From: an uncultured virus (IMG/VR IMGVR_UViG_3300042196_000264)
Taxonomy: Duplodnaviria; Heunggongvirae; Uroviricota; Caudoviricetes
Length of the DNA: 57,894 nucleotides
Virus record (IMG/VR): IMGVR_UViG_3300042196_000264
Direction: 5' to 3' (one strand)
The translations under genes were made by a program, and so were the position numbers. Positions within the stretch are counted from its first letter, which is position 1; each line of letters opens with the position of its first letter. Of this stretch, positions 1 through 57,894 are shown in pieces. The notes beneath the pieces are model-generated. The model was not told the DNA's origin, did not search any database, and was given only the letters and a program-made list of their open reading frames with translations.

Positions 1-1763
1 AACACAACACTGCCGAACGTGGATTCTGTGCCGTTGGTGCCGCCATTTCCAGCACCATCGACTGCGACGCCCGCTCCGCCTGCGCCTCCAGTACCCACGC
101 TCGTGGCCTCCGTGGCGCCGAGGGATGCAACGGTGAAGAACGCCTCGACGCGGGCGCCACCGCCAGCGCCGCCGCCGCCGCTGTCGTTCGTACTTCCACG
201 GCCACCACCACCACCACCACCGCCACCGCCGAAGGCGATCACCTGTGCGTAGGTCGTTCCCGAGGCCTTCGTCCACGTACCGGCACCCGTCGCGGTGAAC
301 GTCTGGACGTTGATCGCAGATCCAGTAGGTCCAGTTGCACCGGTGGCCCCCGTGGTTCCGCTGGCTCCCGTAGCGCCTGTTGCCCCCGTTGGTCCTGTCG
401 CTCCCGTCGCGCCTGTTGCCCCGGTCGCACCGGTGGCCCCGGTGGCGCCTGTGGGCCCGGTGGCGCCCGTGGGTCCAGTCGCCCCCGTGGGCCCGGTGGC
501 GCCCGTGGGCCCTGTCGCTCCGGTCGCCCCGGTGGCGCCCGTGGGCCCTGTCGCTCCGGTGGCTCCGGTGGCGCCCGTGGGCCCGGTCGCTCCCGTGGGT
601 CCAGTAGCCCCCGTGGTCCCGGTGGCGCCCGTGGGCCCAGTAGCCCCCGTGGCGCCAGTCGCCCCTGTGGGGCCTGTCGCTCCGGTGGCTCCGGTGGCGC
701 CCGTGGGTCCAGTGGCGCCCGTAGGACCCGTGCTCCCGGTCGCCCCGGTCGCTCCCGTCGCTCCCGTGGCGCCCGTGGGTCCTGTCGCGCCAGTCGGACC
801 CGTGCTCCCGGTCGCACCCGTCGCACCCGTGGGTCCGGTGGCCCCGGTGGCGCCAGTCGGACCTGTTGCGCCGGTGGATCCTGTGGGCCCGGTGGCGCCG
901 GTGGGTCCTGTCGCACCGGTGGCCCCGGTTGCGCCGGTGGATCCTGTGGGTCCCGTCGCACCAGTTGCGCCTGTGGGACCGGTGGCGCCTGTGGGACCCG
1001 TCGCTCCGGTTGGCCCGGTCGCGCCTGTGGGACCCGTGGCACCGGTCGCTCCGGTGGCTCCTTGTGCCCCTGCGACACCAGTTGGACCCGTGGCACCCGT
1101 GGCACCCGTGGGTCCAGTTGCGCCAAACGTACCTGTGGGCCCTGTGGGGCCTGCTGGCCCGGTTGGACCTGTTGGGCCTGTGGGTCCTGTGGAGCCGGTC
1201 CCGGGGCCTGCAGGTCCGGTTGAGCCGGTAGGGCCTGTCGCCCCTGTCGGCCCCATGGGACCTTCTTGATCGCAGCACTCGAGAGATTGGATCGCGAGGA
1301 TCTCTGCAAGGTCGTCGGGGACCTCGAAGTTGATGCGAACGAGGATCGGATCTCCAGGGTTCGCGGATAGCCCGACGACCTGGAGGTCGGAGCCCTGGGG
1401 TACGAAGATCCCCTGGATCTCTTCGAAGTAGTCCGTGAGCCCGACGAGGCTGACGACTTCCTTCTGGAAGGAGACCGCTCCGGAGGTTCGGTCGACGATG
1501 TTGATGGCAGCGCCAGCGACTCCGGCGTTGGGTCCAGCGATCCAGATCGAGACGATGTAGCGGTTGCCGTAGGCGCTATCACCGGCGCCGAAGTTCGCAA
1601 CGTTCCCGAAGTCCGGCGTGAGCAGGCCTAGGTTCGCGACGGGTACGCGGTAGACCTGGTCGAGCTCGGGTGGCGCCCGGCTCGTGTCGATGACAGGGGC
1701 AGGCGTCGTGCCGTCCAGGGTCCCGCTGACGATGTACAGGACCGTGATCGTCTTGCTGCTCAC
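1..1763 (-). CDS. Collagen-like fibre/spike protein (paralog 6 of the tandem family); runs off the left edge
   Basis: Read manually; frame not in the ORF track. GTG at 1763 overlaps the upstream TGA. N-terminal family domain [23 protein letters not shown]...YGNRYI...IFVPQGS...LECCDQE, then GPT/GAT triplets (1262-324), then Gly-rich tip [18 protein letters not shown]...GGGGGGGG. No stop seen before position 1. Confidence 0.85.
324..1262 (-). repeat. Collagen G-X-Y coding repeat (9-bp period, ~104 triplets, nearly all GPT/GAT)
   Basis: The + frame reads (PVA/PVG)n, i.e. antisense of (G-A/P-T)n; one short interruption ([10 protein letters not shown]). Confidence 0.95.
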
Positions 1764-2617
1764 AGGTACCTGATCTCGACGCTGAGACGGTAATCGATCT
1801 CCGGAACGTGGTCGTTGGCGACTCCGAGCGACACGAGGTCGCCGACGTTCCACGAGAACGTTCCTGTTGGGTCGAACGAGATGTTGGTGCTGCCGGCTGG
1901 GAGCGGAGAGAGCGTGAGGCTGTTCACGACTACGCCGTTGACCGCGAGACTGAGCTCGAAGTCTCCGCTGTCACTCGACCAGACCTCCACCGTCGGGATG
2001 AATCCCGCCCGCGAGGCCACCATGGCGTTGGGGATGTCGGAAGGAGCCGCGGACATGGTGGCGTCCACCCAGCTGACGTAGTCCGGAACGCCGATCGTCG
2101 CATTCGTCGTGATCACGTGGTGCGTGACCTCGCGTAGGCTTCCTCGATCGTTGCAGCAGAGCACCTGCTGGATGCTCGTGATGTCCTCGAGCGTCTCAGG
2201 GATCTGCAGGTTGAATCGCACCGTGATCGGGCTACCGGGGTTGGCTGTCATGCCGTCGAGAAACAGCATGGACCCCTGACCAACGAGGATCCCCGTGTCG
2301 AGGTAGAAGTTGCTCACTCCGGCCAGCGAGGCCACGACCTTCTGGTTGCGAACGACGCCAGTGGTGAAGTCGACGATCCGGATCGACGACGTGGGGTCTC
2401 CGATGTTGGGTCCCTCGATCCAGATCCACGGGACGTACCGGTTGCCGTAGCCGCCGAGCTCGCCACCAAACGTGAGGTCGATGAGCCCGAGGCTGTCTAC
2501 CGTGGCGCGGTAGAGTTGCTGCGGATCCGAGTTCCCGTCGAAGACATCGATCTCTGGAAGTGGGGTCGATCCGTCGAGTGAGCCCGTGACCGTGACGTCG
2601 AACGTGTAGGTCTGCAT
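1760..2617 (-). CDS. Tandem-family paralog 5, putative virion protein with beta-rich C-terminal domain
   Basis: [21 protein letters not shown]...GNRYV...VGQGS...VRF...LCC shared motifs. Confidence 0.75.
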
Positions 2618-2630
2618 GGGCAAGTCACGA

Positions 2631-3383
2631 TCATGCGTCGTCGATGGTCAGCGTAGCCTCGGCCGTGCATCCGGGCCCGTTCGAGACGGTCACGACCACT
2701 GGGCACCCAAGGCCAGGCGAGATGCACTCAACGGTGATCTCGATCTCGGTGTCGGAGATGATAGCTTGCGAGTTCAGGAAGATGCTCCCGTTCGAGCACC
2801 CGGGCACAGAAAGGCTGACGATGGTACTGTCGTTGAAACCTGTGCCGTTGATCGTGACGGTATCGATCCCTCCGCAGACGATGTCGGTGGGGTCGAGGTC
2901 CGCGATCGTGACCGGGTCGCAGTTCGCCTGGTCGCAGCAACACGACCTGATCAGTTTCGGGTAGTCATCTGCGTCGTCTCCGAAGACGAACGAGAAGCGC
3001 ACGATGAGTGGGTCTGGCGTCCCTGACGCACCGATCGCTATGCCCATGAAGGACCCTTGCGGTACGAAGATGCACTCCGGCCGGTTGTAAAGCTGGGTCA
3101 CAAACCCTTGAGCGATGCGCTCAAAGTACAGTTCTGCACCTGACAGAAAGACCAGGCTCGCGATCGGTGGCGTCGGAGACGCGATGATGAGATCACGAAT
3201 GAACCGGTCTCCAATGCTCTGCCGCGTGTCGGAGAACACGGTGTCCACGTCGAACACTCCGACGTTCTCGACCTCGAACTGGTAGATCCCGTTCTGCAGG
3301 ATCGTAGCCTCTGAGAGCGGAGGCGTGAGGGTCGTGCCGTCGACTGCGCCGCTGACGATGTACTGGAGGGTGTAGGTCTGCAT
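2631..3383 (-). CDS. Tandem-family paralog 4 with C-terminal IPT/TIG-like Ig domain
   Basis: MQTYTLQYIVSGAVDG..NGIYQF..GDRFI..FVPQGS..CCC; C-terminus TVTINGTGF...ISDTEIEITV...VTVSN resembles IPT/TIG. Confidence 0.75.
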   Translation of the reverse strand: MQTYTLQYIVSGAVDGTTLTPPLSEATILQNGIYQFEVENVGVFDVDTVFSDTRQSIGDRFIRDLIIASPTPPIASLVFLSGAELYFERIAQGFVTQLYNRPECIFVPQGSFMGIAIGASGTPDPLIVRFSFVFGDDADDYPKLIRSCCCDQANCDPVTIADLDPTDIVCGGIDTVTINGTGFNDSTIVSLSVPGCSNGSIFLNSQAIISDTEIEITVECISPGLGCPVVVTVSNGPGCTAEATLTIDDA

Positions 3384-3386
3384 CGT

Positions 3387-4202
3387 TCAGTCCGCGTTGG
3401 CCCTGAATGCCTGTTTGACGGTGGTGCAGCAGTCGAACTCGCCACTCGTGAGATTGAGCTTGCACATTTCCAGGTCCACCCAGCACGACTCGTCCGACGC
3501 GGTGCACGTGACGTCGAACTGGAACTCGCTGTCTGAAACCTGAACAGCGTTCGAAGGCGTGATCACTGTCGATGCGCATTGCGGAGTGATCGTGAACTGG
3601 ATGAACCCACTCAGGCCGGAGCCGCGCACGGTGATAGTCGGCGTCGTCGCGTTGCAGTTCACGCTGGCTGGGCTGATGCTCTCGATGATCGGAGGTGTGC
3701 AGTCCGAAAAGTTCGAACAGCAGCATGCCGCCAGCATCCTCACATAGTCCTCTGGTGTGTCAGGCTGGACGACCTTGAGCCGGATGTACCCAGGGGCAGA
3801 GAGTCCGCCGAGGAACTGGAGTACGAGTACGTTTGACCCTTGAGGAACGAAGAGGCACGTCTGGTTCGAGAAACTCGAACTCGCGAGAAGGATCTCTTCG
3901 TACGAGCGCCCGTTGCCGTGGTCGATCGCCAGGATCACACCAGCCGTGCCAGGCATGTCGTACTCGATCGCCGTGATGAACCTGTCGCCAGTCGGAGCGA
4001 AGTTGAATCCGGTGGCTGAGTTCCGGATGACGGGCACCTGTGGAGTGACGATGCCGAGGCTCGAGACCACAAACCTGTAGATCCCGTTCTCCTCCGGCGT
4101 GGCCTCATCGGGCTTTCCGGAGCCCACCGGAGTGAAGGCGGGAGCGGGGACCGATGCGATCAGGCTGGTGAGGACCCTGTACTCGAGGCAGTAGGTCTGC
4201 AT
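3387..4202 (-). CDS. Tandem-family paralog 3 with C-terminal Ig-like domain
   Basis: MQTYCLEY..NGIYRF..GDRFI..FVPQGS..CCC; PIIESISP..TITVRGSG..VSDSEF. Confidence 0.75.
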   Translation of the reverse strand: MQTYCLEYRVLTSLIASVPAPAFTPVGSGKPDEATPEENGIYRFVVSSLGIVTPQVPVIRNSATGFNFAPTGDRFITAIEYDMPGTAGVILAIDHGNGRSYEEILLASSSFSNQTCLFVPQGSNVLVLQFLGGLSAPGYIRLKVVQPDTPEDYVRMLAACCCSNFSDCTPPIIESISPASVNCNATTPTITVRGSGLSGFIQFTITPQCASTVITPSNAVQVSDSEFQFDVTCTASDESCWVDLEMCKLNLTSGEFDCCTTVKQAFRANAD

Positions 4203-4211
4203 GTGGATCTC

Positions 4212-5000
4212 TCAGATGCTGGATGTGGTGCAGAAGGCACTCGAGAACTCGGATGCACAGCCAGGTGAGTTGGTGACCATCACGTCGAACGGGCAGTCCA
4301 ACGGCGTTGTACCTCCGCACGTGACCACGAAGGTGATCTCCGTGCTGCTCACGATGGTCACGTCGCTGATCACTACCGTCGAAAACTGGCACAGACCTTC
4401 CGCCGATGCGTTGGAGACGGACACGGATGTGGAGGGCGTGAAGCCAGTCCCCGTGATCGTCACCGTCCTGTCGGCTTCCAATCCTTCGCAGTCAATACAG
4501 GCCGGGGAGCTTGTCCACGAGAGGCTCTCGATGACAGGTGGGCTCGTGCAGCAGCAGCAGCTGTCGATGAGCAGCGCGTAGCTGCTTCCGTCCTCTGCAG
4601 CTCTGAATTGCATGCGGACAACGATCGGCGTGGGCGATACGCCGGCGTCAAAGCCTGTGAGCTTGACCAGGCTTCCCTGAGGGATCGGTACGCAGTTCAC
4701 GAACTGGCTGAGCGTGGTGGTCGGCTGATCGATGATGTCGTAGACGAGTCCATCCGCTACGAGCGACACATCGCCTCCGACAGGGGCGTTGGGGCTCTTG
4801 ATGATCAGGTTCGTCATGAACCTGTCGCCCATTGAGCCGATTTCGCCGTCGTAGCTCGGGTCGATGAGTCCCAGGTCGGACACTTCGAACTGGTAGATCC
4901 CGTTGGAAAGGACCGTCGCATCGGACAGGGGCGGCGACGGCGTCACCCCGTCCAGCTGACCGGAGACGCGGTACTCTACGGTGAAGGTCTGGAGTCCCAT
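4212..5000 (-). CDS. Tandem-family paralog 2 with C-terminal IPT/TIG-like domain
   Basis: LQTFTVEYRVSGQLDGVTP..NGIYQF..GDRF..IPQGS..CCCC; PVIESLS..TVTITGTGF..VSSTEIT..DVMVTN. Confidence 0.75.
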   Translation of the reverse strand: MGLQTFTVEYRVSGQLDGVTPSPPLSDATVLSNGIYQFEVSDLGLIDPSYDGEIGSMGDRFMTNLIIKSPNAPVGGDVSLVADGLVYDIIDQPTTTLSQFVNCVPIPQGSLVKLTGFDAGVSPTPIVVRMQFRAAEDGSSYALLIDSCCCCTSPPVIESLSWTSSPACIDCEGLEADRTVTITGTGFTPSTSVSVSNASAEGLCQFSTVVISDVTIVSSTEITFVVTCGGTTPLDCPFDVMVTNSPGCASEFSSAFCTTSSI

Positions 5001-5007
5001 GTCGGGC

Positions 5008-5571
5008 TCACGGCACGAACGCGGTGAAGACGTTGTTGAGCGAAGCTGTGCAGCAGAACGCCTGCTGAATGAGCGCCTCTTGCTCTTCGGTCTGGGGCGT
5101 GAACACCTGGAACCGGATCACGTAGGGCTCCAGACCAGGATCCTGCAAGCGGACGAGTTGGAGCGCCTGGCCCTGCGGGACGATGAACCCCCTGCGTGAG
5201 TACGTCTGCCCGTCGCTGACGAGGGTGATGAACTCCGGGTTGAGCGCATCTGGGACCACCTGACTGGTCAGGTACGCGCAGGGTCGCGCGGCGGATCCGG
5301 CTGGCCCGGGGGCACCGACCTGACTCGAGAACTGGAACCAGGTGATGTACCGGTTCCCGATCGTCGTGGGCGGGCTCAGGACCGTGTTGCTGATCTCCGC
5401 GAGGTCGATGACGCCGAGGTTCCCGGCGATGTCGAACCTGTAGATGTTCTCGGGGTCCGCCAGGGGTGGCCCCTGGTCCGTGGCCGTGTTGCGGAAGGCT
5501 GGCGCGGGCGTGACCCCGTCGAGCTGTCCGGAGACCGTGTACTGGAGGCAGAAGCTCTGGAGGGCGCTCAT
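5008..5571 (-). CDS. Tandem-family paralog 1 (shared N-terminal domain only)
   Basis: LQSFCLQYTVSGQLDGVTPAP..NIYRF..GNRYI..IVPQGQ..IRF..FCC, ends shortly after the CC motif. Confidence 0.75.
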   Translation of the reverse strand: MSALQSFCLQYTVSGQLDGVTPAPAFRNTATDQGPPLADPENIYRFDIAGNLGVIDLAEISNTVLSPPTTIGNRYITWFQFSSQVGAPGPAGSAARPCAYLTSQVVPDALNPEFITLVSDGQTYSRRGFIVPQGQALQLVRLQDPGLEPYVIRFQVFTPQTEEQEALIQQAFCCTASLNNVFTAFVP

Positions 5572-5665
5572 CGCCTCGCCAGCCTACCACCGGTTTTGAC
5601 CTAGTGGCCAGCGATACGTAAGGAAGGGTAGCCTGGACCGGCCCACTGGGGTTACGCTCAGATCC

Positions 5666-5917
5666 GTGGCCCTCTGGAGAAAACCGCCCCCCCATGCCCG
5701 CAGCGCCATCTCAGCCCCCGCTGGGCTCCCTCCACCTCAGGTGAGGATCCCTGTCCCAGGGGTCTCGGAGGCCGTGGGGCTTGGCGACGTCGTGGCCAAG
5801 GTGACCTCGGCCGTGGGGATCAAGCCCTGCGTCCCGTGTGCGAAGCGGCGGGCCCGCCTGAACCGCCTGATCCAGTTTGGCGGCCGGCGAAAAGAACCCG
5901 CGCCGTCCGAGACGTGA
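5666..5917 (+). CDS. Small phage protein with GLGD...CxxC..R...LN motif
   Basis: GLGDVVAKVTSAVGIKPCVPCAKRRARLN, a motif pattern I recognise from small phage hypothetical proteins. Confidence 0.6.
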   Translation: MALWRKPPPHARSAISAPAGLPPPQVRIPVPGVSEAVGLGDVVAKVTSAVGIKPCVPCAKRRARLNRLIQFGGRRKEPAPSET

Positions 5918-5920
5918 GGG

Positions 5921-6148
5921 ATGTCCAGGTCCAGGCATGGGGCGCATGCCGGTGGCCCCGAGTGGCTCAGGTACCGGTCATGCCCGAGTGGACGAGCTCG
6001 TTGTGGGCTGTGCTCCGGCTCGCGCCTCGGCCGGCCGGTGCCCACGAGGATGACGGAGGAGGCTGTGACCGAGGCCCTCGCTGACCTCGAAAATGAGCGC
6101 GAGTGGATGCAGGTACTCGGCGACCCTTCCGAGTGGCCCGACGAGTGA
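5921..6148 (+). CDS. Hypothetical protein (Cys-containing)
   Basis: Abuts the previous gene; ORF only. Confidence 0.4.
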   Translation: MSRSRHGAHAGGPEWLRYRSCPSGRARCGLCSGSRLGRPVPTRMTEEAVTEALADLENEREWMQVLGDPSEWPDE

Positions 6149-6150
6149 TG

Positions 6151-6372
6151 TCACGCGGTGGGGGTGGGTCCCTTGCTGCGCATCATCTCGAGCCTGCCGA
6201 GACACATGAGCATCATCGTGATGAGCTTGTTGGCGTCATCCGGAGCCATGCAGATGACGATCTTCGGGTTTTCCCCGGTTTCAGCGTCCTCCTCGGAACC
6301 GTGCATGCGGATGCTGATCTCGCCGACCTCTGTGAGATGTACAGACATGTGGCATTCGTTGAGTGAGGCCAT
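6151..6372 (-). CDS. Hypothetical protein
   Basis: Directly downstream of fcl; purine-rich upstream sequence. Confidence 0.5.
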   Translation of the reverse strand: MASLNECHMSVHLTEVGEISIRMHGSEEDAETGENPKIVICMAPDDANKLITMMLMCLGRLEMMRSKGPTPTA

Positions 6373-6383
6373 ATCTTCTTCCC

Positions 6384-7310
6384 CTACTGCGACCGGTAGA
6401 ACTCAGCTGTGAGCGAAAGCCCGAGGTCGATCCCGACGAGGGGACTCCACCCGAGCATCCAGATCCTCTTACTGTCGAGCAGCTTCCTGGGCGCACCGTT
6501 CGGCATCGTCACGTTCCATTCGATCTGAACATGCTCGAGACCAAATGCCTGGCGAACTTTCATGGCGATCTCTCGGACGGAATGCTCCATCCCGCTGCCG
6601 ATGTTGATCGGTCCGTAGTCCGAGAACCCTGGCATCACGTAGTCGACGCATGCCTCAGCGAGGTCGTCGACGTACATGAGCTCTCGTAGTGGGCTTCCGT
6701 CTCCCCAGAGCCGAACGGCCTTCATCCCAGTCAGCATCGCAGCATCGAAAGCCGCGATCATCCCGGGGACCAGGTGTGATGCCTCACGGTCGAAGTTGTC
6801 CCATGGGCCGTAGAGGTTGCACGGCATCACGCTGACGTAGTCGCACCCGTACTGCTTCCGGTAGGCGTCGCACATCTCGATGCCTGCGATCTTCGCCACT
6901 GCATACGCACGGTTGGTCTCTTCGGGCTTGCCTGAGAGCAAGTCATCTTCTCGCAGGAGTTCCGTCGACACCGGGTACGCACACGACGAGCCCATGAAGA
7001 GCAGCTTCTTGACGCCGGCGAACCGCGACGACGTGACCACGTTGGTCACGATCTGGAGATTGTCGGTGATGAACTCGGCGGGTCGTGTTTGGTTGGCACG
7101 GATCCCTCCGACCGTGGCGGCGCACAGGAAGACGTAGGCTGGCTCCTTGTCACGGAAAAACGCCTCGACGGCGTGCTGATCACGGAGGTCGAGCTCGCTC
7201 CGGGTGGCCGTGATGATGTTCGAGAAGTGCAACCGTTGCAGTTTTCTGACAATCGCCCTGCCGACCATGCCCTGGTGTCCAGCTACGTAGATCGGATCAG
7301 AAGCATCCAT
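6384..7310 (-). CDS. fcl: GDP-L-fucose synthase
   Basis: IYVAGHQGMVGRAI, AATVGGI, GSSCAYP, YAVAK, MPCNLYGP.DNF, WGDGSPLRE. Start placed at ATG 7310 behind GGAGG. Confidence 0.93.
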   Translation of the reverse strand: MDASDPIYVAGHQGMVGRAIVRKLQRLHFSNIITATRSELDLRDQHAVEAFFRDKEPAYVFLCAATVGGIRANQTRPAEFITDNLQIVTNVVTSSRFAGVKKLLFMGSSCAYPVSTELLREDDLLSGKPEETNRAYAVAKIAGIEMCDAYRKQYGCDYVSVMPCNLYGPWDNFDREASHLVPGMIAAFDAAMLTGMKAVRLWGDGSPLRELMYVDDLAEACVDYVMPGFSDYGPINIGSGMEHSVREIAMKVRQAFGLEHVQIEWNVTMPNGAPRKLLDSKRIWMLGWSPLVGIDLGLSLTAEFYRSQ

Positions 7311-7312
7311 GC

Positions 7313-8344
7313 TCACCTCCATTTCTGATCGAAAAGGTCGGAGCGGACCATGTCGCTCACGAGTTTCTCGAAGGTCGTCGTCGGCTTCCACCCGAGCGCA
7401 GAGCGGATCGTAGACGTCTCGCCGCGGAGCACGTCGACCTCGGAGGGTCTGAAGTAGCGCGGGTCGATCTCGACGAAGTCATCGACCTCAGGGAGGGTGA
7501 ACCCGTAGCTCCGGACGCAATCGGCGGCCGCCTCGAGGAACTGGCGGACGCTTCGGGTCTCGCCCGTGGCCACCACGTAGTCTCCCGGTCGGTCGGCCTG
7601 GAGCATCGCGTGCATGGCCACCACGTAGTCCCGCGCGTGTCCCCAGTCCCGCTGGGCGTCGAGATTCCCGAGGAAGAGCTTCTCTTGCAGCCCGAGGGCG
7701 ATCTTCGCGATGGCAATCGTGATCTTCCGCGTCACGAACGTGGGGCTCCTGCGCGGGGACTCATGGTTGAACAGGATCCCGTTGCAAGCGAAGAGACCGT
7801 AGGCCTCGCGGTAGTTGACGGTGGCGTGGTACGCGAACACCTTCGCGCATCCGTAGGGGCTCCGTGGATGGAAGGGCGTACCGAGCCCCTGGGGAGGTGG
7901 GCTCGAGCCAAACATCTCTGAGCTGGAGGCCTGGTAGAGCCTGGGGCTCACCTTGTGGTGGTGGGCGTAGTTCTTGACCGCGTCGAGCACCCGGAGGGCC
8001 CCGAGGCCGGTCGTATCCCCGGTGTAGATCGGCTGGTCGAAGGACACCCGTACGTGGGACTGCGCCGCGAGGTTGTAGACCTCGTCCGGCATCGTTTGCT
8101 CCAGGATCTCGCGGAGGCCAGAGGCGTCGCTGAGGTCGCAGAAGTGAAGCCTCAGACGCGTCTCGGGGTGCTCGAGCGGGTCCCGGTACAGGTGGTCGAT
8201 CCTGCCCGTGTTGAAGCTCGATGACCTTCGTATCGTGCCGTGGACCTCGTATCCCTTGTCGAGCAGTAGCTCCGCGAGGTAGGATCCATCCTGCCCGGTG
8301 ATCCCGGTGATGAGGGCGCGCCGCAAGCGGAGGAACGATGGCAT
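7313..8344 (-). CDS. gmd: GDP-mannose 4,6-dehydratase
   Basis: [65 protein letters not shown]. Exact start uncertain. Confidence 0.97.
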
Positions 8345-10350
8345 CACCCATCCAGAAGATCAAGATCAAACGGGAGGCCAAGCGGGCCGTTCGTGCGTGG
8401 CGCATGCAGAAGATGAGCCCGACTGCGCCGGCCATGAGCAGGGCGAATGCGCCCTCGGTGCGGCGCTTTGCTCCAGGTACGCCGGTCGTGCCGCTGCATC
8501 CGCTCGTCCCGGACATCGAGTCGGATGTCGAAGTCTCGGTGATCTTTGGAACGTACAACAGGTTCAGGTCGCTCCGCAGGTGTGTGGACTCCGTGCGTGC
8601 CGCCTGCCTCGGGATCGCACACGAGATCATCATCTGCGATGGTGGATCCACAGATGGCTCGCTCGAGTGGCTCGAGAAGCAAGGTGACATCATCACGATC
8701 CACGGCGGACTAGATGGCGCTGTCAAGGCGTTCAACGCGTGCTTCGAGATGGTTCGCGGTCGGCACACGCTGACGCTCAATGATGACATCGCGCTCTCAG
8801 AGCCAGCCGTGCGGAACGGACTCGTCCACATGGGCGACCCCTATGTCGGACAGGTCGCCTTCGCGTTCGGATTCCCTGGCCATCCATCTGGGCTCCTGGA
8901 CTTCCATGGCGCCGCGTACCTCAACTACGGTCTCACACGAACGGGCCTTGCGCGCGCGATAGCAAAGTGCAGCGGTGGATTCTGGGATCCAGTCTACTAC
9001 ACGTACGGCGGCGACACAGAGTTGTCGATGTGGGTCAGGAGGCTCGGTTATAGCGTGGCCCGCGGTACCACCAGCACCCTCGTCGACTTTCACGACGACG
9101 ACGCTCTGCGGGCACGGAGCCACCACGTAGAGCAAGGCAGGTCAGTCACGATCTTCTACGCGAGATGGCCTGACGCCAGGTTCCTGACCTTCCGCGGGCC
9201 CATGCCCAAGCTTGGAGCCGCAGAGGTTCGGGCACTCTCGAAGCTAGAGCAGGGGCCGCTGCCTCAGGAGAGGTGGGAGTGTCTCAAGTCTGCGGACCCG
9301 AAGGTTGGAGATCTGCCAGTTTCGGTCGACCCGTCCCCCGAGCGCGTTCTGCACGTCTACATCCGCACCGATGATGACCCACAAGCCTCCATGGCTCAGG
9401 CCTTTCGTGAGATGGGTTCTCGTGGGTTCGCGTCGGTGGACTGGTTGTCGATGCCACCACACGCGCGAAACTCGGCCTGCCTCAAGGCGTCTGCCACTAT
9501 TCGCCCGACGCTCGTCTTCATGCAGATTCAGTCTCCTGACGCGATCGCCATCGAGACGATCCGTCAGATCCGGATGGACCCACAGCGGGACCCCGGATGC
9601 GTCGTCGTCCTGTGGTCAGGTGACGTGGGGCCCGTGAACGGTCCGTGGCCAGGACTTCAGGATGCGTGGAGCCACACCTACGCGAAGGTGGTGGATGCCA
9701 TGCTCTACACTGGGACCGGGCAAGTCGAGATCCAAAGGTCACGTGGCATGCTGAACGCTGCTTATCTCCAGATCGGCTTCGATGAGTCAAGATACTACCC
9801 GAGCTCAGATCCGTCATCCTACGGAACCCTGCATGACGCCGTGTTCCTGGGGCAGGACTACGGAGACCAATGGGCCTGTGTGCCAGACAACGACGTCGCG
9901 TTGAGGCGGAGGGTCGTAGAGGCCTTTGCGTCCGAACTCCCGCGCTTCTGCGCCTACGGAGGTGGGTGGGGGGCAGGGTATCTTCCACAGAGCCGCGCTG
10001 GTGACATCTACCGTGGGTCCCTCCTTGCGCTCTCCACGAGCCTGGTCTCGAATCTCGGGCGGTACACCAGCGACAGGATGATCCGCGCGATGGCCTGTGG
10101 AACGACCACGCTGGTCAAGCGTTTCGCGGACATGGAGGGCATGGGACTCGAGCACGGCAAAAACTGCCTCGTCTGGGACACTCCAGCGGAGGCAGTTGAT
10201 CTCGCCCGACACTGGCTCTCGCCGCAGCGGCGGGATGACCTCCTACAGATCGGACGTGCCGGGGCCAAGCTCATGAAGGAGCGTCATACGTGGGGCGTCA
10301 GGATCCGAGAGCTCGCCTACATCGTCAAGAAGCTTCGAGGCTGCCGATGA
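8338..10350 (+). CDS. Two-domain glycosyltransferase (GT2/GT-A plus C-terminal CgeB-like GT-B domain)
   Basis: [26 protein letters not shown]-terminus [30 protein letters not shown]. Start may be further downstream. Confidence 0.85.
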
Positions 10351-11426
10351 TCCCTATCTCCATGCCAGATCTGTCTGGCAACGAAGAGTCCTACGTCGTG
10401 GCAGCCATGAGGAGTTCGTGGATCTCTTCCACGGGTGAGTTCATCGACCGGTTCGAGTCCGAGTTCGCTGAAGTGTGCGGGGCGAAGTACGCCCTCTCCG
10501 TCTGCAACGGGACCGTGGCCCTTCACCTGGCCATGCTCGCCCTGGACGTTCGCCCCGGAGACGAGGTCATCGTCCCAGGCCTGACCTACATCGCGGCTGC
10601 AAACGCCGTGCGCTACGTCGGTGCTGAGCCTGTGTTCGTGGACGTCGACCCGGAGACCTGGTGTCTGAACCCGTCCCTGATCGAAGAGAGCATCACCACG
10701 AGGACCAGGGGGATCGTCGCCGTCCACCTCTACGGTCACCCCGCCGACATGGACCGCATCAACCACATCGCAGCGATCCATGGACTCTGGGTCGTCGAAG
10801 ACGCGGCCGAGGCCCACTTCGCGCGCTACAAGGATCGTCCCGTCGGGGGGCTCGCTAGGATCGGGACGTTCTCGTTCTATGGGAACAAGATCATCACCTG
10901 CGGAGAAGGTGGTGCAGTTGTGGTCTCGGATCCGCAGCTGTACACGAGGATGAAGACGCTCAGGGGTCAGGGAGTGGATCCTGACCGCAGGTACTACCAT
11001 CCGGTCACGGGGTACAACTTCCGTCTCACGAACGTTGCCTGTGCGATCCTGTGTGCGCAACTCGAGCGCGCAGCCAGCCTCATCGCCGCGAGAAGAAGGG
11101 TATTCGAGAGCTACAGCCAGCGTCTCGAGGGGAAGGTCCAACTCCAGCCCAGGGCCTCATGGGCGCAACCAGCCCCTTGGCTCTTCTCCATGCTCGCCGG
11201 GAACAGAGACGCGGTCGCGGACCGTCTCCGTGGCGCTGGCGTTGAGACCCGACCGTTCTTCGTGTCCATGGAGACTCTGCCGCCCTTCCGCGAGTCCTCC
11301 CTGAAGCGCAGGGCCCATCTGATGGAGACGGGGCGCCTCTCCAGGAGCGGGCTGAACCTGCCGACCTACCCACAGCTGACCGAGGAAGAGATCGGCATGA
11401 TCTGTGATACGATCGTCTCCGGATGA
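10347..11426 (+). CDS. DegT/DnrJ/EryC1 PLP aminotransferase, GDP-perosamine synthase-like
   Basis: WISSTG, NGTVALHLA, VHLYGHP, VEDAAEA, FSFYGNKIITCGEGG, GYNFRLTN. ATG 10347 overlaps the upstream stop. Confidence 0.92.
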   Translation: MIPISMPDLSGNEESYVVAAMRSSWISSTGEFIDRFESEFAEVCGAKYALSVCNGTVALHLAMLALDVRPGDEVIVPGLTYIAAANAVRYVGAEPVFVDVDPETWCLNPSLIEESITTRTRGIVAVHLYGHPADMDRINHIAAIHGLWVVEDAAEAHFARYKDRPVGGLARIGTFSFYGNKIITCGEGGAVVVSDPQLYTRMKTLRGQGVDPDRRYYHPVTGYNFRLTNVACAILCAQLERAASLIAARRRVFESYSQRLEGKVQLQPRASWAQPAPWLFSMLAGNRDAVADRLRGAGVETRPFFVSMETLPPFRESSLKRRAHLMETGRLSRSGLNLPTYPQLTEEEIGMICDTIVSG

Positions 11427-12373
11427 GCGACGCAATCGCGGACGGGCACAACGCGATCATGGAAGCGGTTGGTCGTTGCCGACCGCCTGTCGTTGTGGTT
11501 GAGATGCTCAGGAACTTTGGGGACGTGCTTCACTCCACCATCGTCGTGAGGCACATCAGGAAGACTGAGAGTTCACGTGTTGTCTGGGCGATCTCGAGTC
11601 GTTACGTCGAGCAATTCATACACTTCCTGCACGACGAGCTCGGGCCTCATGAGATCGCCGGACTCCCTGACCTTCCTGCATACCCCAACGACGCATCCGG
11701 TCGGATTTCCTGGGTAGAGGAGGCCAGGAACATCCGTGGGGTTGAGAGAGCATTCGGATGTGGCGTGCACCCGTGGGGATGGAGGTCTGGGTCGATCGTC
11801 GATGCCGTACTCGAGAACGCGGGGGTGCGCTCTCTCGCTGTGGAGAGAACCCCGTGGCTTCCGCTAGGTGAAGAGGAGCGTTCGTGGGCGCGTGTGTTTC
11901 TCGCAGAAAGAGGGATCTCAAGGTTCATCGCCGTCGAGCACGAGGCTGAGTCTGTGACCGGCCTGACGGATGACTTGCTGAGGATGGTATCAAGAAGATC
12001 CAAGATCCCCATGCTCATCATCGGTGCAAAGTCGTCAAGGATGGTCCCTGGTTCTGTGGATGCGAGAGGGATCAGCTTCCTCCAGGCCAAGTCGCTGATC
12101 TGTACTTCGTCGCTATTCTTAGGCTGCGCAAGCGGTCTGAGCGTGACGGCGGCGTCCAACGGATGCCTGGTGCCCGTGGCCGAAGTGGCTGAGCCTTCGC
12201 TGTGCATGGACGCGATCGGATACCTTTCGCCTGGACGTAGCCACATCAAAGTTCGTGGCATGTCCGCGCGTGAGCAGTGTTCTGAGATCCTTGACATGAT
12301 CTGCGCGCCAGCGGCTCAGGCGATGAGAACGTCTCGTAGATCTGCGGTTCTCAGAAGGAGGCATCGTCGATGA
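11423..12373 (+). CDS. Putative GT9 (heptosyltransferase-like) glycosyltransferase
   Basis: RNFGDVLHST near the N-terminus; LIC..SLFLGCASGLS near the C-terminus. Confidence 0.65.
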   Translation: MSDAIADGHNAIMEAVGRCRPPVVVVEMLRNFGDVLHSTIVVRHIRKTESSRVVWAISSRYVEQFIHFLHDELGPHEIAGLPDLPAYPNDASGRISWVEEARNIRGVERAFGCGVHPWGWRSGSIVDAVLENAGVRSLAVERTPWLPLGEEERSWARVFLAERGISRFIAVEHEAESVTGLTDDLLRMVSRRSKIPMLIIGAKSSRMVPGSVDARGISFLQAKSLICTSSLFLGCASGLSVTAASNGCLVPVAEVAEPSLCMDAIGYLSPGRSHIKVRGMSAREQCSEILDMICAPAAQAMRTSRRSAVLRRRHRR

Positions 12374-13098
12374 AGTGCAAGTGCCCATGCTGCGGAGGTG
12401 AATCGCACGAGGCGTTCTCGAAGACCGTGTTCAGGAGGTACACGGCTTCGTACATGGAGTGCTCATCGTGCATGACACTTTGGGTGATGAATCCGGTGTG
12501 GCTCAGCGATTCCCACGTGGATTATGTGGGCGCGGACAAGTCAGATGGAGGTGCCACGTGGAGAAGCGCGATGGTGAAGGAGGCCTTGCTCGAATTCTTC
12601 TCTTCGAGACGTGGGCCGTGGCTCGACTACGGGTCTGGATCTGGTCACCTTTCCAGGATGCTTTCGTCATCCGGAGTTGAGATGCTCAACTACGATCCGT
12701 ACAGAGGAGTCGACCAGTCTGGTGAAGGAAAGTTCTCCGTGATCTCCTGCATCGAGACCGTCGAGCATGTCTCCAATCCAACGGCACTCATCTCTGAGAT
12801 CTCGAGGAGGCTTGACGACGATGGAGTGCTGGTCATGAGCACGTGCCTGAGAGTCACGGGAGTCCACGGTGAGGCATGGAGCTACCTCGCTCCGGAGTTC
12901 GGGCAACACGTCACGTTGATGACAGAGGCCGGCCTGGCCTCCGCAGCACGAGCAGCTGGGATGGTGGCTCTTGGGAGATTGGTGTGCTTGGAGAACGAAG
13001 AACTCCAACTCCATGTCCTAGCCATGGATCATGTCATTGTGAGGTTGTCTAACGCGGGGTCGTTCAGGTGGGAACCCTACTTGAACTCGATCCTGTAG
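12370..13098 (+). CDS. Class I SAM-dependent methyltransferase with N-terminal Zn-ribbon
   Basis: CPCC..CSSC, LDYGSGSG, IETVEHV.NP, WSYLAP..GQHV. Confidence 0.85.
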   Translation: MKCKCPCCGGESHEAFSKTVFRRYTASYMECSSCMTLWVMNPVWLSDSHVDYVGADKSDGGATWRSAMVKEALLEFFSSRRGPWLDYGSGSGHLSRMLSSSGVEMLNYDPYRGVDQSGEGKFSVISCIETVEHVSNPTALISEISRRLDDDGVLVMSTCLRVTGVHGEAWSYLAPEFGQHVTLMTEAGLASAARAAGMVALGRLVCLENEELQLHVLAMDHVIVRLSNAGSFRWEPYLNSIL

Positions 13099-13520
13099 AT
13101 CGAGTTGTCTCCTTCTCTCCGAACCCACTGATACCCAAGAGCTACGTACATCGAGAATGCGGCAATGTTCTCGTCGTGAACCTTGAGATCGACTCCTGGT
13201 CTGCCCCTCAACCGTACGGTGCAGTGTAGGACCTCCATCATGGTCATCCCAATACCCATGCGTCTCGAGCCCGGGTGCACAGCGATGCCAAGTCGTGGCA
13301 TCTCGTACTGCGGCGGCCATCCACGAAGTATCCCGTAGGCTAGGATTCGCCTGTCGACCATGACGTACGCGCACCAGGATTCCTCCATGGACACGCGGAG
13401 GACATGATCTGCATCGAACGGATGTGGCCTGAAGTGTTGACTCTTAGGGTCGGCTTCAATGTCGACGAAGAAAGCAGCAAGGGCTTCCCTGTGCGAAGGC
13501 TTGAGTTCAACGATCTCCAT
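13077..13520 (-). CDS. GNAT family N-acetyltransferase
   Basis: LGIAVHPGSRRMGIG (motif A), VHDENIAAFSMYVALGY. Confidence 0.88.
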   Translation of the reverse strand: MEIVELKPSHREALAAFFVDIEADPKSQHFRPHPFDADHVLRVSMEESWCAYVMVDRRILAYGILRGWPPQYEMPRLGIAVHPGSRRMGIGMTMMEVLHCTVRLRGRPGVDLKVHDENIAAFSMYVALGYQWVRREGDNSIYRIEFK

Positions 13521-13933
13521 CAGTACGTCTTGTGCTGCTCGGCAACGACGGCCGTGGTTTCACCGGACGTCACGGAGGCGAAGTGCTTGTCGATGGCGTC
13601 CATGAGGCGTGACCTCTGGACGTTGAGGTCACATGCTCGCGCGATGAGCTTTCGGAGTCCGTCGAGGTCTTCGGCGTAGACCTTGACGAACTCATCGTGC
13701 GGCATCCTGCGGATCGCGTAGAGCACCTCCTGGTTGTGCCACATCTTCAGGCTCACGGTGCACAGCTTGTCGACGAGGCTTCCGAGTGTGTCCATGGGTA
13801 CGGGCTCGTGTTTGTCGTCCAAGTCGAGACGTGTTGCAGATGTAGATAGCCTGGGGAGGATCTTCGTCTCCCATTCCATGCGATCCCCTGCGCATGGGAT
13901 GAGCCCGAGGGCGGTGGCGTCGAAGTCGTTCAT
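13520..13933 (-). CDS. DUF4254-like protein
   Basis: TLGSLVDKL...KMWHNQE...LNVQRSRLMDAID. Confidence 0.6.
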   Translation of the reverse strand: MNDFDATALGLIPCAGDRMEWETKILPRLSTSATRLDLDDKHEPVPMDTLGSLVDKLCTVSLKMWHNQEVLYAIRRMPHDEFVKVYAEDLDGLRKLIARACDLNVQRSRLMDAIDKHFASVTSGETTAVVAEQHKTY

Positions 13934-14670
13934 CGTACAACCTCTCTGAGACGATCGATCATGGCCGTTATGCTCGGTGCGTAGGTGATGTCGCGCTCGT
14001 CCCAGATCGGGCAACCTAGCGGATGACCTGCGACGATCCGCGGGAGACGACCGCGGTTTTTTGCGGTGAAGCTGGCCACGGTGACACTGCTCAGCCGCGA
14101 GATCATCGCGATGCAGTTACCGCTCAGAGCAGACAGCGAGAGAAGGTTGTGGTCGCTGCGGTCGACCATGTTCGGCATCCAGTGTGGGTCATCGAGCCTT
14201 CCGGACAGGTAGAACGTCATGGCGTGGAACTGCATCGCTATTGCTTTCAGCCATCCGTTGATGTCCTGCACCGGCTGTCCGGAGAGTACGGGTCCGTTCT
14301 CCACGAGGATGCCGGGGCGGTCGCGGTTCTCCACGATGGGCAGGTCAATGGGAGGAGCGTCGATGTGTGCGATCTCAGGCAAACCGAGTGGGCGGGCTTG
14401 GATGTTCCAGGACTCGACTTGTGTTTCATGTGTGAGTCCGTGGCGTCCCATGACGCCGTCGACATGACCGAACCACAGGTTGATCGCGTGTGGCTCTCCG
14501 GTCTCATCCCAGAAGGGGATCCCCAAGTCCATCCAGAGGTATCGGTAGCGCGGGGCGCAATCGAGCTCGACACGAACGGTGTCGCGCAGGAGCGGCCAGA
14601 CGCGCCTGATGATCTCGCGTGTCATGATGACGTCGCCAGCGTGAAACTTGTTCGTGAGTACGACGTGCAC
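13930..14670 (-). CDS. Hypothetical protein, possibly glycosyltransferase-related
   Basis: HAGDVIMTR N-terminal motif; located in the glycosylation cluster. Confidence 0.55.
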   Translation of the reverse strand: MHVVLTNKFHAGDVIMTREIIRRVWPLLRDTVRVELDCAPRYRYLWMDLGIPFWDETGEPHAINLWFGHVDGVMGRHGLTHETQVESWNIQARPLGLPEIAHIDAPPIDLPIVENRDRPGILVENGPVLSGQPVQDINGWLKAIAMQFHAMTFYLSGRLDDPHWMPNMVDRSDHNLLSLSALSGNCIAMISRLSSVTVASFTAKNRGRLPRIVAGHPLGCPIWDERDITYAPSITAMIDRLREVVR

Positions 14671-14725
14671 GGTTAGCCATCATGCCATGGTGAAAGGCGT
14701 ACGACGCGCGAGTCCTCGGTGCCGT

Positions 14726-15686
14726 CTTGGATCTTCGTGTGGGTAAGCCATGGTGTTTAAGCCCGTGCACGCAGCATAGCCTGGATCTTCGTGTGAAGAA
14801 GAAGCGTGATGAGACCACGCCCGGTGTCATCGCAAACGACCCGGAGCATCCATCCTGGATCTTCGTGTGAGGAAGTCATGTGCTGCGACTGGCGGACTTC
14901 AGGCAGGTGTGGACGGTAGCATGCGCCCTGGATCTTCGTGTGAGAAAGAAGTGTGCTGCAAGTCCGGGGGACCGAGTTGTTTGCCCGCCGGATTTGCCTG
15001 GATCTTCGTGTGAGGAATATGTGTGCTGCAAGGGGAAAGCATCGTCCACGAGTACAACCTGCTGATCCCTGGATCTTCGTGTGAGGAAGATGTGTGCTGC
15101 AAGTTGTCGCGGCTGCGACCCTCGGGGTCGCAGAAGGGGCCTGGATCTTCGTGTGAGGAAGAAGTGTGCTGCAAGGGTGTGGCCCATGAGCTTGGGATAC
15201 ATGCTGACCGTGGTCCTGGATCTTCGTGTGAGGAAGAAGTGTGCTGCGAGAGCGAACCCAACTACGCCCGTAGCGGACCGGTGCGGGCCTGGATCTTCGT
15301 GTGAGGAAGAAGTGTGCTGCAAGATCTTGCGGAACCGAGATCTGTGCGATGCCGTGTGTCCTGGATCTTTGTGTGAGGAAGATGTGTGCTGCAAGTCGAA
15401 CTCTGCATCGGGACCGCCAAAGAGATCCTTCCTGGATCTTCGTGTGAGGAAGATGTGTGCTGCAAGCTTGACCTGCTTCCCGCTGTTCGCCACCAGGCCC
15501 GGATTCCTGGATCTTCGTGTGAGGAAGATGTGTGCTGCAAGTGCGAGCGCCGGTTGTGCGCACGCGATACGACTCACTCCTGGATCTTCGTGTGAGGAAG
15601 ATGTGTGCTGCAAGCCGGCGCTCTGGGTATGCGTATTCCAGCCTGACGTGCCTGGATCTTCGTGTGAGGAAGATGTGTGCTGCAAG
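14726..15686 (-). CRISPR. Cas-less CRISPR array: 14 repeats of 36 bp (three distal ones degenerate), 13 spacers
   Basis: + strand consensus CCTGGATCTTCGTGTGAGGAAGATGTGTGCTGCAAG starts at 14726, 14780, 14854, 14927, 14997, 15068, 15140, 15215, 15288, 15360, 15431, 15506, 15579, 15651. Unique spacers are 34-39 bp (distal one 18 bp). Internal palindrome ATCTTC-N7-GAAGAT. Degeneracy increases leftward, so the leader is placed on the right. Confidence 0.96.
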
Positions 15687-15738
15687 GGGACCCCCTGTCG
15701 CTACGCTGGCATGGTGCTGGGACCGTCGGCACTTGCGC

Positions 15739-15768
15739 ATCATGGCACGCGGGGCTAGGGCGCGTCAA
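15739..15768 (-). promoter_or_regulatory. Putative sigma70-like promoter of the CRISPR leader
   Basis: Minus strand TTGACG-N18-CATGAT with an extended -10 TG, about 50 bp before the first repeat. Confidence 0.5.
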
Positions 15769-15800
15769 CGTCCGGTCTTGCGTGCTAGTGCAAAGGCTCG

Positions 15801-16559
15801 TCACTGGTCGTGGTCTCGATGCATGGATCCACGAAGGCTATCTTCGCCGCCGATATGAGCGAAGGCGCCAGGGTCGAGTTGGACAACCCGAAGTCCAAGT
15901 GCGTCGAAGTTCATCTGAGCACCGCGTTCACCGGCCACAGGAGTGGCGTCGCATCCGAAGATCCTTGGTACGTCCACGGCTCGTATCATGTTCGGATTGA
16001 AGGTGTAGTGGGCGTTTCCACTGATCCAGTGCTCGTTCGCACGGATCCATCCGATACGATTCCCCGTGATGCAGTGGTTGTTCATGACGGGTTCTGAGTA
16101 CCGTCGGAGGCGTACCTGCCCGACCCTGGGGTTGCCGAGGTAGTGAGCCGCCGCATGAACCCACTGGGAGTCTGCACAGCAATTCCAGTCGTCCTCGAGA
16201 TGAAGGATCCATGGCAGCCCGACTTCCTCCGCGATCGCAGCGGCCCTGACCATCAGCCCCGTGACCGCGGGTCCGATGGGTACCACCGCATTGGCTGCCC
16301 CATTCTTGGCGAGGTAGACCTTCCGGAAAGCATGCTGATTCAGGATCTCTTCGCTGTGTTCATCGCGACTGTTCAACATCGCTACACCAACGATGTCGAA
16401 GCCACGGTTGGCGGTGTGGTTTCGCAGTGACTCGAGTGTCCGCGCGAGGAGCTTCGGCCGACCTCCGCATAGAACGGCAAGCACGACTCCCTTGCACGGC
16501 GGAGGGTCAAGCAGGTCCGGCTTCCGCATGGCGGCGCGCAGTTGGCTGGCCGTCGTCAT
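15801..16559 (-). CDS. GT-A fold glycosyltransferase
   Basis: GRPKLLARTLESL, WILHLEDDW, YTFNP, FAHIG. Confidence 0.75.
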   Translation of the reverse strand: MTTASQLRAAMRKPDLLDPPPCKGVVLAVLCGGRPKLLARTLESLRNHTANRGFDIVGVAMLNSRDEHSEEILNQHAFRKVYLAKNGAANAVVPIGPAVTGLMVRAAAIAEEVGLPWILHLEDDWNCCADSQWVHAAAHYLGNPRVGQVRLRRYSEPVMNNHCITGNRIGWIRANEHWISGNAHYTFNPNMIRAVDVPRIFGCDATPVAGERGAQMNFDALGLRVVQLDPGAFAHIGGEDSLRGSMHRDHDQ

Positions 16560-18481
16560 TTCTCCGCCTCCTCGGTCCATGGCAAACCAATCTGCGCCGT
16601 TCTCTGTCGGATGAGAGTTCCGTAAGACTCGTTCAGTTCGCAACCTATCCACTTGCGTCCGAGGCTCTCGGCCACAGCACCCGTGGTCCCAGAGCCCATG
16701 AATGGGTCCAGCACGGCACTGCCGATCTTGGAGCCGGCGAGGATGCAGCGCTCGGCAAGTCTCGACGGCATCGTGGCAAAGTGTGCCCCGTTGTATGGCT
16801 GAGTGGCGATCGACCAGACTGATCTGGCGTTTCGTTTCTCGCGGGCCCCTACCTTCAGCAACCCACCCATCGTCCGATGGGTATCATCACCGCTTTCGTA
16901 TCTGTCCACACCTCGGTGAGTGATGTTTCCTGGTGCCTTGTTGGTTGCCTGTTCTGCGATCGCATCGGCGTCGTAGTAGTAGCGCTCCGATTTCGACAGC
17001 AAGAACACGTACTCGTGTGACTTCGTCGGACGATCCTCAACAGATTCTGGTTTAGGATTTGGCTTCGAGTTGTGGGTAAGAATGCCGGAGCTGAGTGCGA
17101 ATAGGTGCGGATCATCCTCGACACCAACGTCGTAGACTTGCCGGCAGCGCGCCTTTCGGATCTCAACGACCTCTTCGGCGTCCTTCTCGTTCCAGTGTCC
17201 CGACCGCTGAAACCGAATCTCGCCACGGAACGCTGGCCACTTCTTGCCGAAGCCGTCCGCCATTACCGGAGACAGGACCAAACGGAATCCGAGACGTGCG
17301 GACAGCACCCGGAGGTCGCGCTCGAGGTTGTAGTTCCGGGTGAACACGATCCGCCATCGTTCGTTCTTTGCGTCCCAATGCCCGTCGCCAGCGAGGTACC
17401 CGTCAAGATACGCGCGAAGGAAGTCGTTGCTGTATCGCCAGCACACCGTGGCGAGGCACTTGTCCTTGGCGGTCCGGCCAGACACCAACTCAGCGATGAT
17501 GGCAACAATCAACTTGCCGTACACCCGGATGTTCTGTTTGTTTCCGTCCGTCGTGTAGGTCGCCGTGCCTCCGTAGGACTGGGCGACACTCAACACCCGG
17601 TTGAGCCTGTCCGTCTCGCTGGCGTTGCCGGCGATCTGGATCGTGTCCTCGCTCATCGAACCTTCCGCCAAGTACAGGCCCGCTAGCCAGGCGGCGTCGT
17701 TACCAACGTGGGCCGGCGTCTTCGGCGCGTCTGGTTCCGGAAGGGTCACCCGCTGGAGCGTGTGGCCTACCTGGATCTCGTCAGCGCGGAGCAATCCGTG
17801 AGATGTCGGGAAGCGATGGTTAGGGGTGCAGGCGATCCGCTCGCCGCTGCGGAGTACGAGTTCCAATTCGTCCGCCTTCCGCGAGGTCCGCGACCAGCCG
17901 AGCACCTGCGTCCACTTTTGGCCGTTCCATAACTTCACCGTGGCCGGGTTCAGCCGAGCTACGTCTTTGACCGTGATCGGCATGTCTCCCTTCTGCGTCC
18001 GGGCGTAAACGACCGTTCCGCCCGACAGGCACCATATGATGTCACTGCGCAGGTACCAGCCGTCGTCTCGGAGTGCGAGCGCAACCTGCCATGGTATTCC
18101 GCAAATGTCCTTCGGCTTGAGTCCGGGTGCGATTTTGCTCGGGCTCTTGCTGTACACGCCGGCCCTTGCCACTTCTCGGTCCAGGAAGGCCGAATTCTTA
18201 CCCATGCCACCACCCGCCGAGCTCGCGTACGAGTCACCAAGATTGAGCCACACCGTTCCATCATCACGGAGGGCGCGGCGCACGAGCCGGAATACGTCGA
18301 CAAGGGATTCGACGTATTCCGAGGGTGTAGGCTCCATCCCGATCTGATCTGGATGTCCGTAATCACGGAGTTTCCAGTATGGTGGCGACGTCACGCAACA
18401 CTGGAACAGGGACTCCGGGAGTTCCTCGAGCGTTCGCCTGCAGTCGCCAATGAGCATTCGATTGAGAGAGAAGTCACCCAT
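16556..18481 (-). CDS. N4/N6 DNA methyltransferase (beta class) interrupted by an intein
   Basis: TSPPY, LKPKD, WYLRSDIIW|intein|SKPNP.PES.EDRPTKSHEY, HFATMP, VLDPFMGSGTTG. Confidence 0.93.
   Translation of the reverse strand: MGDFSLNRMLIGDCRRTLEELPESLFQCCVTSPPYWKLRDYGHPDQIGMEPTPSEYVESLVDVFRLVRRALRDDGTVWLNLGDSYASSAGGGMGKNSAFLDREVARAGVYSKSPSKIAPGLKPKDICGIPWQVALALRDDGWYLRSDIIWCLSGGTVVYARTQKGDMPITVKDVARLNPATVKLWNGQKWTQVLGWSRTSRKADELELVLRSGERIACTPNHRFPTSHGLLRADEIQVGHTLQRVTLPEPDAPKTPAHVGNDAAWLAGLYLAEGSMSEDTIQIAGNASETDRLNRVLSVAQSYGGTATYTTDGNKQNIRVYGKLIVAIIAELVSGRTAKDKCLATVCWRYSNDFLRAYLDGYLAGDGHWDAKNERWRIVFTRNYNLERDLRVLSARLGFRLVLSPVMADGFGKKWPAFRGEIRFQRSGHWNEKDAEEVVEIRKARCRQVYDVGVEDDPHLFALSSGILTHNSKPNPKPESVEDRPTKSHEYVFLLSKSERYYYDADAIAEQATNKAPGNITHRGVDRYESGDDTHRTMGGLLKVGAREKRNARSVWSIATQPYNGAHFATMPSRLAERCILAGSKIGSAVLDPFMGSGTTGAVAESLGRKWIGCELNESYGTLIRQRTAQIGLPWTEEAEK
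17069..18031 (-). mobile_element. Intein (321 aa) with LAGLIDADG homing endonuclease
   Basis: Starts CLSGGT; block B TPNHRF; motifs WLAGLYLAEGS and YLDGYLAGDG; block F VYDVGVE; ends ILTHN followed by Ser. Confidence 0.93.
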
Positions 18482-18492
18482 GCCCCATGGAC

Positions 18493-19353
18493 CTACTTCC
18501 TGCTGCTGCGGATCGATGCCCGAGCCCAGTTGGCGTTTCGCTTCATACCGCGGCGCACTTCGAGGCGTTTTGCGGCTGCCTGCTCTGGGGTGAGCGCGAA
18601 CTGTCTGGCCACCCCAGGGAAGTCCTGCGGGTAGCCGGTCTTCACCTTGTTGTTCGGCTTCGCGGGAACCTCCCAGAGACAGGCGTGCTTCGCGAGTGGA
18701 CTATGCGGGCTGTGGAAGAGCCGAGTGTCCTTCCCATGAACATAGAAGTCGATCGCAGACCCCACGTCGATGCAACTCGGCACCGTCCTGCCTGCGTCAG
18801 CCGCTGCCTTCCAGTACCTGTAGGCGATGATGCAGGCCACTGGACCTGCGGAGAGCAGGATCGGCTTGTCCTGGGCGAGAAGCTTCAGGACCAGCGCATC
18901 TACGTCGAAGCGTTCGTTCACGCCGTTCTGTGGCACCTGAACGTCGCCACGACCAGACGACACGACGACGACCTTCTTGCGATGGATCTGGTCCAGGAAA
19001 AGTCGCCGCGCCTTGCCGTAGTTGGCGTTCTGGAAGATCGTCGCGAACGTGCGCTGGTGAGGCGACGTCGTGACGTGCTTCGAGAAGAACTTCGTCGCCG
19101 GCTGAACGCAGCACGGCGGAGAAGTGGCTACGCCGTATCCTGGAAGAGCCGAACACAAGGCCTGGAGCAGTGGCTCTACGAGCCACGACTCCTTGCCTGG
19201 AGAGGCCTTCCAACCCGAGGCCATACGCTTCCGCTTACCCTCGAGCACCGCGTGTTCACCGTCATGAAATCGCGCGAGGGCGAACGGCTCGCCCTCCGTG
19301 ACCATCCTCGAAATTTCGGCGAAATCGAGGTCGAAGTGGCGCCTGAACCTCAC
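18493..19353 (-). CDS. GT-D fold (DUF1792-like) protein
   Basis: PFALARFHDGE, LLSAGP, IDVGSAID. Confidence 0.65.
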   Translation of the reverse strand: MRFRRHFDLDFAEISRMVTEGEPFALARFHDGEHAVLEGKRKRMASGWKASPGKESWLVEPLLQALCSALPGYGVATSPPCCVQPATKFFSKHVTTSPHQRTFATIFQNANYGKARRLFLDQIHRKKVVVVSSGRGDVQVPQNGVNERFDVDALVLKLLAQDKPILLSAGPVACIIAYRYWKAAADAGRTVPSCIDVGSAIDFYVHGKDTRLFHSPHSPLAKHACLWEVPAKPNNKVKTGYPQDFPGVARQFALTPEQAAAKRLEVRRGMKRNANWARASIRSSRK

Positions 19354-20459
19354 TCCGGTGAACCCTCGGCCGCGGGCTCACCCGCAGTGACCGGAGGGGA
19401 CTCTTCGGAGAGGAACCGCCAGCCCTGATCGCGGTACCACGCGATCGATCGTGCCTGGCTCTCGCCGATGCCAGCAGCGTTGTGGAGAGCGGTCTGGTCG
19501 ACGGCGACAGACTTGGTTCCGCCCGTATCTCCCTGGTAGGGGAGCACGACAGTCTGGATCCCAAGAGCCGCTGACAGATGCAGGCCCCATCCGAAATTTC
19601 GGTCGACGGCCCTCGGGGTCGTCACCGCGACGGAGAGCCAGGAGCGCTTCAGCACCCATCCCTGCATGCCGAAGTCCACGAGCGACGTCTCGGCGAGCTT
19701 GCTGTTCGGACCTCCTACGGACTCCGGAACGCCGTTTGCTGCGTAGCGGATCCCGCTGACGGCGACGATCTTGTCGTTCTTGGCCTCGGCGACGGCAGCC
19801 TCGAGCCACTTCGGCTCGACGATGACGTCGTCGTCCAGGATCGCCACCACCTCGGCGTCTGCCTCGGCGGCCATCATGAACCGCGGCCACGGCCCCCAGT
19901 TCAGGTTCGAGCGAACCGTGATCATGGTCGCGAGCACCTGCTCGTCCAGGACGGCGGCGCCGGGGTTCACCCAGCACATGATCGCCTTCGGGCGGATCGT
20001 GGATTCCTGGATCGCGGTCACCTGTGGTCGGAGAAGCGTGGGGCGGTTCCACGAGCAGAGCACCACGACGAGGTCCGCAGGAGGCGGCGGCTGAACCTCC
20101 GGTGGCGGCTGGACATGCCGTGTCGTGATCACGAGTCCGCCGGTCTGCGTCTGCGACACTGGCGGCGCGATGGCGGGAGCCGGTGCGGCTTGCATGGGTT
20201 GGGGGCCGCCGGGGACCTGATACATCGGGGCTGAGGTGATGGGTGCTTGCACCTGGGGGACGATGGGCACATGGGTCACCCTGTTCGTCACGTGCGGCTG
20301 CGCTGCGGCCGGGCCGGGAAGCGGGCGTTGGGGCATGTACGGTTGCCCACCGACACTGACGTTGATCATGCCGTTGTGCGGCATGGCGCCTTGTTGAGAG
20401 GCCCACATCGCCTCTCGCGCGGCTCGGGCTTCGGGACTCTTTCGCTTGCCTGGGATCAT
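19350..20459 (-). CDS. GT-A glycosyltransferase with Pro/Gln-rich N-terminus
   Basis: VVLCSWNRP, SNLNWGPWPRF, AILDDDVI. Confidence 0.7.
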   Translation of the reverse strand: MIPGKRKSPEARAAREAMWASQQGAMPHNGMINVSVGGQPYMPQRPLPGPAAAQPHVTNRVTHVPIVPQVQAPITSAPMYQVPGGPQPMQAAPAPAIAPPVSQTQTGGLVITTRHVQPPPEVQPPPPADLVVVLCSWNRPTLLRPQVTAIQESTIRPKAIMCWVNPGAAVLDEQVLATMITVRSNLNWGPWPRFMMAAEADAEVVAILDDDVIVEPKWLEAAVAEAKNDKIVAVSGIRYAANGVPESVGGPNSKLAETSLVDFGMQGWVLKRSWLSVAVTTPRAVDRNFGWGLHLSAALGIQTVVLPYQGDTGGTKSVAVDQTALHNAAGIGESQARSIAWYRDQGWRFLSEESPPVTAGEPAAEGSPE

Positions 20460-20475
20460 GACGGTTTCCTCCCCA

Positions 20476-21402
20476 TCAGGGACTGGTTGGCGTTGGCTGA
20501 TCTTCGCACGGTTTCACCGTGCCGAAAAGATCGATCTGTTCTCTCGTGCGCAGGAGCCTGTCGGTGGCGGTCTGGAAGTAGCCAGGCTCGATCTCCCAGC
20601 CGAGGAACCTGCGGCCCAGCGAGATCGCAGCCACTCCGGTGGTTCCGCTCCCCATGAAGGGGTCGATGATGAGGTCGCCGCGGTTGGAGAAGTCGCGGAT
20701 CAGCTGTTCGATGAGCTTGAGTGGCTTGGGACAAGGATGGTCGGGTCGGTTCTTGCCCTGCTCAGTGGGGTACGACCACTTCGCCGATCGACCTCCTCCA
20801 TTCCACTTCCCGCTCTTGTGGTGGATAACGATCGTCTCGTGGGCTTGAGCAGGTCCCTGTCCGTTCAGCTGCGGCGTGGCGTTCGTCTTGTCCCAGATCC
20901 CCGTTCGGAAGTACGTCCGCCTGTCGATCTGCTGCCAGAGATGAGCCTCCTCCGCGCTGGAGAAGAAGATCGCCCACTTCCGTGCGATCCGAAGGCACTC
21001 GAGCCCGGCGTTATGGAGCGCGATGACGGACAGTCCGCAAAGCCTTCGCTCCTCTGGGCGAGAACCGAGCGACCTCGCTCCGGCGAGAACACGATCGTGG
21101 TACGGAGGATCCGTGAGCACCGTGGCACCGTGGCCGTCTGGCACGGATGGCATGCCATCCGTAGGGTCCATGCAGTCGCCACAGACGACCTCCCACCCAG
21201 GCCCACTGGCCTTGACGAGAGCCATACTCGCCGTGGCTTTCGAGAAACGGGAATCGGAGCACGCCTTGTGCTTCGGCTTGTGCTTCGGCTTCGGCTTCGG
21301 CTTCGGCTTCGGCTTCGGCTTCGGCTTCGGCTTCGGCGCAACCTTCTTCGAAGGTGAGCTTTTGTCCTTCTTCGGCTTCTTGGTGGATGGTTTCTTGGTC
21401 AC
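20476..21402 (-). CDS. N4/N6 DNA methyltransferase with Lys/Pro-rich N-terminal tail
   Basis: GDCMD, TDPPY, HPCPKP, IIDPFMGSGTTG. Confidence 0.88.
   Translation of the reverse strand: MTKKPSTKKPKKDKSSPSKKVAPKPKPKPKPKPKPKPKPKHKPKHKACSDSRFSKATASMALVKASGPGWEVVCGDCMDPTDGMPSVPDGHGATVLTDPPYHDRVLAGARSLGSRPEERRLCGLSVIALHNAGLECLRIARKWAIFFSSAEEAHLWQQIDRRTYFRTGIWDKTNATPQLNGQGPAQAHETIVIHHKSGKWNGGGRSAKWSYPTEQGKNRPDHPCPKPLKLIEQLIRDFSNRGDLIIDPFMGSGTTGVAAISLGRRFLGWEIEPGYFQTATDRLLRTREQIDLFGTVKPCEDQPTPTSP
21283..21336. repeat. (CTTCGG)9 hexamer tandem repeat encoding (PK)n
   Basis: Nine perfect copies, plus degenerate copies to the left. Confidence 0.95.
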
Positions 21403-21755
21403 TTGCCGTCCCTCCCTGGTTCACCACACCCACCAGATGTTGCGCTGCATCCGCCGCCACCGCCACCGCCAGCCGCAGATTCGTATCCGTTGCCCGCATC
21501 GCCCGCACCGCCAGCCGCAGCTTCGGCTGTTCCGCCACCACTGCCGCCACCTCCTCGACCGCCATGGCCACCACCGCCACCGCCTCCACCGCCGATCATG
21601 ATGATCCTCACATGTGGGTCCACCTTGATATAGCCCCCATCCCTCGGGACACGTCTCCGTATGAACATGACCGCTGCGAACACGGCCCAGATGAGAAGCG
21701 CTGACGCGGCGATGGACGCGGCGATGAATGCGGTGAGGATGATCAGATCTGGCAC
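21399..21755 (-). CDS. Gly-rich membrane protein
   Basis: N-terminal hydrophobic helix followed by RRR and poly-Gly. Confidence 0.55.
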   Translation of the reverse strand: MPDLIILTAFIAASIAASALLIWAVFAAVMFIRRRVPRDGGYIKVDPHVRIIMIGGGGGGGGGHGGRGGGGSGGGTAEAAAGGAGDAGNGYESAAGGGGGGGCSATSGGCGEPGRDGK

Positions 21756-21794
21756 CGGCCGACCGTAGCACTTACCGTGCGCGACGGAAAGTGG

Positions 21795-22406
21795 TTACGC
21801 GACCCTAGTGCAAGAAGACCGCAGACGCCCGAATCTCGCCTTTGCAGCGGCTACCGCGTGAGCGTAGCTTCGCTGCTTCTCCGTAAGGCCGCCTGAGGCC
21901 AGCGCATCCCTGACGTTCTTGGACCCGGCGAAATAGCTCGCCATGGCGAGCTGTTCGTTGTCGTCGAACTGCTGGAGCAGCACCGAGATCAGGCTCGTCC
22001 CCATCGTGATGTTCGCGACGGGGTCCTCGGGTCGATCCTGGATCCCAAGTCTGCTGGCGATCCCCGCACTCGTCTTCGGCATGAGTTGCATGAGCCCCAC
22101 CGCACCGACGCTGCTGCGTGCTTTCGGGTTGAAGTTCGACTCGACGTGGATCGTCCCGAGGACCAGGTCTCCATCGACGCCAAACCGATCCGCCTGCTCC
22201 TCGACGATCCCAGCGTACAGCGGGATCCGCTTCGCCTCTTCTGATCTGAAGCCGCCATCCGTGAAGTCGCAACCAGCCCACCGTTCATCGAATGCGGTCG
22301 TGGCCCTGGCCGAGGTCGTCGACCTGCGCCTCGCGGACAGAGCCCTCCCCGCCGCCGCAGCTGCAAGCGCGGCGGCTCCGATGATCACGTATTGGAGTGG
22401 CTTCAT
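21795..22406 (-). CDS. Lytic transglycosylase (SLT) with N-terminal membrane anchor
   Basis: IHVESNFNPKARSSVGAVGLMQLMP, NITMGT; the usual AYNAG motif reads SYFAG. Confidence 0.9.
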   Translation of the reverse strand: MKPLQYVIIGAAALAAAAAGRALSARRRSTTSARATTAFDERWAGCDFTDGGFRSEEAKRIPLYAGIVEEQADRFGVDGDLVLGTIHVESNFNPKARSSVGAVGLMQLMPKTSAGIASRLGIQDRPEDPVANITMGTSLISVLLQQFDDNEQLAMASYFAGSKNVRDALASGGLTEKQRSYAHAVAAAKARFGRLRSSCTRVA

Positions 22407-23137
22407 GCGAACATCACCTCGTTCACGGATGCTTTCCATGCGCGTCCGAGGTCCGCGCTGATCGAGTGACCGGAGTCGTAGGTCGCAAACTCCACGGGGG
22501 CTCCGCGGCGCTTCATCTCGAGCGCGTAGGCCTGCGTGCGGTCCGGGTCCACCGTCGTGTCTCTCGTACCGCTCAGGATCACCGTGGGAGCCATCGGTGT
22601 CTTCCAGAGCTGCTCAGGAAGCCATCCGTTCACCGCCACCGCTCCTGAGATCAGTCCTGGATACCAACTCGCGAGGTAGAGCGCCATCGTGCCGCCCTGG
22701 CTCGAGCCCGTCACGACCGGACGCCCCTGAGTAGGGCGGCAGCGCATGGCCTCTCGGATGAAGCCAGCCAGCACCGGACCGACACGCTGGATCTCGCGCG
22801 CGAGCTCGTCCTGGTCCTTGGTTCCGAGGTGCTCCTCAAACCATGCGTAGCCGTCTCCCAGGCGCCCTGGCGCCGCTGGGGTGAGGACCCTCGCCGGCTC
22901 ACGAAGGGCGTTGTGCAACGCGGAGGCCCCCTCCGGCGTTGCGCCGCGGGAGTGGAGCACCACGAGCAACGGAAGGTTGTCGACCCCTGAGGAATGCGGC
23001 GACAGGCGCTCGATCGTCCGGAGGCCAAGGTCTGCTGTGCAGGGTTGGTCACCACCAGTGGATCTGGACTTGCGCATCTTGCGAGCCACCACCGCGGCGA
23101 CCACGGCCGCGGCCCCGAGTCCCAGCCAGCGATTCAT
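22403..23137 (-). CDS. Alpha/beta hydrolase (phospholipase/carboxylesterase) with N-terminal anchor
   Basis: VVLHSRG, YAWF, GSSQGG nucleophile elbow, GTRDTTV, SGHSI. Confidence 0.85.
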   Translation of the reverse strand: MNRWLGLGAAAVVAAVVARKMRKSRSTGGDQPCTADLGLRTIERLSPHSSGVDNLPLLVVLHSRGATPEGASALHNALREPARVLTPAAPGRLGDGYAWFEEHLGTKDQDELAREIQRVGPVLAGFIREAMRCRPTQGRPVVTGSSQGGTMALYLASWYPGLISGAVAVNGWLPEQLWKTPMAPTVILSGTRDTTVDPDRTQAYALEMKRRGAPVEFATYDSGHSISADLGRAWKASVNEVMFA

Positions 23138-23355
23138 CGGACGATCCTTCGCCCGACTTCCCAGCCGGCCAGGTTGGCGAGGATGTCCACGACGACGTTC
23201 TCGGGGGACTCGAGTACGTACCGGCTCTCGACCACCTCGAAGGCCACCGAGAGCGCGGCTGCCTGGGCGAACGAGAGCCCCACGGCCCCGTAGGCCACGC
23301 CCACGGCTCCGTGGGCGACGGTCCAGGAGTCAAAGGCGGCCCGCTCGCGCTTCAT
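23134..23355 (-). CDS. Small membrane protein with D.WT.AH...FE..E...ES..N...D motif
   Basis: Hydrophobic; polar motif pattern resembles membrane metal-hydrolase-like families. Confidence 0.5.
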   Translation of the reverse strand: MKRERAAFDSWTVAHGAVGVAYGAVGLSFAQAAALSVAFEVVESRYVLESPENVVVDILANLAGWEVGRRIVR

Positions 23356-24241
23356 GCGCCCCCAGCGTACCAGCCAGCCTTTGCGCGCGCAACGCACTCT
23401 GTCGTACGCTCTGGGGGTGCTGCCCTTCTCCCTCCGGCCCCTGGCCGAGGCCTTCACTCGCCGGAGCGTCGCGTCCGTCGAGGTGGTCCCCCAGGTCCAG
23501 CTCGTGACCGGGCAGAAGGTCATGATCGCCGGGGAAGCCGTCGGGCTCCCCGCCTACGTCGACAACACCCGGGCGCCACGAGACCTTGGTGCCTTCAAGA
23601 AGCGTCGCCCAGGCTCCGTGGACCCCCGCCACAAGACGACGATCTGCGTCCACAACACCGGCGTGAAATTCGGGACGAGCTCGGCCTCCAGGAAGGCCTG
23701 GCATGCGAAGGCGATCCTGAAGGGCTTCGACGGCGAGGTCGCAGAGCAATGGGCCGCTGCCATGGCGCTCTTCGAGCGCTTCTGGGACGTCCCCTACCAC
23801 TACGTCGGCCTCAGCTGCGGCTACGTCCTCCGCAACAACCCGTGGAACTGGCACACGTTTCACGGGGGGATCGCCAACCGATCGTCGATCGGCTGGGCGC
23901 TCGAGGGACTGTACCCCGCGTATGCTCGGGCGCGATCCGACAAGCACACTGCGATGTCCGACACCGTGATCCAGGCAGGCCAGAACTCGCTCCGCCTTGC
24001 GGTGCTGGAGGCCCGCGGCAACGGTTGTCCGATCCGGTTCGTCCAGCCGCATCGTTGCTACTCCAAGAAGCGCCTCGCGGACCCTGGCGAGGAGGTCTGG
24101 AAGCAGGTCGTGCTGCCCGTCGCACGCGAGCTCGACCTCTACCCGGACTACCACCTGCATGATGGTGATGGACTTCCGATCCCACAGTCCTGGGATCCAG
24201 ACGCCAAGTTCACGGACAGTGGAAAGCCGATGAGGTCATGA
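23354..24241 (+). CDS. N-acetylmuramoyl-L-alanine amidase-like endolysin
   Basis: ICVHNTG, VPYHY, FHGG.AN..SIGWALEG, QPHR...DPG. Confidence 0.75.
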   Translation: MRPQRTSQPLRAQRTLSYALGVLPFSLRPLAEAFTRRSVASVEVVPQVQLVTGQKVMIAGEAVGLPAYVDNTRAPRDLGAFKKRRPGSVDPRHKTTICVHNTGVKFGTSSASRKAWHAKAILKGFDGEVAEQWAAAMALFERFWDVPYHYVGLSCGYVLRNNPWNWHTFHGGIANRSSIGWALEGLYPAYARARSDKHTAMSDTVIQAGQNSLRLAVLEARGNGCPIRFVQPHRCYSKKRLADPGEEVWKQVVLPVARELDLYPDYHLHDGDGLPIPQSWDPDAKFTDSGKPMRS

Positions 24242-25125
24242 TGTACCCCTCCCTTCAGAACGCACCGACCGACTGTACCTCCACGAGTTGGGTCTTCGAC
24301 ACGCTCGAGGTCCACGTGCCCTACGGAGCTTCGGACGTGGGCGTGGCCCAGCCGCCTCTAGGAGTTGGACTCGACGACCTCGTGACGAACCCTGACGGCA
24401 TCGGCTTCGACACCGAGCTCGAGAAGGAACTTCTGCGTCGCATCGGACGGGTCATCGAGGAGTCGTACCAAGTCGCCGTCCCTTCCGAGGTGAAGGTCCT
24501 GGCGCAGAGAGTCGAAGAGCTCGTCCGGCTGATCTCGGGCAAGTACGCCTACTTCGATGCGTTCAAGTACAACGTGAAGTCAGCCGGAGGCCCGCGCTCC
24601 GAGGAACATCCCAAGAAGGTCTTCCCGCTGTCGGTCGTCGACTGGGCCGTCCGGGAAAGCATCGACTACGAAGGCGACAATGGAGACTGGCTCATCGTCG
24701 AGCGTGACAAGGCAAGGAATGAGATCCGCGATGCACTCCTCGAGGCGGCAACGGTCTCCTGGTGCGTGCTCTACGGGATCAACCAGGCGAAGTCACTTGC
24801 TGCCTCGAAGGCAGCAGCGGGTCCACGAGACCGCGGATTTCCCATCGGCTTCGACAAGCCACCGATCCGTGGGCCGACGATCGGGATCCCTGGAGGCCAG
24901 CAGGACGATGCCAGGCCGCCCGGGGGCGGAGGTGACGGAGACGGGTACGTGCCCCCCGTCGGCGTCACACCAGAGCCACTCACGCCTGGAGACGATGACG
25001 ACGGCGAGGTCGGTACGGGCACCGGCACCACGAGTGCTAGTCGTCCTCGGGGTCGCGCCGCGGGTTTTGTGACTGGGGCGGTGATCCTCTCGGTGGGCTA
25101 TCTTCTCTACCGGGCCTCTCAGTGA
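24238..25125 (+). CDS. Hypothetical protein with C-terminal transmembrane anchor
   Basis: Gly/Pro linker then GFVTGAVILSVGYLLYR. Confidence 0.7.
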   Translation: MMYPSLQNAPTDCTSTSWVFDTLEVHVPYGASDVGVAQPPLGVGLDDLVTNPDGIGFDTELEKELLRRIGRVIEESYQVAVPSEVKVLAQRVEELVRLISGKYAYFDAFKYNVKSAGGPRSEEHPKKVFPLSVVDWAVRESIDYEGDNGDWLIVERDKARNEIRDALLEAATVSWCVLYGINQAKSLAASKAAAGPRDRGFPIGFDKPPIRGPTIGIPGGQQDDARPPGGGGDGDGYVPPVGVTPEPLTPGDDDDGEVGTGTGTTSASRPRGRAAGFVTGAVILSVGYLLYRASQ

Positions 25126-25273
25126 GCGCACTCGCCGCGATCATGCTCGCGCCGGCCACGAGCGCCCAGGCCCAGTACGGATCCACCATGGCTCCGTAGA
25201 ACCCCAGCCCAAGCAACATCGTTCCTGAGAGCGCGAGTGGTCGCACGACCCTAACCAGGATACCCTCAAAACC

Positions 25274-26878
25274 ATGTTCCTCAAGGGCGCAGACGCCGAA
25301 CGGGCCAGGAATCTGATCAGCGACACGATCGCTGGCGCTGGAAACATGACTCCGCTTCCAGCACTTCTTCCAGAAGTAGCGATCGCTCAGGTGACATCAG
25401 CTTCGCAAACTGCAGGGATGGCGTCGTTCGCATCAAACTGGCAGGGAGGCGCCCAGGTGGGGCTCGGTTCTGCTGGCGCTGTACTCGGTGTACTTCGGTC
25501 GTCTACGATCGGAAACATCGAGAAGTCGCTCGTGCTCGAGACGCGAGACTTCCTAGACCTAGACATCGGCGACGACCTCACGGATGGCGTAAAGGATTTC
25601 CTTGGCGGATCGATGTCAGGGTCAGACCTCGTCAACTTCGGGTTCAAGCTTGGAGAGAGCCTTGCAGAAATGGGGTTCCAGATCGCGAGCAACGTGGTCA
25701 ACGTCGTGCCGATCTACGGACAGATCGTCAGCGCCATCATGAAGTTTGGCAAGGCGATTTACGACCTCGTTCAGTCGTCAGGTGGAGAGCACGTCCGAGT
25801 GTACGACAGGATCGGGTTCAATCCTGAGCATGACCAGATCGTATACACTCAGTACTGCGCCAAGGCGGCGGCTTCTGGGGACTGGACCAGTGTCTTTTCG
25901 CCTCCGGTCATCATAGGAGACGAGTGGCCTCTGACCACCTTCGTCGTCCAGCGCGAAGACGATGGGACCGATCGCATCATGCCTCGGGGAGGAGTGGGGG
26001 CTGTCGCTGGTGGTGGGTTCATCCCTGGGACACAGCACTGCCTCGGCTTCCTCGATGTCCTCCCGAACACAACTGTCAGGGACACGGGGGACACTCTCCT
26101 CCCGACGCTACGCCAGCAAGGGATCTGGATGTGGCAGGGGTACACGTCACCCGTTGACTCATCGGTCATCGACCCAACGATCTTCTCTGTGGACTGCGCA
26201 TCACTTCTCGAGAAGTGGTCGGCCTACATTCTTCAATTCAGGATGTTCATGGAGTGGAAGGGGGGGGACAAGACCCAGTCGCTGGGTGACTCGCAGAGGA
26301 AGAAACCAGTCATCGACTACTACTCCACCAAGGAGTTCTTCGGATGGCCAAAAGGATTCATCGCAACCGGTCATGCACGAAACGGTGAGCCGTACGTCCC
26401 AACATCATGGGTTGGCAAAACCCAGCCTGCATTGGCCCTGAAGGCTCTCCGAGCTCAGCAGATGGCGGCGCTCGACACGCTCATGTGCGCGTACGTCGAC
26501 ATGCGCCATGCGGCCGTGCGCGGTGATCCCGAGGTCCAGGCGAGGTGGAGGCAGCGGCGCGAGCAGCTCATCCACTCTCCAGATCGTTTCTATCTCGACC
26601 TCGAGAGCATCCCTCCGGACCCATGGAGTCATGACGCTGAATCCGGGGCATACTTCGACAAGCTCATCGCGTCCGGTGCTGGAACGAAGAAGGGGCCCAG
26701 GGGTCCTACGATCGGTCTGGCCACGACGATCCCTTCTGGCCTTGATGTCGTAAAGCCGGACGTGGGTCCTGGTCTCATCGCAGAGGGCCGCAGGATCAAG
26801 AGCCCGATGCTGGTCGCGCTCGGGATCGCTGCTGTGGGTGCTGGCGGCTACTACGTCTACCGCCGCCGCAGGCGGTGA
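25274..26878 (+). CDS. Hypothetical (putative virion) protein with C-terminal TM and basic tail
   Basis: VVPIYGQIVSAI helix; ends LGIAAVGAGGYYVYRRRRR. Confidence 0.75.
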   Translation: MFLKGADAERARNLISDTIAGAGNMTPLPALLPEVAIAQVTSASQTAGMASFASNWQGGAQVGLGSAGAVLGVLRSSTIGNIEKSLVLETRDFLDLDIGDDLTDGVKDFLGGSMSGSDLVNFGFKLGESLAEMGFQIASNVVNVVPIYGQIVSAIMKFGKAIYDLVQSSGGEHVRVYDRIGFNPEHDQIVYTQYCAKAAASGDWTSVFSPPVIIGDEWPLTTFVVQREDDGTDRIMPRGGVGAVAGGGFIPGTQHCLGFLDVLPNTTVRDTGDTLLPTLRQQGIWMWQGYTSPVDSSVIDPTIFSVDCASLLEKWSAYILQFRMFMEWKGGDKTQSLGDSQRKKPVIDYYSTKEFFGWPKGFIATGHARNGEPYVPTSWVGKTQPALALKALRAQQMAALDTLMCAYVDMRHAAVRGDPEVQARWRQRREQLIHSPDRFYLDLESIPPDPWSHDAESGAYFDKLIASGAGTKKGPRGPTIGLATTIPSGLDVVKPDVGPGLIAEGRRIKSPMLVALGIAAVGAGGYYVYRRRRR

Positions 26879-27101
26879 TGCCAGTGCGTGAGGTCGCTGT
26901 TCTGGGACTCCAGCGACTCCACGAGCGTCTGAGAGTACGGGATGGCATCCCTGGCTTCCCTCGGGAGTCCGTCCCATGCCTCGCCGTCAGGGAGGTCGAG
27001 CGGAGTCCCAGCCGGACGTGACGATCCTGCGTTCCACGGCGAACACCAGAGGTCTCCCCTGGAAAACTTCAGCCACCAGGCGCTAGCTGGCTCAGGGCCG
27101 C

Positions 27102-27341
27102 TCACTCGTGCCTCCGGATTGAGACTGGCTCCAGGAGCCACATGAGTGCCTTGAGCATCAGCGCTGACGCCACGCCCATGAGGATACCGCGCGTGACCTC
27201 TCCATTTTGGAATGCCAGGTACGTTTCCCTGACCGCCGCCGCAAACCCAGCAAGCGCGGCGAACAGCATCAGCAACCAGATCGCGTACGACGCGAGTGGG
27301 TACTCGAGCTCATGGCGCTCGTCGCTCATGCCCCCCTCCAT
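27102..27341 (-). CDS. Small two-TM membrane protein
   Basis: Two hydrophobic segments. Confidence 0.5.
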   Translation of the reverse strand: MEGGMSDERHELEYPLASYAIWLLMLFAALAGFAAAVRETYLAFQNGEVTRGILMGVASALMLKALMWLLEPVSIRRHE

Positions 27342-27763
27342 CTTCTGAGCGCTTCAGCGAGTGCAGACACCAGCGTGAAGAACAGGACGTCCTTTCGCTT
27401 CTGTTCCTCTGGCAGGTCGCCGAGCGGCACCATGCAAGGATGCTCTTTCTTCGCTGGATCCTTGACTGGCCCGTACGTCCATCCCTCTTCGGTCTTGCCG
27501 CGAAGCCAGTTTGCATGCGATCCGTCCGGAGAAGTTACCTGCCCGTTCATGATCGCAGCCACACCGTCCATGACCGACATGCGCTGCCACTCAGGAGCCT
27601 CTTCCCACGACACATGCGAGTCGTCCAGGATCGACAGGCAGTACGAGCGGTTGAGCTCATGCGCTGTACGGGCGATGAGGATGAGGTCGGAGGCCATGAA
27701 GGCTGGTGGTTTGTCGTTCGCGCCCATGTCCATCACATCGCCTTTCCGTACTTCTCCCACCAT
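27326..27763 (-). CDS. RyR-domain phage protein
   Basis: HANWL..K..EGWTYGPVKD..KKEHPCMVP..DLPEEQKRKD; true start probably near 27733. Confidence 0.85.
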   Translation of the reverse strand: MVGEVRKGDVMDMGANDKPPAFMASDLILIARTAHELNRSYCLSILDDSHVSWEEAPEWQRMSVMDGVAAIMNGQVTSPDGSHANWLRGKTEEGWTYGPVKDPAKKEHPCMVPLGDLPEEQKRKDVLFFTLVSALAEALRRWRGA

Positions 27764-28462
27764 TCCGCCGCATCAATCCGGTCCTGCTCATGCTTGCCGG
27801 CATGGATCTGCCTGGACACGTGAGCCTTCGCGGACATGAAGGCTTCGCGGAGCTCCTTCGTGCTCAGGCATGCTCTCCTACGAGCCGACAAACCCTTCTC
27901 GCGTACCTTGGGTTCGTTCTTCATGACGTGTGATCGCGCCAGGAACCGGGATTCGCGATCGCGTGAAGGAACTTCTCGGTGACGCGTCCTGGCAAGTCGG
28001 CGTGCTCGAGGCCGGGCTTCCATCCGTCTACCCACCCGTCGGCTATGAGCCTGTCTGGATACGGGCGCCAGAACGGATTGTCGCACCAGCGCTGCACAAC
28101 CTCGTCCGCCGCGCAGAAGTCCGCCAGCTGCTGACGTGAGACCGCCGTCCACTTGGCGAGCCCGTTCGCATGGTGGTAACGGACGACGGTCGCCGCAGCG
28201 GCTTCGACCTCGGCCTTGCCGAGCGTGTTGGTCAGGATTCCGACCGGAGGGATGACGACATCGGAAGGGCGGATCGCGGTGCTGTGCGGCTGTGGTGCGG
28301 TCGACGCTTCGTCATCCGCTCCGTCATCGAGATCCTGGTCCTCCTCTTGGTCCTCGTCGGCATCGTAGTTCTCGGAACCATCGATCTCACCACCGACGAC
28401 AGATCCGATCTCGACGTCGGAAGCGTCTCGCACACATGTCGGCCTGCGTGCGTTGGTGCGCT

Positions 28463-28840
28463 TCATGACTTCGTCTTCTTCCCGAGGATCTCTTCGAGTG
28501 CGCCCATCGGGTCGACTTCCGGTGATGACGTCTTCTCGAGTTCGAAGACGCGCTTCTGAAGGATCGCGATCTCGTTCAGCAGGATCGTCATCTGCATGGC
28601 CAGGAGACCGTACAGGCCCGCGCCGATCATCTTCTCGCAACCAGGCGCAGGCGAGGACATGCCTTGCATGAACATGACCTGTGGGCCCTTCCCAGGGGGG
28701 CCAGGGACGGGCAGGCCTTGCCCATGGTTCACGTAGTAGACCTCCTCGAGGAGAGGCCCGCCCTTCACCACGGCCGCGATCGGTTGCTTGACCTCGAAGG
28801 CCACTGGCTGAGGCCCTCCGATTTTCGCTTCTTCGTTCAT
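28463..28840 (-). CDS. Hypothetical protein
   Basis: GAGG upstream; fits the minus-strand gene run. Confidence 0.55.
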   Translation of the reverse strand: MNEEAKIGGPQPVAFEVKQPIAAVVKGGPLLEEVYYVNHGQGLPVPGPPGKGPQVMFMQGMSSPAPGCEKMIGAGLYGLLAMQMTILLNEIAILQKRVFELEKTSSPEVDPMGALEEILGKKTKS

Positions 28841-29200
28841 GTCGGTTACCTCGTTTGGAGGAAGTCCAGCCCTGGATGTGAGGGCCGGTCTGGCAGCGAC
28901 CTGTAGTCGTCCCAGGATGCGTCTGGAATGTCGAGGAGGTCGTGGGGAGAGATGGGGAGTGGAGCCGACGCGTGTTCCTCGACTTTGCAGCGGAGCGATG
29001 TGACGAGCGGTGGCGCCTCATCGCCAGGATCGTCACCCACCACTTCCGGTGGATCCTGGGGTTTGACGATGTACTCGGCGGGCACTCTAATCGGCGCGAT
29101 GAGAACCGGCTCGGACTGGTACCCGTCGGCTCCGTACTGGTTGGGCTGTAAAAAAGACTGATGGTATTTGCTGCCGTACACGTTGGATGGCATCGACGTC

Positions 29201-29611
29201 TCACTTTCCGAATTTCCGGTGGATCCCGAAGCATGCTTGGAGGAGGTTCTCTGCGATCTTGATCCCATCGTCTTCGACGGACATGTGGAGTCTCTCGGTG
29301 CGTGAGTCGAGTCCAGTGTCGACACGGATCTCGACGTCTACACCCTCCGGAGCATCCTTCTTCGTGGCGCCGATCCGCGCCAACGCATCGCCGATGAATG
29401 GCGCGATGATGGGTTTCGCCAACGCGAACTTCCGGATCATGAACGAAGGGATCGTCTTCCTGTCGGTCTGAAAAGCCTCGCCACGGATCTCGCCTCTGAT
29501 CCACGCGGTGACCTTGGCCCCGTTCTCGAAGATGATCTGCCCCCACCCAGCGCGCGTTCTCGTTGTCACGGTCGTGGTGCTCTTGGGGACGAGGGCGATG
29601 TCTGTGCTCAT
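29201..29611 (-). CDS. Hypothetical protein
   Basis: MSTDIALVPK start overlaps the upstream stop. Confidence 0.55.
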   Translation of the reverse strand: MSTDIALVPKSTTTVTTRTRAGWGQIIFENGAKVTAWIRGEIRGEAFQTDRKTIPSFMIRKFALAKPIIAPFIGDALARIGATKKDAPEGVDVEIRVDTGLDSRTERLHMSVEDDGIKIAENLLQACFGIHRKFGK

Positions 29612-29907
29612 GGAGTGATCTTTCCTGTTGCGAGCTGGCTCAAGAACTTCTGGCTGCAGCCGTGCCGAGCGATGATGTCGGCGCGCGTTTTCGATGCGAG
29701 TTCGCGCAGGATCGCCTTCCGGTCGTACTGTCTCCGGATTGCAGATGCAGGAGACACGCCGGCGGCACGAAGCCAATCCCTGATCGTCTTCTGTGACACC
29801 CCAATCTTCGAAGAGATCTCGGGCACTGCGACGCGTGACTTCGCCATGCGCGCCGCATCTTTGCGCTGCTTCTCGGAGTAGCGTACCCCTGGGCTTTTCT
29901 TGGGCAT
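29608..29907 (-). CDS. Helix-turn-helix DNA-binding protein
   Basis: YSEKQRKDA...VPEISSKIGVSQKTIRDWL, plus a second HTH-like segment. Confidence 0.7.
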   Translation of the reverse strand: MPKKSPGVRYSEKQRKDAARMAKSRVAVPEISSKIGVSQKTIRDWLRAAGVSPASAIRRQYDRKAILRELASKTRADIIARHGCSQKFLSQLATGKITP

Positions 29908-29911
29908 AGCT

Positions 29912-31051
29912 TCAATGATGGCCTGTTCCGACGATGTCCGTCAACCACTTGTGGATCTTGAGGGTCTCCCAGTCGGCCATCGTCTCACCACGCTTGATCG
30001 CACGCCCGAGCATCTTGTCGCAACCCTCCTTCCAGAGGACGACTCGCTCCGCGGTGACAGCCTCAGACGTGGTCTCCCCTCCACCGAGTTCGCGCTCTAC
30101 GCGTATCCTCGCCGCCGTCGTGAGCAGATCGGGGATCTCCGCGACGATGTCCGAGGCGACCTGCCCCTGGACAACCTCTCCTGTCTCCGGGTCATGCGCC
30201 GGGTCCTCGTCCGGCGAGTAGAACTCCTGGGAGACGCTGTCCTGCTCCTCTTCGTCCTCGTCCGACCCGCCTGGGACGCGCACGAGGGCACGGTAGTCCG
30301 TGGCCGGTAGCTGGAGCCTGGAGCGCATCTCGGCCGCCTGGAGGGCCTTGTGTTGCAAGCCAACGATGTCGGACTCGCGCAACTCGAGGTGGCAGCATGG
30401 CACCGTCGTCTGCGTGCGCTTGCCGTTGATCATCGGATTGCAGGCCACCTGTTCAACCCTGAGCCAGAGCGGAAGTCCGCGCAGCACACCCATGATTGAA
30501 CGGATCTGCTCGAGGCTCCCCATCATGCGCTGGATCGAGATGATCGACGTGGTGCGCCAGCGGTACACGGATCCCGCAACGGCGCGTCCTGGGAGCGCGA
30601 TGCTGCAGTGCAGCGTGCCGTGAGGCTTGCATGTCGATCCAAGCTTGTCGCACGGGCATTTGACGTCGTAGGGAGCGACGGGCTCTTGGTCCTTGAACCG
30701 ACGCAGCGCCACGACCCCGTCACCCGAGCACCATAGCGACTTGCCCTCGTAGGCCGTGTAGGCCGTGGGGAACACGAGGTCGATGTCGTCCTCGTGCAGG
30801 ATGACAGGGATCGACCTGGTCTTGCCGTCGGTGTCCTTCGGCAGGGCCTTCATGACATCATCGTCGGGAACGAGGAGCTTCTCGTCGTCGCGGCGCATCG
30901 TGGTGACGACGAAGTGGTCGTACTTGACCGGCATCCGATACCAGTCCGCAGGGTTCTTCGGGTTGCCTCCCTTCTTCATGCGCTTCTCACCGAGTCCGCC
31001 GATCTTGATCTTCCCTCCCTCGGCGAGGGATGGCTTGAGCCCCTTGATCAT
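29912..31051 (-). CDS. Phage gp3-like (recombination directionality factor-like) protein
   Basis: GKIKIG..GEK...PVKYDHF, CSGDG, CPC..CKPHG.L, GSVYRWRTTS. Confidence 0.7.
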   Translation of the reverse strand: MIKGLKPSLAEGGKIKIGGLGEKRMKKGGNPKNPADWYRMPVKYDHFVVTTMRRDDEKLLVPDDDVMKALPKDTDGKTRSIPVILHEDDIDLVFPTAYTAYEGKSLWCSGDGVVALRRFKDQEPVAPYDVKCPCDKLGSTCKPHGTLHCSIALPGRAVAGSVYRWRTTSIISIQRMMGSLEQIRSIMGVLRGLPLWLRVEQVACNPMINGKRTQTTVPCCHLELRESDIVGLQHKALQAAEMRSRLQLPATDYRALVRVPGGSDEDEEEQDSVSQEFYSPDEDPAHDPETGEVVQGQVASDIVAEIPDLLTTAARIRVERELGGGETTSEAVTAERVVLWKEGCDKMLGRAIKRGETMADWETLKIHKWLTDIVGTGHH

Positions 31052-31453
31052 GTTGGTTTCCTTCAGAGCAGTCGGTGAAGCACGAGCTGCGCGAGCAGCA
31101 GCGTCGCCACCACGGCGATCGCGATGATGAACGCAAGCTCCTCGACATCTCGCTGTCGACGTGGCGGTGCGTGCACCCGATCACCTTACCGTCCCGAACG
31201 GAAAGCGTCAAGCGTGCTCCTGGAGCCAAGAAAAAACCGCTTGCGGCGTACCATCGCGGGGGGCTAGCCTCCGGCACATCGCACGAAGGGCCCGATCGGA
31301 CCGCATCGCCGTCAAGGCTGGGTTGCTGCTCTCACGGAGTGCAAACCTCCTCACCCAAGCGCTCCGCATCCTCACCATGACGTCCGATCGAAGCTGGGTG
31401 GTGAGGCCAAACGAAGACCCAGCGAACACGAGCGACTACACCGCGAGGACCAG

Positions 31454-31888
31454 ATGAATTCCGACCCACACCAAGAATCCTCCAGGATCCATCGCGAGAT
31501 CCGCCGCCGCCTCGATGAACTCTGGGGCAATCCAGATCGGCCGGAAAATTTCTCCGACTGGCCCCTCGACCAGCAACTCCTCGAGGGACTGTACAGGTCC
31601 CTGAGCAGGCTGCGGCAGCAGAACTCTCAGAACCACCACAAGTGGCAACGTGGAACCAGCCTGATGCGATCTCAGATCGACCTCGCCACCGCAGCACTGC
31701 TCGCGCACGGCGGCGCCCCAGCGCAGGAGATCCGTGCCGGTCGCGGGCTCGAGAGCGCCATCATGGCCCTGCGCTTCGAGCGGCCACGCGAAAACCGAAA
31801 GCGCAACCTCGCGCTCTGGCGGGCTGGCGGATGGGTCGGTTTTCTCACCGGCGTCGTCCTGACGCTCTTGCTCGGGGGGCTGCAATGA
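31454..31888 (+). CDS. Hypothetical protein with C-terminal TM
   Basis: ORF; first of a run of overlapping + strand genes. Confidence 0.5.
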   Translation: MNSDPHQESSRIHREIRRRLDELWGNPDRPENFSDWPLDQQLLEGLYRSLSRLRQQNSQNHHKWQRGTSLMRSQIDLATAALLAHGGAPAQEIRAGRGLESAIMALRFERPRENRKRNLALWRAGGWVGFLTGVVLTLLLGGLQ

Positions 31889-32343
31889 CCGAAGAATCCA
31901 TCATCATGGGACTGCTCTGCTTAGTCGTTGGCAGCGTCTACGCTGCTACCGTCGTCGGGAGGCGATTGCAGATCCATGGCTCGCCTCCCGTCGATCCGGA
32001 TCTTCCGAGCGCAGGAAATAGGCACACGCCAGCCGAGCCGGACGTCCCGAGCGAAGAAGAGACCCGTGCCCTAGCTGATGTCATCCGCAACAGGATGGAG
32101 GCCGGGCTCGTGCCGTGCCGATGCAGCGCGTGCTGCGGAACTGGCCTGAGCGTCCCGGGGCGTGCGAGATTCGCGTTGATCCACCTGGACGGCAACCAGA
32201 CAGACGCGGAAATGAGGTGCATCATCGTGCACTGCAACGCGTGCGGGCACGTGTCGTTCTTTCGTGATGAATATCGCGGCGGTCGCACAGTGGAGGTCCC
32301 CAAATTTTTCGCTACGGCCCCCGGGAAGGAACTCCTCCAATGA
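31885..32343 (+). CDS. Membrane-anchored Zn-ribbon protein
   Basis: MTEESIIMG TM segment; CSAC and CNACG. Confidence 0.55.
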   Translation: MTEESIIMGLLCLVVGSVYAATVVGRRLQIHGSPPVDPDLPSAGNRHTPAEPDVPSEEETRALADVIRNRMEAGLVPCRCSACCGTGLSVPGRARFALIHLDGNQTDAEMRCIIVHCNACGHVSFFRDEYRGGRTVEVPKFFATAPGKELLQ

Positions 32344-32705
32344 AGGGCTTCTTCATTGGCCTGCAGTCCGTGCTGCTCGTGGGGGCTACAGCTGCCCTCG
32401 TGTACATGCGCCTCCAGCTCGACGCGGAGCGGCGGTGGAACGGCGAGGTCTCCAAGTACACGCATGAGATCGATGTACGCTGGCACGCTTGCGAGGACGC
32501 GCTTGACAACCACAAGTCGTTCGTGAGTGAGACCGAGGACGCATACTGGAGCGTCGTGGATGGCCTCGTGACATGCGAGATGCGCTTCACATCCCCGTAC
32601 GGGCCCTGGCCCTACGAAGATGACGCCAGCCTCGTAGATGGACTCGCGGACTGTGAGCGCGATGGGCAATGCTCCTGCGGGCCAAGCGAAGAGGATGTGC
32701 CGTGA
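32340..32705 (+). CDS. Hypothetical protein with N-terminal TM
   Basis: ATGA overlap with the previous gene. Confidence 0.5.
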   Translation: MKGFFIGLQSVLLVGATAALVYMRLQLDAERRWNGEVSKYTHEIDVRWHACEDALDNHKSFVSETEDAYWSVVDGLVTCEMRFTSPYGPWPYEDDASLVDGLADCERDGQCSCGPSEEDVP

Positions 32706-32880
32706 CCATGTGCAAGTGCGTCGTGTGTGGCCTGCGCCCCGTTGAGGGGGTGGTTATGTGCAGCCGATGCTCGTCATCCTTCGAACGCAGCAAGCGAAAA
32801 GACGACGGCTCCATCGCTGCCGTCATCGAATGGGCCGCCACGCGCGCGCGAAGGCTCGAGCGGCGGAAATGGAGGAAACC

Positions 32881-33264
32881 ATGACAACACCGCCATCAAG
32901 ACCGCTCAAGGCCTACATCGCAGGTCCATTCACCGATCACACCGCCTGGGGGGTCGAGCAGAACATCCGCGCCGCCGAGAGACTCGCGCTGCACCTGGCA
33001 GAGGCCGGGCACCATCCGTTCTGCCCGCACACCCAGGGGCGCTACTACTCCGGTGAGCTTCCAGAGCAGTTCTGGCTCGACTGGGGGCTCGCGTGGCTCC
33101 GCGCGTGTGACGTGCTCGTACTCGTGACGAACAGCTACGAGTACAGCCGTGGTACCAAGGCCGAGGTCAAACTCGCCGAGGAGTTGAAGATCCCCATCCT
33201 TCGTCCGCTGGGAGAGTGGGACGTCCGAGGTCTTCGGAGTGCGCTTGGTGATCCAGTCGGATAG
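32881..33264 (+). CDS. DUF1937/DUF4406-like nucleoside deoxyribosyltransferase-fold protein
   Basis: AYIAGPFT, PFCPH, WLRACD, SRGT.AE. Confidence 0.75.
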   Translation: MTTPPSRPLKAYIAGPFTDHTAWGVEQNIRAAERLALHLAEAGHHPFCPHTQGRYYSGELPEQFWLDWGLAWLRACDVLVLVTNSYEYSRGTKAEVKLAEELKIPILRPLGEWDVRGLRSALGDPVG

Positions 33265-33528
33265 ACGTTGCCAAGGTACTAGAGCCAATGGACGACAAGA
33301 TCCTTCTTCCGTGCATCGGAGGGTGTGGGATGCGTGTGCGCGATGACATTCACATCATCACGTTCTTCGCTTGCTCCATGAAGATGCTTCTCGCTCGGCT
33401 CGGAGGCGTCCGCGGGATCCAAATCGCGATCTCGCGCGCTCATGAATTTCGATCTGGATCTTGATCACGGGCGAGCGACGTGACATGTTTGCGTCCGGCT
33501 CGATGAGCCGAGGAGAAATCACACCGCC

Positions 33529-34038
33529 ATGGCAAAGAAAAAAGCACCCCCAAAAGCCGAGAAGACCGAGAAGCCAGAGAAGAAGACCGGGAAGAAGAGA
33601 CCGAAGCGATCGCGTGGCGAACTGCTGCTCGGGAAACTGAACAAGATGAAGGACACGACCGACAAGATCCACACGCGGATGTCGTCGTGGCCAGATGATC
33701 CGTCTCACAGCGTGTCCACACTCGTCGCATCGCTCGCAGAGATCTCGGAGGACATCGCAGCTGCACTGGAAGCTGCTGCGGACCTCCCGGATGGATGGCC
33801 TCCGAAGAACGCCCAGATCGAGATCAACTTCCCCGTCGTACTGAAGCCGAACAAGTACGAGAAGTACGCAGAGATGTTCGACAAGCCCGCGGAAGCAGCG
33901 TTCATCGTCGTGAACATCCATGAGCGCCAGGTGCTCGTGCGCGACGTCAAGAGCGGAGCCAAGCACCGGATCCCACGTGGCGACCTCCTCGTCTCCGGAA
34001 ACACCGCCGCATCTGACGCCGAGGACGAGGACGACTAG
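33529..34038 (+). CDS. Hypothetical protein with Lys-rich N-terminus
   Basis: GAGGAG upstream; normal codon usage. Confidence 0.65.
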   Translation: MAKKKAPPKAEKTEKPEKKTGKKRPKRSRGELLLGKLNKMKDTTDKIHTRMSSWPDDPSHSVSTLVASLAEISEDIAAALEAAADLPDGWPPKNAQIEINFPVVLKPNKYEKYAEMFDKPAEAAFIVVNIHERQVLVRDVKSGAKHRIPRGDLLVSGNTAASDAEDEDD

Positions 34039-34049
34039 TGCCTCGGCTC

Positions 34050-34232
34050 ACTTGTGACCACAACATGTAGTGGTCGCAAGTCCTGGACCACAAGGGCCGG
34101 CGCCGCGAGGATCAGGATCCTTGATCCTCGCGGTGCCGAAGCGTAGCCTCCCTGGTTCCCGGACGAGGGGCAGCCTCGCCGGGGACCGTCCTCTGGGGGC
34201 ACCGGGCATGGGGTGCCTGGTGCCCCCAGAGG
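34050..34232 (+). ncRNA. Putative structured RNA/leader: four consecutive hairpins upstream of the helicase
   Basis: Stems at 34050-34081, 34098-34138, 34154-34187 and 34190-34232; non-Watson-Crick pairs in the stems are G.U on the + strand. Confidence 0.5.
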
Positions 34233-34267
34233 GCCTCCTCTTCGCTGCCACAGCTTGTGTACCCCCC

Positions 34268-35893
34268 ATGACAGGCTTCGAGCTCCGTCCCTCGTCCCTC
34301 ATCCTCCGCCCTTACCAAGCCCATGCGATCGAGTCCTGCCTAGCTGCCCTGCGCACCCACCGAACGGTCCTAGTGGACATGTTCACGGGTGGCGGCAAGA
34401 CCTCATGCTTCGCATCACTCGTGCGCCTCGGAGTCGAGAACGGGCGGAAGATCCTGATCCTTGTCGACGGAGACGAACTCGTGGACCAGGTACGCGAGCG
34501 GCTCTTCGAGCAAGTGGGGATCTCCCCTGCGCTCGAAAAAGCTACGAAGAGAGCGGAGTCATGGTCTCCGTGCGTGATCGGAAGCGTGAAGTCCATGACG
34601 AAAGAGTCGCGTCGCTCCAGGTGGGGCCGCGACGCGTTCAACCTCATCATCTGCGACGAGGCACATCACGCCGTCGCGGAGTCGTGGAAAACGATCCTGG
34701 ACTACTTCGTCACCGCCAAGGTTGTCGGGTTCACCGCTACGGCCACCCGGCGAGACAAGCGCGAGTTGAGCGAGGTCTTCGAGCACACGTGTTTTCGCAT
34801 GGACGTGCTCGATGGGATCCTCGAGGGATGGGTGGTTCCTCCTCGCCCGGTGCCGATCCGGGTCGATGGGCTCGACATCTCGAAGATCCGGACGATCGCC
34901 GGCGAGCTCGAGAAGGAGTCCCTGGACGCTGTCGTGCGCAACGTCGATGTGCTGCAGAAGATGGCGGAACCCACGTTCGAGTGCGTTGGGAGCCGCCAGG
35001 CAATCGTCTTCTGCTGCAGCGTAGCCCATGCTCACGCGTTCGCGGCGCTCTTGCGACAGCTTGGCGCGACGGCAGACGCGGTCGACGCGACGACGCCGAA
35101 GGCGGTCCGCAAGCCGATCATCGAAAAGTTCAGGAGCGGTGAACTCCAGTACCTCTGCAACTACAGCATCGTCAATGAGGGCTTCGACGTCCCGAACGCC
35201 CAGGCGATCGTCATGGCCACCTTGACGAAGAGTAGGCAGACGTACATCCAGCGTGTAGGTCGAGGCCTGCGCCCGGAGCCGCAGATCGCCAAGCTCCCCA
35301 CCGCAGACGAACGCATCGCAGCGATCAAGGCCAGCTCGAAGCCAGAGGCTCTCGTGCTCGACTTCCTCGGCAACTCCGGGCGCCACAAGCTGGTCACCCT
35401 CGCACGCGCAATCTTTCCGAAGATCTCAGATGAGGTGCTCGCGAAGGTCGAGTCTCCAGAGGTAGCGGCCAAGCAGCTTCCGCTCATCGAGGCGGTCGAC
35501 ATGGCGTCATGGATGGTCGACGAGGCGTCATCGCGCGAGCGCAAGGGTGTCACCTACCACACGATGGAGGCTGACATCTACGGCAACGACGCCGCGGGCG
35601 TGATGATGTTCTTGGGGATCAAGAGGAGAGGCAACAACAAACTCTTCAGCACTCCTCTCTCCGAGGCCAAGTTGGCAGCACTCCATCGGCTCAAGATCCC
35701 GAACGCCAGTCAGTACAACGACGAGGAGGCCTCGGAGATCCTGCGAGAGGTCTACCGGCGGAAGAAGAAGAACCTATGCACCGTTCCGCAGGGGCTGCTG
35801 CTTCGCAAGCTCGGCTACACCGAGGATGAGATCCGTCCTCTCAAGATCGGTGCAGCGTCGGCGATCCTCGACGACAGACTGATCGGCAGCTGA
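34268..35893 (+). CDS. SF2 DEAH-box helicase
   Basis: LRPYQ, TGGGKT, DEAHH, TATA, EGFDVP, QRVGRGLR. Confidence 0.93.
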   Translation: MTGFELRPSSLILRPYQAHAIESCLAALRTHRTVLVDMFTGGGKTSCFASLVRLGVENGRKILILVDGDELVDQVRERLFEQVGISPALEKATKRAESWSPCVIGSVKSMTKESRRSRWGRDAFNLIICDEAHHAVAESWKTILDYFVTAKVVGFTATATRRDKRELSEVFEHTCFRMDVLDGILEGWVVPPRPVPIRVDGLDISKIRTIAGELEKESLDAVVRNVDVLQKMAEPTFECVGSRQAIVFCCSVAHAHAFAALLRQLGATADAVDATTPKAVRKPIIEKFRSGELQYLCNYSIVNEGFDVPNAQAIVMATLTKSRQTYIQRVGRGLRPEPQIAKLPTADERIAAIKASSKPEALVLDFLGNSGRHKLVTLARAIFPKISDEVLAKVESPEVAAKQLPLIEAVDMASWMVDEASSRERKGVTYHTMEADIYGNDAAGVMMFLGIKRRGNNKLFSTPLSEAKLAALHRLKIPNASQYNDEEASEILREVYRRKKKNLCTVPQGLLLRKLGYTEDEIRPLKIGAASAILDDRLIGS

Positions 35894-35894
35894 G

Positions 35895-38636
35895 ATGGGG
35901 GACGCGAAGCTCGAGTCCAGGAAGAAAGAGATCGCTAGGTACCTCGCGTGCCTCGATCCGAAGGCCGATGCCTTCTCCTTCCAGACGTTCGACGACACGA
36001 AAAAAGACGACACGCTCACGCGGCAGTTTCACGGGCCGTTCGACGAAGACCGCTTCTACGAGTTCTACGGCTTGACCCTACGCTCAGCCGGGATCCACGT
36101 CGTCGTCAATCGCACCGACTTCCAGGGGCTGGCGAACAAGAACATCCTGGGCTGCAGGGCGATCTTCCTCGATTTCGATGAGGGCGAGCCGCCCGGAGAA
36201 CTCCTCGCCGCGCTCTCGCCGACGATGCAGGTGCGGAGCCGCAGAGGTCCGCACCTCTACTGGTGTCTATCGGAAGAGGCCTCGGTCGAGGACTGGCAGG
36301 CCGCCATGGCCGCCGTGCTGGCGCGCTGGGGCGCAGACCCCTCCTCCGGGCGCACTGGCGCCGACCCTCACGGTCAGGTGCTCACCGGCGACCGCAAGAA
36401 GCCCGCCAAGGTGCCCCCGTGCCAGAAGATGCGGATCCCAGGCTTCGACAACTCGAAGAAGAAGCCTGGACTTCACGTTAAGCTTGAATACGCTTATCCA
36501 GAGCGCCGGTACACGCTCGCCCAGATCGTCGAGGCCCTCGGGGCCGATGCCCCTAAGCGCGCACCCGTGCCCATGCGCGCTGGGCCATCCAAGGACCATC
36601 CGCTTGCTGAGCGCATCGAGCGGGCGCGACGCTACCTCGAGGCCGTCGCCGGCGCCGCCGAGGGCGGCCGCAACAACCACGTCGTCGGCAACGCGGCTCC
36701 GATCGGTGGCGACTTCGGCCTAACAGAGCAGGAGTTCTGGCCGATCCTGCGCGACTGGAACACCCGCAAGAACACACCACCGCTCGAGGAGAAGGAACTC
36801 GCGGCCATCCTGACCGCTTCCTACGGATATAGGACATCTCCACTTGGTTGTCGCCTCGACGAGCACTCGCAGTCCTACACGCGCAAAACGGAAGCTCACA
36901 GGCAAGACGAGGAGTCCAGCTGGGAGAGCCTCATCAACGAGGTGGACAAGGTCGCCGAGGACATACCAGAGGTCGATGCGACCCTGGAACATCAGCCAGA
37001 CTTCCAGGTACACGGAGATGGGCTCATGCCAACGAAGGCAGCCCCAGAGCCAGCACGGGCATGGCTGTACGGCCCGGAGAGGCCAGACCTTCCGGATGAG
37101 GAATACGAAGTCGATGAGACCGAGGTTGAAGAGATCTGTGATGAGGAGATCTCTCCGTTCATCTCGAAGCCTGGCCCCGACAAGTTCGCGATGAGCGAGT
37201 TCGGCAACATGATGCGGTTCCTCAGCAAGCACGGCACCAACGTGCGCTTCTGCGAGACGATGGGGTGCTGGCTCTACTGGGATGGGAAGCGCTGGGTCGA
37301 GGACCGCGATGCCCTCGAGGGCGAGGCCTACCGGGCGACAGGCGCAGTACGATCGATGGCGGACACGTTCTTCAACAACCTGCAGAACAAGGTCACGCTG
37401 CTGCCGCTCGAGGAGCAGCAGGACTGGCGGGACTTCTGCTTGCGCAGCGTGACCGAAACACAGGTGTCCGCTGCGCTCGCGAAGGCTGGGAGGCGACGGA
37501 GGATCGCGATAGCGCCGTCTCTGCTCGACCGGCACCACCACATTTTGAACACGGCGATGGGCCCGTTCGACTTGAAGCGCGGCGTGTTGATGACGCCGCA
37601 GCGTCGGCTCTACCTGAGCAAGATCACCCAGGTGTCATGCGGTCAGTTCGACGACTGCCCAGCGTGGTTCAATTTCCTCTGCAGGATCTTCCGGAAACCA
37701 GATGGAACCGTCGACCTCGAGCTCATCTATTTCCTGCAGAAGGCCATCGGCTACAGCCTCACCGGTGAGACCGGTGAGCAGTGCCTGTTCTTGATGTATG
37801 GCACCGGTGCCAACGGCAAAACAACCTTCCTGAACGCGATCCTGGACATCATGGGCGAGTACGGCATGCAGTCCGACTTCTCGACCTTCCAGGAACAGCA
37901 GGGCGAGCGCGTGCGCAGCGACCTCGCGCGCCTGCACCGAGCTCGTTTCGTGGCCGCCAACGAGCCCAAGCAAGGCAAGCGGCTCGACGAGGCCACGATC
38001 AAGGGCCTCACTGGGCAAGACAAGATCGTCTGCCGCTTCCTGTTCAAGAACGAGTTCACCTACGTACCTACCTTCAAGGTGTGGCTCTCGAGCAACCACA
38101 AACCGGAGATCCGCGGAACCGACGAGGGGATCTGGCGTCGGCTCATGCTGATACCCTTCACGTCGTTCATCGCTCCGGAAGAGCGGGACCCTGAGTTGCC
38201 CGAGAAGCTCAAGCGGGAGAGGTCCGGGATACTTCGATGGGCGATGGAGGGCTCAAGACACTGGTACGAAGAGGGGCTGAAGCCACCCGCAGTCGTGCAG
38301 GAAGCCACGAAGGGCTACCGCGAAGAGATGGACATCCTCGGCAACTTCCTCGCGGCACGCTGTCTGCTCAAGGATGACGCCGTCACGCGCTCGCGTGTGC
38401 TCTACACCGCGTACAAGCGGTGGGCCGGTGAAGCCAACGTCTACGTGATGTCGGAACCCCGTTTCAGCCGCCAGATCAAAGACCGCGGATTCCGGATCCG
38501 GTCGATGAGCCACGGCAACGAATTCTGCGGCGTCGGGCTCCTCGAGGACCCCGACAAGGCTACGCATGGCGGTGACGCTAGGTCTGGCGACCACGAGCGC
38601 GGCCGGGAGCGCGAGTGGTCCAGGGACCGGGACTGA
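35895..38636 (+). CDS. Primase-helicase (AEP/RepB-like N-terminus, PriCT, D5/P4-family SF3 helicase)
   Basis: IFLDFD, GPHLYW, MRIPGF, EGGRN, YWDGKRW, GTGANGKTT, IKGLTGQD, NHKP, GIWRR. Confidence 0.93.
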   Translation: MGDAKLESRKKEIARYLACLDPKADAFSFQTFDDTKKDDTLTRQFHGPFDEDRFYEFYGLTLRSAGIHVVVNRTDFQGLANKNILGCRAIFLDFDEGEPPGELLAALSPTMQVRSRRGPHLYWCLSEEASVEDWQAAMAAVLARWGADPSSGRTGADPHGQVLTGDRKKPAKVPPCQKMRIPGFDNSKKKPGLHVKLEYAYPERRYTLAQIVEALGADAPKRAPVPMRAGPSKDHPLAERIERARRYLEAVAGAAEGGRNNHVVGNAAPIGGDFGLTEQEFWPILRDWNTRKNTPPLEEKELAAILTASYGYRTSPLGCRLDEHSQSYTRKTEAHRQDEESSWESLINEVDKVAEDIPEVDATLEHQPDFQVHGDGLMPTKAAPEPARAWLYGPERPDLPDEEYEVDETEVEEICDEEISPFISKPGPDKFAMSEFGNMMRFLSKHGTNVRFCETMGCWLYWDGKRWVEDRDALEGEAYRATGAVRSMADTFFNNLQNKVTLLPLEEQQDWRDFCLRSVTETQVSAALAKAGRRRRIAIAPSLLDRHHHILNTAMGPFDLKRGVLMTPQRRLYLSKITQVSCGQFDDCPAWFNFLCRIFRKPDGTVDLELIYFLQKAIGYSLTGETGEQCLFLMYGTGANGKTTFLNAILDIMGEYGMQSDFSTFQEQQGERVRSDLARLHRARFVAANEPKQGKRLDEATIKGLTGQDKIVCRFLFKNEFTYVPTFKVWLSSNHKPEIRGTDEGIWRRLMLIPFTSFIAPEERDPELPEKLKRERSGILRWAMEGSRHWYEEGLKPPAVVQEATKGYREEMDILGNFLAARCLLKDDAVTRSRVLYTAYKRWAGEANVYVMSEPRFSRQIKDRGFRIRSMSHGNEFCGVGLLEDPDKATHGGDARSGDHERGREREWSRDRD

Positions 38637-38720
38637 CCTCCCGTCCCCCGGAGGACCCCTATAGGAGGATCGGCTTTGCACCAGGAGTTCCCTGTCCCGG
38701 GTCCCCGGGGGAAAAAAACG

Positions 38721-38764
38721 GGCCGGTGAATATCCCGGCCGGGGACCCCGTCTGAACCTGCATG
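38721..38764 (+). promoter_or_regulatory. ECF-like promoter cassette, copy 1 (44 bp identical to 39312-39355)
   Basis: TGAATA-N16-CGTCTGA-N6-ATG. Confidence 0.7.
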
Positions 38765-39274
38765 ACCGCCACCACCACCGAGACCACCACCATGACCACC
38801 TGCAGCAACCTCGCTGCCTCCCAGGCCCACCCTGCGGGCCTGGACGACGCCCTGGCGGCGATCGGGACCACCGACGTCGACTCCCTGCCGACGGTGAGGA
38901 TCCGGGCCGCCTACCGAGACCTCTCGTGCTCGGGGTCTGGTCCCGAGTGCTACCGCCGCGTGCGGTACCCGCACGCGGCGTCGGGGACCGAGTGGCCCGA
39001 TTCCGAGCGACTGCCCGCCTGCGACGGACGCGCGGGAACGCGCCGGGCGTCCGTCCGCTGCGAGGTCCCAATCGGGACGATCGTGGTCGACTTCGAGCGC
39101 CAGGTCTACAAGGGCAAGCGGGGGCGCTGTTCGGTCACGATCGGGATCGCGTACGCCGACGCCGATGGCGACGGGAAGGTCCATTGGATCCAGCACCGCA
39201 CCCTCCGATCGAAGCCGGTCTACGAGGTCACCCTCCCCTACGGCCTCAAGATCGAGATCGAGCGGAGGGACTAG
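38762..39274 (+). CDS. Hypothetical protein (possibly leaderless)
   Basis: ATG lies 6 nt after the promoter -10 motif. Confidence 0.6.
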   Translation: MTATTTETTTMTTCSNLAASQAHPAGLDDALAAIGTTDVDSLPTVRIRAAYRDLSCSGSGPECYRRVRYPHAASGTEWPDSERLPACDGRAGTRRASVRCEVPIGTIVVDFERQVYKGKRGRCSVTIGIAYADADGDGKVHWIQHRTLRSKPVYEVTLPYGLKIEIERRD

Positions 39275-39311
39275 TCCCAGGGGCGTTTCCACCCCTGGAG
39301 ATTCCTGCCCC

Positions 39312-39355
39312 GGCCGGTGAATATCCCGGCCGGGGACCCCGTCTGAACCTGCATG
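39312..39355 (+). promoter_or_regulatory. ECF-like promoter cassette, copy 2
   Basis: Identical 44-bp direct repeat of 38721-38764. Confidence 0.7.
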
Positions 39356-39393
39356 GCCGACACCACGGCCCCAGTGCCCGCAAGGAGAACACC

Positions 39394-39585
39394 ATGACCA
39401 ACATCATCACCCCCGCCCCCACCTACACCGTGCGCCCCCGCGGCTGCGCAGCCTGGTCAGGGCCTGGCCTGGACCAGGAGACCGCCATGGCCGACCGTGC
39501 GGCCTGCGCCGATGCAGGCCTGTGCGACGTCCTGATCGTCGACGACGCCACCGGCGAGGAGCTGGAGGAGGAGTCCGATGTCTGA
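39394..39585 (+). CDS. Small hypothetical protein, duplicated at 49275-49517
   Basis: AGGAG RBS; TYTVRPRGCAAWSGPGLD...DDATGEELEEE. Confidence 0.7.
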   Translation: MTNIITPAPTYTVRPRGCAAWSGPGLDQETAMADRAACADAGLCDVLIVDDATGEELEEESDV

Positions 39586-39946
39586 CAGCGCACCATCCAC
39601 CCTACTGGCCTCCACCCACGTCGGCCGCCGCCTGTCCGAGCAGGCGAGGGCGGGCGAGATACCCCCGCAATGGCGGCGTGTGCAGCGGTACTACGACCAT
39701 CCCGGCGAGCATCGGATCACCGACGACTGGACGTCCATCCCGGAGTGGACGATCGGCGCCAACACCACCGGCACAGTGCACGTGGTGCCCGCGAGTATCC
39801 TGCTCGCGGTGCTGGCGACAGAACTCCGCGCCGTGGTGCTGGCGGGCGGATTCCCGGGGGTCTCGCCAGAGTACATGATCGCGTGGGAGAGCCTACCGGT
39901 CGCCAGAGATCGCGGCGACGCGGACGAGATCTTAGGCGCGTCATGA
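39578..39946 (+). CDS. Hypothetical protein
   Basis: GGAGG RBS, overlaps the previous stop. Confidence 0.6.
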   Translation: MSDSAPSTLLASTHVGRRLSEQARAGEIPPQWRRVQRYYDHPGEHRITDDWTSIPEWTIGANTTGTVHVVPASILLAVLATELRAVVLAGGFPGVSPEYMIAWESLPVARDRGDADEILGAS

Positions 39947-39988
39947 CCGCGGCCCCAGTGCCGCACCACCACCGAAACGAGACCAGCC

Positions 39989-40315
39989 ATGACCGGCACC
40001 CACGCTGACACCACTACCGTGAGGGGCGACCGCATGAGTCCAGAAGCCGCAACACCGCGACAGCACCGACTCGCGCTCGACCGCTCGACGGGTAAGCCAT
40101 TTTGCGTCCTGATCCAGGCTGCGCTGCGCATGGACTGGTCTGTGATGCACCGAGTGAAAAGCGAGCACTGGGTCACGCTCCCGACCTCAGACCCCGTCCG
40201 AACGGTGTTCACAGGTCCAGAGTTGGATTCCTACGCCGCTGCTATCTGCGACAACGCACGTCGTGCCAAGATCGCGGAGTACTTGCAGTCCCTGCCCAAG
40301 GGGGCCGAGCCATGA
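39989..40315 (+). CDS. Hypothetical protein
   Basis: Preceded by the repeated leader CCACCGAAACGAGACCAGCCATG. Confidence 0.6.
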   Translation: MTGTHADTTTVRGDRMSPEAATPRQHRLALDRSTGKPFCVLIQAALRMDWSVMHRVKSEHWVTLPTSDPVRTVFTGPELDSYAAAICDNARRAKIAEYLQSLPKGAEP

Positions 40316-40692
40316 AGCGCGGAAGCATCACAAGGCTGAAGGGCCTCGGCAAGGGACTCTGGCAGAAGCTCGACATCGCGAAGTACCTCACAGAAGAACG
40401 TGAGTCCTGGAACCGTGACGGCCACATCTCCGAGGATACGAAGGCGGCCGAAGACCTCCGCGCCGAGCCCAGCGCGGTCGAGATGATGCGCCATGCCGTC
40501 GGATATCCCGGGCGCAATTTCTACTGCTGCGAACGGCACACCATGGAGTGGTCGCAGTGGTCCGGGCTCGTGAACCTCGGGCTCGCGCTGTTCGGGGCCG
40601 TCATCAACGACGGACAAGACCAATATTTCCACGTGACACCGGAGGGGCTCGCCTACCTGAAGAAGATCGACGAACGCAAACCCGACCGATGA
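40312..40692 (+). CDS. Hypothetical phage protein
   Basis: RNFYC..W..LV..GLA..YFHVTPEG; ATGA overlap. Confidence 0.6.
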   Translation: MKRGSITRLKGLGKGLWQKLDIAKYLTEERESWNRDGHISEDTKAAEDLRAEPSAVEMMRHAVGYPGRNFYCCERHTMEWSQWSGLVNLGLALFGAVINDGQDQYFHVTPEGLAYLKKIDERKPDR

Positions 40693-40802
40693 GACCCTCC
40701 CCAGGCACGGGCAGAAACGCGGCTGACAGCCATCCGGCCGCGTCTCGGGATCCTGGACACACCCGACTCGAACCGTCCCGCCGCAAGGCGCATGGAACCA
40801 TC

Positions 40803-42053
40803 ATGACCAACACCAACGTCACCACCACCGCAGCCCGTAGTACCGTTCCGATCCTCGTCTGGACCTCGGCGAAGTCCGCCGTCCTGCACTCGTGCGGTCA
40901 CGGCTGGCGGAAGATCGAGGTCGACACGGCCTCGTGGACCCCCGAGGAGCGTGCGCTCCTCGCCAGCCGCGTAATCGAGAAGGAGGGCGCCAGGTATGCC
41001 ATGGGGACGTCCAGCGCCCCAGAGGGCTACGACGTCGCTCCTCCGACCGCCGAGTCCCTGCGGGCCCATGTGGCTGATGAGATCGCGAAGCGAAAGGCCA
41101 CGCTGGACGCCAGCATCCAGGAGGCGCAGGCAGAACTCAAGAAACTGCGCGATATGCCGATCGCGGACCTCGGCAGGAAGCTCTGGAATAGCGGAGACAA
41201 CTTCTACATCGGGAACGCCAATGGACTCGACATGATACTCGGGCGGGAAACGAACGGCCACTGCACGCCGGGTGACATCGGGCGGCACGAGGAAGTCGAT
41301 GCGTGGCGACGGGACGAGAAACTGCGGCTGGAGCAGGAGGACGACGCAAAGCTGCAGGGAGAGATCGCCGGCCTTCGCTCCATGGGCATCGCGGAGTTCG
41401 TGGCCAAGATCTCTGACAGCGGGAGTGTCAGGGTCAGCGAGGTCTACCGAGACGTCACCGGCACGATGGAGCGCGCCGGATTTGCCAGTGAGAGCCTGTA
41501 CTCGTACTACATCCCTGCGTCAGCTATCGGACGGCAAGGCGAGGTCGAGCGCTACCGTGAGGACCTCCGCCTGGCCGAGACCGAACGAGCGGCCGCGCTC
41601 GAGTCCACCCTCGAGAGCCTCGATCCGAGCGTACTGCCACGTCACCGCGATGGGCTGCTGCCAGAACGCGAGCTCGAGGTGGTGCTCGCGAATCTGATCA
41701 CGCCCGCCGTGGATGGTCTCGAAAAGGTTCCGCTCCCCACCAAGCGTGGATTGGGGCTGGACCTCAAGAAGGTCGATGGTGTCCGATGGATCCTCGGCGG
41801 CACGCCAGACGGCATGACGGCGGCAGCGCATGCCGCACTCGTGACCGTCCGTAACAAGGCAGAGGGGATCCGTCTCCACGGCGGCGAGCCGGTGACGGTG
41901 GACTACGCCCTCGCCACGGAGTGGGTCTACGCCCCGGATGATGACGAGGCGGATGTGGACGGCGAGGTCGAGCGCGAACATCGGGTCGCCGTGGTACTGT
42001 CAGCGCAGGTGTGTGGCGTGGATATCAAGGTGACGCGGCTGCTCCCGCGGTGA
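40803..42053 (+). CDS. Hypothetical protein
   Basis: Long ORF with typical codon usage from MTNTN. Confidence 0.65.
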   Translation: MTNTNVTTTAARSTVPILVWTSAKSAVLHSCGHGWRKIEVDTASWTPEERALLASRVIEKEGARYAMGTSSAPEGYDVAPPTAESLRAHVADEIAKRKATLDASIQEAQAELKKLRDMPIADLGRKLWNSGDNFYIGNANGLDMILGRETNGHCTPGDIGRHEEVDAWRRDEKLRLEQEDDAKLQGEIAGLRSMGIAEFVAKISDSGSVRVSEVYRDVTGTMERAGFASESLYSYYIPASAIGRQGEVERYREDLRLAETERAAALESTLESLDPSVLPRHRDGLLPERELEVVLANLITPAVDGLEKVPLPTKRGLGLDLKKVDGVRWILGGTPDGMTAAAHAALVTVRNKAEGIRLHGGEPVTVDYALATEWVYAPDDDEADVDGEVEREHRVAVVLSAQVCGVDIKVTRLLPR

Positions 42054-42852
42054 CCGAAAGGTGTTCCTCCCGGCTGGTCGACAAGGCCGGCCGGGAGGAA
42101 CACCATCTGCAACCAACCCAGAGGTAACCCAAGATGAACCATGTAATCGACGTGGTGGTGGACAAGCACGACGGAGACCTGATCTGGTCCATGCACCACA
42201 ACGGCAAGATCATCGGATACGGAGCCGAGCCGAAGGGCAGACTGCTGAACGAGTGGGCCCAAGGACTTGTGGACGTTGCTGCCGCGGCCGGAGCAGCGGC
42301 CACCTCGATCCGGATCCACTGGTTGGTGCAGGAGGACGGGCTGTGCCCAGCGCTTCATTCTTGAGCAAGATCCGCGGCCAACTGCGGATCGCGTCTCGGC
42401 GAGGGGAGAAGTGCCCTGCCTGCCGAGGCCGCCGTGTGATCTGGCTGGCGCGTGGGTCGGTCCCTCCAGCACGCGGCGTGGTCGTGGACGAGGTGCGGGT
42501 CGACTGCCCAACATGCCAGGGACAAGGCTCATACACTCCCGCACGCGAAGAGGAACACAATGCCAACGACTGAGATCTCAAAACGATGCTGGGTCGAGGT
42601 GCTGGCGTCACTTGAAGAAGCCGAGCACCAGAAGTCCTGGGCTCATCCGAAGGACTTTGATGATCTCGGGAGAGCCGCGCTCGAGCAACTCCACGAACAG
42701 GGTTACACCATCAAACGTGGAGTCGACGGTCATCGCCTCTCAGGCACAGGCCGCGCCATCCTGCGTACATGGCGTTCCAGCGTGACCACGTTGACGTCAT
42801 ACCCGAGGATCTCCATGGCACCTGGCCCGGGAAAGCCGCTCGCCCACAAGGG

Positions 42853-43524
42853 CTAGGCCGAGAAGTGGACGACGCCGCTCGCTCGCATGCTCGTGAAGCC
42901 TCCGGCTCCGACGATCACATGATCGAGAACCGGGATCCCAACCTTTTCTCCCACGGAGATCATCCTCTCTGTCAACACTATGTCAGCATGGCTTGGCTCG
43001 AGCTTCCCTGACGGATGGTTGTGGAACAGGATGATGCTGTTGGCGGCCATGCGGACAGCCTCCCTGAAGACCTCGCGAGGATGGACCTGAACCTCGGTGA
43101 GACTTCCCGTGGCGACGATCAACACCTCGATGACACTGCTAGCGGTGCTGAGGATCAAAACTCCGAACGACTCTTGCTCTCGCCTGCCGATCATGACCCG
43201 CACGAACCTTGCAGCTGCAGCCGGGCCATCGACCTTCGAGTCGGCCATCGCCTGGCAGCTCTCGTCGCAGAACGTCGTCAGCTTGAACGCATAGTGGATC
43301 TGACGAGCCTGCTTCTCGGTTGCGCCGAGGTGCATGAGCGCGTTGATCGAAGCGTTCGCGAGCCCCTTGCCGGATGGATACGACACGAGTACAGCCTTGG
43401 CGGTCTTCTCGCTTACACCACCGACGTGACGGAGCGCTTCGACGATCGCATCCGACGGTCCCTGAAACCGCATGAGCTCGTTCGGGATCCGAGCCTTCGG
43501 AAGCGGCTTTGGCTTCCTCTTCAT
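42853..43524 (-). CDS. RadC/JAB-domain protein
   Basis: QESF, VHPREVFREAV, IILFHNHPSG..EPS.AD..LT, IPVLDHVIVG. Confidence 0.9.
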   Translation of the reverse strand: MKRKPKPLPKARIPNELMRFQGPSDAIVEALRHVGGVSEKTAKAVLVSYPSGKGLANASINALMHLGATEKQARQIHYAFKLTTFCDESCQAMADSKVDGPAAAARFVRVMIGRREQESFGVLILSTASSVIEVLIVATGSLTEVQVHPREVFREAVRMAANSIILFHNHPSGKLEPSHADIVLTERMISVGEKVGIPVLDHVIVGAGGFTSMRASGVVHFSA

Positions 43525-44096
43525 GTGGCCTCCCTGCGGATCACGTGCGGGAGCACGTACCGGCCGACGACGTAGAGGCTCCCGATCACAGACGCGAGCA
43601 CCACACCCTTCCGTGCTAGCCCCACCCAGTCCTGCATCGACCCGGGACGCGAGCTCGGCTTGATCGCCCCAGGAGTCCCCGGAGCTGCTTGCCCAATCCT
43701 CGCGTAGGCGAGGTCGATCTGCTCGAGGGCGCAGGCGTAGTACTCCTGCGCGGCGATCATCTTCTGGATCCCATGGACGATGTCCGTGGACCCCGGGAAC
43801 TCGATGCCGAGGTCCTCGGGTGTGACCACCGACGCGAACATCGCCTCCGCTGGGTGAACGTAGACGAGTACTGCGTCGGCCACGTCCTGGCGGCCGGCAG
43901 CGGCGGCGCGGGTGTTGAGGTCCCGCACCTTGGTCTGGACCTTCGTACGCAGGCTCGAGGTCCCAGCGTACCAGTCCGAGTAGTCGGGGGCGTTGCAGTA
44001 GAGCTCGGCGCCGAACAGCCCCTCGCACGGGGACTCAGGGGCCTTGCCCGTGCTGGAACGGATCAGATGCTTGTAGGCCTCGCCGCAGGCTGGCAT
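43521..44096 (-). CDS. Hypothetical protein with C-terminal TM
   Basis: Ends GVVLASVIGSLYVVGRY..RR. Confidence 0.6.
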   Translation of the reverse strand: MPACGEAYKHLIRSSTGKAPESPCEGLFGAELYCNAPDYSDWYAGTSSLRTKVQTKVRDLNTRAAAAGRQDVADAVLVYVHPAEAMFASVVTPEDLGIEFPGSTDIVHGIQKMIAAQEYYACALEQIDLAYARIGQAAPGTPGAIKPSSRPGSMQDWVGLARKGVVLASVIGSLYVVGRYVLPHVIRREAT

Positions 44097-44153
44097 GCCT
44101 GGAGCCTACCACGGGCCACGGGACCGCCTCTGCGGCCCTGGGGGGGACCCGCC

Positions 44154-44750
44154 CTAGGGCCCGGGACGTTCGGTCGGCACGAGGTCCTTCGGCAGCCGGT
44201 GAAGGGGCCCCCTGTACAACACGAGCTTCGGCGTGGAGTCAGACCAGACGCGCGGCCCGTGCGTATGCCCCGGAGGCCTCCTGGCGCTTCGCCCCGTCGT
44301 CCAGCCCAGAGACCTGTAACCCGCGCGCCGGAAACAGGCACCCAGGACGACGTCTCCCTGGCCGACCATCGTCTCCCAGTGGACTAGGCTCCCGTATCGG
44401 GACTCCCAGGTGGCCTGTGCGATCGGATGCCAGCGCTTCAGGATCTGGGATGCGACGAGTGATCTCTCTGGAAGCAGGCGGTAGATGAAGCAGGACGCAG
44501 TGCCAACTGCAGGCCTGGCGTCTTCCAGGCCGATGCGACGTCTGGCTGCGAGCTTGAACGTGGGCTCACCGAGGCCAATCCATCCGACTGGAATCCCCGT
44601 GTCCTCGATGCGCCAGGCGATCTTGCGTCCTGGCGGTGGGCCGCGACTCCCGGTGTAGTGGTTGCGGATCTGCTGAACGAACTCGGGATCCCACGTACTG
44701 ATCTCGACGAACGCGAGCCCCCGAACGAGCGGAAGGGACAGCTGGATCAC
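44154..44750 (-). CDS. DUF4338 (DruA)/Mom-like protein
   Basis: NHY..PPGRKIAW, GWIGLGEP..L..R..IG, ET.V, GACFRRAGY..LGWTTGR. GTG start overlaps the upstream stop. Confidence 0.55.
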   Translation of the reverse strand: MIQLSLPLVRGLAFVEISTWDPEFVQQIRNHYTGSRGPPPGRKIAWRIEDTGIPVGWIGLGEPTFKLAARRRIGLEDARPAVGTASCFIYRLLPERSLVASQILKRWHPIAQATWESRYGSLVHWETMVGQGDVVLGACFRRAGYRSLGWTTGRSARRPPGHTHGPRVWSDSTPKLVLYRGPLHRLPKDLVPTERPGP

Positions 44751-44940
44751 CGGATCTTGTCCCAGAAGGCCTGAAGGTTCTTCACCGTCCATCCGTTGCT
44801 CGGCATGCCCAGGAGGATGCGGACCAGACACGCCGGACACGTCTCGGACTCTCGGGAGCCGTAGGTGTAGGGCAGGACTCGTCCGCACGTATGACGGAAC
44901 CCATCCGTGCGCACGAGTTCCTCGAGCATGTCCCTGTAGC

Positions 44941-45906
44941 TCACCCGCGTGCTTTCTTCAGTCTCGAGACGATGGCGCGCGTGTTGGTGCTCCTGGCTAC
45001 CTTCATGACCTTCCTGTCCACAACGAGCTTCTTGAGCGCCTTCCCGCTGACGATGCGGATCGCCGTGTGTGGCCTGCCGTACTCGTCTTCGTCCTCTCCA
45101 ACGATGATGTCGTAGCCGCGAAACTTCCTCACGGCTCCGTCGCCGGGGTGAGTGTCCGTGTCATGCGCGTATGCTCCGACATCGAGAACGCGGAGTCCTT
45201 CGGTGTTGAGCACGGCCGTTCTCACGTCTCCGCGAGTACCCGCGAACGCACGCGCTGGCTTCTCCTCGATCGACCACCATTGGCCCACGTGCTTCCTGAA
45301 ATTGTACCTGGTGCCATGGAATAACTCGAGCATGACCGGCATCCACGATGGTCGCTCCCCGCGAGGATTCCCCTCGCGGGGAGGCTCGGATTCGCGCAGC
45401 GTCGAGAGCTTGTTGGGGTCCCATACGATCAGGTGCTTCTTGCCGTAGGACTTCTCGACGATCACGCCGTCGAAGCCGAGGGACCGTACCGCCATGATCC
45501 ATCGCTCAGCGTCGTGGCGGAAGAGGTCCGAGTACAGGGATACGAGCGCGTCGTGGAGCGTGTTCTGGCGCGCGTACTTCCGGAGCACGTCATCACGCTT
45601 AACACTCTCGCCCCAGTTGGATAGGAAAACCTCTCTGTCCTCCGGCTCCGCTTGTGCGTAGATCTCGCGCAGCGCCTTGAGCGTCGGCGGCTTCATGGGC
45701 ATGACACGAAAACGCTTCGGCAGATCCGTTTCGACCACGCGCGGCCCGTACGAGGCGGCTTGTTCGTAGTCGGAGGTGAAGTAGATCCCCGGCCCCTCCT
45801 CGTTGAGGGATCTGGTGGTGCGGTCGCGATCCCACTTCCAGTCCGATGGGAATGATGTCCGAAGGAAGCTGTCGCCGCGGTACCATGCCATGGCTACCAT
45901 GCCCAT
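44941..45906 (-). CDS. Tandem ADP-ribosyltransferase-like (ART-PolyVal-type) domains
   Basis: WYRG..GPGIYFTSD..QA..YG..GFDGVIV..IVWDP; second unit LFHGT..WWS..A.AFA..GYDII. Confidence 0.55.
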   Translation of the reverse strand: MGMVAMAWYRGDSFLRTSFPSDWKWDRDRTTRSLNEEGPGIYFTSDYEQAASYGPRVVETDLPKRFRVMPMKPPTLKALREIYAQAEPEDREVFLSNWGESVKRDDVLRKYARQNTLHDALVSLYSDLFRHDAERWIMAVRSLGFDGVIVEKSYGKKHLIVWDPNKLSTLRESEPPREGNPRGERPSWMPVMLELFHGTRYNFRKHVGQWWSIEEKPARAFAGTRGDVRTAVLNTEGLRVLDVGAYAHDTDTHPGDGAVRKFRGYDIIVGEDEDEYGRPHTAIRIVSGKALKKLVVDRKVMKVARSTNTRAIVSRLKKARG

Positions 45907-46498
45907 ACTTGACGATCGAGTCCGGTCCCGGTCTCAAAACCATCGACGGACATAATGTCTGGCTTCCAGATCCCGAACTCGTAGAAGTCGGCATCCACCA
46001 CACGTGGCACAACGATCGTGGGAACGCCGACGATCATCCCCGCGCCAGTGACCGCAAGCCCACGCAGGAAGAGGCGGCGATCAAGGCGTTCGATCGCAGC
46101 ATCGTTGCCGAGTTGAAACAGGGATCTGATCCTCTCTACGATGTGCCTTGGTGTTTTCATGTTTCCTCCCGCGCACGAGCCAGTGCCCCATGGGTTTGTT
46201 TCATGGGCGATTCCTCACGCCCTCCGGAGTTCTCCTCCGTCAGCATGCCCCGTGGGGCGCTGGCTCGTGCGCGCGTGCCATCACGTGACGATACACCCCC
46301 TCGTGGAGCCGCATGCGTTTTTCATGACCTCGACGGCGACGCGAAGATTCGCCTCTTCGAGGTAGCCATCGATCGCGGACTCTGCCTCCGCGGGTGGGTA
46401 GCACCCGCAAACCTGGAGTCCTGGCGCGGTAATCGTGAAGAACGTGGCCACGGACCCGTCCGTGCGCACGATCTTCTCTCGGGTGACCATGGTGTTCA

Positions 46499-46816
46499 TC
46501 AGATCAACTCCAGCGCGAGCATCCAGGAGGGCGAGCCGCGCTCGTCGACCCCGTCTGGCTCGACGCGTTCGCCCAGCATGGACTCGCACCAGCCATCGTG
46601 TTCCCACTCGATCAACTGCTCGGTGCTCGGACGCTTGAGTCCGAGTGCCTTCGTAGCCGCCCTGCAGCTGATTGCTCGGGGGCCAGTGGCCAGCCGGAGA
46701 AACGCCTTGCCCCCCTCGAAGTAGAGCGGCGTTCCAGGAGGGACGACGAGTTCCTCTCCTGGTCCCACGAGGAGACGGAGTTGGTGGTCAGTGGACAGGT
46801 TCTGTGGGTCGGTCAT
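46499..46816 (-). CDS. Hypothetical phage protein
   Basis: PSTEQLIEW..DGWCE..G.RVEPDG.D..GSPSW.L.L motif. Confidence 0.6.
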   Translation of the reverse strand: MTDPQNLSTDHQLRLLVGPGEELVVPPGTPLYFEGGKAFLRLATGPRAISCRAATKALGLKRPSTEQLIEWEHDGWCESMLGERVEPDGVDERGSPSWMLALELI

Positions 46817-47397
46817 GTTGCCCTCGGACGGGAGTCCACGACTACGTATTCACCGCGAATCCTGCGGCAGGCCTCGATCATCTTACGCGCGGTGACCGTA
46901 CGTGCCAACCGGTTGAAGTCCGCCCCCGTACCAGCACGGCCAACCGGCCATCCGTGCAGGTTGTACGTGTGCTCCCAGGGCATGCCGAGTTCGCGCTCGG
47001 CGAGGATCCCGACTACACTCGCTCGCCGTTCCTCTCGCCCCGCGACCCAGTATGGGACCGTGAGGTTCGCGGCCTGCCAGGGCCCGGGGCTGTCGCCGAG
47101 TCCGAATTCTGGGAGTGGCCGACGGTGGGACGGTGCGCAGAGCCAGTGTGCGACGTCGTGGATCAGCTCCGACGGGTCGTCTGGGACCGCACGCAGCCGG
47201 CTGCCGTCCCAGGCGTAGTGTTCCCAGCTTTTTCTGGGCGGCCAAATGATCTCAACTTCCAGCCCAAAGCGTCTCGCGAGTGCGCATGCGAGTGCGAGGT
47301 GGTGGTACTCGACAGGACGGGCAGGCATGCTCATGTGGGACCTCGGGCATCCAGGACGGAGGGGACCATGGCAGTATTCACGCAGAACATGGAGCAA
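46813..47397 (-). CDS. Metal-binding protein, EpmC-like motif
   Basis: LIHDVAHW.CA...RR.LPEFG...EERRAS; start uncertain. Confidence 0.45.
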   Translation of the reverse strand: MLHVLREYCHGPLRPGCPRSHMSMPARPVEYHHLALACALARRFGLEVEIIWPPRKSWEHYAWDGSRLRAVPDDPSELIHDVAHWLCAPSHRRPLPEFGLGDSPGPWQAANLTVPYWVAGREERRASVVGILAERELGMPWEHTYNLHGWPVGRAGTGADFNRLARTVTARKMIEACRRIRGEYVVVDSRPRAT

Positions 47398-47433
47398 ATG
47401 AAGCCCCGCCTAGGAGCCGCCGCGCCTGGGTGG

Positions 47434-47462
47434 TGAATGCGGGGCTCGAGCCCGCCGTCTTA
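47434..47462 (+). promoter_or_regulatory. ECF-like promoter variant upstream of the methylase
   Basis: TGAATG-N16-CGTCTTA. Confidence 0.55.
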
Positions 47463-47522
47463 CCCCGTCACCCCCGGGACGCGGCCCCAGTGCCGCACCC
47501 ACCACCACCCGGAGAACCAGCC

Positions 47523-48719
47523 ATGACCGACACCAAGAACGACCCGAGGCGCGCCTTGAAACTGACCGGACGCGCGATCGATCGGCTCGACGATGCTCTT
47601 GCAGCGTCAGGGTACAGCTACAAGGCAGGCGCGACGCACAACTTCTACCACTACCCGGCACGCTTCTCGGCTGACATCGCGCGCGCCGTAATCGAGAACT
47701 TCTCCGCGCCGGGAGATGTTGTTCTCGATCCCTTCATGGGAGGCGGGACATCCATCATCGAGGGGCTGCGGTTGGGACGCCGGATGATCGGCGTCGACAT
47801 CAACTCGTTGGCGCACTTCGTCGCATCTGTTCGAACGACGCCGCTCTCGACGAACGATGGGGTCGCGCTCCGAGCATGGGCGCGAGACTCGGCGCGCATC
47901 TTCGGTGGGTCCTATCCCCCGGATGCTGAGCTGCCCCGAATCGTCAACCTTCCACGCGCCGTGGAGTTATTCCTCTCGGGGGCACTCCAGTTGAGCGACG
48001 GTCTTGAGTGGCCTCGCCAGCGAGCGTTCGCGCGCTGTGCACTGCTGCGCCTCGGCCAGTGGGCCCTGGATTGCCGCGACTTCGCGAGCCTGCGACGGCG
48101 TAGGCTTGCTCTCCGCCTACCCGATCAGGTGGACGAGATGCTCTCCGGCATGGAGGAGTTCGTCCAGGACTGCCGCACCGCGGGGGTGAGCAAGAACGAG
48201 ATCTCCTCGCGTCGCCTCCTGTTCTACAGGTCGGCGGTCGGGCTAGAGCAGGAGAGCTCCATCCGCGATCTCGGAGCAAAGCCGAGGCTCGTCTTCACCT
48301 CGCCGCCATACCCTAGTGTTCACATGCTGTACCACCGGTGGCAGTTCCGCGGCCGAAAGGAGACTCCAGCGCCATACTGGCTTGCGCGCGTGCCTGACGG
48401 CCACTACGAGAAACACTACACCGGCGGAAGCCGCACCCCGACAGGCCAAGCGAATTACTTCGCGATGATCGAGGCAGCGTTCCGATCTGTCCGGACGCTC
48501 ATTCATCCAAATTCGCTTGTGGTCCAACTCGTAGGTTTCTCCGACACCCGGACCCAACTACCCAGGTATCTTGCGGCTATGCGATCCGCCGGGTTTCGGG
48601 AGTCTCGTGGGGACGACCGACTGGATCGACAGGTGCCTAACCGGAAGTGGTACGCACGCATGCAAGGATCCCTCGATGCCTCGACGGAACTTGTTCTGCT
48701 GCACCGCCCTGAAAAATGA
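47523..48719 (+). CDS. N4-cytosine-type DNA methyltransferase (motif I before motif IV)
   Basis: THNFYHYPARF, VLDPFMGGGT, GVDIN, FTSPPY. Confidence 0.88.
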   Translation: MTDTKNDPRRALKLTGRAIDRLDDALAASGYSYKAGATHNFYHYPARFSADIARAVIENFSAPGDVVLDPFMGGGTSIIEGLRLGRRMIGVDINSLAHFVASVRTTPLSTNDGVALRAWARDSARIFGGSYPPDAELPRIVNLPRAVELFLSGALQLSDGLEWPRQRAFARCALLRLGQWALDCRDFASLRRRRLALRLPDQVDEMLSGMEEFVQDCRTAGVSKNEISSRRLLFYRSAVGLEQESSIRDLGAKPRLVFTSPPYPSVHMLYHRWQFRGRKETPAPYWLARVPDGHYEKHYTGGSRTPTGQANYFAMIEAAFRSVRTLIHPNSLVVQLVGFSDTRTQLPRYLAAMRSAGFRESRGDDRLDRQVPNRKWYARMQGSLDASTELVLLHRPEK

Positions 48720-48970
48720 GATTGCCCCGCAGCATCGTGCCACGCGGGCGTCGTGCGCGGAGCCGGCTTGAGAGCTTGACTGTGGCGGGGGGGGGGTGAA
48801 TCGGTCGGAGGGTCGTGGTCCTAGAGGAGGAGGCCATCCGGGCGGCCTTCGAGACTGAGTGCGCGGAACGCGGAATCCCGGTGGAAGAGATCGTGGAGTG
48901 CTGGGACGGCGACTGGCGCGCGGCCGCGCGGAGCTGCGGGCTGCCGGCCTAGTGCAAAGTGATCTGGCCC

Positions 48971-48999
48971 TGAATACTGGCCTACCACCCACCGTCTGA
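48971..48999 (+). promoter_or_regulatory. ECF-like promoter
   Basis: TGAATA-N16-CGTCTGA-N6-ATG(49006). Confidence 0.7.
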
Positions 49000-49005
49000 C
49001 CCAAC

Positions 49006-49212
49006 ATGATGACCACCACCGCCACCACCACCGACCGAATCAGCCTGCTCCGCGCGACGGGCCGCGCCGCGGAGGCCGACGAACTCCAGGGTCGGGTAGA
49101 CGCGGGAGCCGTCGATGTCGGGCCGGACGGCCGCGCCTACCTGCGCGTCCGCGACGACGCGGGCGACTGGCTGTGGCTGGTGGTGGGCCCCGAGACGCAG
49201 ACGCCCCGCTGA
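49006..49212 (+). CDS. Hypothetical protein (possibly leaderless)
   Basis: ATG lies 6 nt after the -10 motif. Confidence 0.6.
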   Translation: MMTTTATTTDRISLLRATGRAAEADELQGRVDAGAVDVGPDGRAYLRVRDDAGDWLWLVVGPETQTPR

Positions 49213-49274
49213 GGTACCGCGTCCGCGGTCCCACCCCAACCCACCCCAACCAACCCACCGAAACGAGACCAGCC

Positions 49275-49517
49275 ATGACCACCACCACCTGCCGCGACTG
49301 GACCGCGTACCAATTCATGGCTCGCCGCGCCCCGGGCGAAGCCGTGGATGACACCTACACCGTGCGCCCCCGCGGCTGCGCAGCCTGGTCCGGCCCAGGC
49401 CTGGACTTGGAGTCCGCCCTGGCCGACCGTGCGGCCTGCGCCGATGCAGGACTGTGCGACGTCCTGATCCTCGACGACGCGACCGGCGAGGAGTTGGAGG
49501 AGGAGTGCGATGTCTGA
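49275..49517 (+). CDS. Paralog of 39394-39585
   Basis: 168-bp near-identical repeat (49352-49519 vs 39420-39587). Confidence 0.7.
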   Translation: MTTTTCRDWTAYQFMARRAPGEAVDDTYTVRPRGCAAWSGPGLDLESALADRAACADAGLCDVLILDDATGEELEEECDV

Positions 49518-49647
49518 CACCCATCGCGAGTACGACTACGCCAGCCAAGGCCACGCGCGACCTCGCGAAGTTGATCCTCGACGAGATCGTGCACCGACGT
49601 CACAAGGACGAAGCGGACCGGAGTACGCACACGAGGAGTGGTGCCCC

Positions 49648-50025
49648 ATGACCGCCACGACGGTAACCATTGATATGCTCCGCCGCACGAAGGTGTGCCT
49701 CGATGAGGGGCCGTCGTTCGATGCCATGATCCTCGTTGGTGAGTTCTGGAACGGTGCGGCGATCCCCTATTTCGATGACGACACGGTCAGGGCGATCGCA
49801 CGGGAAATGGAGGGGTGGTGCGATGAGGATCGCTATCTGCTGCAAAAGGTCGGCGACACATGGTTCGGTTCGTGGGGCACCGACGGAGACGAAGAGTGGT
49901 GCGGTACATACGCGCACGAGCCGGTCATGATCGATGGCGTCCCCCACTACGACATCGGGGCGCGCTACTGGACGTGGCAGGAGTCTGAGTGCGGAGAGGC
50001 GGAAGAGAATCGGAGGGATCCGTGA
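49648..50025 (+). CDS. Hypothetical phage protein
   Basis: FWNGAAIPYF...YDIGARYWTW; GAGGAG before MTATT. Confidence 0.6.
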   Translation: MTATTVTIDMLRRTKVCLDEGPSFDAMILVGEFWNGAAIPYFDDDTVRAIAREMEGWCDEDRYLLQKVGDTWFGSWGTDGDEEWCGTYAHEPVMIDGVPHYDIGARYWTWQESECGEAEENRRDP

Positions 50026-50214
50026 TCGGGCGCGCATGGCTACGCATGTCCAGCTGGGCTGGGTTACTCACCTACGAGGTCGATGTCGTATGTGAGACGA
50101 AAGCGCGGTTCCGGATCGTCTCGGCTGAGCCGATCCGCGTGAGCCGAACGCGCACGATCCTACCGGGCGTGCCGACGCTCGTTCCGAAGCATGCCGTGAC
50201 GTTCCGCAGCACGG

Positions 50215-50243
50215 TGAATACCAACCTTCAGCGCACCGTCTGA
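50215..50243 (+). promoter_or_regulatory. ECF-like promoter
   Basis: TGAATA-N16-CGTCTGA-N6-ATG(50250). Confidence 0.7.
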
Positions 50244-50249
50244 CCCAGC

Positions 50250-50507
50250 ATGATCACCAGCCACATCCGCCGACCGCTCCGCCGCGCCCGCGGTAACCAG
50301 TGGTACCGCGACAAGGGAGATCGATCGACCGGGACTTGGTGCGGGGCCCCTGACACGCGCGACGACGTGCAAAACGCAGCGTGGGAGGAGAGCGATAGGG
50401 ACTGGCTACTCGCGTGGCTGAACAGCTACGGCCCGCATGAGGTTTGCACGAAGTGCATCCGCGCGAAGGAGGACGGCGTGAATGCCAACCATAAACGCAC
50501 CGTCTGA
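50250..50507 (+). CDS. Small Cys/His protein
   Basis: H..TWCG..CTKC. Confidence 0.6.
   Translation: MITSHIRRPLRRARGNQWYRDKGDRSTGTWCGAPDTRDDVQNAAWEESDRDWLLAWLNSYGPHEVCTKCIRAKEDGVNANHKRTV
50479..50507 (+). promoter_or_regulatory. ECF-like promoter
   Basis: TGAATG-N16-CGTCTGA. Confidence 0.65.
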
Positions 50508-50728
50508 CCTGGCGAGAGAGGCCACCATCCCATGAGCACCATCCCGATCGGAGTGTTTTCCAGGAGTGCAGCCCGTGCATACGCCGCCTCGGCGGCCTTT
50601 CGCGCGTGGCTGAAGGACCCGAGCGGCGTCGAGGAAGGGGTGGGGCTCGCCCTCGCGTCGGCCCTCAGCGATGCCCATCTGGCCCTTGTAAAGGCGTACT
50701 GGGATCTTCCAAACCAGGCGGGTGTGCC

Positions 50729-51391
50729 ATGACCGCCGGCCGCGAGAAAACCATCGCCCGTGTCGCGAAGCTGCTCGCGCTCGCGAACAGCTCCAACGCA
50801 GGCGAGGCTGCTGCAGCCGCTGCTGCTGCCCAGCGGCTGCTCTCGGAGCATCGGTTGTCCGAGGCTGAGGTTGCTGCTGGAGCGGCGCAGGAGCCCATCG
50901 TTTTACGAGGGCTCTTCCGGACGCGCGGAGGAGATAAATGGAAGCGGTACCTCGCGTCCATATGCGGGAGCGCAAACGGGTGCCGCGTGGTCAAGATGGA
51001 CCGCGACGGCGCCATCGTGGTCGTAGGTACGCAGGGCGACGTGCTCCTCGTCGAGGCGCTGTTCGTGGGTCTGGTTCGTGACCTGACCGTCGCGTCACGG
51101 GCAAGCCCCGAGCCGAGGTCGTGGCTCATTGGGGCTGCGTGCGGTGTGAGGGAGGCTGTCGACGCTGCCCAGAAGGAAGCATTCGAACAGGCATCCTCGG
51201 TTGCGCTGGTGCACATCCGTTCGACCGACGCACGAATTGAAGAGGTGCTGGCTGGATGCGGGATGCGTGCGGCCCGTACCAGAAAGATAACCGTCTCGCA
51301 GGCGGCGTTCGAGTCCGGCAGGGTCTACGGGAAATCCATGAACCTTTCAAGCAAGAGATCCATCGGCGAGAATGAGGAGAAGTCATCATGA
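50729..51391 (+). CDS. DUF2786-domain protein
   Basis: REKTIARVAKLLALA.SSN.GEAAAA...AQRLL.EH.L. Confidence 0.8.
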   Translation: MTAGREKTIARVAKLLALANSSNAGEAAAAAAAAQRLLSEHRLSEAEVAAGAAQEPIVLRGLFRTRGGDKWKRYLASICGSANGCRVVKMDRDGAIVVVGTQGDVLLVEALFVGLVRDLTVASRASPEPRSWLIGAACGVREAVDAAQKEAFEQASSVALVHIRSTDARIEEVLAGCGMRAARTRKITVSQAAFESGRVYGKSMNLSSKRSIGENEEKSS

Positions 51392-51768
51392 TCCCAGACT
51401 ACGCACGCAGAGACCTCGAAGCCTACCTCCACGAGGGGCAGCCGCTCTCGGACACGTTCGCAGACCTTGTCAGCGGAGAGATCTATTCGGCGGTCAACCG
51501 CGCCGACGATGCCGTGAGCGCATCACTCACGGAGATCCTCGTCTGGATCATGACCGCGTTCCCGGCCGACGCCTATGGCACGCGTGAAAAGTACGCGAAG
51601 TGGATCGAGGATCACCAGAACCGCAGGTCGCGGGCCGGCCCCACGACCGAAGGGTACCCGCCGAATTGGCCGCGGTGTCCCAGCTGCAACAGGCCAGCGC
51701 TCGATGGACACCTCACGTGCGGATACGTGCGCTGCAGCGAGGTCTCGTGGAGAGGTGGTGCAACATGA
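51388..51768 (+). CDS. Hypothetical phage protein
   Basis: L.AYL..G......F...AV.RAD...P..AYG....KW; C-terminal CxxC. Confidence 0.6.
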   Translation: MIPDYARRDLEAYLHEGQPLSDTFADLVSGEIYSAVNRADDAVSASLTEILVWIMTAFPADAYGTREKYAKWIEDHQNRRSRAGPTTEGYPPNWPRCPSCNRPALDGHLTCGYVRCSEVSWRGGAT

Positions 51769-52061
51769 TCGTCGATGACGAGTTGCATGATCTCATCACC
51801 GACCTCGAGGCCGCGGAGTCCGGCGTGTCGGAGATCGCCGAGATCCTTCGCATGGGTAGCCTCGGCCGATGGGAGGTGCCAAGTAAGGACGCCGTCTTCG
51901 TGTCTCCGAAGAATGAAGCCGACCGCGTGAGACTCGGCGTCTACAGCATGCGAGCGATCTTCGCCTCCGCCAACCTGGAAATGGCGCTCCAGCGGTTGAC
52001 GTCTCGCCGGGATACGCTCGCGCTGGAGCTCAGGTCCATGATCGTCCAGAGGGTGAAGTGA
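51765..52061 (+). CDS. Hypothetical protein
   Basis: GAGG RBS, ATGA overlap. Confidence 0.55.
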   Translation: MIVDDELHDLITDLEAAESGVSEIAEILRMGSLGRWEVPSKDAVFVSPKNEADRVRLGVYSMRAIFASANLEMALQRLTSRRDTLALELRSMIVQRVK

Positions 52062-52439
52062 TGGCGATCGTGACCATGATCGTGTGCGACGGCTGTAGTG
52101 CCGTGTGGGAGGAAAAGTCGGGGTACGGCGGCAGGCCGGTCCATGCGCTCCGCCGTGACGCTGTGGCGGCGGGGTGGTTGGCTGGCAAGGTGTCCCTGGA
52201 GCAGCGCTACACCACGGGGCATCAGGATTTCTGCACGAAGTGTGTCTACGCAGCCTCGAAAGGTAACCCCGCATGAACCGTCCTAGTGCAAAACGCTTCC
52301 CCTGGACCGGTGACGTCGCGAACGACGACGGCTATCTGCTACCCTGGCCAGATGTGCTCGAGGCACCAGAGATCCTGAAGACGCAGAGGCGGCGGATCGC
52401 GCGCAAGGGCAAGCCAGGGCCCGAAGAAGGAAAACAGAC

Positions 52440-52721
52440 ATGAGTGACCCGAGCATGACGAAGGACGGCAAGCCGCGGTACTACGTGTGGGATCCGCTTG
52501 CGAGCAGTCGCGCGTCCGCGGGCATCCTGTTTGCGGACGACGAAAAAGACGCCGCGATCCAGTACGCCGAGGGCGACTCCGACGGTGCTGGTGAAGGGAT
52601 CTACGTGGGATCTGGTCATCCTCTCCATGTCGAGTGTCCGGACGGCAGAGTCATGATCGTCAAGGTCGCCGTCGACTACGAACCAACCTTCCACTGCGTG
52701 AGATCGGAATTGCTGCCATGA
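52440..52721 (+). CDS. Hypothetical protein
   Basis: ORF with AGGA upstream. Confidence 0.55.
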   Translation: MSDPSMTKDGKPRYYVWDPLASSRASAGILFADDEKDAAIQYAEGDSDGAGEGIYVGSGHPLHVECPDGRVMIVKVAVDYEPTFHCVRSELLP

Positions 52722-52947
52722 GTGACGTCGCAGCCGTCTCGAACGTCGTGGGCAGACTCCTCGACCTACTCAAGCTCGACCCGGTCCGACGTCGCGACCG
52801 TCTCGTGCGCCGGCGCGGGCGGCTGGTGCTCAGGCTCCTCGGTCGCCACGATCTCCCCGCATTTCGGCGCGATAAGATCCGTCAACGGATCATCACACTC
52901 GACGAACGGATCTCCAGGCTGGACCTGGCGATCGGAAAGAACCGGCC

Positions 52948-54012
52948 ATGAAAACCACCACCATGCTCGCTACGGCACTGCTCACCGGATGCTTCTCCGA
53001 TGCGCCCTTCGAGGGCAGTGGGCCTGCGGGCGAAGCGGGCGCCTCAGATTCGGACACGTCGAGTGGCGAGGAGGGAGAGACGAGCTCGGGGTCTGGCTCG
53101 GGGTCCGCGAGCGGAAGCGGGTCTGGAGATGGCTCCGGCAGCTCGGAGGCCTCGGAGTCGGGGGAGTGGACAGGGGGCGGGACGAGTGGCAGCGGGAGCA
53201 CGAGTAGCGGCGGGACGAGTGGGTCAGGCACGAGCAGCGGCACGAGTGGAACCTCGGGCTCCAGCGACAGCGAGACGGGTGGGGACACGGAGGGCTCCGA
53301 GGAGTCCTCCGACAGCGGCGTCATCGAGCCGGACATGCCGGTGGAGCCTAGCTGCGCGGACAACTGCGCGGTCGCCTTCGACGAAGGAAGCGGGCGGACT
53401 GGTGACACATCTCTATTCAGGGAGGCGCTCTCGGACACGGTGACCGTCGAGATCTGGTTCCGCCGTACGGGCGACGTCTTCAACGAATATATGTTCGACA
53501 CGCGAAATGCCGAGGGGCAGCGTGGCATGGCGATCTACCAGGGCAACGGCGCTCTCACGTTCGAGGTGTTCGTGATCGGACTCACCACGCCATGCAAGGT
53601 CGAAGCGCCTAGCCTGAACACTCTCGAGGTGGGCCGATGGCACCATCTACTGGTCCAGAGCGATGGTTCTGAACTTGCGGGGGCAGCCAGCATCTACGTC
53701 AATGGATACCGTGAGGCATTTCTCAACGGGAGCCCAAACGACACGTGTGGCATCACCCAGCAGGATACACCGATCCGCGTGGGCGAAGCGTTCGACGGGT
53801 CCTCCAGACTTAGCTCTCTCGAGATCGACAACATCCGGATCAATTCCGGCTCTTCGATCGCCTACGACGGATTCTCGCCAGACCCGACACCAGTCGTCAT
53901 GGGTCAGACGCGGGCGCTATGGTACTTCGACGAGGGGTCCGGGGATGTCGCGGCCGATGAGGTCTCAGGGCTCGAGCTCCATCTGTCCAACCATCGGTGG
54001 GTCAACCACTAG
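52948..54012 (+). CDS. Lipoprotein with Ser/Gly/Glu linker and LamG-like domain
   Basis: Lipobox LLTGC; TVEIWFR, GRWHHL, IYVNG, IDNIRI, LWYFDEGSG. Confidence 0.8.
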   Translation: MKTTTMLATALLTGCFSDAPFEGSGPAGEAGASDSDTSSGEEGETSSGSGSGSASGSGSGDGSGSSEASESGEWTGGGTSGSGSTSSGGTSGSGTSSGTSGTSGSSDSETGGDTEGSEESSDSGVIEPDMPVEPSCADNCAVAFDEGSGRTGDTSLFREALSDTVTVEIWFRRTGDVFNEYMFDTRNAEGQRGMAIYQGNGALTFEVFVIGLTTPCKVEAPSLNTLEVGRWHHLLVQSDGSELAGAASIYVNGYREAFLNGSPNDTCGITQQDTPIRVGEAFDGSSRLSSLEIDNIRINSGSSIAYDGFSPDPTPVVMGQTRALWYFDEGSGDVAADEVSGLELHLSNHRWVNH

Positions 54013-54021
54013 GAGTCCATC

Positions 54022-54618
54022 ATGCCCAGACGACTGCCATCACGCACCCATAACCCACCCCTCGACCCGAAGGTTCTCCACGCGGCCGTCAACGCAGCCA
54101 GCATGATCGCCGAGTCCGAAGGCGTAGACGTTGCCCTCGTGGGTGGCGTGGCCATGCAGCTGTACGGGTCACCGAGGCTCACGGGTGACATCGACGTCCT
54201 CTCCGAAGGGCACATCTCCAACCTGGCAGCCACCGGAGACCTCACGTTCGGTGGATTCTCGACGAGGATCGGCGACGTCCCTGCGGACGTCATCATCCGG
54301 AACGACATCTACAGGAAGCTCTACGAGGAGGCGCTCGACTACGCGAAGAGGTCTCCGGACGCGGCCGTACGCATGAAGGTCGTCACGCCCGAGTATCTCG
54401 TGGCGATGAAGATCGCAGCTCGTCGCGGCAAGGACTCGGACGACGTCGAGTACCTGGTCACATCAGGGATCCTCGACCTCGAAAAGACGAGAAAGATCGT
54501 GCTCAAGCACCTCGGAGCGTACGGGCTCGAGGAACTCAACGAGATCGTCGTTGACTCCCAGATCAGCGACGACCGCCAGCGACGGCTACTCGACCTGCGC
54601 AGGTCGCTGATCGAGTAG
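54022..54618 (+). CDS. Nucleotidyltransferase (DUF6036/AbiEii-like)
   Basis: ALVGGVAM..YG.PRLTGDID, LVAMK..A.R.KD..D. Confidence 0.8.
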   Translation: MPRRLPSRTHNPPLDPKVLHAAVNAASMIAESEGVDVALVGGVAMQLYGSPRLTGDIDVLSEGHISNLAATGDLTFGGFSTRIGDVPADVIIRNDIYRKLYEEALDYAKRSPDAAVRMKVVTPEYLVAMKIAARRGKDSDDVEYLVTSGILDLEKTRKIVLKHLGAYGLEELNEIVVDSQISDDRQRRLLDLRRSLIE

Positions 54619-54619
54619 C

Positions 54620-54919
54620 TCAGTTGGGCAGGCCGCGATCGACGGCGTCGTAACCCTGGTACTCGCGCGGCGTGAGCACCTGGATCCGCACGACCTTCCG
54701 GAACAGGTCCGGGTACCTGGCGACCGCGGCCCATGCGACACGCTGGCGCCGCATCCACGGGACATCGTCGAGTCCTTCACCGACGAACAGGATCTCGAGA
54801 CCCTTCCGGTCGCGACCACTGATCACGCAGGCGTCGGTGGAGATCCCAAGCGTCCCGAAGGACCCGTTGACCTCCTCGATCACGGAGCGGATCTTCTGGC
54901 TCTGAGTCTTCCGCGTCAT
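54620..54919 (-). CDS. BolA-like small protein
   Basis: RRQRVAW...IQVLTPREY. Confidence 0.45.
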   Translation of the reverse strand: MTRKTQSQKIRSVIEEVNGSFGTLGISTDACVISGRDRKGLEILFVGEGLDDVPWMRRQRVAWAAVARYPDLFRKVVRIQVLTPREYQGYDAVDRGLPN

Positions 54920-55563
54920 CTGTGGACCTCATATACGCAATCTCGCGTGATGTCCACACTCATGCCCTTGACATCCACCGGTTCTACCGTGAGCACGCTC
55001 CCCGTGGAGCTCATGCGCACGACCTTGGCCCACGTCGGAAAGAACCCGTGCCCGAGATTGAGGACGGCCTGCACGAGGTCTCCCAGGGACACTGTGCCCT
55101 CGTAGCGAGCATGCCCAACCACTGCGGCTCCCTGGTCCCCACAGAGCGTCGGAGCGGACGCCCTGAGCACGTCCCAGATGCACCCGAGTCCAACCATGAG
55201 CTTGTCCCCGACGGCGAACCCGCTCTTCAAAGGCTTCACGCCTCCGTGCCCTTCGAGCTCGCCCTCGATCTCCACGGTGGTCGTCTTCGTACCCACAGTG
55301 AGCACCCTCGCCCACGTAGCCTCCTGGTGGAGGCCACCCTTGCCCAGTACGAGGGCCACATGGTCGCCGGCACGCAGGCCTGAGGCAGATGCTGGGGTCC
55401 TCCCCGCCTCCGCGGGGCAGACGGTCTGGCCCGTGCCGACCTCAGAGGGTGACGCCACGGCTGCCCTCCTGGCCTTCCTACGCGTGTACCACCTAGCCAC
55501 GATCGCCACCTTCAGGGCCGTGGCACCCGCGAGAGCAAGCTTTTGCCCGGTCGTGAGCCTCAC
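54916..55563 (-). CDS. Membrane-anchored protein with internal domain duplication
   Basis: N-terminal TM; GD.V..VL..G....TWA.V...C(I/V)..V occurs twice. Confidence 0.6.
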   Translation of the reverse strand: MRLTTGQKLALAGATALKVAIVARWYTRRKARRAAVASPSEVGTGQTVCPAEAGRTPASASGLRAGDHVALVLGKGGLHQEATWARVLTVGTKTTTVEIEGELEGHGGVKPLKSGFAVGDKLMVGLGCIWDVLRASAPTLCGDQGAAVVGHARYEGTVSLGDLVQAVLNLGHGFFPTWAKVVRMSSTGSVLTVEPVDVKGMSVDITRDCVYEVHR

Positions 55564-55607
55564 CCGCGAAGCGTATCACGGGATCCGGTGGTACGTTGAG
55601 AAGTGGC

Positions 55608-56117
55608 ATGTCCAAAACCGAAGAACAACTCCTCGAGGCCCTCCAGCGCATCGAATCTCGCCTTCCGGACCCCTCCGCGACATCCTCCTCACGGGTCGAT
55701 GACGCCGAGTCGAGCGCCAGAAGAGCAGAGAAGCGGCTCAAGAAGCTCCAACTCTGGATGGCCCTCACAATCCCCCTCGCAGGGTCGATCATCACCGCTC
55801 TCGGATGGGCGATCAGCAAGCTCCAGGTCGACGCCGTGGCCACAGAGCATGAGCAGATCCGGGTCCAACGTGTCGATGCGAAGCTCGAGCAGCTAGACAA
55901 GACGACTGTGTCGCTCGAGAAGATCGCGGTTGAGAACCAGGTGCAGCTCGTCGATGGACTCGAGTACCTTGGCGAACGCATTGACGCTTCGCTCAGGGGA
56001 ACACCAGCACCAGATGTGCCAGATACGATCCAGCGCGCTCAGAACAAGGTCGCCAGGCTGAAGGCCAAGCAACGCCTCGAGCAGATCATCGAGATGCCAG
56101 ATGAGGTGCTTCCGTGA
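55608..56117 (+). CDS. Single-TM coiled-coil protein
   Basis: LWMALTIPLAGSIITALGWAI flanked by heptad-like segments. Confidence 0.65.
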   Translation: MSKTEEQLLEALQRIESRLPDPSATSSSRVDDAESSARRAEKRLKKLQLWMALTIPLAGSIITALGWAISKLQVDAVATEHEQIRVQRVDAKLEQLDKTTVSLEKIAVENQVQLVDGLEYLGERIDASLRGTPAPDVPDTIQRAQNKVARLKAKQRLEQIIEMPDEVLP

Positions 56118-56311
56118 AAAACATCAACCCTGCAGACCCCATCGCCGCAGTCGTCGGCGCCGTGATCATGATCCTCGCCAACACAGGGGTCATGGAGCGA
56201 CTAAATCTCACGGCGGACCAGGTCGCCAACATCGGCGGAGCCGTGATCACCATCGCCGCAACGATCCGTACGTTCATGAGGCAGCAGCGAACCTCTGCGC
56301 CCCCATCCTGA
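56114..56311 (+). CDS. Holin-like small membrane protein
   Basis: 65 aa, two hydrophobic helices, basic C-terminus. Confidence 0.5.
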   Translation: MKNINPADPIAAVVGAVIMILANTGVMERLNLTADQVANIGGAVITIAATIRTFMRQQRTSAPPS

Positions 56312-56339
56312 TCGATGACGTGCTAGTCTGCGCAGCAAC

Positions 56340-57425
56340 ATGCTGCCGCGGATCCGAGAGATCGCGGCGTTGGCTCTAGTTACGGGCTGTTGCTCGTACA
56401 GCGATCCTTCGCCACTCCCCACGACCGAAACAGCCCAGGAGTCCGATGTCCCAGGAGACCTCGAGGCGCCAATGGATGTCGGAGTGCCTGCGAAGGCACC
56501 CGTACGTGCGTCCAAGCCACCGGACCCTTACAGGGGGTGGAGCACCTGGTGCGAACCGCTGGACTGGGATTTCCCCTGCGACACCTCGGAAGATTGCTCC
56601 GCGGTGAAGGACCCATCCGGGAAACCGACGGAATGCGAGCATCCATGGTGGTCCACTGGTGAAGCGCTCGTGTGCCTGCCTTCGTGGCCGAGCCGCAAGG
56701 ACCGTCAGAACGAGATCGAGAAGATCCGTGCCTACGTGGACAACGTCTGCAAACCGCCCAAGTGGTGGAGGCGTGGCCAAGGCATGGACGTTGGAAGCAA
56801 GCGATGCGACCCCGACAAGCTCCACGCGCTCCTCGTCCTGGTGGCGACACGGGAGTCCACGCTGCGCCCATGGAAGCGCCATCGCCTCAGCCCTGACATC
56901 AAGGCCAACAACAGCTCGTGGTTTCAGCAGGCAAAACGCTACGGATGGACGGTGGTGCTCGACTACGCCGGAGGGATCCGAACGATGGACTCATCGCGCG
57001 ATGCGAACCCGTACTACGCGAACCGTCATCGCTGGATGGGTCTTGGTCTCTACGGTCAGAACGCGAGCATCAACGTCGCGGTGCTCGATCGTCTCGCCCC
57101 ACCCGAAGTCCTGTGCCGCACCGACCTCGCCACCGAGACCTACCTCCGCCAACTCCGGAACGCCTGGCTGAAGCTCGAGGCAGGTGTCACCTGCGAAGGC
57201 AAGCCATTCCACGGGTCCAGTCCGGACGGCCGAGCGGCCTGGATCGACGCCCACCGAGCAGCCTCAACTGGTCGGATCTGCGGGCCACATCCGCGTGACC
57301 ATGACTTCAAAACACGCGCATCGCGCATACGCGTGGGCGACGCACATCCGTTCGAACTCGACCCGTACGAGGGTATCCACCTGTCGTGGCTCGGCAAAAC
57401 CGAAACGCTCCAGGATGCCCGCTGA
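56340..57425 (+). CDS. Cys-rich lipoprotein with possible lysozyme/transglycosylase-like domain
   Basis: ALVTGC lipobox-like; VATRES...GLGLYGQ motifs. Confidence 0.55.
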   Translation: MLPRIREIAALALVTGCCSYSDPSPLPTTETAQESDVPGDLEAPMDVGVPAKAPVRASKPPDPYRGWSTWCEPLDWDFPCDTSEDCSAVKDPSGKPTECEHPWWSTGEALVCLPSWPSRKDRQNEIEKIRAYVDNVCKPPKWWRRGQGMDVGSKRCDPDKLHALLVLVATRESTLRPWKRHRLSPDIKANNSSWFQQAKRYGWTVVLDYAGGIRTMDSSRDANPYYANRHRWMGLGLYGQNASINVAVLDRLAPPEVLCRTDLATETYLRQLRNAWLKLEAGVTCEGKPFHGSSPDGRAAWIDAHRAASTGRICGPHPRDHDFKTRASRIRVGDAHPFELDPYEGIHLSWLGKTETLQDAR

Positions 57426-57621
57426 GGCGTCTGGGCTGTCGTCCGGCATCACCCTGGCCAACGCATGTCCAAAAGCCTCTCGTAGGCTTCCGTGAAGCGT
57501 CACGGAGTCATGGCTCCGGACGATGGCCCGGCGGCGGTCCGGCCGGCCCTGTTTGCGCTCATCACGCACCATCGGCGGACGTGTGAGGAAACTCCGTGAT
57601 GCGCTTTACACCCCTGAAATC

Positions 57622-57805
57622 TAGTGGAGCAATAGAGCCCGTCTAGGGGGGGTTAGTGGAGCAACTGAGCTTAGTGGAGGGTTTCTCCAATTATTGCGTG
57701 ACGCGCGAGCGGGCGCTACATGCCCCCCAGGCAATATGCGAAAAACCCTCCACTAAGCTCAGTTGCTCCACTAGGGGGGGGTAAACGGGCTCCATTGCTC
57801 CACTA
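57622..57805. repeat. Long inverted repeat with 3+3 TAGTGGAG motifs (putative origin)
   Basis: Perfect 31-bp arms at 57654-57684 and 57743-57773, plus imperfect outer arms; non-coding. Confidence 0.85.
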
Positions 57806-57894
57806 ACGTTTTGGTAGCTTTCCGGATCTGAAGTAGATTTAGCAGAAGCGCGCGGTGTTAGCAGCATCCGTTTCTGTGAGCATCCGACACGCGG

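Follow-up and report, generated by a model that had tools for sequence, protein, structure and literature searches.

An orphan CRISPR array in a 57,894-nt stretch of DNA from an uncultured virus, hereafter the window, has as its newest spacer a sequence that matches the element's own primase gene in frame at 31 of 36 positions. The structure of the mismatches suggests that the spacer and its target are diverged versions of the same coding sequence. With moderate confidence, we propose that the spacer derives from the primase gene of a related, distinct element and that the array acts in trans in the exclusion of one such element by another.

The orphan array and its genomic context

The array occupies positions 14726 to 15686, with the minus strand as its likely transcribed strand, and consists of 14 repeats of 36 nt each (consensus CCTGGATCTTCGTGTGAGGAAGATGTGTGCTGCAAG). 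Between these lie 12 full spacers, all different and 34 to 39 nt in length. The earlier note had counted 13 spacers; twelve of these stand as full spacers, and the remaining one is an 18-nt remnant that sits between the two most degenerate repeats. The locus thus displays the near-identical direct repeats and unique spacers of similar length that generally characterize CRISPR arrays, and 11 repeat copies with at most 3 mismatches occur in the window, against 0 expected from shuffled sequences. Read from 14726 to 15686, the repeats depart from the consensus at 11, 7, 5, 2, 1, 0, 1, 2, 1, 1, 0, 0, 0, and 0 positions, such that 4 perfect repeats are found among the 5 copies closest to 15686. This is the polarity typical of arrays, with conserved repeats at the leader end and a degenerate terminal repeat at the opposite one, and the decay toward 14726 places the trailer at the left and the leader from 15687 onward. 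With the leader on the right side, the spacer at 15615 to 15650 is the newest one; its leader-proximal position, claimed in the earlier note, is therefore borne out by the gradient of repeat decay.

The 114 nt that separate the first repeat from the stop codon of the minus-strand gene located upstream (15687 to 15800, minus strand) constitute a putative leader. A sigma-70-like promoter-like site with a TG extension (TTGACG-18-CATGAT; 15768 to 15739, minus strand) is directed into the array and is the sole such site between 13800 and 16800, where shuffled sequences give a mean of 0.6. Further, all ORFs that we took as genes between 13930 and 23137, using our own GC3-based selection, lie on the minus strand. 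The repeat decay, the orientation of the flanking genes, and this one, weak promoter-like site together suggest that the array is transcribed leftward, i.e., from the minus strand. A 6-bp hairpin can be formed by the repeat on either strand, and it is not significant relative to shuffled sequences. The spacers have a mean GC content of 0.63, the same composition as the element itself, and a coding-like 3-base periodicity of 0.35, compared to 0.37 for 36-mers from the window and 0.23 for shuffled sequences.

Scans with Pfam (32 and 42 ORFs), PADLOC (44 ORFs), or both, covering 66 distinct ORFs in the window, revealed no cas genes. As the 57.9-kb window covers only about one half of the 119,894-nt contig, cas genes may be located outside it. 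No tracrRNA-like anti-repeat was recovered in the window either, the best complement of any 24-nt repeat half (16 of 24 positions) being judged a chance similarity. The full 36-nt repeat is absent from IMG/VR viral contigs; its 20-nt hairpin core is absent from 185,579 GTDB species genomes and IMG/VR viral contigs; and a pattern made from the two repeat ends is absent from the same GTDB genomes, JGI metagenomes, and IMG/VR viral contigs, with the limit that these pattern searches were exact and diverged repeats would escape them. In Rfam CRISPR-DR, the repeat was unmatched both at the gathering threshold and at E values of up to 10, and BLAST searches with the array against GenBank phages and PLSDB plasmids gave no repeat match. 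The sole BLAST match of the array, 27 nt in a Halorussus plasmid (E value of 0.2), was taken as chance. By these sequence comparisons, none of the collections searched contains this repeat family, and its cognate Cas proteins might accordingly also be new.

The array is embedded in a cluster of genes for glycan biosynthesis and modification (7313 to 20459), an unusual cargo for a phage-like element, which codes for a GDP-mannose 4,6-dehydratase, a two-domain glycosyltransferase, a DegT aminotransferase, an S-adenosylmethionine (SAM) methyltransferase, and GNAT and GT2-like proteins. The best non-self match of the GDP-mannose dehydratase is 76% identical, and its few named matches come from unrelated phyla. 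Directly upstream of the leader is a GT2-like gene (15801 to 16529, minus strand), whose start we took to be at residue 42 of the ORF at 15801 to 16652; its nearest Atlas clusters score 0.97 and are 86 to 100% viral (Uroviricota), with 20 to 25% of their members containing a Glycos_transf_2 domain. Just downstream of the array trailer is a gene for a protein of 246 aa (13930 to 14670, minus strand) with no PADLOC or Pfam match. A search recovered 40 relatives of this protein, and Methyltransf or Glyco_transf domains adjoin in 10 of the 11 that were scanned; given these fusions to methyltransferase and glycosyltransferase domains, we rejected a Cas role for this neighbor. Also on the minus strand, an N6/N4 DNA methylase ORF of 641 aa (16556 to 18481) is split by an intein with a LAGLIDADG homing endonuclease domain, as recognized by the Pfam models Intein_splicing and LAGLIDADG_3.

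Several features of the window point to the nature of the element as a whole. A collagen-like protein with a long G-X-Y run of the GATGPT type (83 overlapping copies with 9-bp spacing) is encoded at 3 to 1853 on the minus strand; running off the start of the window, it is probably tail-fiber-like. Phage-like genes occur on both sides of the array, and their products also include an SLT transglycosylase and an amidase; next to the D5 primase, a Gp3-like factor and a helicase are encoded, and an RyR-domain protein and a PHROG nucleoside deoxyribosyltransferase are also found. We further count as pointers to a phage the three DNA methylases, the paralogous ORFs at 1760 to 5571, and the occurrence of 49 distant relatives of the primase on IMG/VR contigs. 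The window contains no capsid, portal, or terminase genes. On the basis of its sequence, the carrier of the array is probably a large tailed-phage-like mobile element, and the peptidoglycan hydrolases suggest a bacterial host.

We also noted several features at a distance from the array. Between 1760 and 5571 on the minus strand are five consecutive ORFs of 187 to 287 aa, one with an IPT/TIG domain, and four of the five have common conserved blocks of 49 to 64 nt at their 5' ends; they look like a paralogous family, possibly of fiber or receptor-binding proteins. Two more orphan DNA methylases are encoded at 20476 to 21402 and 47280 to 48719. The 5' part of the latter ORF is overlapped by a tRNA-Thr gene (GGT; 47427 to 47504, minus strand), which suggests that its true start probably lies downstream of the tRNA. 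An intergenic motif of about 45 to 55 nt recurs at 38721 to 38775, 39312 to 39366, 48971 to 49015, and 50209 to 50263, in each case ending at an ATG directly 5' of a small plus-strand ORF, and a 168-nt segment is duplicated with 93% identity at 39420 to 39587 and 49352 to 49519. The motif and the duplication may represent a promoter or leader common to a small family of paralogous genes. A DUF6036/AbiEii-like nucleotidyltransferase encoded at 54022 to 54618 (plus strand) is possibly a component of a toxin-antitoxin or abortive-infection system.

The newest spacer and the primase gene

The primase-helicase matched by the newest spacer is a protein of 913 aa (P0001; 35895 to 38636, plus strand). 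It displays the arrangement of the D5/P4-type enzymes, with a D5_N domain (E value of 7e-18, residues 441 to 599) followed by a P-loop helicase domain (DUF5906, 2e-11, residues 634 to 749), in addition to a match to Pox_D5 (9e-4); a 98% identical relative (P0002) is named a P4-family primase by one source. The spacer, read as the reverse complement of 15615 to 15650 (minus strand), is CAC GTC AGG CTG GAA TAC GCA TAC CCA GAG CGC CGG, and it aligns at 31 of 36 positions with the stretch at 36474 to 36509 on the plus strand (residues 194 to 205 of the primase), which thus constitutes an imperfect self-protospacer. The site, 20.9 kb from the array, lies in the N-terminal part of the primase, directly past a conserved MRIPGFD stretch, and is flanked by GCCTGGACTT on the 5' side and TACACGCT on the 3' side. 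Because position 36474 is a codon boundary of the ORF, the match is in frame, the site reading HVKLEYAYPERR in the window and HVRLEYAYPERR in the spacer. As an observation apart, the 5' flank at 36465 to 36474 (CCTGGACTTC) is similar, except for one missing T, to the beginning of the repeat (its first 11 nt, CCTGGATCTTC). The two stand in a relative orientation opposite to that of the spacer, and the similarity is probably due to chance.

The five mismatches fall at 36479, 36481, 36485, 36494, and 36497. Four are synonymous differences at third codon positions (GTC/GTT, CTG/CTT, GCA/GCT, and TAC/TAT in the spacer and the window, respectively), in which the window always has T, and the fifth (AGG in the spacer versus AAG in the window) is a conservative R/K exchange. 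Chance was rejected as the cause of this match, inasmuch as the best match anywhere in the window for 300 shuffled versions of the spacer ranged from 20 to 25 of 36, with none exceeding 25. In a six-frame peptide comparison, the newest spacer scored 63 against a null maximum of 39. The match and the character of its differences as given in the earlier note, including the four synonymous changes and the K/R exchange, are accordingly confirmed. By our own calculation, at least four of five random differences would fall at third positions with a probability of about 0.045. Such codon-structured mismatches suggest that the differences arose in a translated gene rather than through decay of the spacer in the array, and from their sequences we regard the spacer and the target as diverged orthologous coding sequences.

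Among 5.8 billion protein clusters, we found just three close relatives of the primase. P0002 (JGI), with 98% identity to the window's protein, has the same site peptide as P0001 (HVKLEYAYPERR) and agrees with the spacer peptide at 11 of 12 residues; P0003, from a 66-kb Logan contig (82% identity), has PVRLEYAYPDRR and agrees at 10 of 12; and P0004 from ENA (59% identity) has RVRLQYARPDLR and agrees at 7 of 12. The Arg of the spacer also occurs in P0003 and P0004, and its His and Glu occur only in the window lineage. This distribution places the likely source of the spacer near, but outside, the clade of the window and P0002, or else in the ancestor of that clade, and by protein identity we estimate the source element to fall between P0002 (98%) and P0003 (82%). 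At the peptide level, the carrier's own lineage is the closest one known to the spacer, which counts against a separate source. The claim that the spacer came from a diverged version of the primase is supported by these results: the match is in frame, four of its five differences are synonymous, the other is a K/R exchange, and the Arg is the residue seen in P0003 and P0004. To judge by these sequences, a perfect protospacer is impossible in any known lineage (P0001 to P0004).

The earlier note had gone further and proposed that the carrier's primase was recoded to escape its own guide, pointing out that T is unusual at third positions in this GC-rich gene. The latter statement is numerically right, as T-ending codons account for 8.4% of the 913 codons of P0001, with a GC3 of 82%. 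However, the cluster of T- or A-ending codons at the site already includes the three codons that precede the protospacer (CCT GGA CTT), and of the 902 windows of 12 codons in P0001, 38 contain at least four T-ending codons, forming five separate clusters. Moreover, positions with rare codons differ most readily from any relative, and T at every synonymous mismatch is therefore also expected under plain divergence.

Metagenomic relatives of the region bear on the same question. Seven sequencing runs contain the region, and contigs of four of them were aligned to 35800 to 37300 at a likeness of at least 80%. One from another metagenome (X2) is a 3,853-nt contig that spans this entire stretch with 19 differences over 1,501 nt (1.3% divergence). 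None of the 18 differences listed of these 19 falls within 36474 to 36509, the nearest being at 36416 and 36536, and the differences reproduce substitutions of P0002 (10 synonymous and 7 not). A 151-nt contig from a further metagenome (X5; 36407 to 36557) is identical to the window; for the other two (X4 and X6), no piece among those listed extends across the site. Hence, X2 and X5, the only contigs covering the site, have the same 31/36 version, which implies that the five changes predate the split from X2. Synonymous divergence between the spacer and the window amounts to 4 of 11 synonymous codons, whereas X2 and the window differ by about 10 synonymous changes over 500 codons. Given that the T cluster extends upstream of the site, that such clusters occur elsewhere in the gene, and that X2 and X5 are unchanged at the site, deliberate recoding of the primase is not supported.

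Searches for a better target gave no match within their respective scopes. A codon-degenerate pattern for the site had 0 matches in IMG/VR viral contigs and JGI metagenome contigs, two collections that do not contain the window's own contig, as the spacer itself would otherwise match the pattern. A single-protein search recovered no close primase relatives from IMG/VR viral contigs; an alignment-based search of the same contigs retrieved 49 distant primase loci, all with at most 37% identity, and none of them contains the exact spacer. Likewise, none of 255 candidate short partial proteins covered primase residues 150 to 260. No perfect protospacer, nor any better than 31/36, was found in any collection searched. 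For the other 11 full spacers, the best matches in the window reach 22 to 24 bases, which is the chance level, and no target for them emerged from the window, the peptide comparison, or BLAST searches against GenBank phages and PLSDB plasmids; the inner 33 nt of the spacer at 15542 to 15578 had 0 matches in IMG/VR viral contigs. A target can thus be identified for only 1 of the 12 full spacers, too few to support a general preference for siblings. In the peptide comparison, the spacer at 14816 to 14853 narrowly exceeded its null maximum (42 versus 41) with a match antisense to the helicase gene at 34070 to 35893 (plus strand), which was judged to be chance.

Proposed exclusion of relatives and competing explanations

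On the basis of the above observations, a mechanism can be conceived in which the newest spacer originated in the primase gene of another, related member of the element's family. The array would be transcribed leftward from the leader at 15687 to 15800, and its transcript might be processed by Cas proteins supplied in trans, either by the host or from the rest of the contig. The resulting crRNA would have the same sense as the primase mRNA, so that only the template strand of the DNA would be open to pairing, which points to an effector that targets DNA. Wherever the carrier already resides in a cell, such an effector would destroy incoming relatives with the exact protospacer, and the carrier's own mismatches would reflect ordinary divergence of its lineage under purifying selection.

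Counted from the repeat-handle end of the guide, the carrier's mismatches are located at positions 6, 8, 12, 21, and 24. In effectors with a 5' handle, the seed comprises guide positions 1 to 8, and in type I complexes every sixth guide position remains unread. With reading of the type I kind, the carrier's effective mismatches would therefore be those at positions 8 and 21. The five mismatches probably spare the carrier, which is plausible and would depend on the kind of effector. On its 5' side, the site is flanked by CTT where the end of the repeat has AGG at the corresponding place, and one imperfect site yields no PAM.

Alternatively, the element, or its host in acting on it, might have obtained the spacer from an ancestor of the present genome, and the lineage would then have survived through synonymous and conservative changes in its own protospacer. 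The five changes do leave the primase protein almost unchanged, the rare T codons of the window stand at four synonymous sites where the spacer's codons are nearer to the usage of the gene, and the Lys of the window lineage is derived relative to the Arg of P0003 and P0004; in the proposed orientation, this Lys change lies at guide position 8, and another change lies at position 6, both near the handle end, where effectors with a 5' handle have their seed. Yet a single change in the seed or PAM is normally enough for escape, and here five are spread over positions 6 to 24. The remaining support weakens on account of the T-rich cluster, which continues three codons upstream and has four counterparts in the gene, and of rare codons being the likeliest sites of difference between any two relatives. 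The contigs from X2 and X5 have the same site, so that the changes are older than that split, and the local synonymous divergence is far deeper than that between X2 and the window. We therefore consider escape from a self-spacer unlikely. More doubtful than probable, though deserving greater weight than escape, is the possibility that the array arose in a host chromosome as a defense against this phage family and reached the element through recombination, or that it is a decaying relic; in both cases, the primase match would be a historical trace without present function. There are no cas genes within the 58 kb, the array lies inside an unrelated glycan gene cluster, its trailer half is visibly decaying, and 13 spacer units are long for a phage-borne array, for which Al-Shayeb et al. 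(PMC7162821) give a median of six repeats. Against this, the four perfect copies among the five leader-side repeats suggest maintenance, the repeat occurs in no genome of the GTDB species set, and both a promoter-like site and neighboring genes in the same orientation are present; even a captured array directed against the family would still exclude relatives, given host Cas proteins.

Two other readings assign the array a different role. Guides with a partial match can repress without cutting, and a partly matching crRNA might bind the carrier's own primase gene in this manner and tune its replication. Repression by effector-less phage systems is also raised in PMC7162821. The mismatch pattern is nevertheless that of a diverged coding sequence rather than one expected from a designed partial match, the target is found 580 nt into the ORF instead of at a promoter, and no effector was found; we regard regulation of this kind as very improbable. 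It is also conceivable, if quite unlikely, that the array is part of a CRISPR system not yet described, with its effector encoded in the other half of the 120-kb contig, and mediates kin discrimination, in which guides against the element's own family of replication genes force synonymous divergence of the primase where a lineage bears the array; if true, this would be equivalent to a speciation barrier that CRISPR imposes on large phages of bacteria.

Relation to known arrays on mobile elements

Exclusion of relatives in trans, the reading that we prefer, has its closest precedent in the portogloboviruses SPV1 and SPV2, which carry virus-borne mini-CRISPR arrays without cas genes and with spacers against close relatives; as described in the account of these arrays by Medvedeva et al. 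(2019, PMC6858448), the orthologous loci of the carrier bear point mutations or deletions. The present array is similar in lying on a probable mobile element with a leader in front and no adjacent cas genes, in having a spacer against its own family with the carrier's site mutated (here by five mismatches in 36 nt), and in the proposed role, namely, exclusion of close relatives. It differs from those of SPV1 and SPV2 in having 12 to 13 spacers rather than 1 or 2, in its probably bacterial host, as opposed to an archaeal one, indicated by the peptidoglycan hydrolases, and in a repeat that matches no known host array. Further, a reciprocal partner bearing a 100% protospacer did not emerge for it, and a target was recovered for only 1 of its 12 spacers.

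A second precedent comes from the huge phages, some arrays of which are devoid of interference or adaptation genes, may use host Cas proteins, and target other phages, as set out by Al-Shayeb et al. (2020, PMC7162821). Shared with these are the large phage-like element, its origin in sediment or soil metagenomes, the compact array lacking visible cas genes, and a spacer directed at a core gene that belongs to another phage-like element. In that study, use of host Cas proteins was deduced from shared repeats and targets had 0 to 1 mismatch, neither of which was found here, and in contrast to the 200-kb class of the huge phages, the present contig is about 120 kb. Orphan CRISPR arrays that may use host Cas proteins in trans are similarly described for plasmids by Pinilla-Redondo et al. 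(2021, PMC9071438). These resemble the present array in being orphans on a mobile element, here a probable one, in the suggested reliance on host Cas in trans, and, as we count it, in their bias toward targeting other mobile elements. Unlike in the carriers of those plasmid arrays, the gene content here is phage-like (collagen-like fiber, SLT, amidase, and Gp3-like factor), and the window contains no conjugation or partition module.

Conflict between mobile elements by means of orphan arrays has thus already been described, and the present array adds an instance of it, not a new principle. If active, it would represent a bacterial, multispacer counterpart of the archaeal mini-array system, in which a large phage-like element arms its host against the element's own relatives by way of a catalytic primase domain. 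The perfect target and the 31/36 target would then offer a natural pair for measuring how much divergence is needed for the safety of the carrier.

Follow-up and report, generated by a model that had tools for sequence, protein, structure and literature searches.

Which effector could serve a CRISPR array of 14 repeats that lies in a viral genome with no cas gene in view, and against what would its guides be directed? We addressed this question in a 57,894-nt stretch of DNA (the window), which is about half of a 119,894-bp metagenome contig; six of eight proteins are on record, by exact sequence, from that contig. The genes of the window are phage-like and include those for a collagen-repeat fibre protein, an SLT lysozyme, an esterase and an amidase, together with a Gp3-like recombination directionality factor, a helicase, a D5-type primase and three DNA methylases, one of which is split by an intein. 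The carrier, at least 120 kb in size and found in sediment and soil, is phage-like: either a large tailed phage or an element akin to one.

The surroundings of the array were examined for Cas candidates. A sugar cluster at 6384-20459 contains genes for GDP-mannose dehydratase (GMD), an epimerase and a DegT aminotransferase, as well as several glycosyltransferases, methyltransferases and acetyltransferases. The protein encoded upstream of the array (15801-16652) has no Pfam match of its own; its Atlas feature score was 0.97 against viral clusters with PF00535 in 20-25% of their members. The downstream gene (13930-14670) belongs to a family with 36 homologues, and 13 of the 15 long ones scanned carry a SAM methyltransferase, GT9 or GT41 domain. 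Because both neighbours are glycosylation-related, the array is embedded in the sugar cluster and neither neighbour is a Cas candidate; the first-pass annotation of the locus was fair in describing the array as inserted in a glycosylation cluster. Searches against phages returned nothing, either for 9000-22000 by megablast or for the two flanking proteins by tblastn. The features of the locus are collected in Table 1.

Table 1. Features of the array locus and of the primase site matched by its leader-adjoining spacer (window coordinates).
Feature	Position	Strand	Remarks
Downstream neighbour, sugar-related family	13930..14670	-	Family fused elsewhere to SAM methyltransferase, GT9, GT41
CRISPR array	14726..15686	-	Decayed copies at low-coordinate (trailer) end
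Three most decayed repeats (11, 7, 5 mismatches) with 18-nt spacer 1	14726..14889	-	16 nt CACACGAAGATCCAGG (minus sense) almost intact
Spacer 13, leader-adjoining	15615..15650	-	Minus sense encodes HVRLEYAYPERR
Leader-like flank, 114 nt	15687..15800	-	Recurs in second contig of run X1 (~88% identity), also in runs X2 and X3
Promoter-like TTGACG-18-CATGAT, TG before second hexamer	15739..15768	-	Consensus match only
Upstream neighbour, GT-A/GT2-like glycosyltransferase candidate	15801..16652	-	Stop 114 nt before array
Site in own D5-type primase matching spacer 13	36474..36509	+	31/36 nt

The array consists of 14 repeats of 36 nt and 13 spacers, and the plus-strand consensus of the repeat is CCTGGATCTTCGTGTGAGGAAGATGTGTGCTGCAAG. 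The repeats start at 14726, 14780, 14854, 14927, 14997, 15068 and 15140 in the low half and at 15215, 15288, 15360, 15431, 15506, 15579 and 15651 in the high half. From low to high coordinate they show 11, 7, 5, 2, 1, 0, 1, 2, 1, 1, 0, 0, 0 and 0 mismatches to the consensus, and the five identical copies are those at 15068, 15431, 15506, 15579 and 15651. The spacers measure 18, 38, 37, 34, 35, 36, 39, 37, 36, 35, 39, 37 and 36 nt in coordinate order and no two of them are alike; 12 of the 13 are 34-39 nt long, and spacer 1, which lies between the two most decayed repeats, is truncated to 18 nt. The repeat search of the window grouped 13 copies together and put the decayed 14th into a separate family, and TRF scored just the last 3.5 array units. 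Regularly spaced, near-identical direct repeats (at least three, of 23-50 nt), unique spacers of similar length and a polarity from leader to decay are generic properties of CRISPR arrays and were all found here, whereas the adjoining cas genes usual for such arrays are absent from the window. The count of repeats and spacers and the glyco-related flanks reported at first pass were confirmed.

Read on the minus strand, the repeat is CTTGCAGCACAC-ATCTTC-CTCACAC-GAAGAT-CCAGG, with a 6-bp hairpin 5 nt from its 3' end. The hairpin does stand at the place claimed for it earlier; its fold is weak (-4.1 kcal/mol, z -0.79), as 50 of 200 shuffled sequences fold equally well. Conservation along the repeat is uneven, with mismatches in 2 of 224 cells at plus-strand positions 1-16 against 29 of 280 at positions 17-36 (Fisher 2.7e-6). 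In the minus sense, these invariant 16 nt abut each spacer. A search for an anti-repeat within the window gave a best match of 11 nt (E 0.29).

No Cas family was detected by Pfam in 82 ORFs (52 + 30) scanned in the window or by PHROGs in 39 ORFs. PADLOC, applied to 40 ORFs, found no Cas protein apart from two weak helicase-domain rows of ORF 34070-35893 (type IV DinG, 3.8e-6; Cas3 I-D, 0.0017). The two rows sit among 26 helicase families headed by a type IV restriction enzyme (1e-25). RuvC/TnpB, HNH and HEPN families were likewise absent from the 82 ORFs, and the earlier statement that no cas1, cas2, cas6 or effector gene is recognisable in the 58 kb agrees with these results.

The repeat was then sought in public collections. 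An exact 30-mer had no match in viral contigs or in 185,579 species genomes, and an exact 21-mer had none in metagenome contigs or in the same species genomes. When the hairpin-plus-tail pattern was searched in viral contigs with a free loop, just two single matches, both in coding sequence, were returned. Rfam gave no match at gathering score over the whole window and, at E<=10 over 14600-15900, four chance-level rows with no CRISPR-DR family among them. Because the repeat matches no Rfam family and nothing in three public collections, no subtype is assignable to it from its sequence. The first-pass annotation had arrived at the same view and had proposed to look for cas-linked copies of the repeat in genome and repeat collections; no such copy was found.

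Parts of the region 11000-20000 were present in 11 runs, all of DNA and none of RNA. At least half of the sampled words of this region were found in three of them, all from sediment (X1, 0.98; X2, 0.83; X3, 0.74), and X1 is possibly the source run; a soil run, X4, holds 0.38. The summed depth in X1 was 95-210x over parts of the array and 35-39x beside it. Contigs of the runs were compared with 12000-19000, and parts of the array without contig cover in X2, X3 or X4 were not counted. One X2 contig covers 12000-14944 and so reaches into the array, and a second covers 14915-15024; the X3 contigs cover 12841-14955, 14927-15026 and, from the last repeat outward, 15657-19000. As these contigs cover the flank and the start of the array, spacers 1-4 on the trailer side and the low-side flank are common to the window, X2 and X3. 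Spacer 13 is carried unchanged by an X2 contig, and an X4 contig contains two repeat copies around a 36-nt spacer that is absent from the window.

These data also bear on the concern, raised at first pass, that the array might be a mis-assembled host fragment. Assemblers do break at repeats, and the X1 Logan contigs are broken inside the array. However, X1 has an even depth to the left and right of the array (34.9 and 39), the same flanks are attached to the array at either end in contigs of X2 and X3, and a related contig, L001 (described below), has an array too, placed in a cluster of similar genes. The chance of such an artefact is therefore negligible. As the X4 spacer is foreign to the window and the trailer-side spacers 1-4 are shared with X2 and X3, the difference is one of spacer turnover between populations and not proof of current acquisition. 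The earlier wording that the array is actively acquiring spacers goes too far in this respect, the more so as no cas1 or cas2 is in view.

Which strand is transcribed was judged from the flanks and from the repeat itself. The leader of about 115 bp with a TTGACG-N18-CATGAT motif that was described earlier corresponds to the leader-like flank listed in Table 1. A 6622-bp contig of X1, with a depth of 42.7 that is similar to the 35-39 beside the window array, includes the last repeat together with the flank 15687-15794, differing there at 16 letters and by three gaps; beyond 15794, right at the end of the upstream gene, its similarity to the window stops. This 108-nt flank on the high side thus acts like a module that travels with the array. 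The promoter-like site is the sole match of its kind in 13800-16800, where 0.6 +/- 0.7 would be expected. Based on the polar decay of the repeats, the travelling leader-like flank, the lone promoter-like site there and the lopsided conservation of the repeat, the minus strand is probably the transcribed sense of the array. A guide with a repeat-derived 5' handle needs its spacer-abutting part conserved, and thus the minus sense fits. The repeat sense chosen in the first-pass annotation is accordingly the better supported of the two.

The spacer nearest the leader provides the clue to the target. Spacer 13 can be aligned from end to end with the site in the primase gene of the phage itself; of the five differences, four fall on third codon positions and one is a K/R exchange. 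The encoded peptide matches the primase at 11 of 12 residues, in comparison with a maximum of 8 for 36 shuffled spacers; the other 11 full-length spacers reach 6-7 residues, which is the shuffle level. In a protein collection, a primase relative of 98% identity (P0007) has K as in the window, while a relative of 82% has the R of the spacer. Because of the third-position differences and the R in the 82%-identical primase, spacer 13 is to be read as coming from a related phage and not from the phage's own genome. It should be pointed out that the match is to a homologue and that the true protospacer was not found among the sequences searched.

The remaining 11 full-length spacers matched no phage, no plasmid and none of the loci examined here, and blastn of the array against phages returned nothing; a 27-nt blastn match to a Halorussus plasmid (E 0.3) was read as chance. 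With the primase as query, no relative was found in viral contigs. In the minus-sense reading, the 5' flank of the primase site is GGACTT, a T-rich flank on the PAM side for type V. A minus-sense guide of spacer 13 has the sense of the primase mRNA, so that its partner would be DNA and not the transcript. As the newest spacer matches a relative's primase gene, the array is probably aimed at related phages; a match for just one of the 12 full-length spacers speaks against this reading.

Relatives of the sugar cluster were used to look for comparable arrays. The glycosyltransferase (GT) at 8338-10350 led, at 48% identity, to contig SDBV01000590.1 (L001), in which a homologous methylase/sugar cluster (GT 48% and GMD 55% identical to those of the window) ends in an array. 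This array has 27 copies (22 full, 5 truncated) of a 36-nt repeat with spacers of about 35 nt, and in contrast to these shared features the sequence of its repeat is unrelated to that of the window. No cas gene was found in the 20 kb of L001. On one strand, the L001 repeat forms a 10-bp hairpin (-19.4 against -13.7 kcal/mol) followed by a 12-nt tail ending GTTGAAGC. A 19-mer of it gave just six single matches in viral contigs, all of them in one conserved coding sequence. Synteny with L001 was rejected as a guide to the strand of the window array because the sugar genes are rearranged and the methylase block and the GT gene disagree.

Alignment of the sugar proteins of L001 and the window led to 23 viral loci, one of which (L030) was accompanied by arrays. 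Its record is G001, a phage of 138,061 bp with a completeness rating of 100%. It has 39 repeat copies spread over five places, and at three of these the neighbours are GMD/epimerase/GT genes homologous to those of the window. The leader of the window array is not similar to the leaders of L001 or G001. Gene 110760-112700 of G001 encodes a 646-aa protein (P0020) that is Cas12m according to PADLOC (Cas12u1, 1e-75), PDB Cas12m chains (6e-46 and 4e-14) and Pfam (PF07282), and on the strand of this gene an array begins 41 nt beyond the stop. Given the position of the gene relative to the sugar-adjoining arrays, such phages can have arrays and effector gene separated by 72-80 kb. G001 shares 7 of 174 genes with the window, namely sugar genes and two small ORFs, and at this level of gene sharing the precedent is an analogy, not kinship.

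Could the window array then be of type V-M, the type served by Cas12m? P0020 has 57 homologues in the protein collection and 43 loci in viral contigs (IMG/VR) of up to 406 kb, although these 43 include several duplicates of one phage. The gene is followed, on its own strand, by an array at 29 of the 43 loci, with repeats of 36 nt at a spacing of 70-76 nt. Twenty-two Cas12m-linked repeats align without gaps; all of them end in AC and 21 in GAC. In this alignment 93% of the hairpin cells are paired, all six pairs show changes on both sides, and the observed covariation score was reached by none of 500 shuffles. We took as the type V-M signature a GCAA..GCC 5' part, a hairpin at 14-19/29-34, a pseudoknot at 7-11/20-24 and a 3' GAC; the eight Cas12m guides published in PMC11013384 share the GAC-ending form.

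The window array did not fit this signature. A covariance model of the 22 repeats gave no match to it on either strand at E<=10, and in comparisons of the window repeat with the 22 repeats, 126 and 114 of 300 shuffles reached the observed best score. The same model gave 12 weak matches to the L001 array (10-13 bits) on one strand, and the other strand, which ends GTTGAAGC, folds better. The window repeat differs from the Cas12m-linked ones in that it ends in CCAGG and lacks both GCAA..GCC and the covarying 14-19/29-34 register. What it shares with type V-M is a 36-nt repeat, spacers of 34-39 nt, no anti-repeat, no cas1 or cas2, and about 12 unpaired nt followed by a hairpin in the 3' half of the repeat; in G001, too, arrays stand beside a homologous sugar cluster, there far from the effector gene, and the flank of the one target-like site of the window is T-rich. 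Thus, since dimensions and layout fit and the repeat signature fails, the array is not filed as type V-M on the basis of its repeat.

A Cas12m gene was not found in the window either. The Cas12m profile gave a best E of 1 on the six frames, with the G001 gene scoring 7.7e-213 as control, and the best E in tblastn with the 57 homologues was 0.056; neither the window nor L001 encodes a homologue of Cas12m. Among the Cas12m homologues returned by two word-limited searches, none has a contig of 119,894 bp as its longest source. The Cas12m homologue P0036 and the primase relative P0007 both come from contigs of 8757 bp, but from different sources; this was taken as coincidence, and nothing in the window matches P0036. 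Self-targets in other Cas12m phages have the flanks TGC, AGG, TTC and TTT; these were compared with the CTT of the window as possible PAMs, and no common rule emerged. Some Cas12m phages carry spacers against their own genome, which suggests self-regulation if the effector binds DNA without cutting it. According to PMC11013384, Cas12m binds DNA without cutting, recognises T- or C-rich PAMs, needs no tracrRNA and processes its own guides.

Taken together, we tentatively favour, with somewhat less than even confidence in the whole, a functional or recently functional phage array with minus-strand guides, an effector in the rest of the genome and a role in superinfection exclusion. The phage would transcribe the array on the minus strand, starting from the leader that belongs to it (15800 to 15687), and cleavage of the transcript would yield guides in which the conserved 3' end portion of the repeat (the 3' arm of the hairpin plus CCAGG) directly precedes the spacer on its 5' side. 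A Cas effector encoded outside the window would then use these guides against related phages. By analogy with G001, where arrays lie 72-80 kb from cas12m, the other ~62 kb of the contig would be the first candidate source of the effector, and the host the second; these two possibilities, both named at first pass, still stand. Such a guide layout would be that of type V (Cas12-type) and not of Cas6-processed class 1. What was observed is the array, its phage context, its occurrence in several samples, one spacer derived from a relative's primase, and no cas gene or effector in the window; what we infer is the strand, the guide layout, where the effector is encoded, to which class it belongs and what happens to the target. 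A bolder and rather improbable version of this reading is that the array serves an unclassified compact RNA-guided type V effector in the other half of the contig, with a handle of 16-24 nt ending GAAGAUCCAGG in place of the Cas12m handle that ends in GAC; such an effector might bind DNA without cleavage and would shut down the replication genes of relatives.

Alternatively, the phage array might borrow a class 1 (type I/III) Cas machinery, with Cas6 or Cas5d, of an unsequenced host, in which case plus-strand transcripts would be cut at the hairpin and the 12-nt tail would be the handle. On the plus strand, the repeat reads as 4 nt, the hairpin and a 12-nt tail ending GCTGCAAG. Class 1 repeats commonly end in an ATTGAA(A/G)(C/G)-like motif that serves as guide handle; the tail matches it at 5 of 8 positions and looks like a diverged class 1 handle. 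The variant copy at 15360 retains one stem pair just as U-G in the plus sense, the L001 array has a hairpin and a 12-nt tail on one strand as well, and a plus-sense guide of spacer 13 would be complementary to the primase mRNA, as type III needs. On the other hand, the plus sense would put the decayed repeats at the leader end, and the decaying part, the tail being the least conserved part of the repeat, would be the handle itself. The conserved flank would become a trailer, with no promoter-like site upstream on the plus strand. Moreover, the repeat was not found in the 185,579 species genomes, and the flank of the primase site in the plus sense is GTA, which is not known as a type I PAM. We therefore consider the use of a host class 1 system less likely than the preferred reading, though PMC7162821 describes phage arrays whose repeats resemble those of a host and which may draw on its Cas proteins.

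Another possibility is that the array is a decaying relic, captured from a host or another phage and no longer served by any effector. The lack of a cas gene in 58 kb, the three decayed repeats with their 18-nt spacer and the weak hairpin would agree with decay, but five repeats are identical, another five differ at one position and the 16 nt adjoining the spacers are almost invariant. In addition, at least three samples have retained the array and it has different spacers in a fourth, and its leader-adjoining spacer matches a gene of close relatives, so that a relic is quite improbable. Still more doubtful is an unrecognised effector inside the window, hidden among its many ORFs without Pfam or PHROG match, which include proteins of about 534, 415 and 361 aa. 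Both neighbours of the array are sugar-related, the 82 ORFs have no RuvC/TnpB, HNH or HEPN family and the Cas12m profile finds nothing better than E 1; furthermore, the 534-aa protein ends in a membrane-anchor-like stretch, and a 541-aa ORF is mostly an Arg-rich shadow frame. We regard this last explanation as very improbable and retain an effector in the rest of the phage genome as the preferred reading.

The array can be compared with several known viral systems. The mini-arrays of archaeal viruses and the arrays of Clostridioides difficile prophages are cas-less, target close relatives and imply superinfection exclusion. Their repeats are near-identical to those of the host, and the mini-arrays hold one or two spacers. 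The window array is unlike them in that no host array with its repeat was found in the collections searched.

As for Cas12m itself, a 2026 preprint describes the Cas12m of one myxophage as the first case from a phage; among the 43 viral loci (IMG/VR) considered here, effectors of the Cas12m type are found together with arrays. The survey of huge phages (PMC7162821) may already list phage Cas12m-like systems. In that survey, the arrays of huge phages have a median of six repeats; most lack acquisition genes and many lack interference genes. Some of the spacers target other phages, type V-U variants are noted, and use of host Cas or target repression without cleavage is proposed. The window array resembles these in its large phage carrier, in having no acquisition genes and no recognisable interference gene nearby and in a spacer against a gene of another phage. 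It differs in its 14 repeats against the reported median of six, in its unmatched repeat and in a carrier whose known part, 120 kb, is below the 200-kb limit for huge phages. By itself, the array is a marker of phage-against-phage conflict in sediments, and it would be of greater importance if the repeat leads to a new compact effector. Cas-less phage arrays that target other phages are already known, and the window array adds one with an unclassified repeat.

Among the contigs of X1, a sediment DNA run from which the window possibly derives, one matches the window only in part: the match runs from 15770 upward, and the sequence before that position is different. This contig is additional to the X1 variant leader contig (which departs from the window beyond 15794), and it may represent a relative that has no array or one in which the array is rearranged. 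The array of L001, a 52-kb sediment contig, sits in a cluster homologous to that of the window. In its repeat hairpin the stem is kept while the loop differs among the copies; three truncated copies lie at one end of the array, which also contains a 134-nt interruption. The coordinates of these and the other features are collected in the table.

Coordinates of the features in the window and in the related loci
Feature	Location	Strand	Remark
Collagen triple-helix repeat protein	window 1-1853	-	PF01391, 1e-32
N6/N4 DNA methylase split by intein	window 16556-18481	-	intein has LAGLIDADG homing-endonuclease domain (Pfam)
Protein with weak ART-PolyVal ADP-ribosyltransferase match	window 44941-45906	-	
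DNA methylase ORF	window 47280-48719	+	encloses tRNA-Thr call on opposite strand
tRNA-Thr (GGT)	window 47427-47504	-	ARAGORN
AbiEii/DUF6036-like nucleotidyltransferase	window 54022-54618	+	
Array of L001	L001 16009-17961		27 copies of the repeat, 5 of them truncated and 22 full
Cas12m gene of G001	G001 110760-112700		646 aa
906-aa protein of G001	L030 2362-5082 (G001 32111-34831)	+ in L030, - in G001	signal-peptide-like start, beta-propeller, two CxxCH haem motifs
Self-targeting spacers, L049	spacers 8185-8220 and 8335-8366		target 5126-5188
Self-targeting spacer, L088	spacer 7776-7805		target 6103-6129

Elsewhere in the window, tandem repeats of 9, 18 and 126 nt (340-1192) fall within the collagen triple-helix gene, whose product is probably a tail fibre. 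One of the two overlapping calls, the tRNA-Thr or the DNA methylase ORF, may be wrong. The AbiEii/DUF6036-like and ART-PolyVal-like genes are possible defence or counter-defence genes.

In the complete 138-kb phage G001 (IMGVR_UViG_3300050505_000468; loci L039-L045, L030 and L046), which encodes the type V-M effector Cas12m, 39 copies of one 36-nt repeat are spread over five places, three of which adjoin a sugar-gene cluster 72-80 kb away from the Cas12m gene. The leaders of three G001 arrays share a motif ending in TCTCTGA(C/A)AA immediately before the first repeat. Directly upstream of one array lies the 906-aa protein, an unusual finding for a phage.

Self-targeting spacers were found in two Cas12m phage contigs. 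In L049, the small gene that lies 0.8 kb upstream of cas12m contains overlapping sites to which two spacers correspond at 100%. In L088, from another phage, the target is cas12m itself: one spacer agrees with a site in its 5' part at 26 of 27 nt. Given an effector that binds without cutting, these spacers suggest self-regulation.

Altogether, 43 viral loci of IMG/VR (L046-L088, several being duplicates of one phage) encode Cas12m homologues, and in 29 of these loci the homologue gene is followed by a same-strand array. The contigs that carry the loci reach 406 kb in length. A 2026 preprint describes the Cas12m of one myxophage as the first case in a phage; compared with that one case, the 43 loci suggest that V-M systems are far more common in phages than the published record shows.
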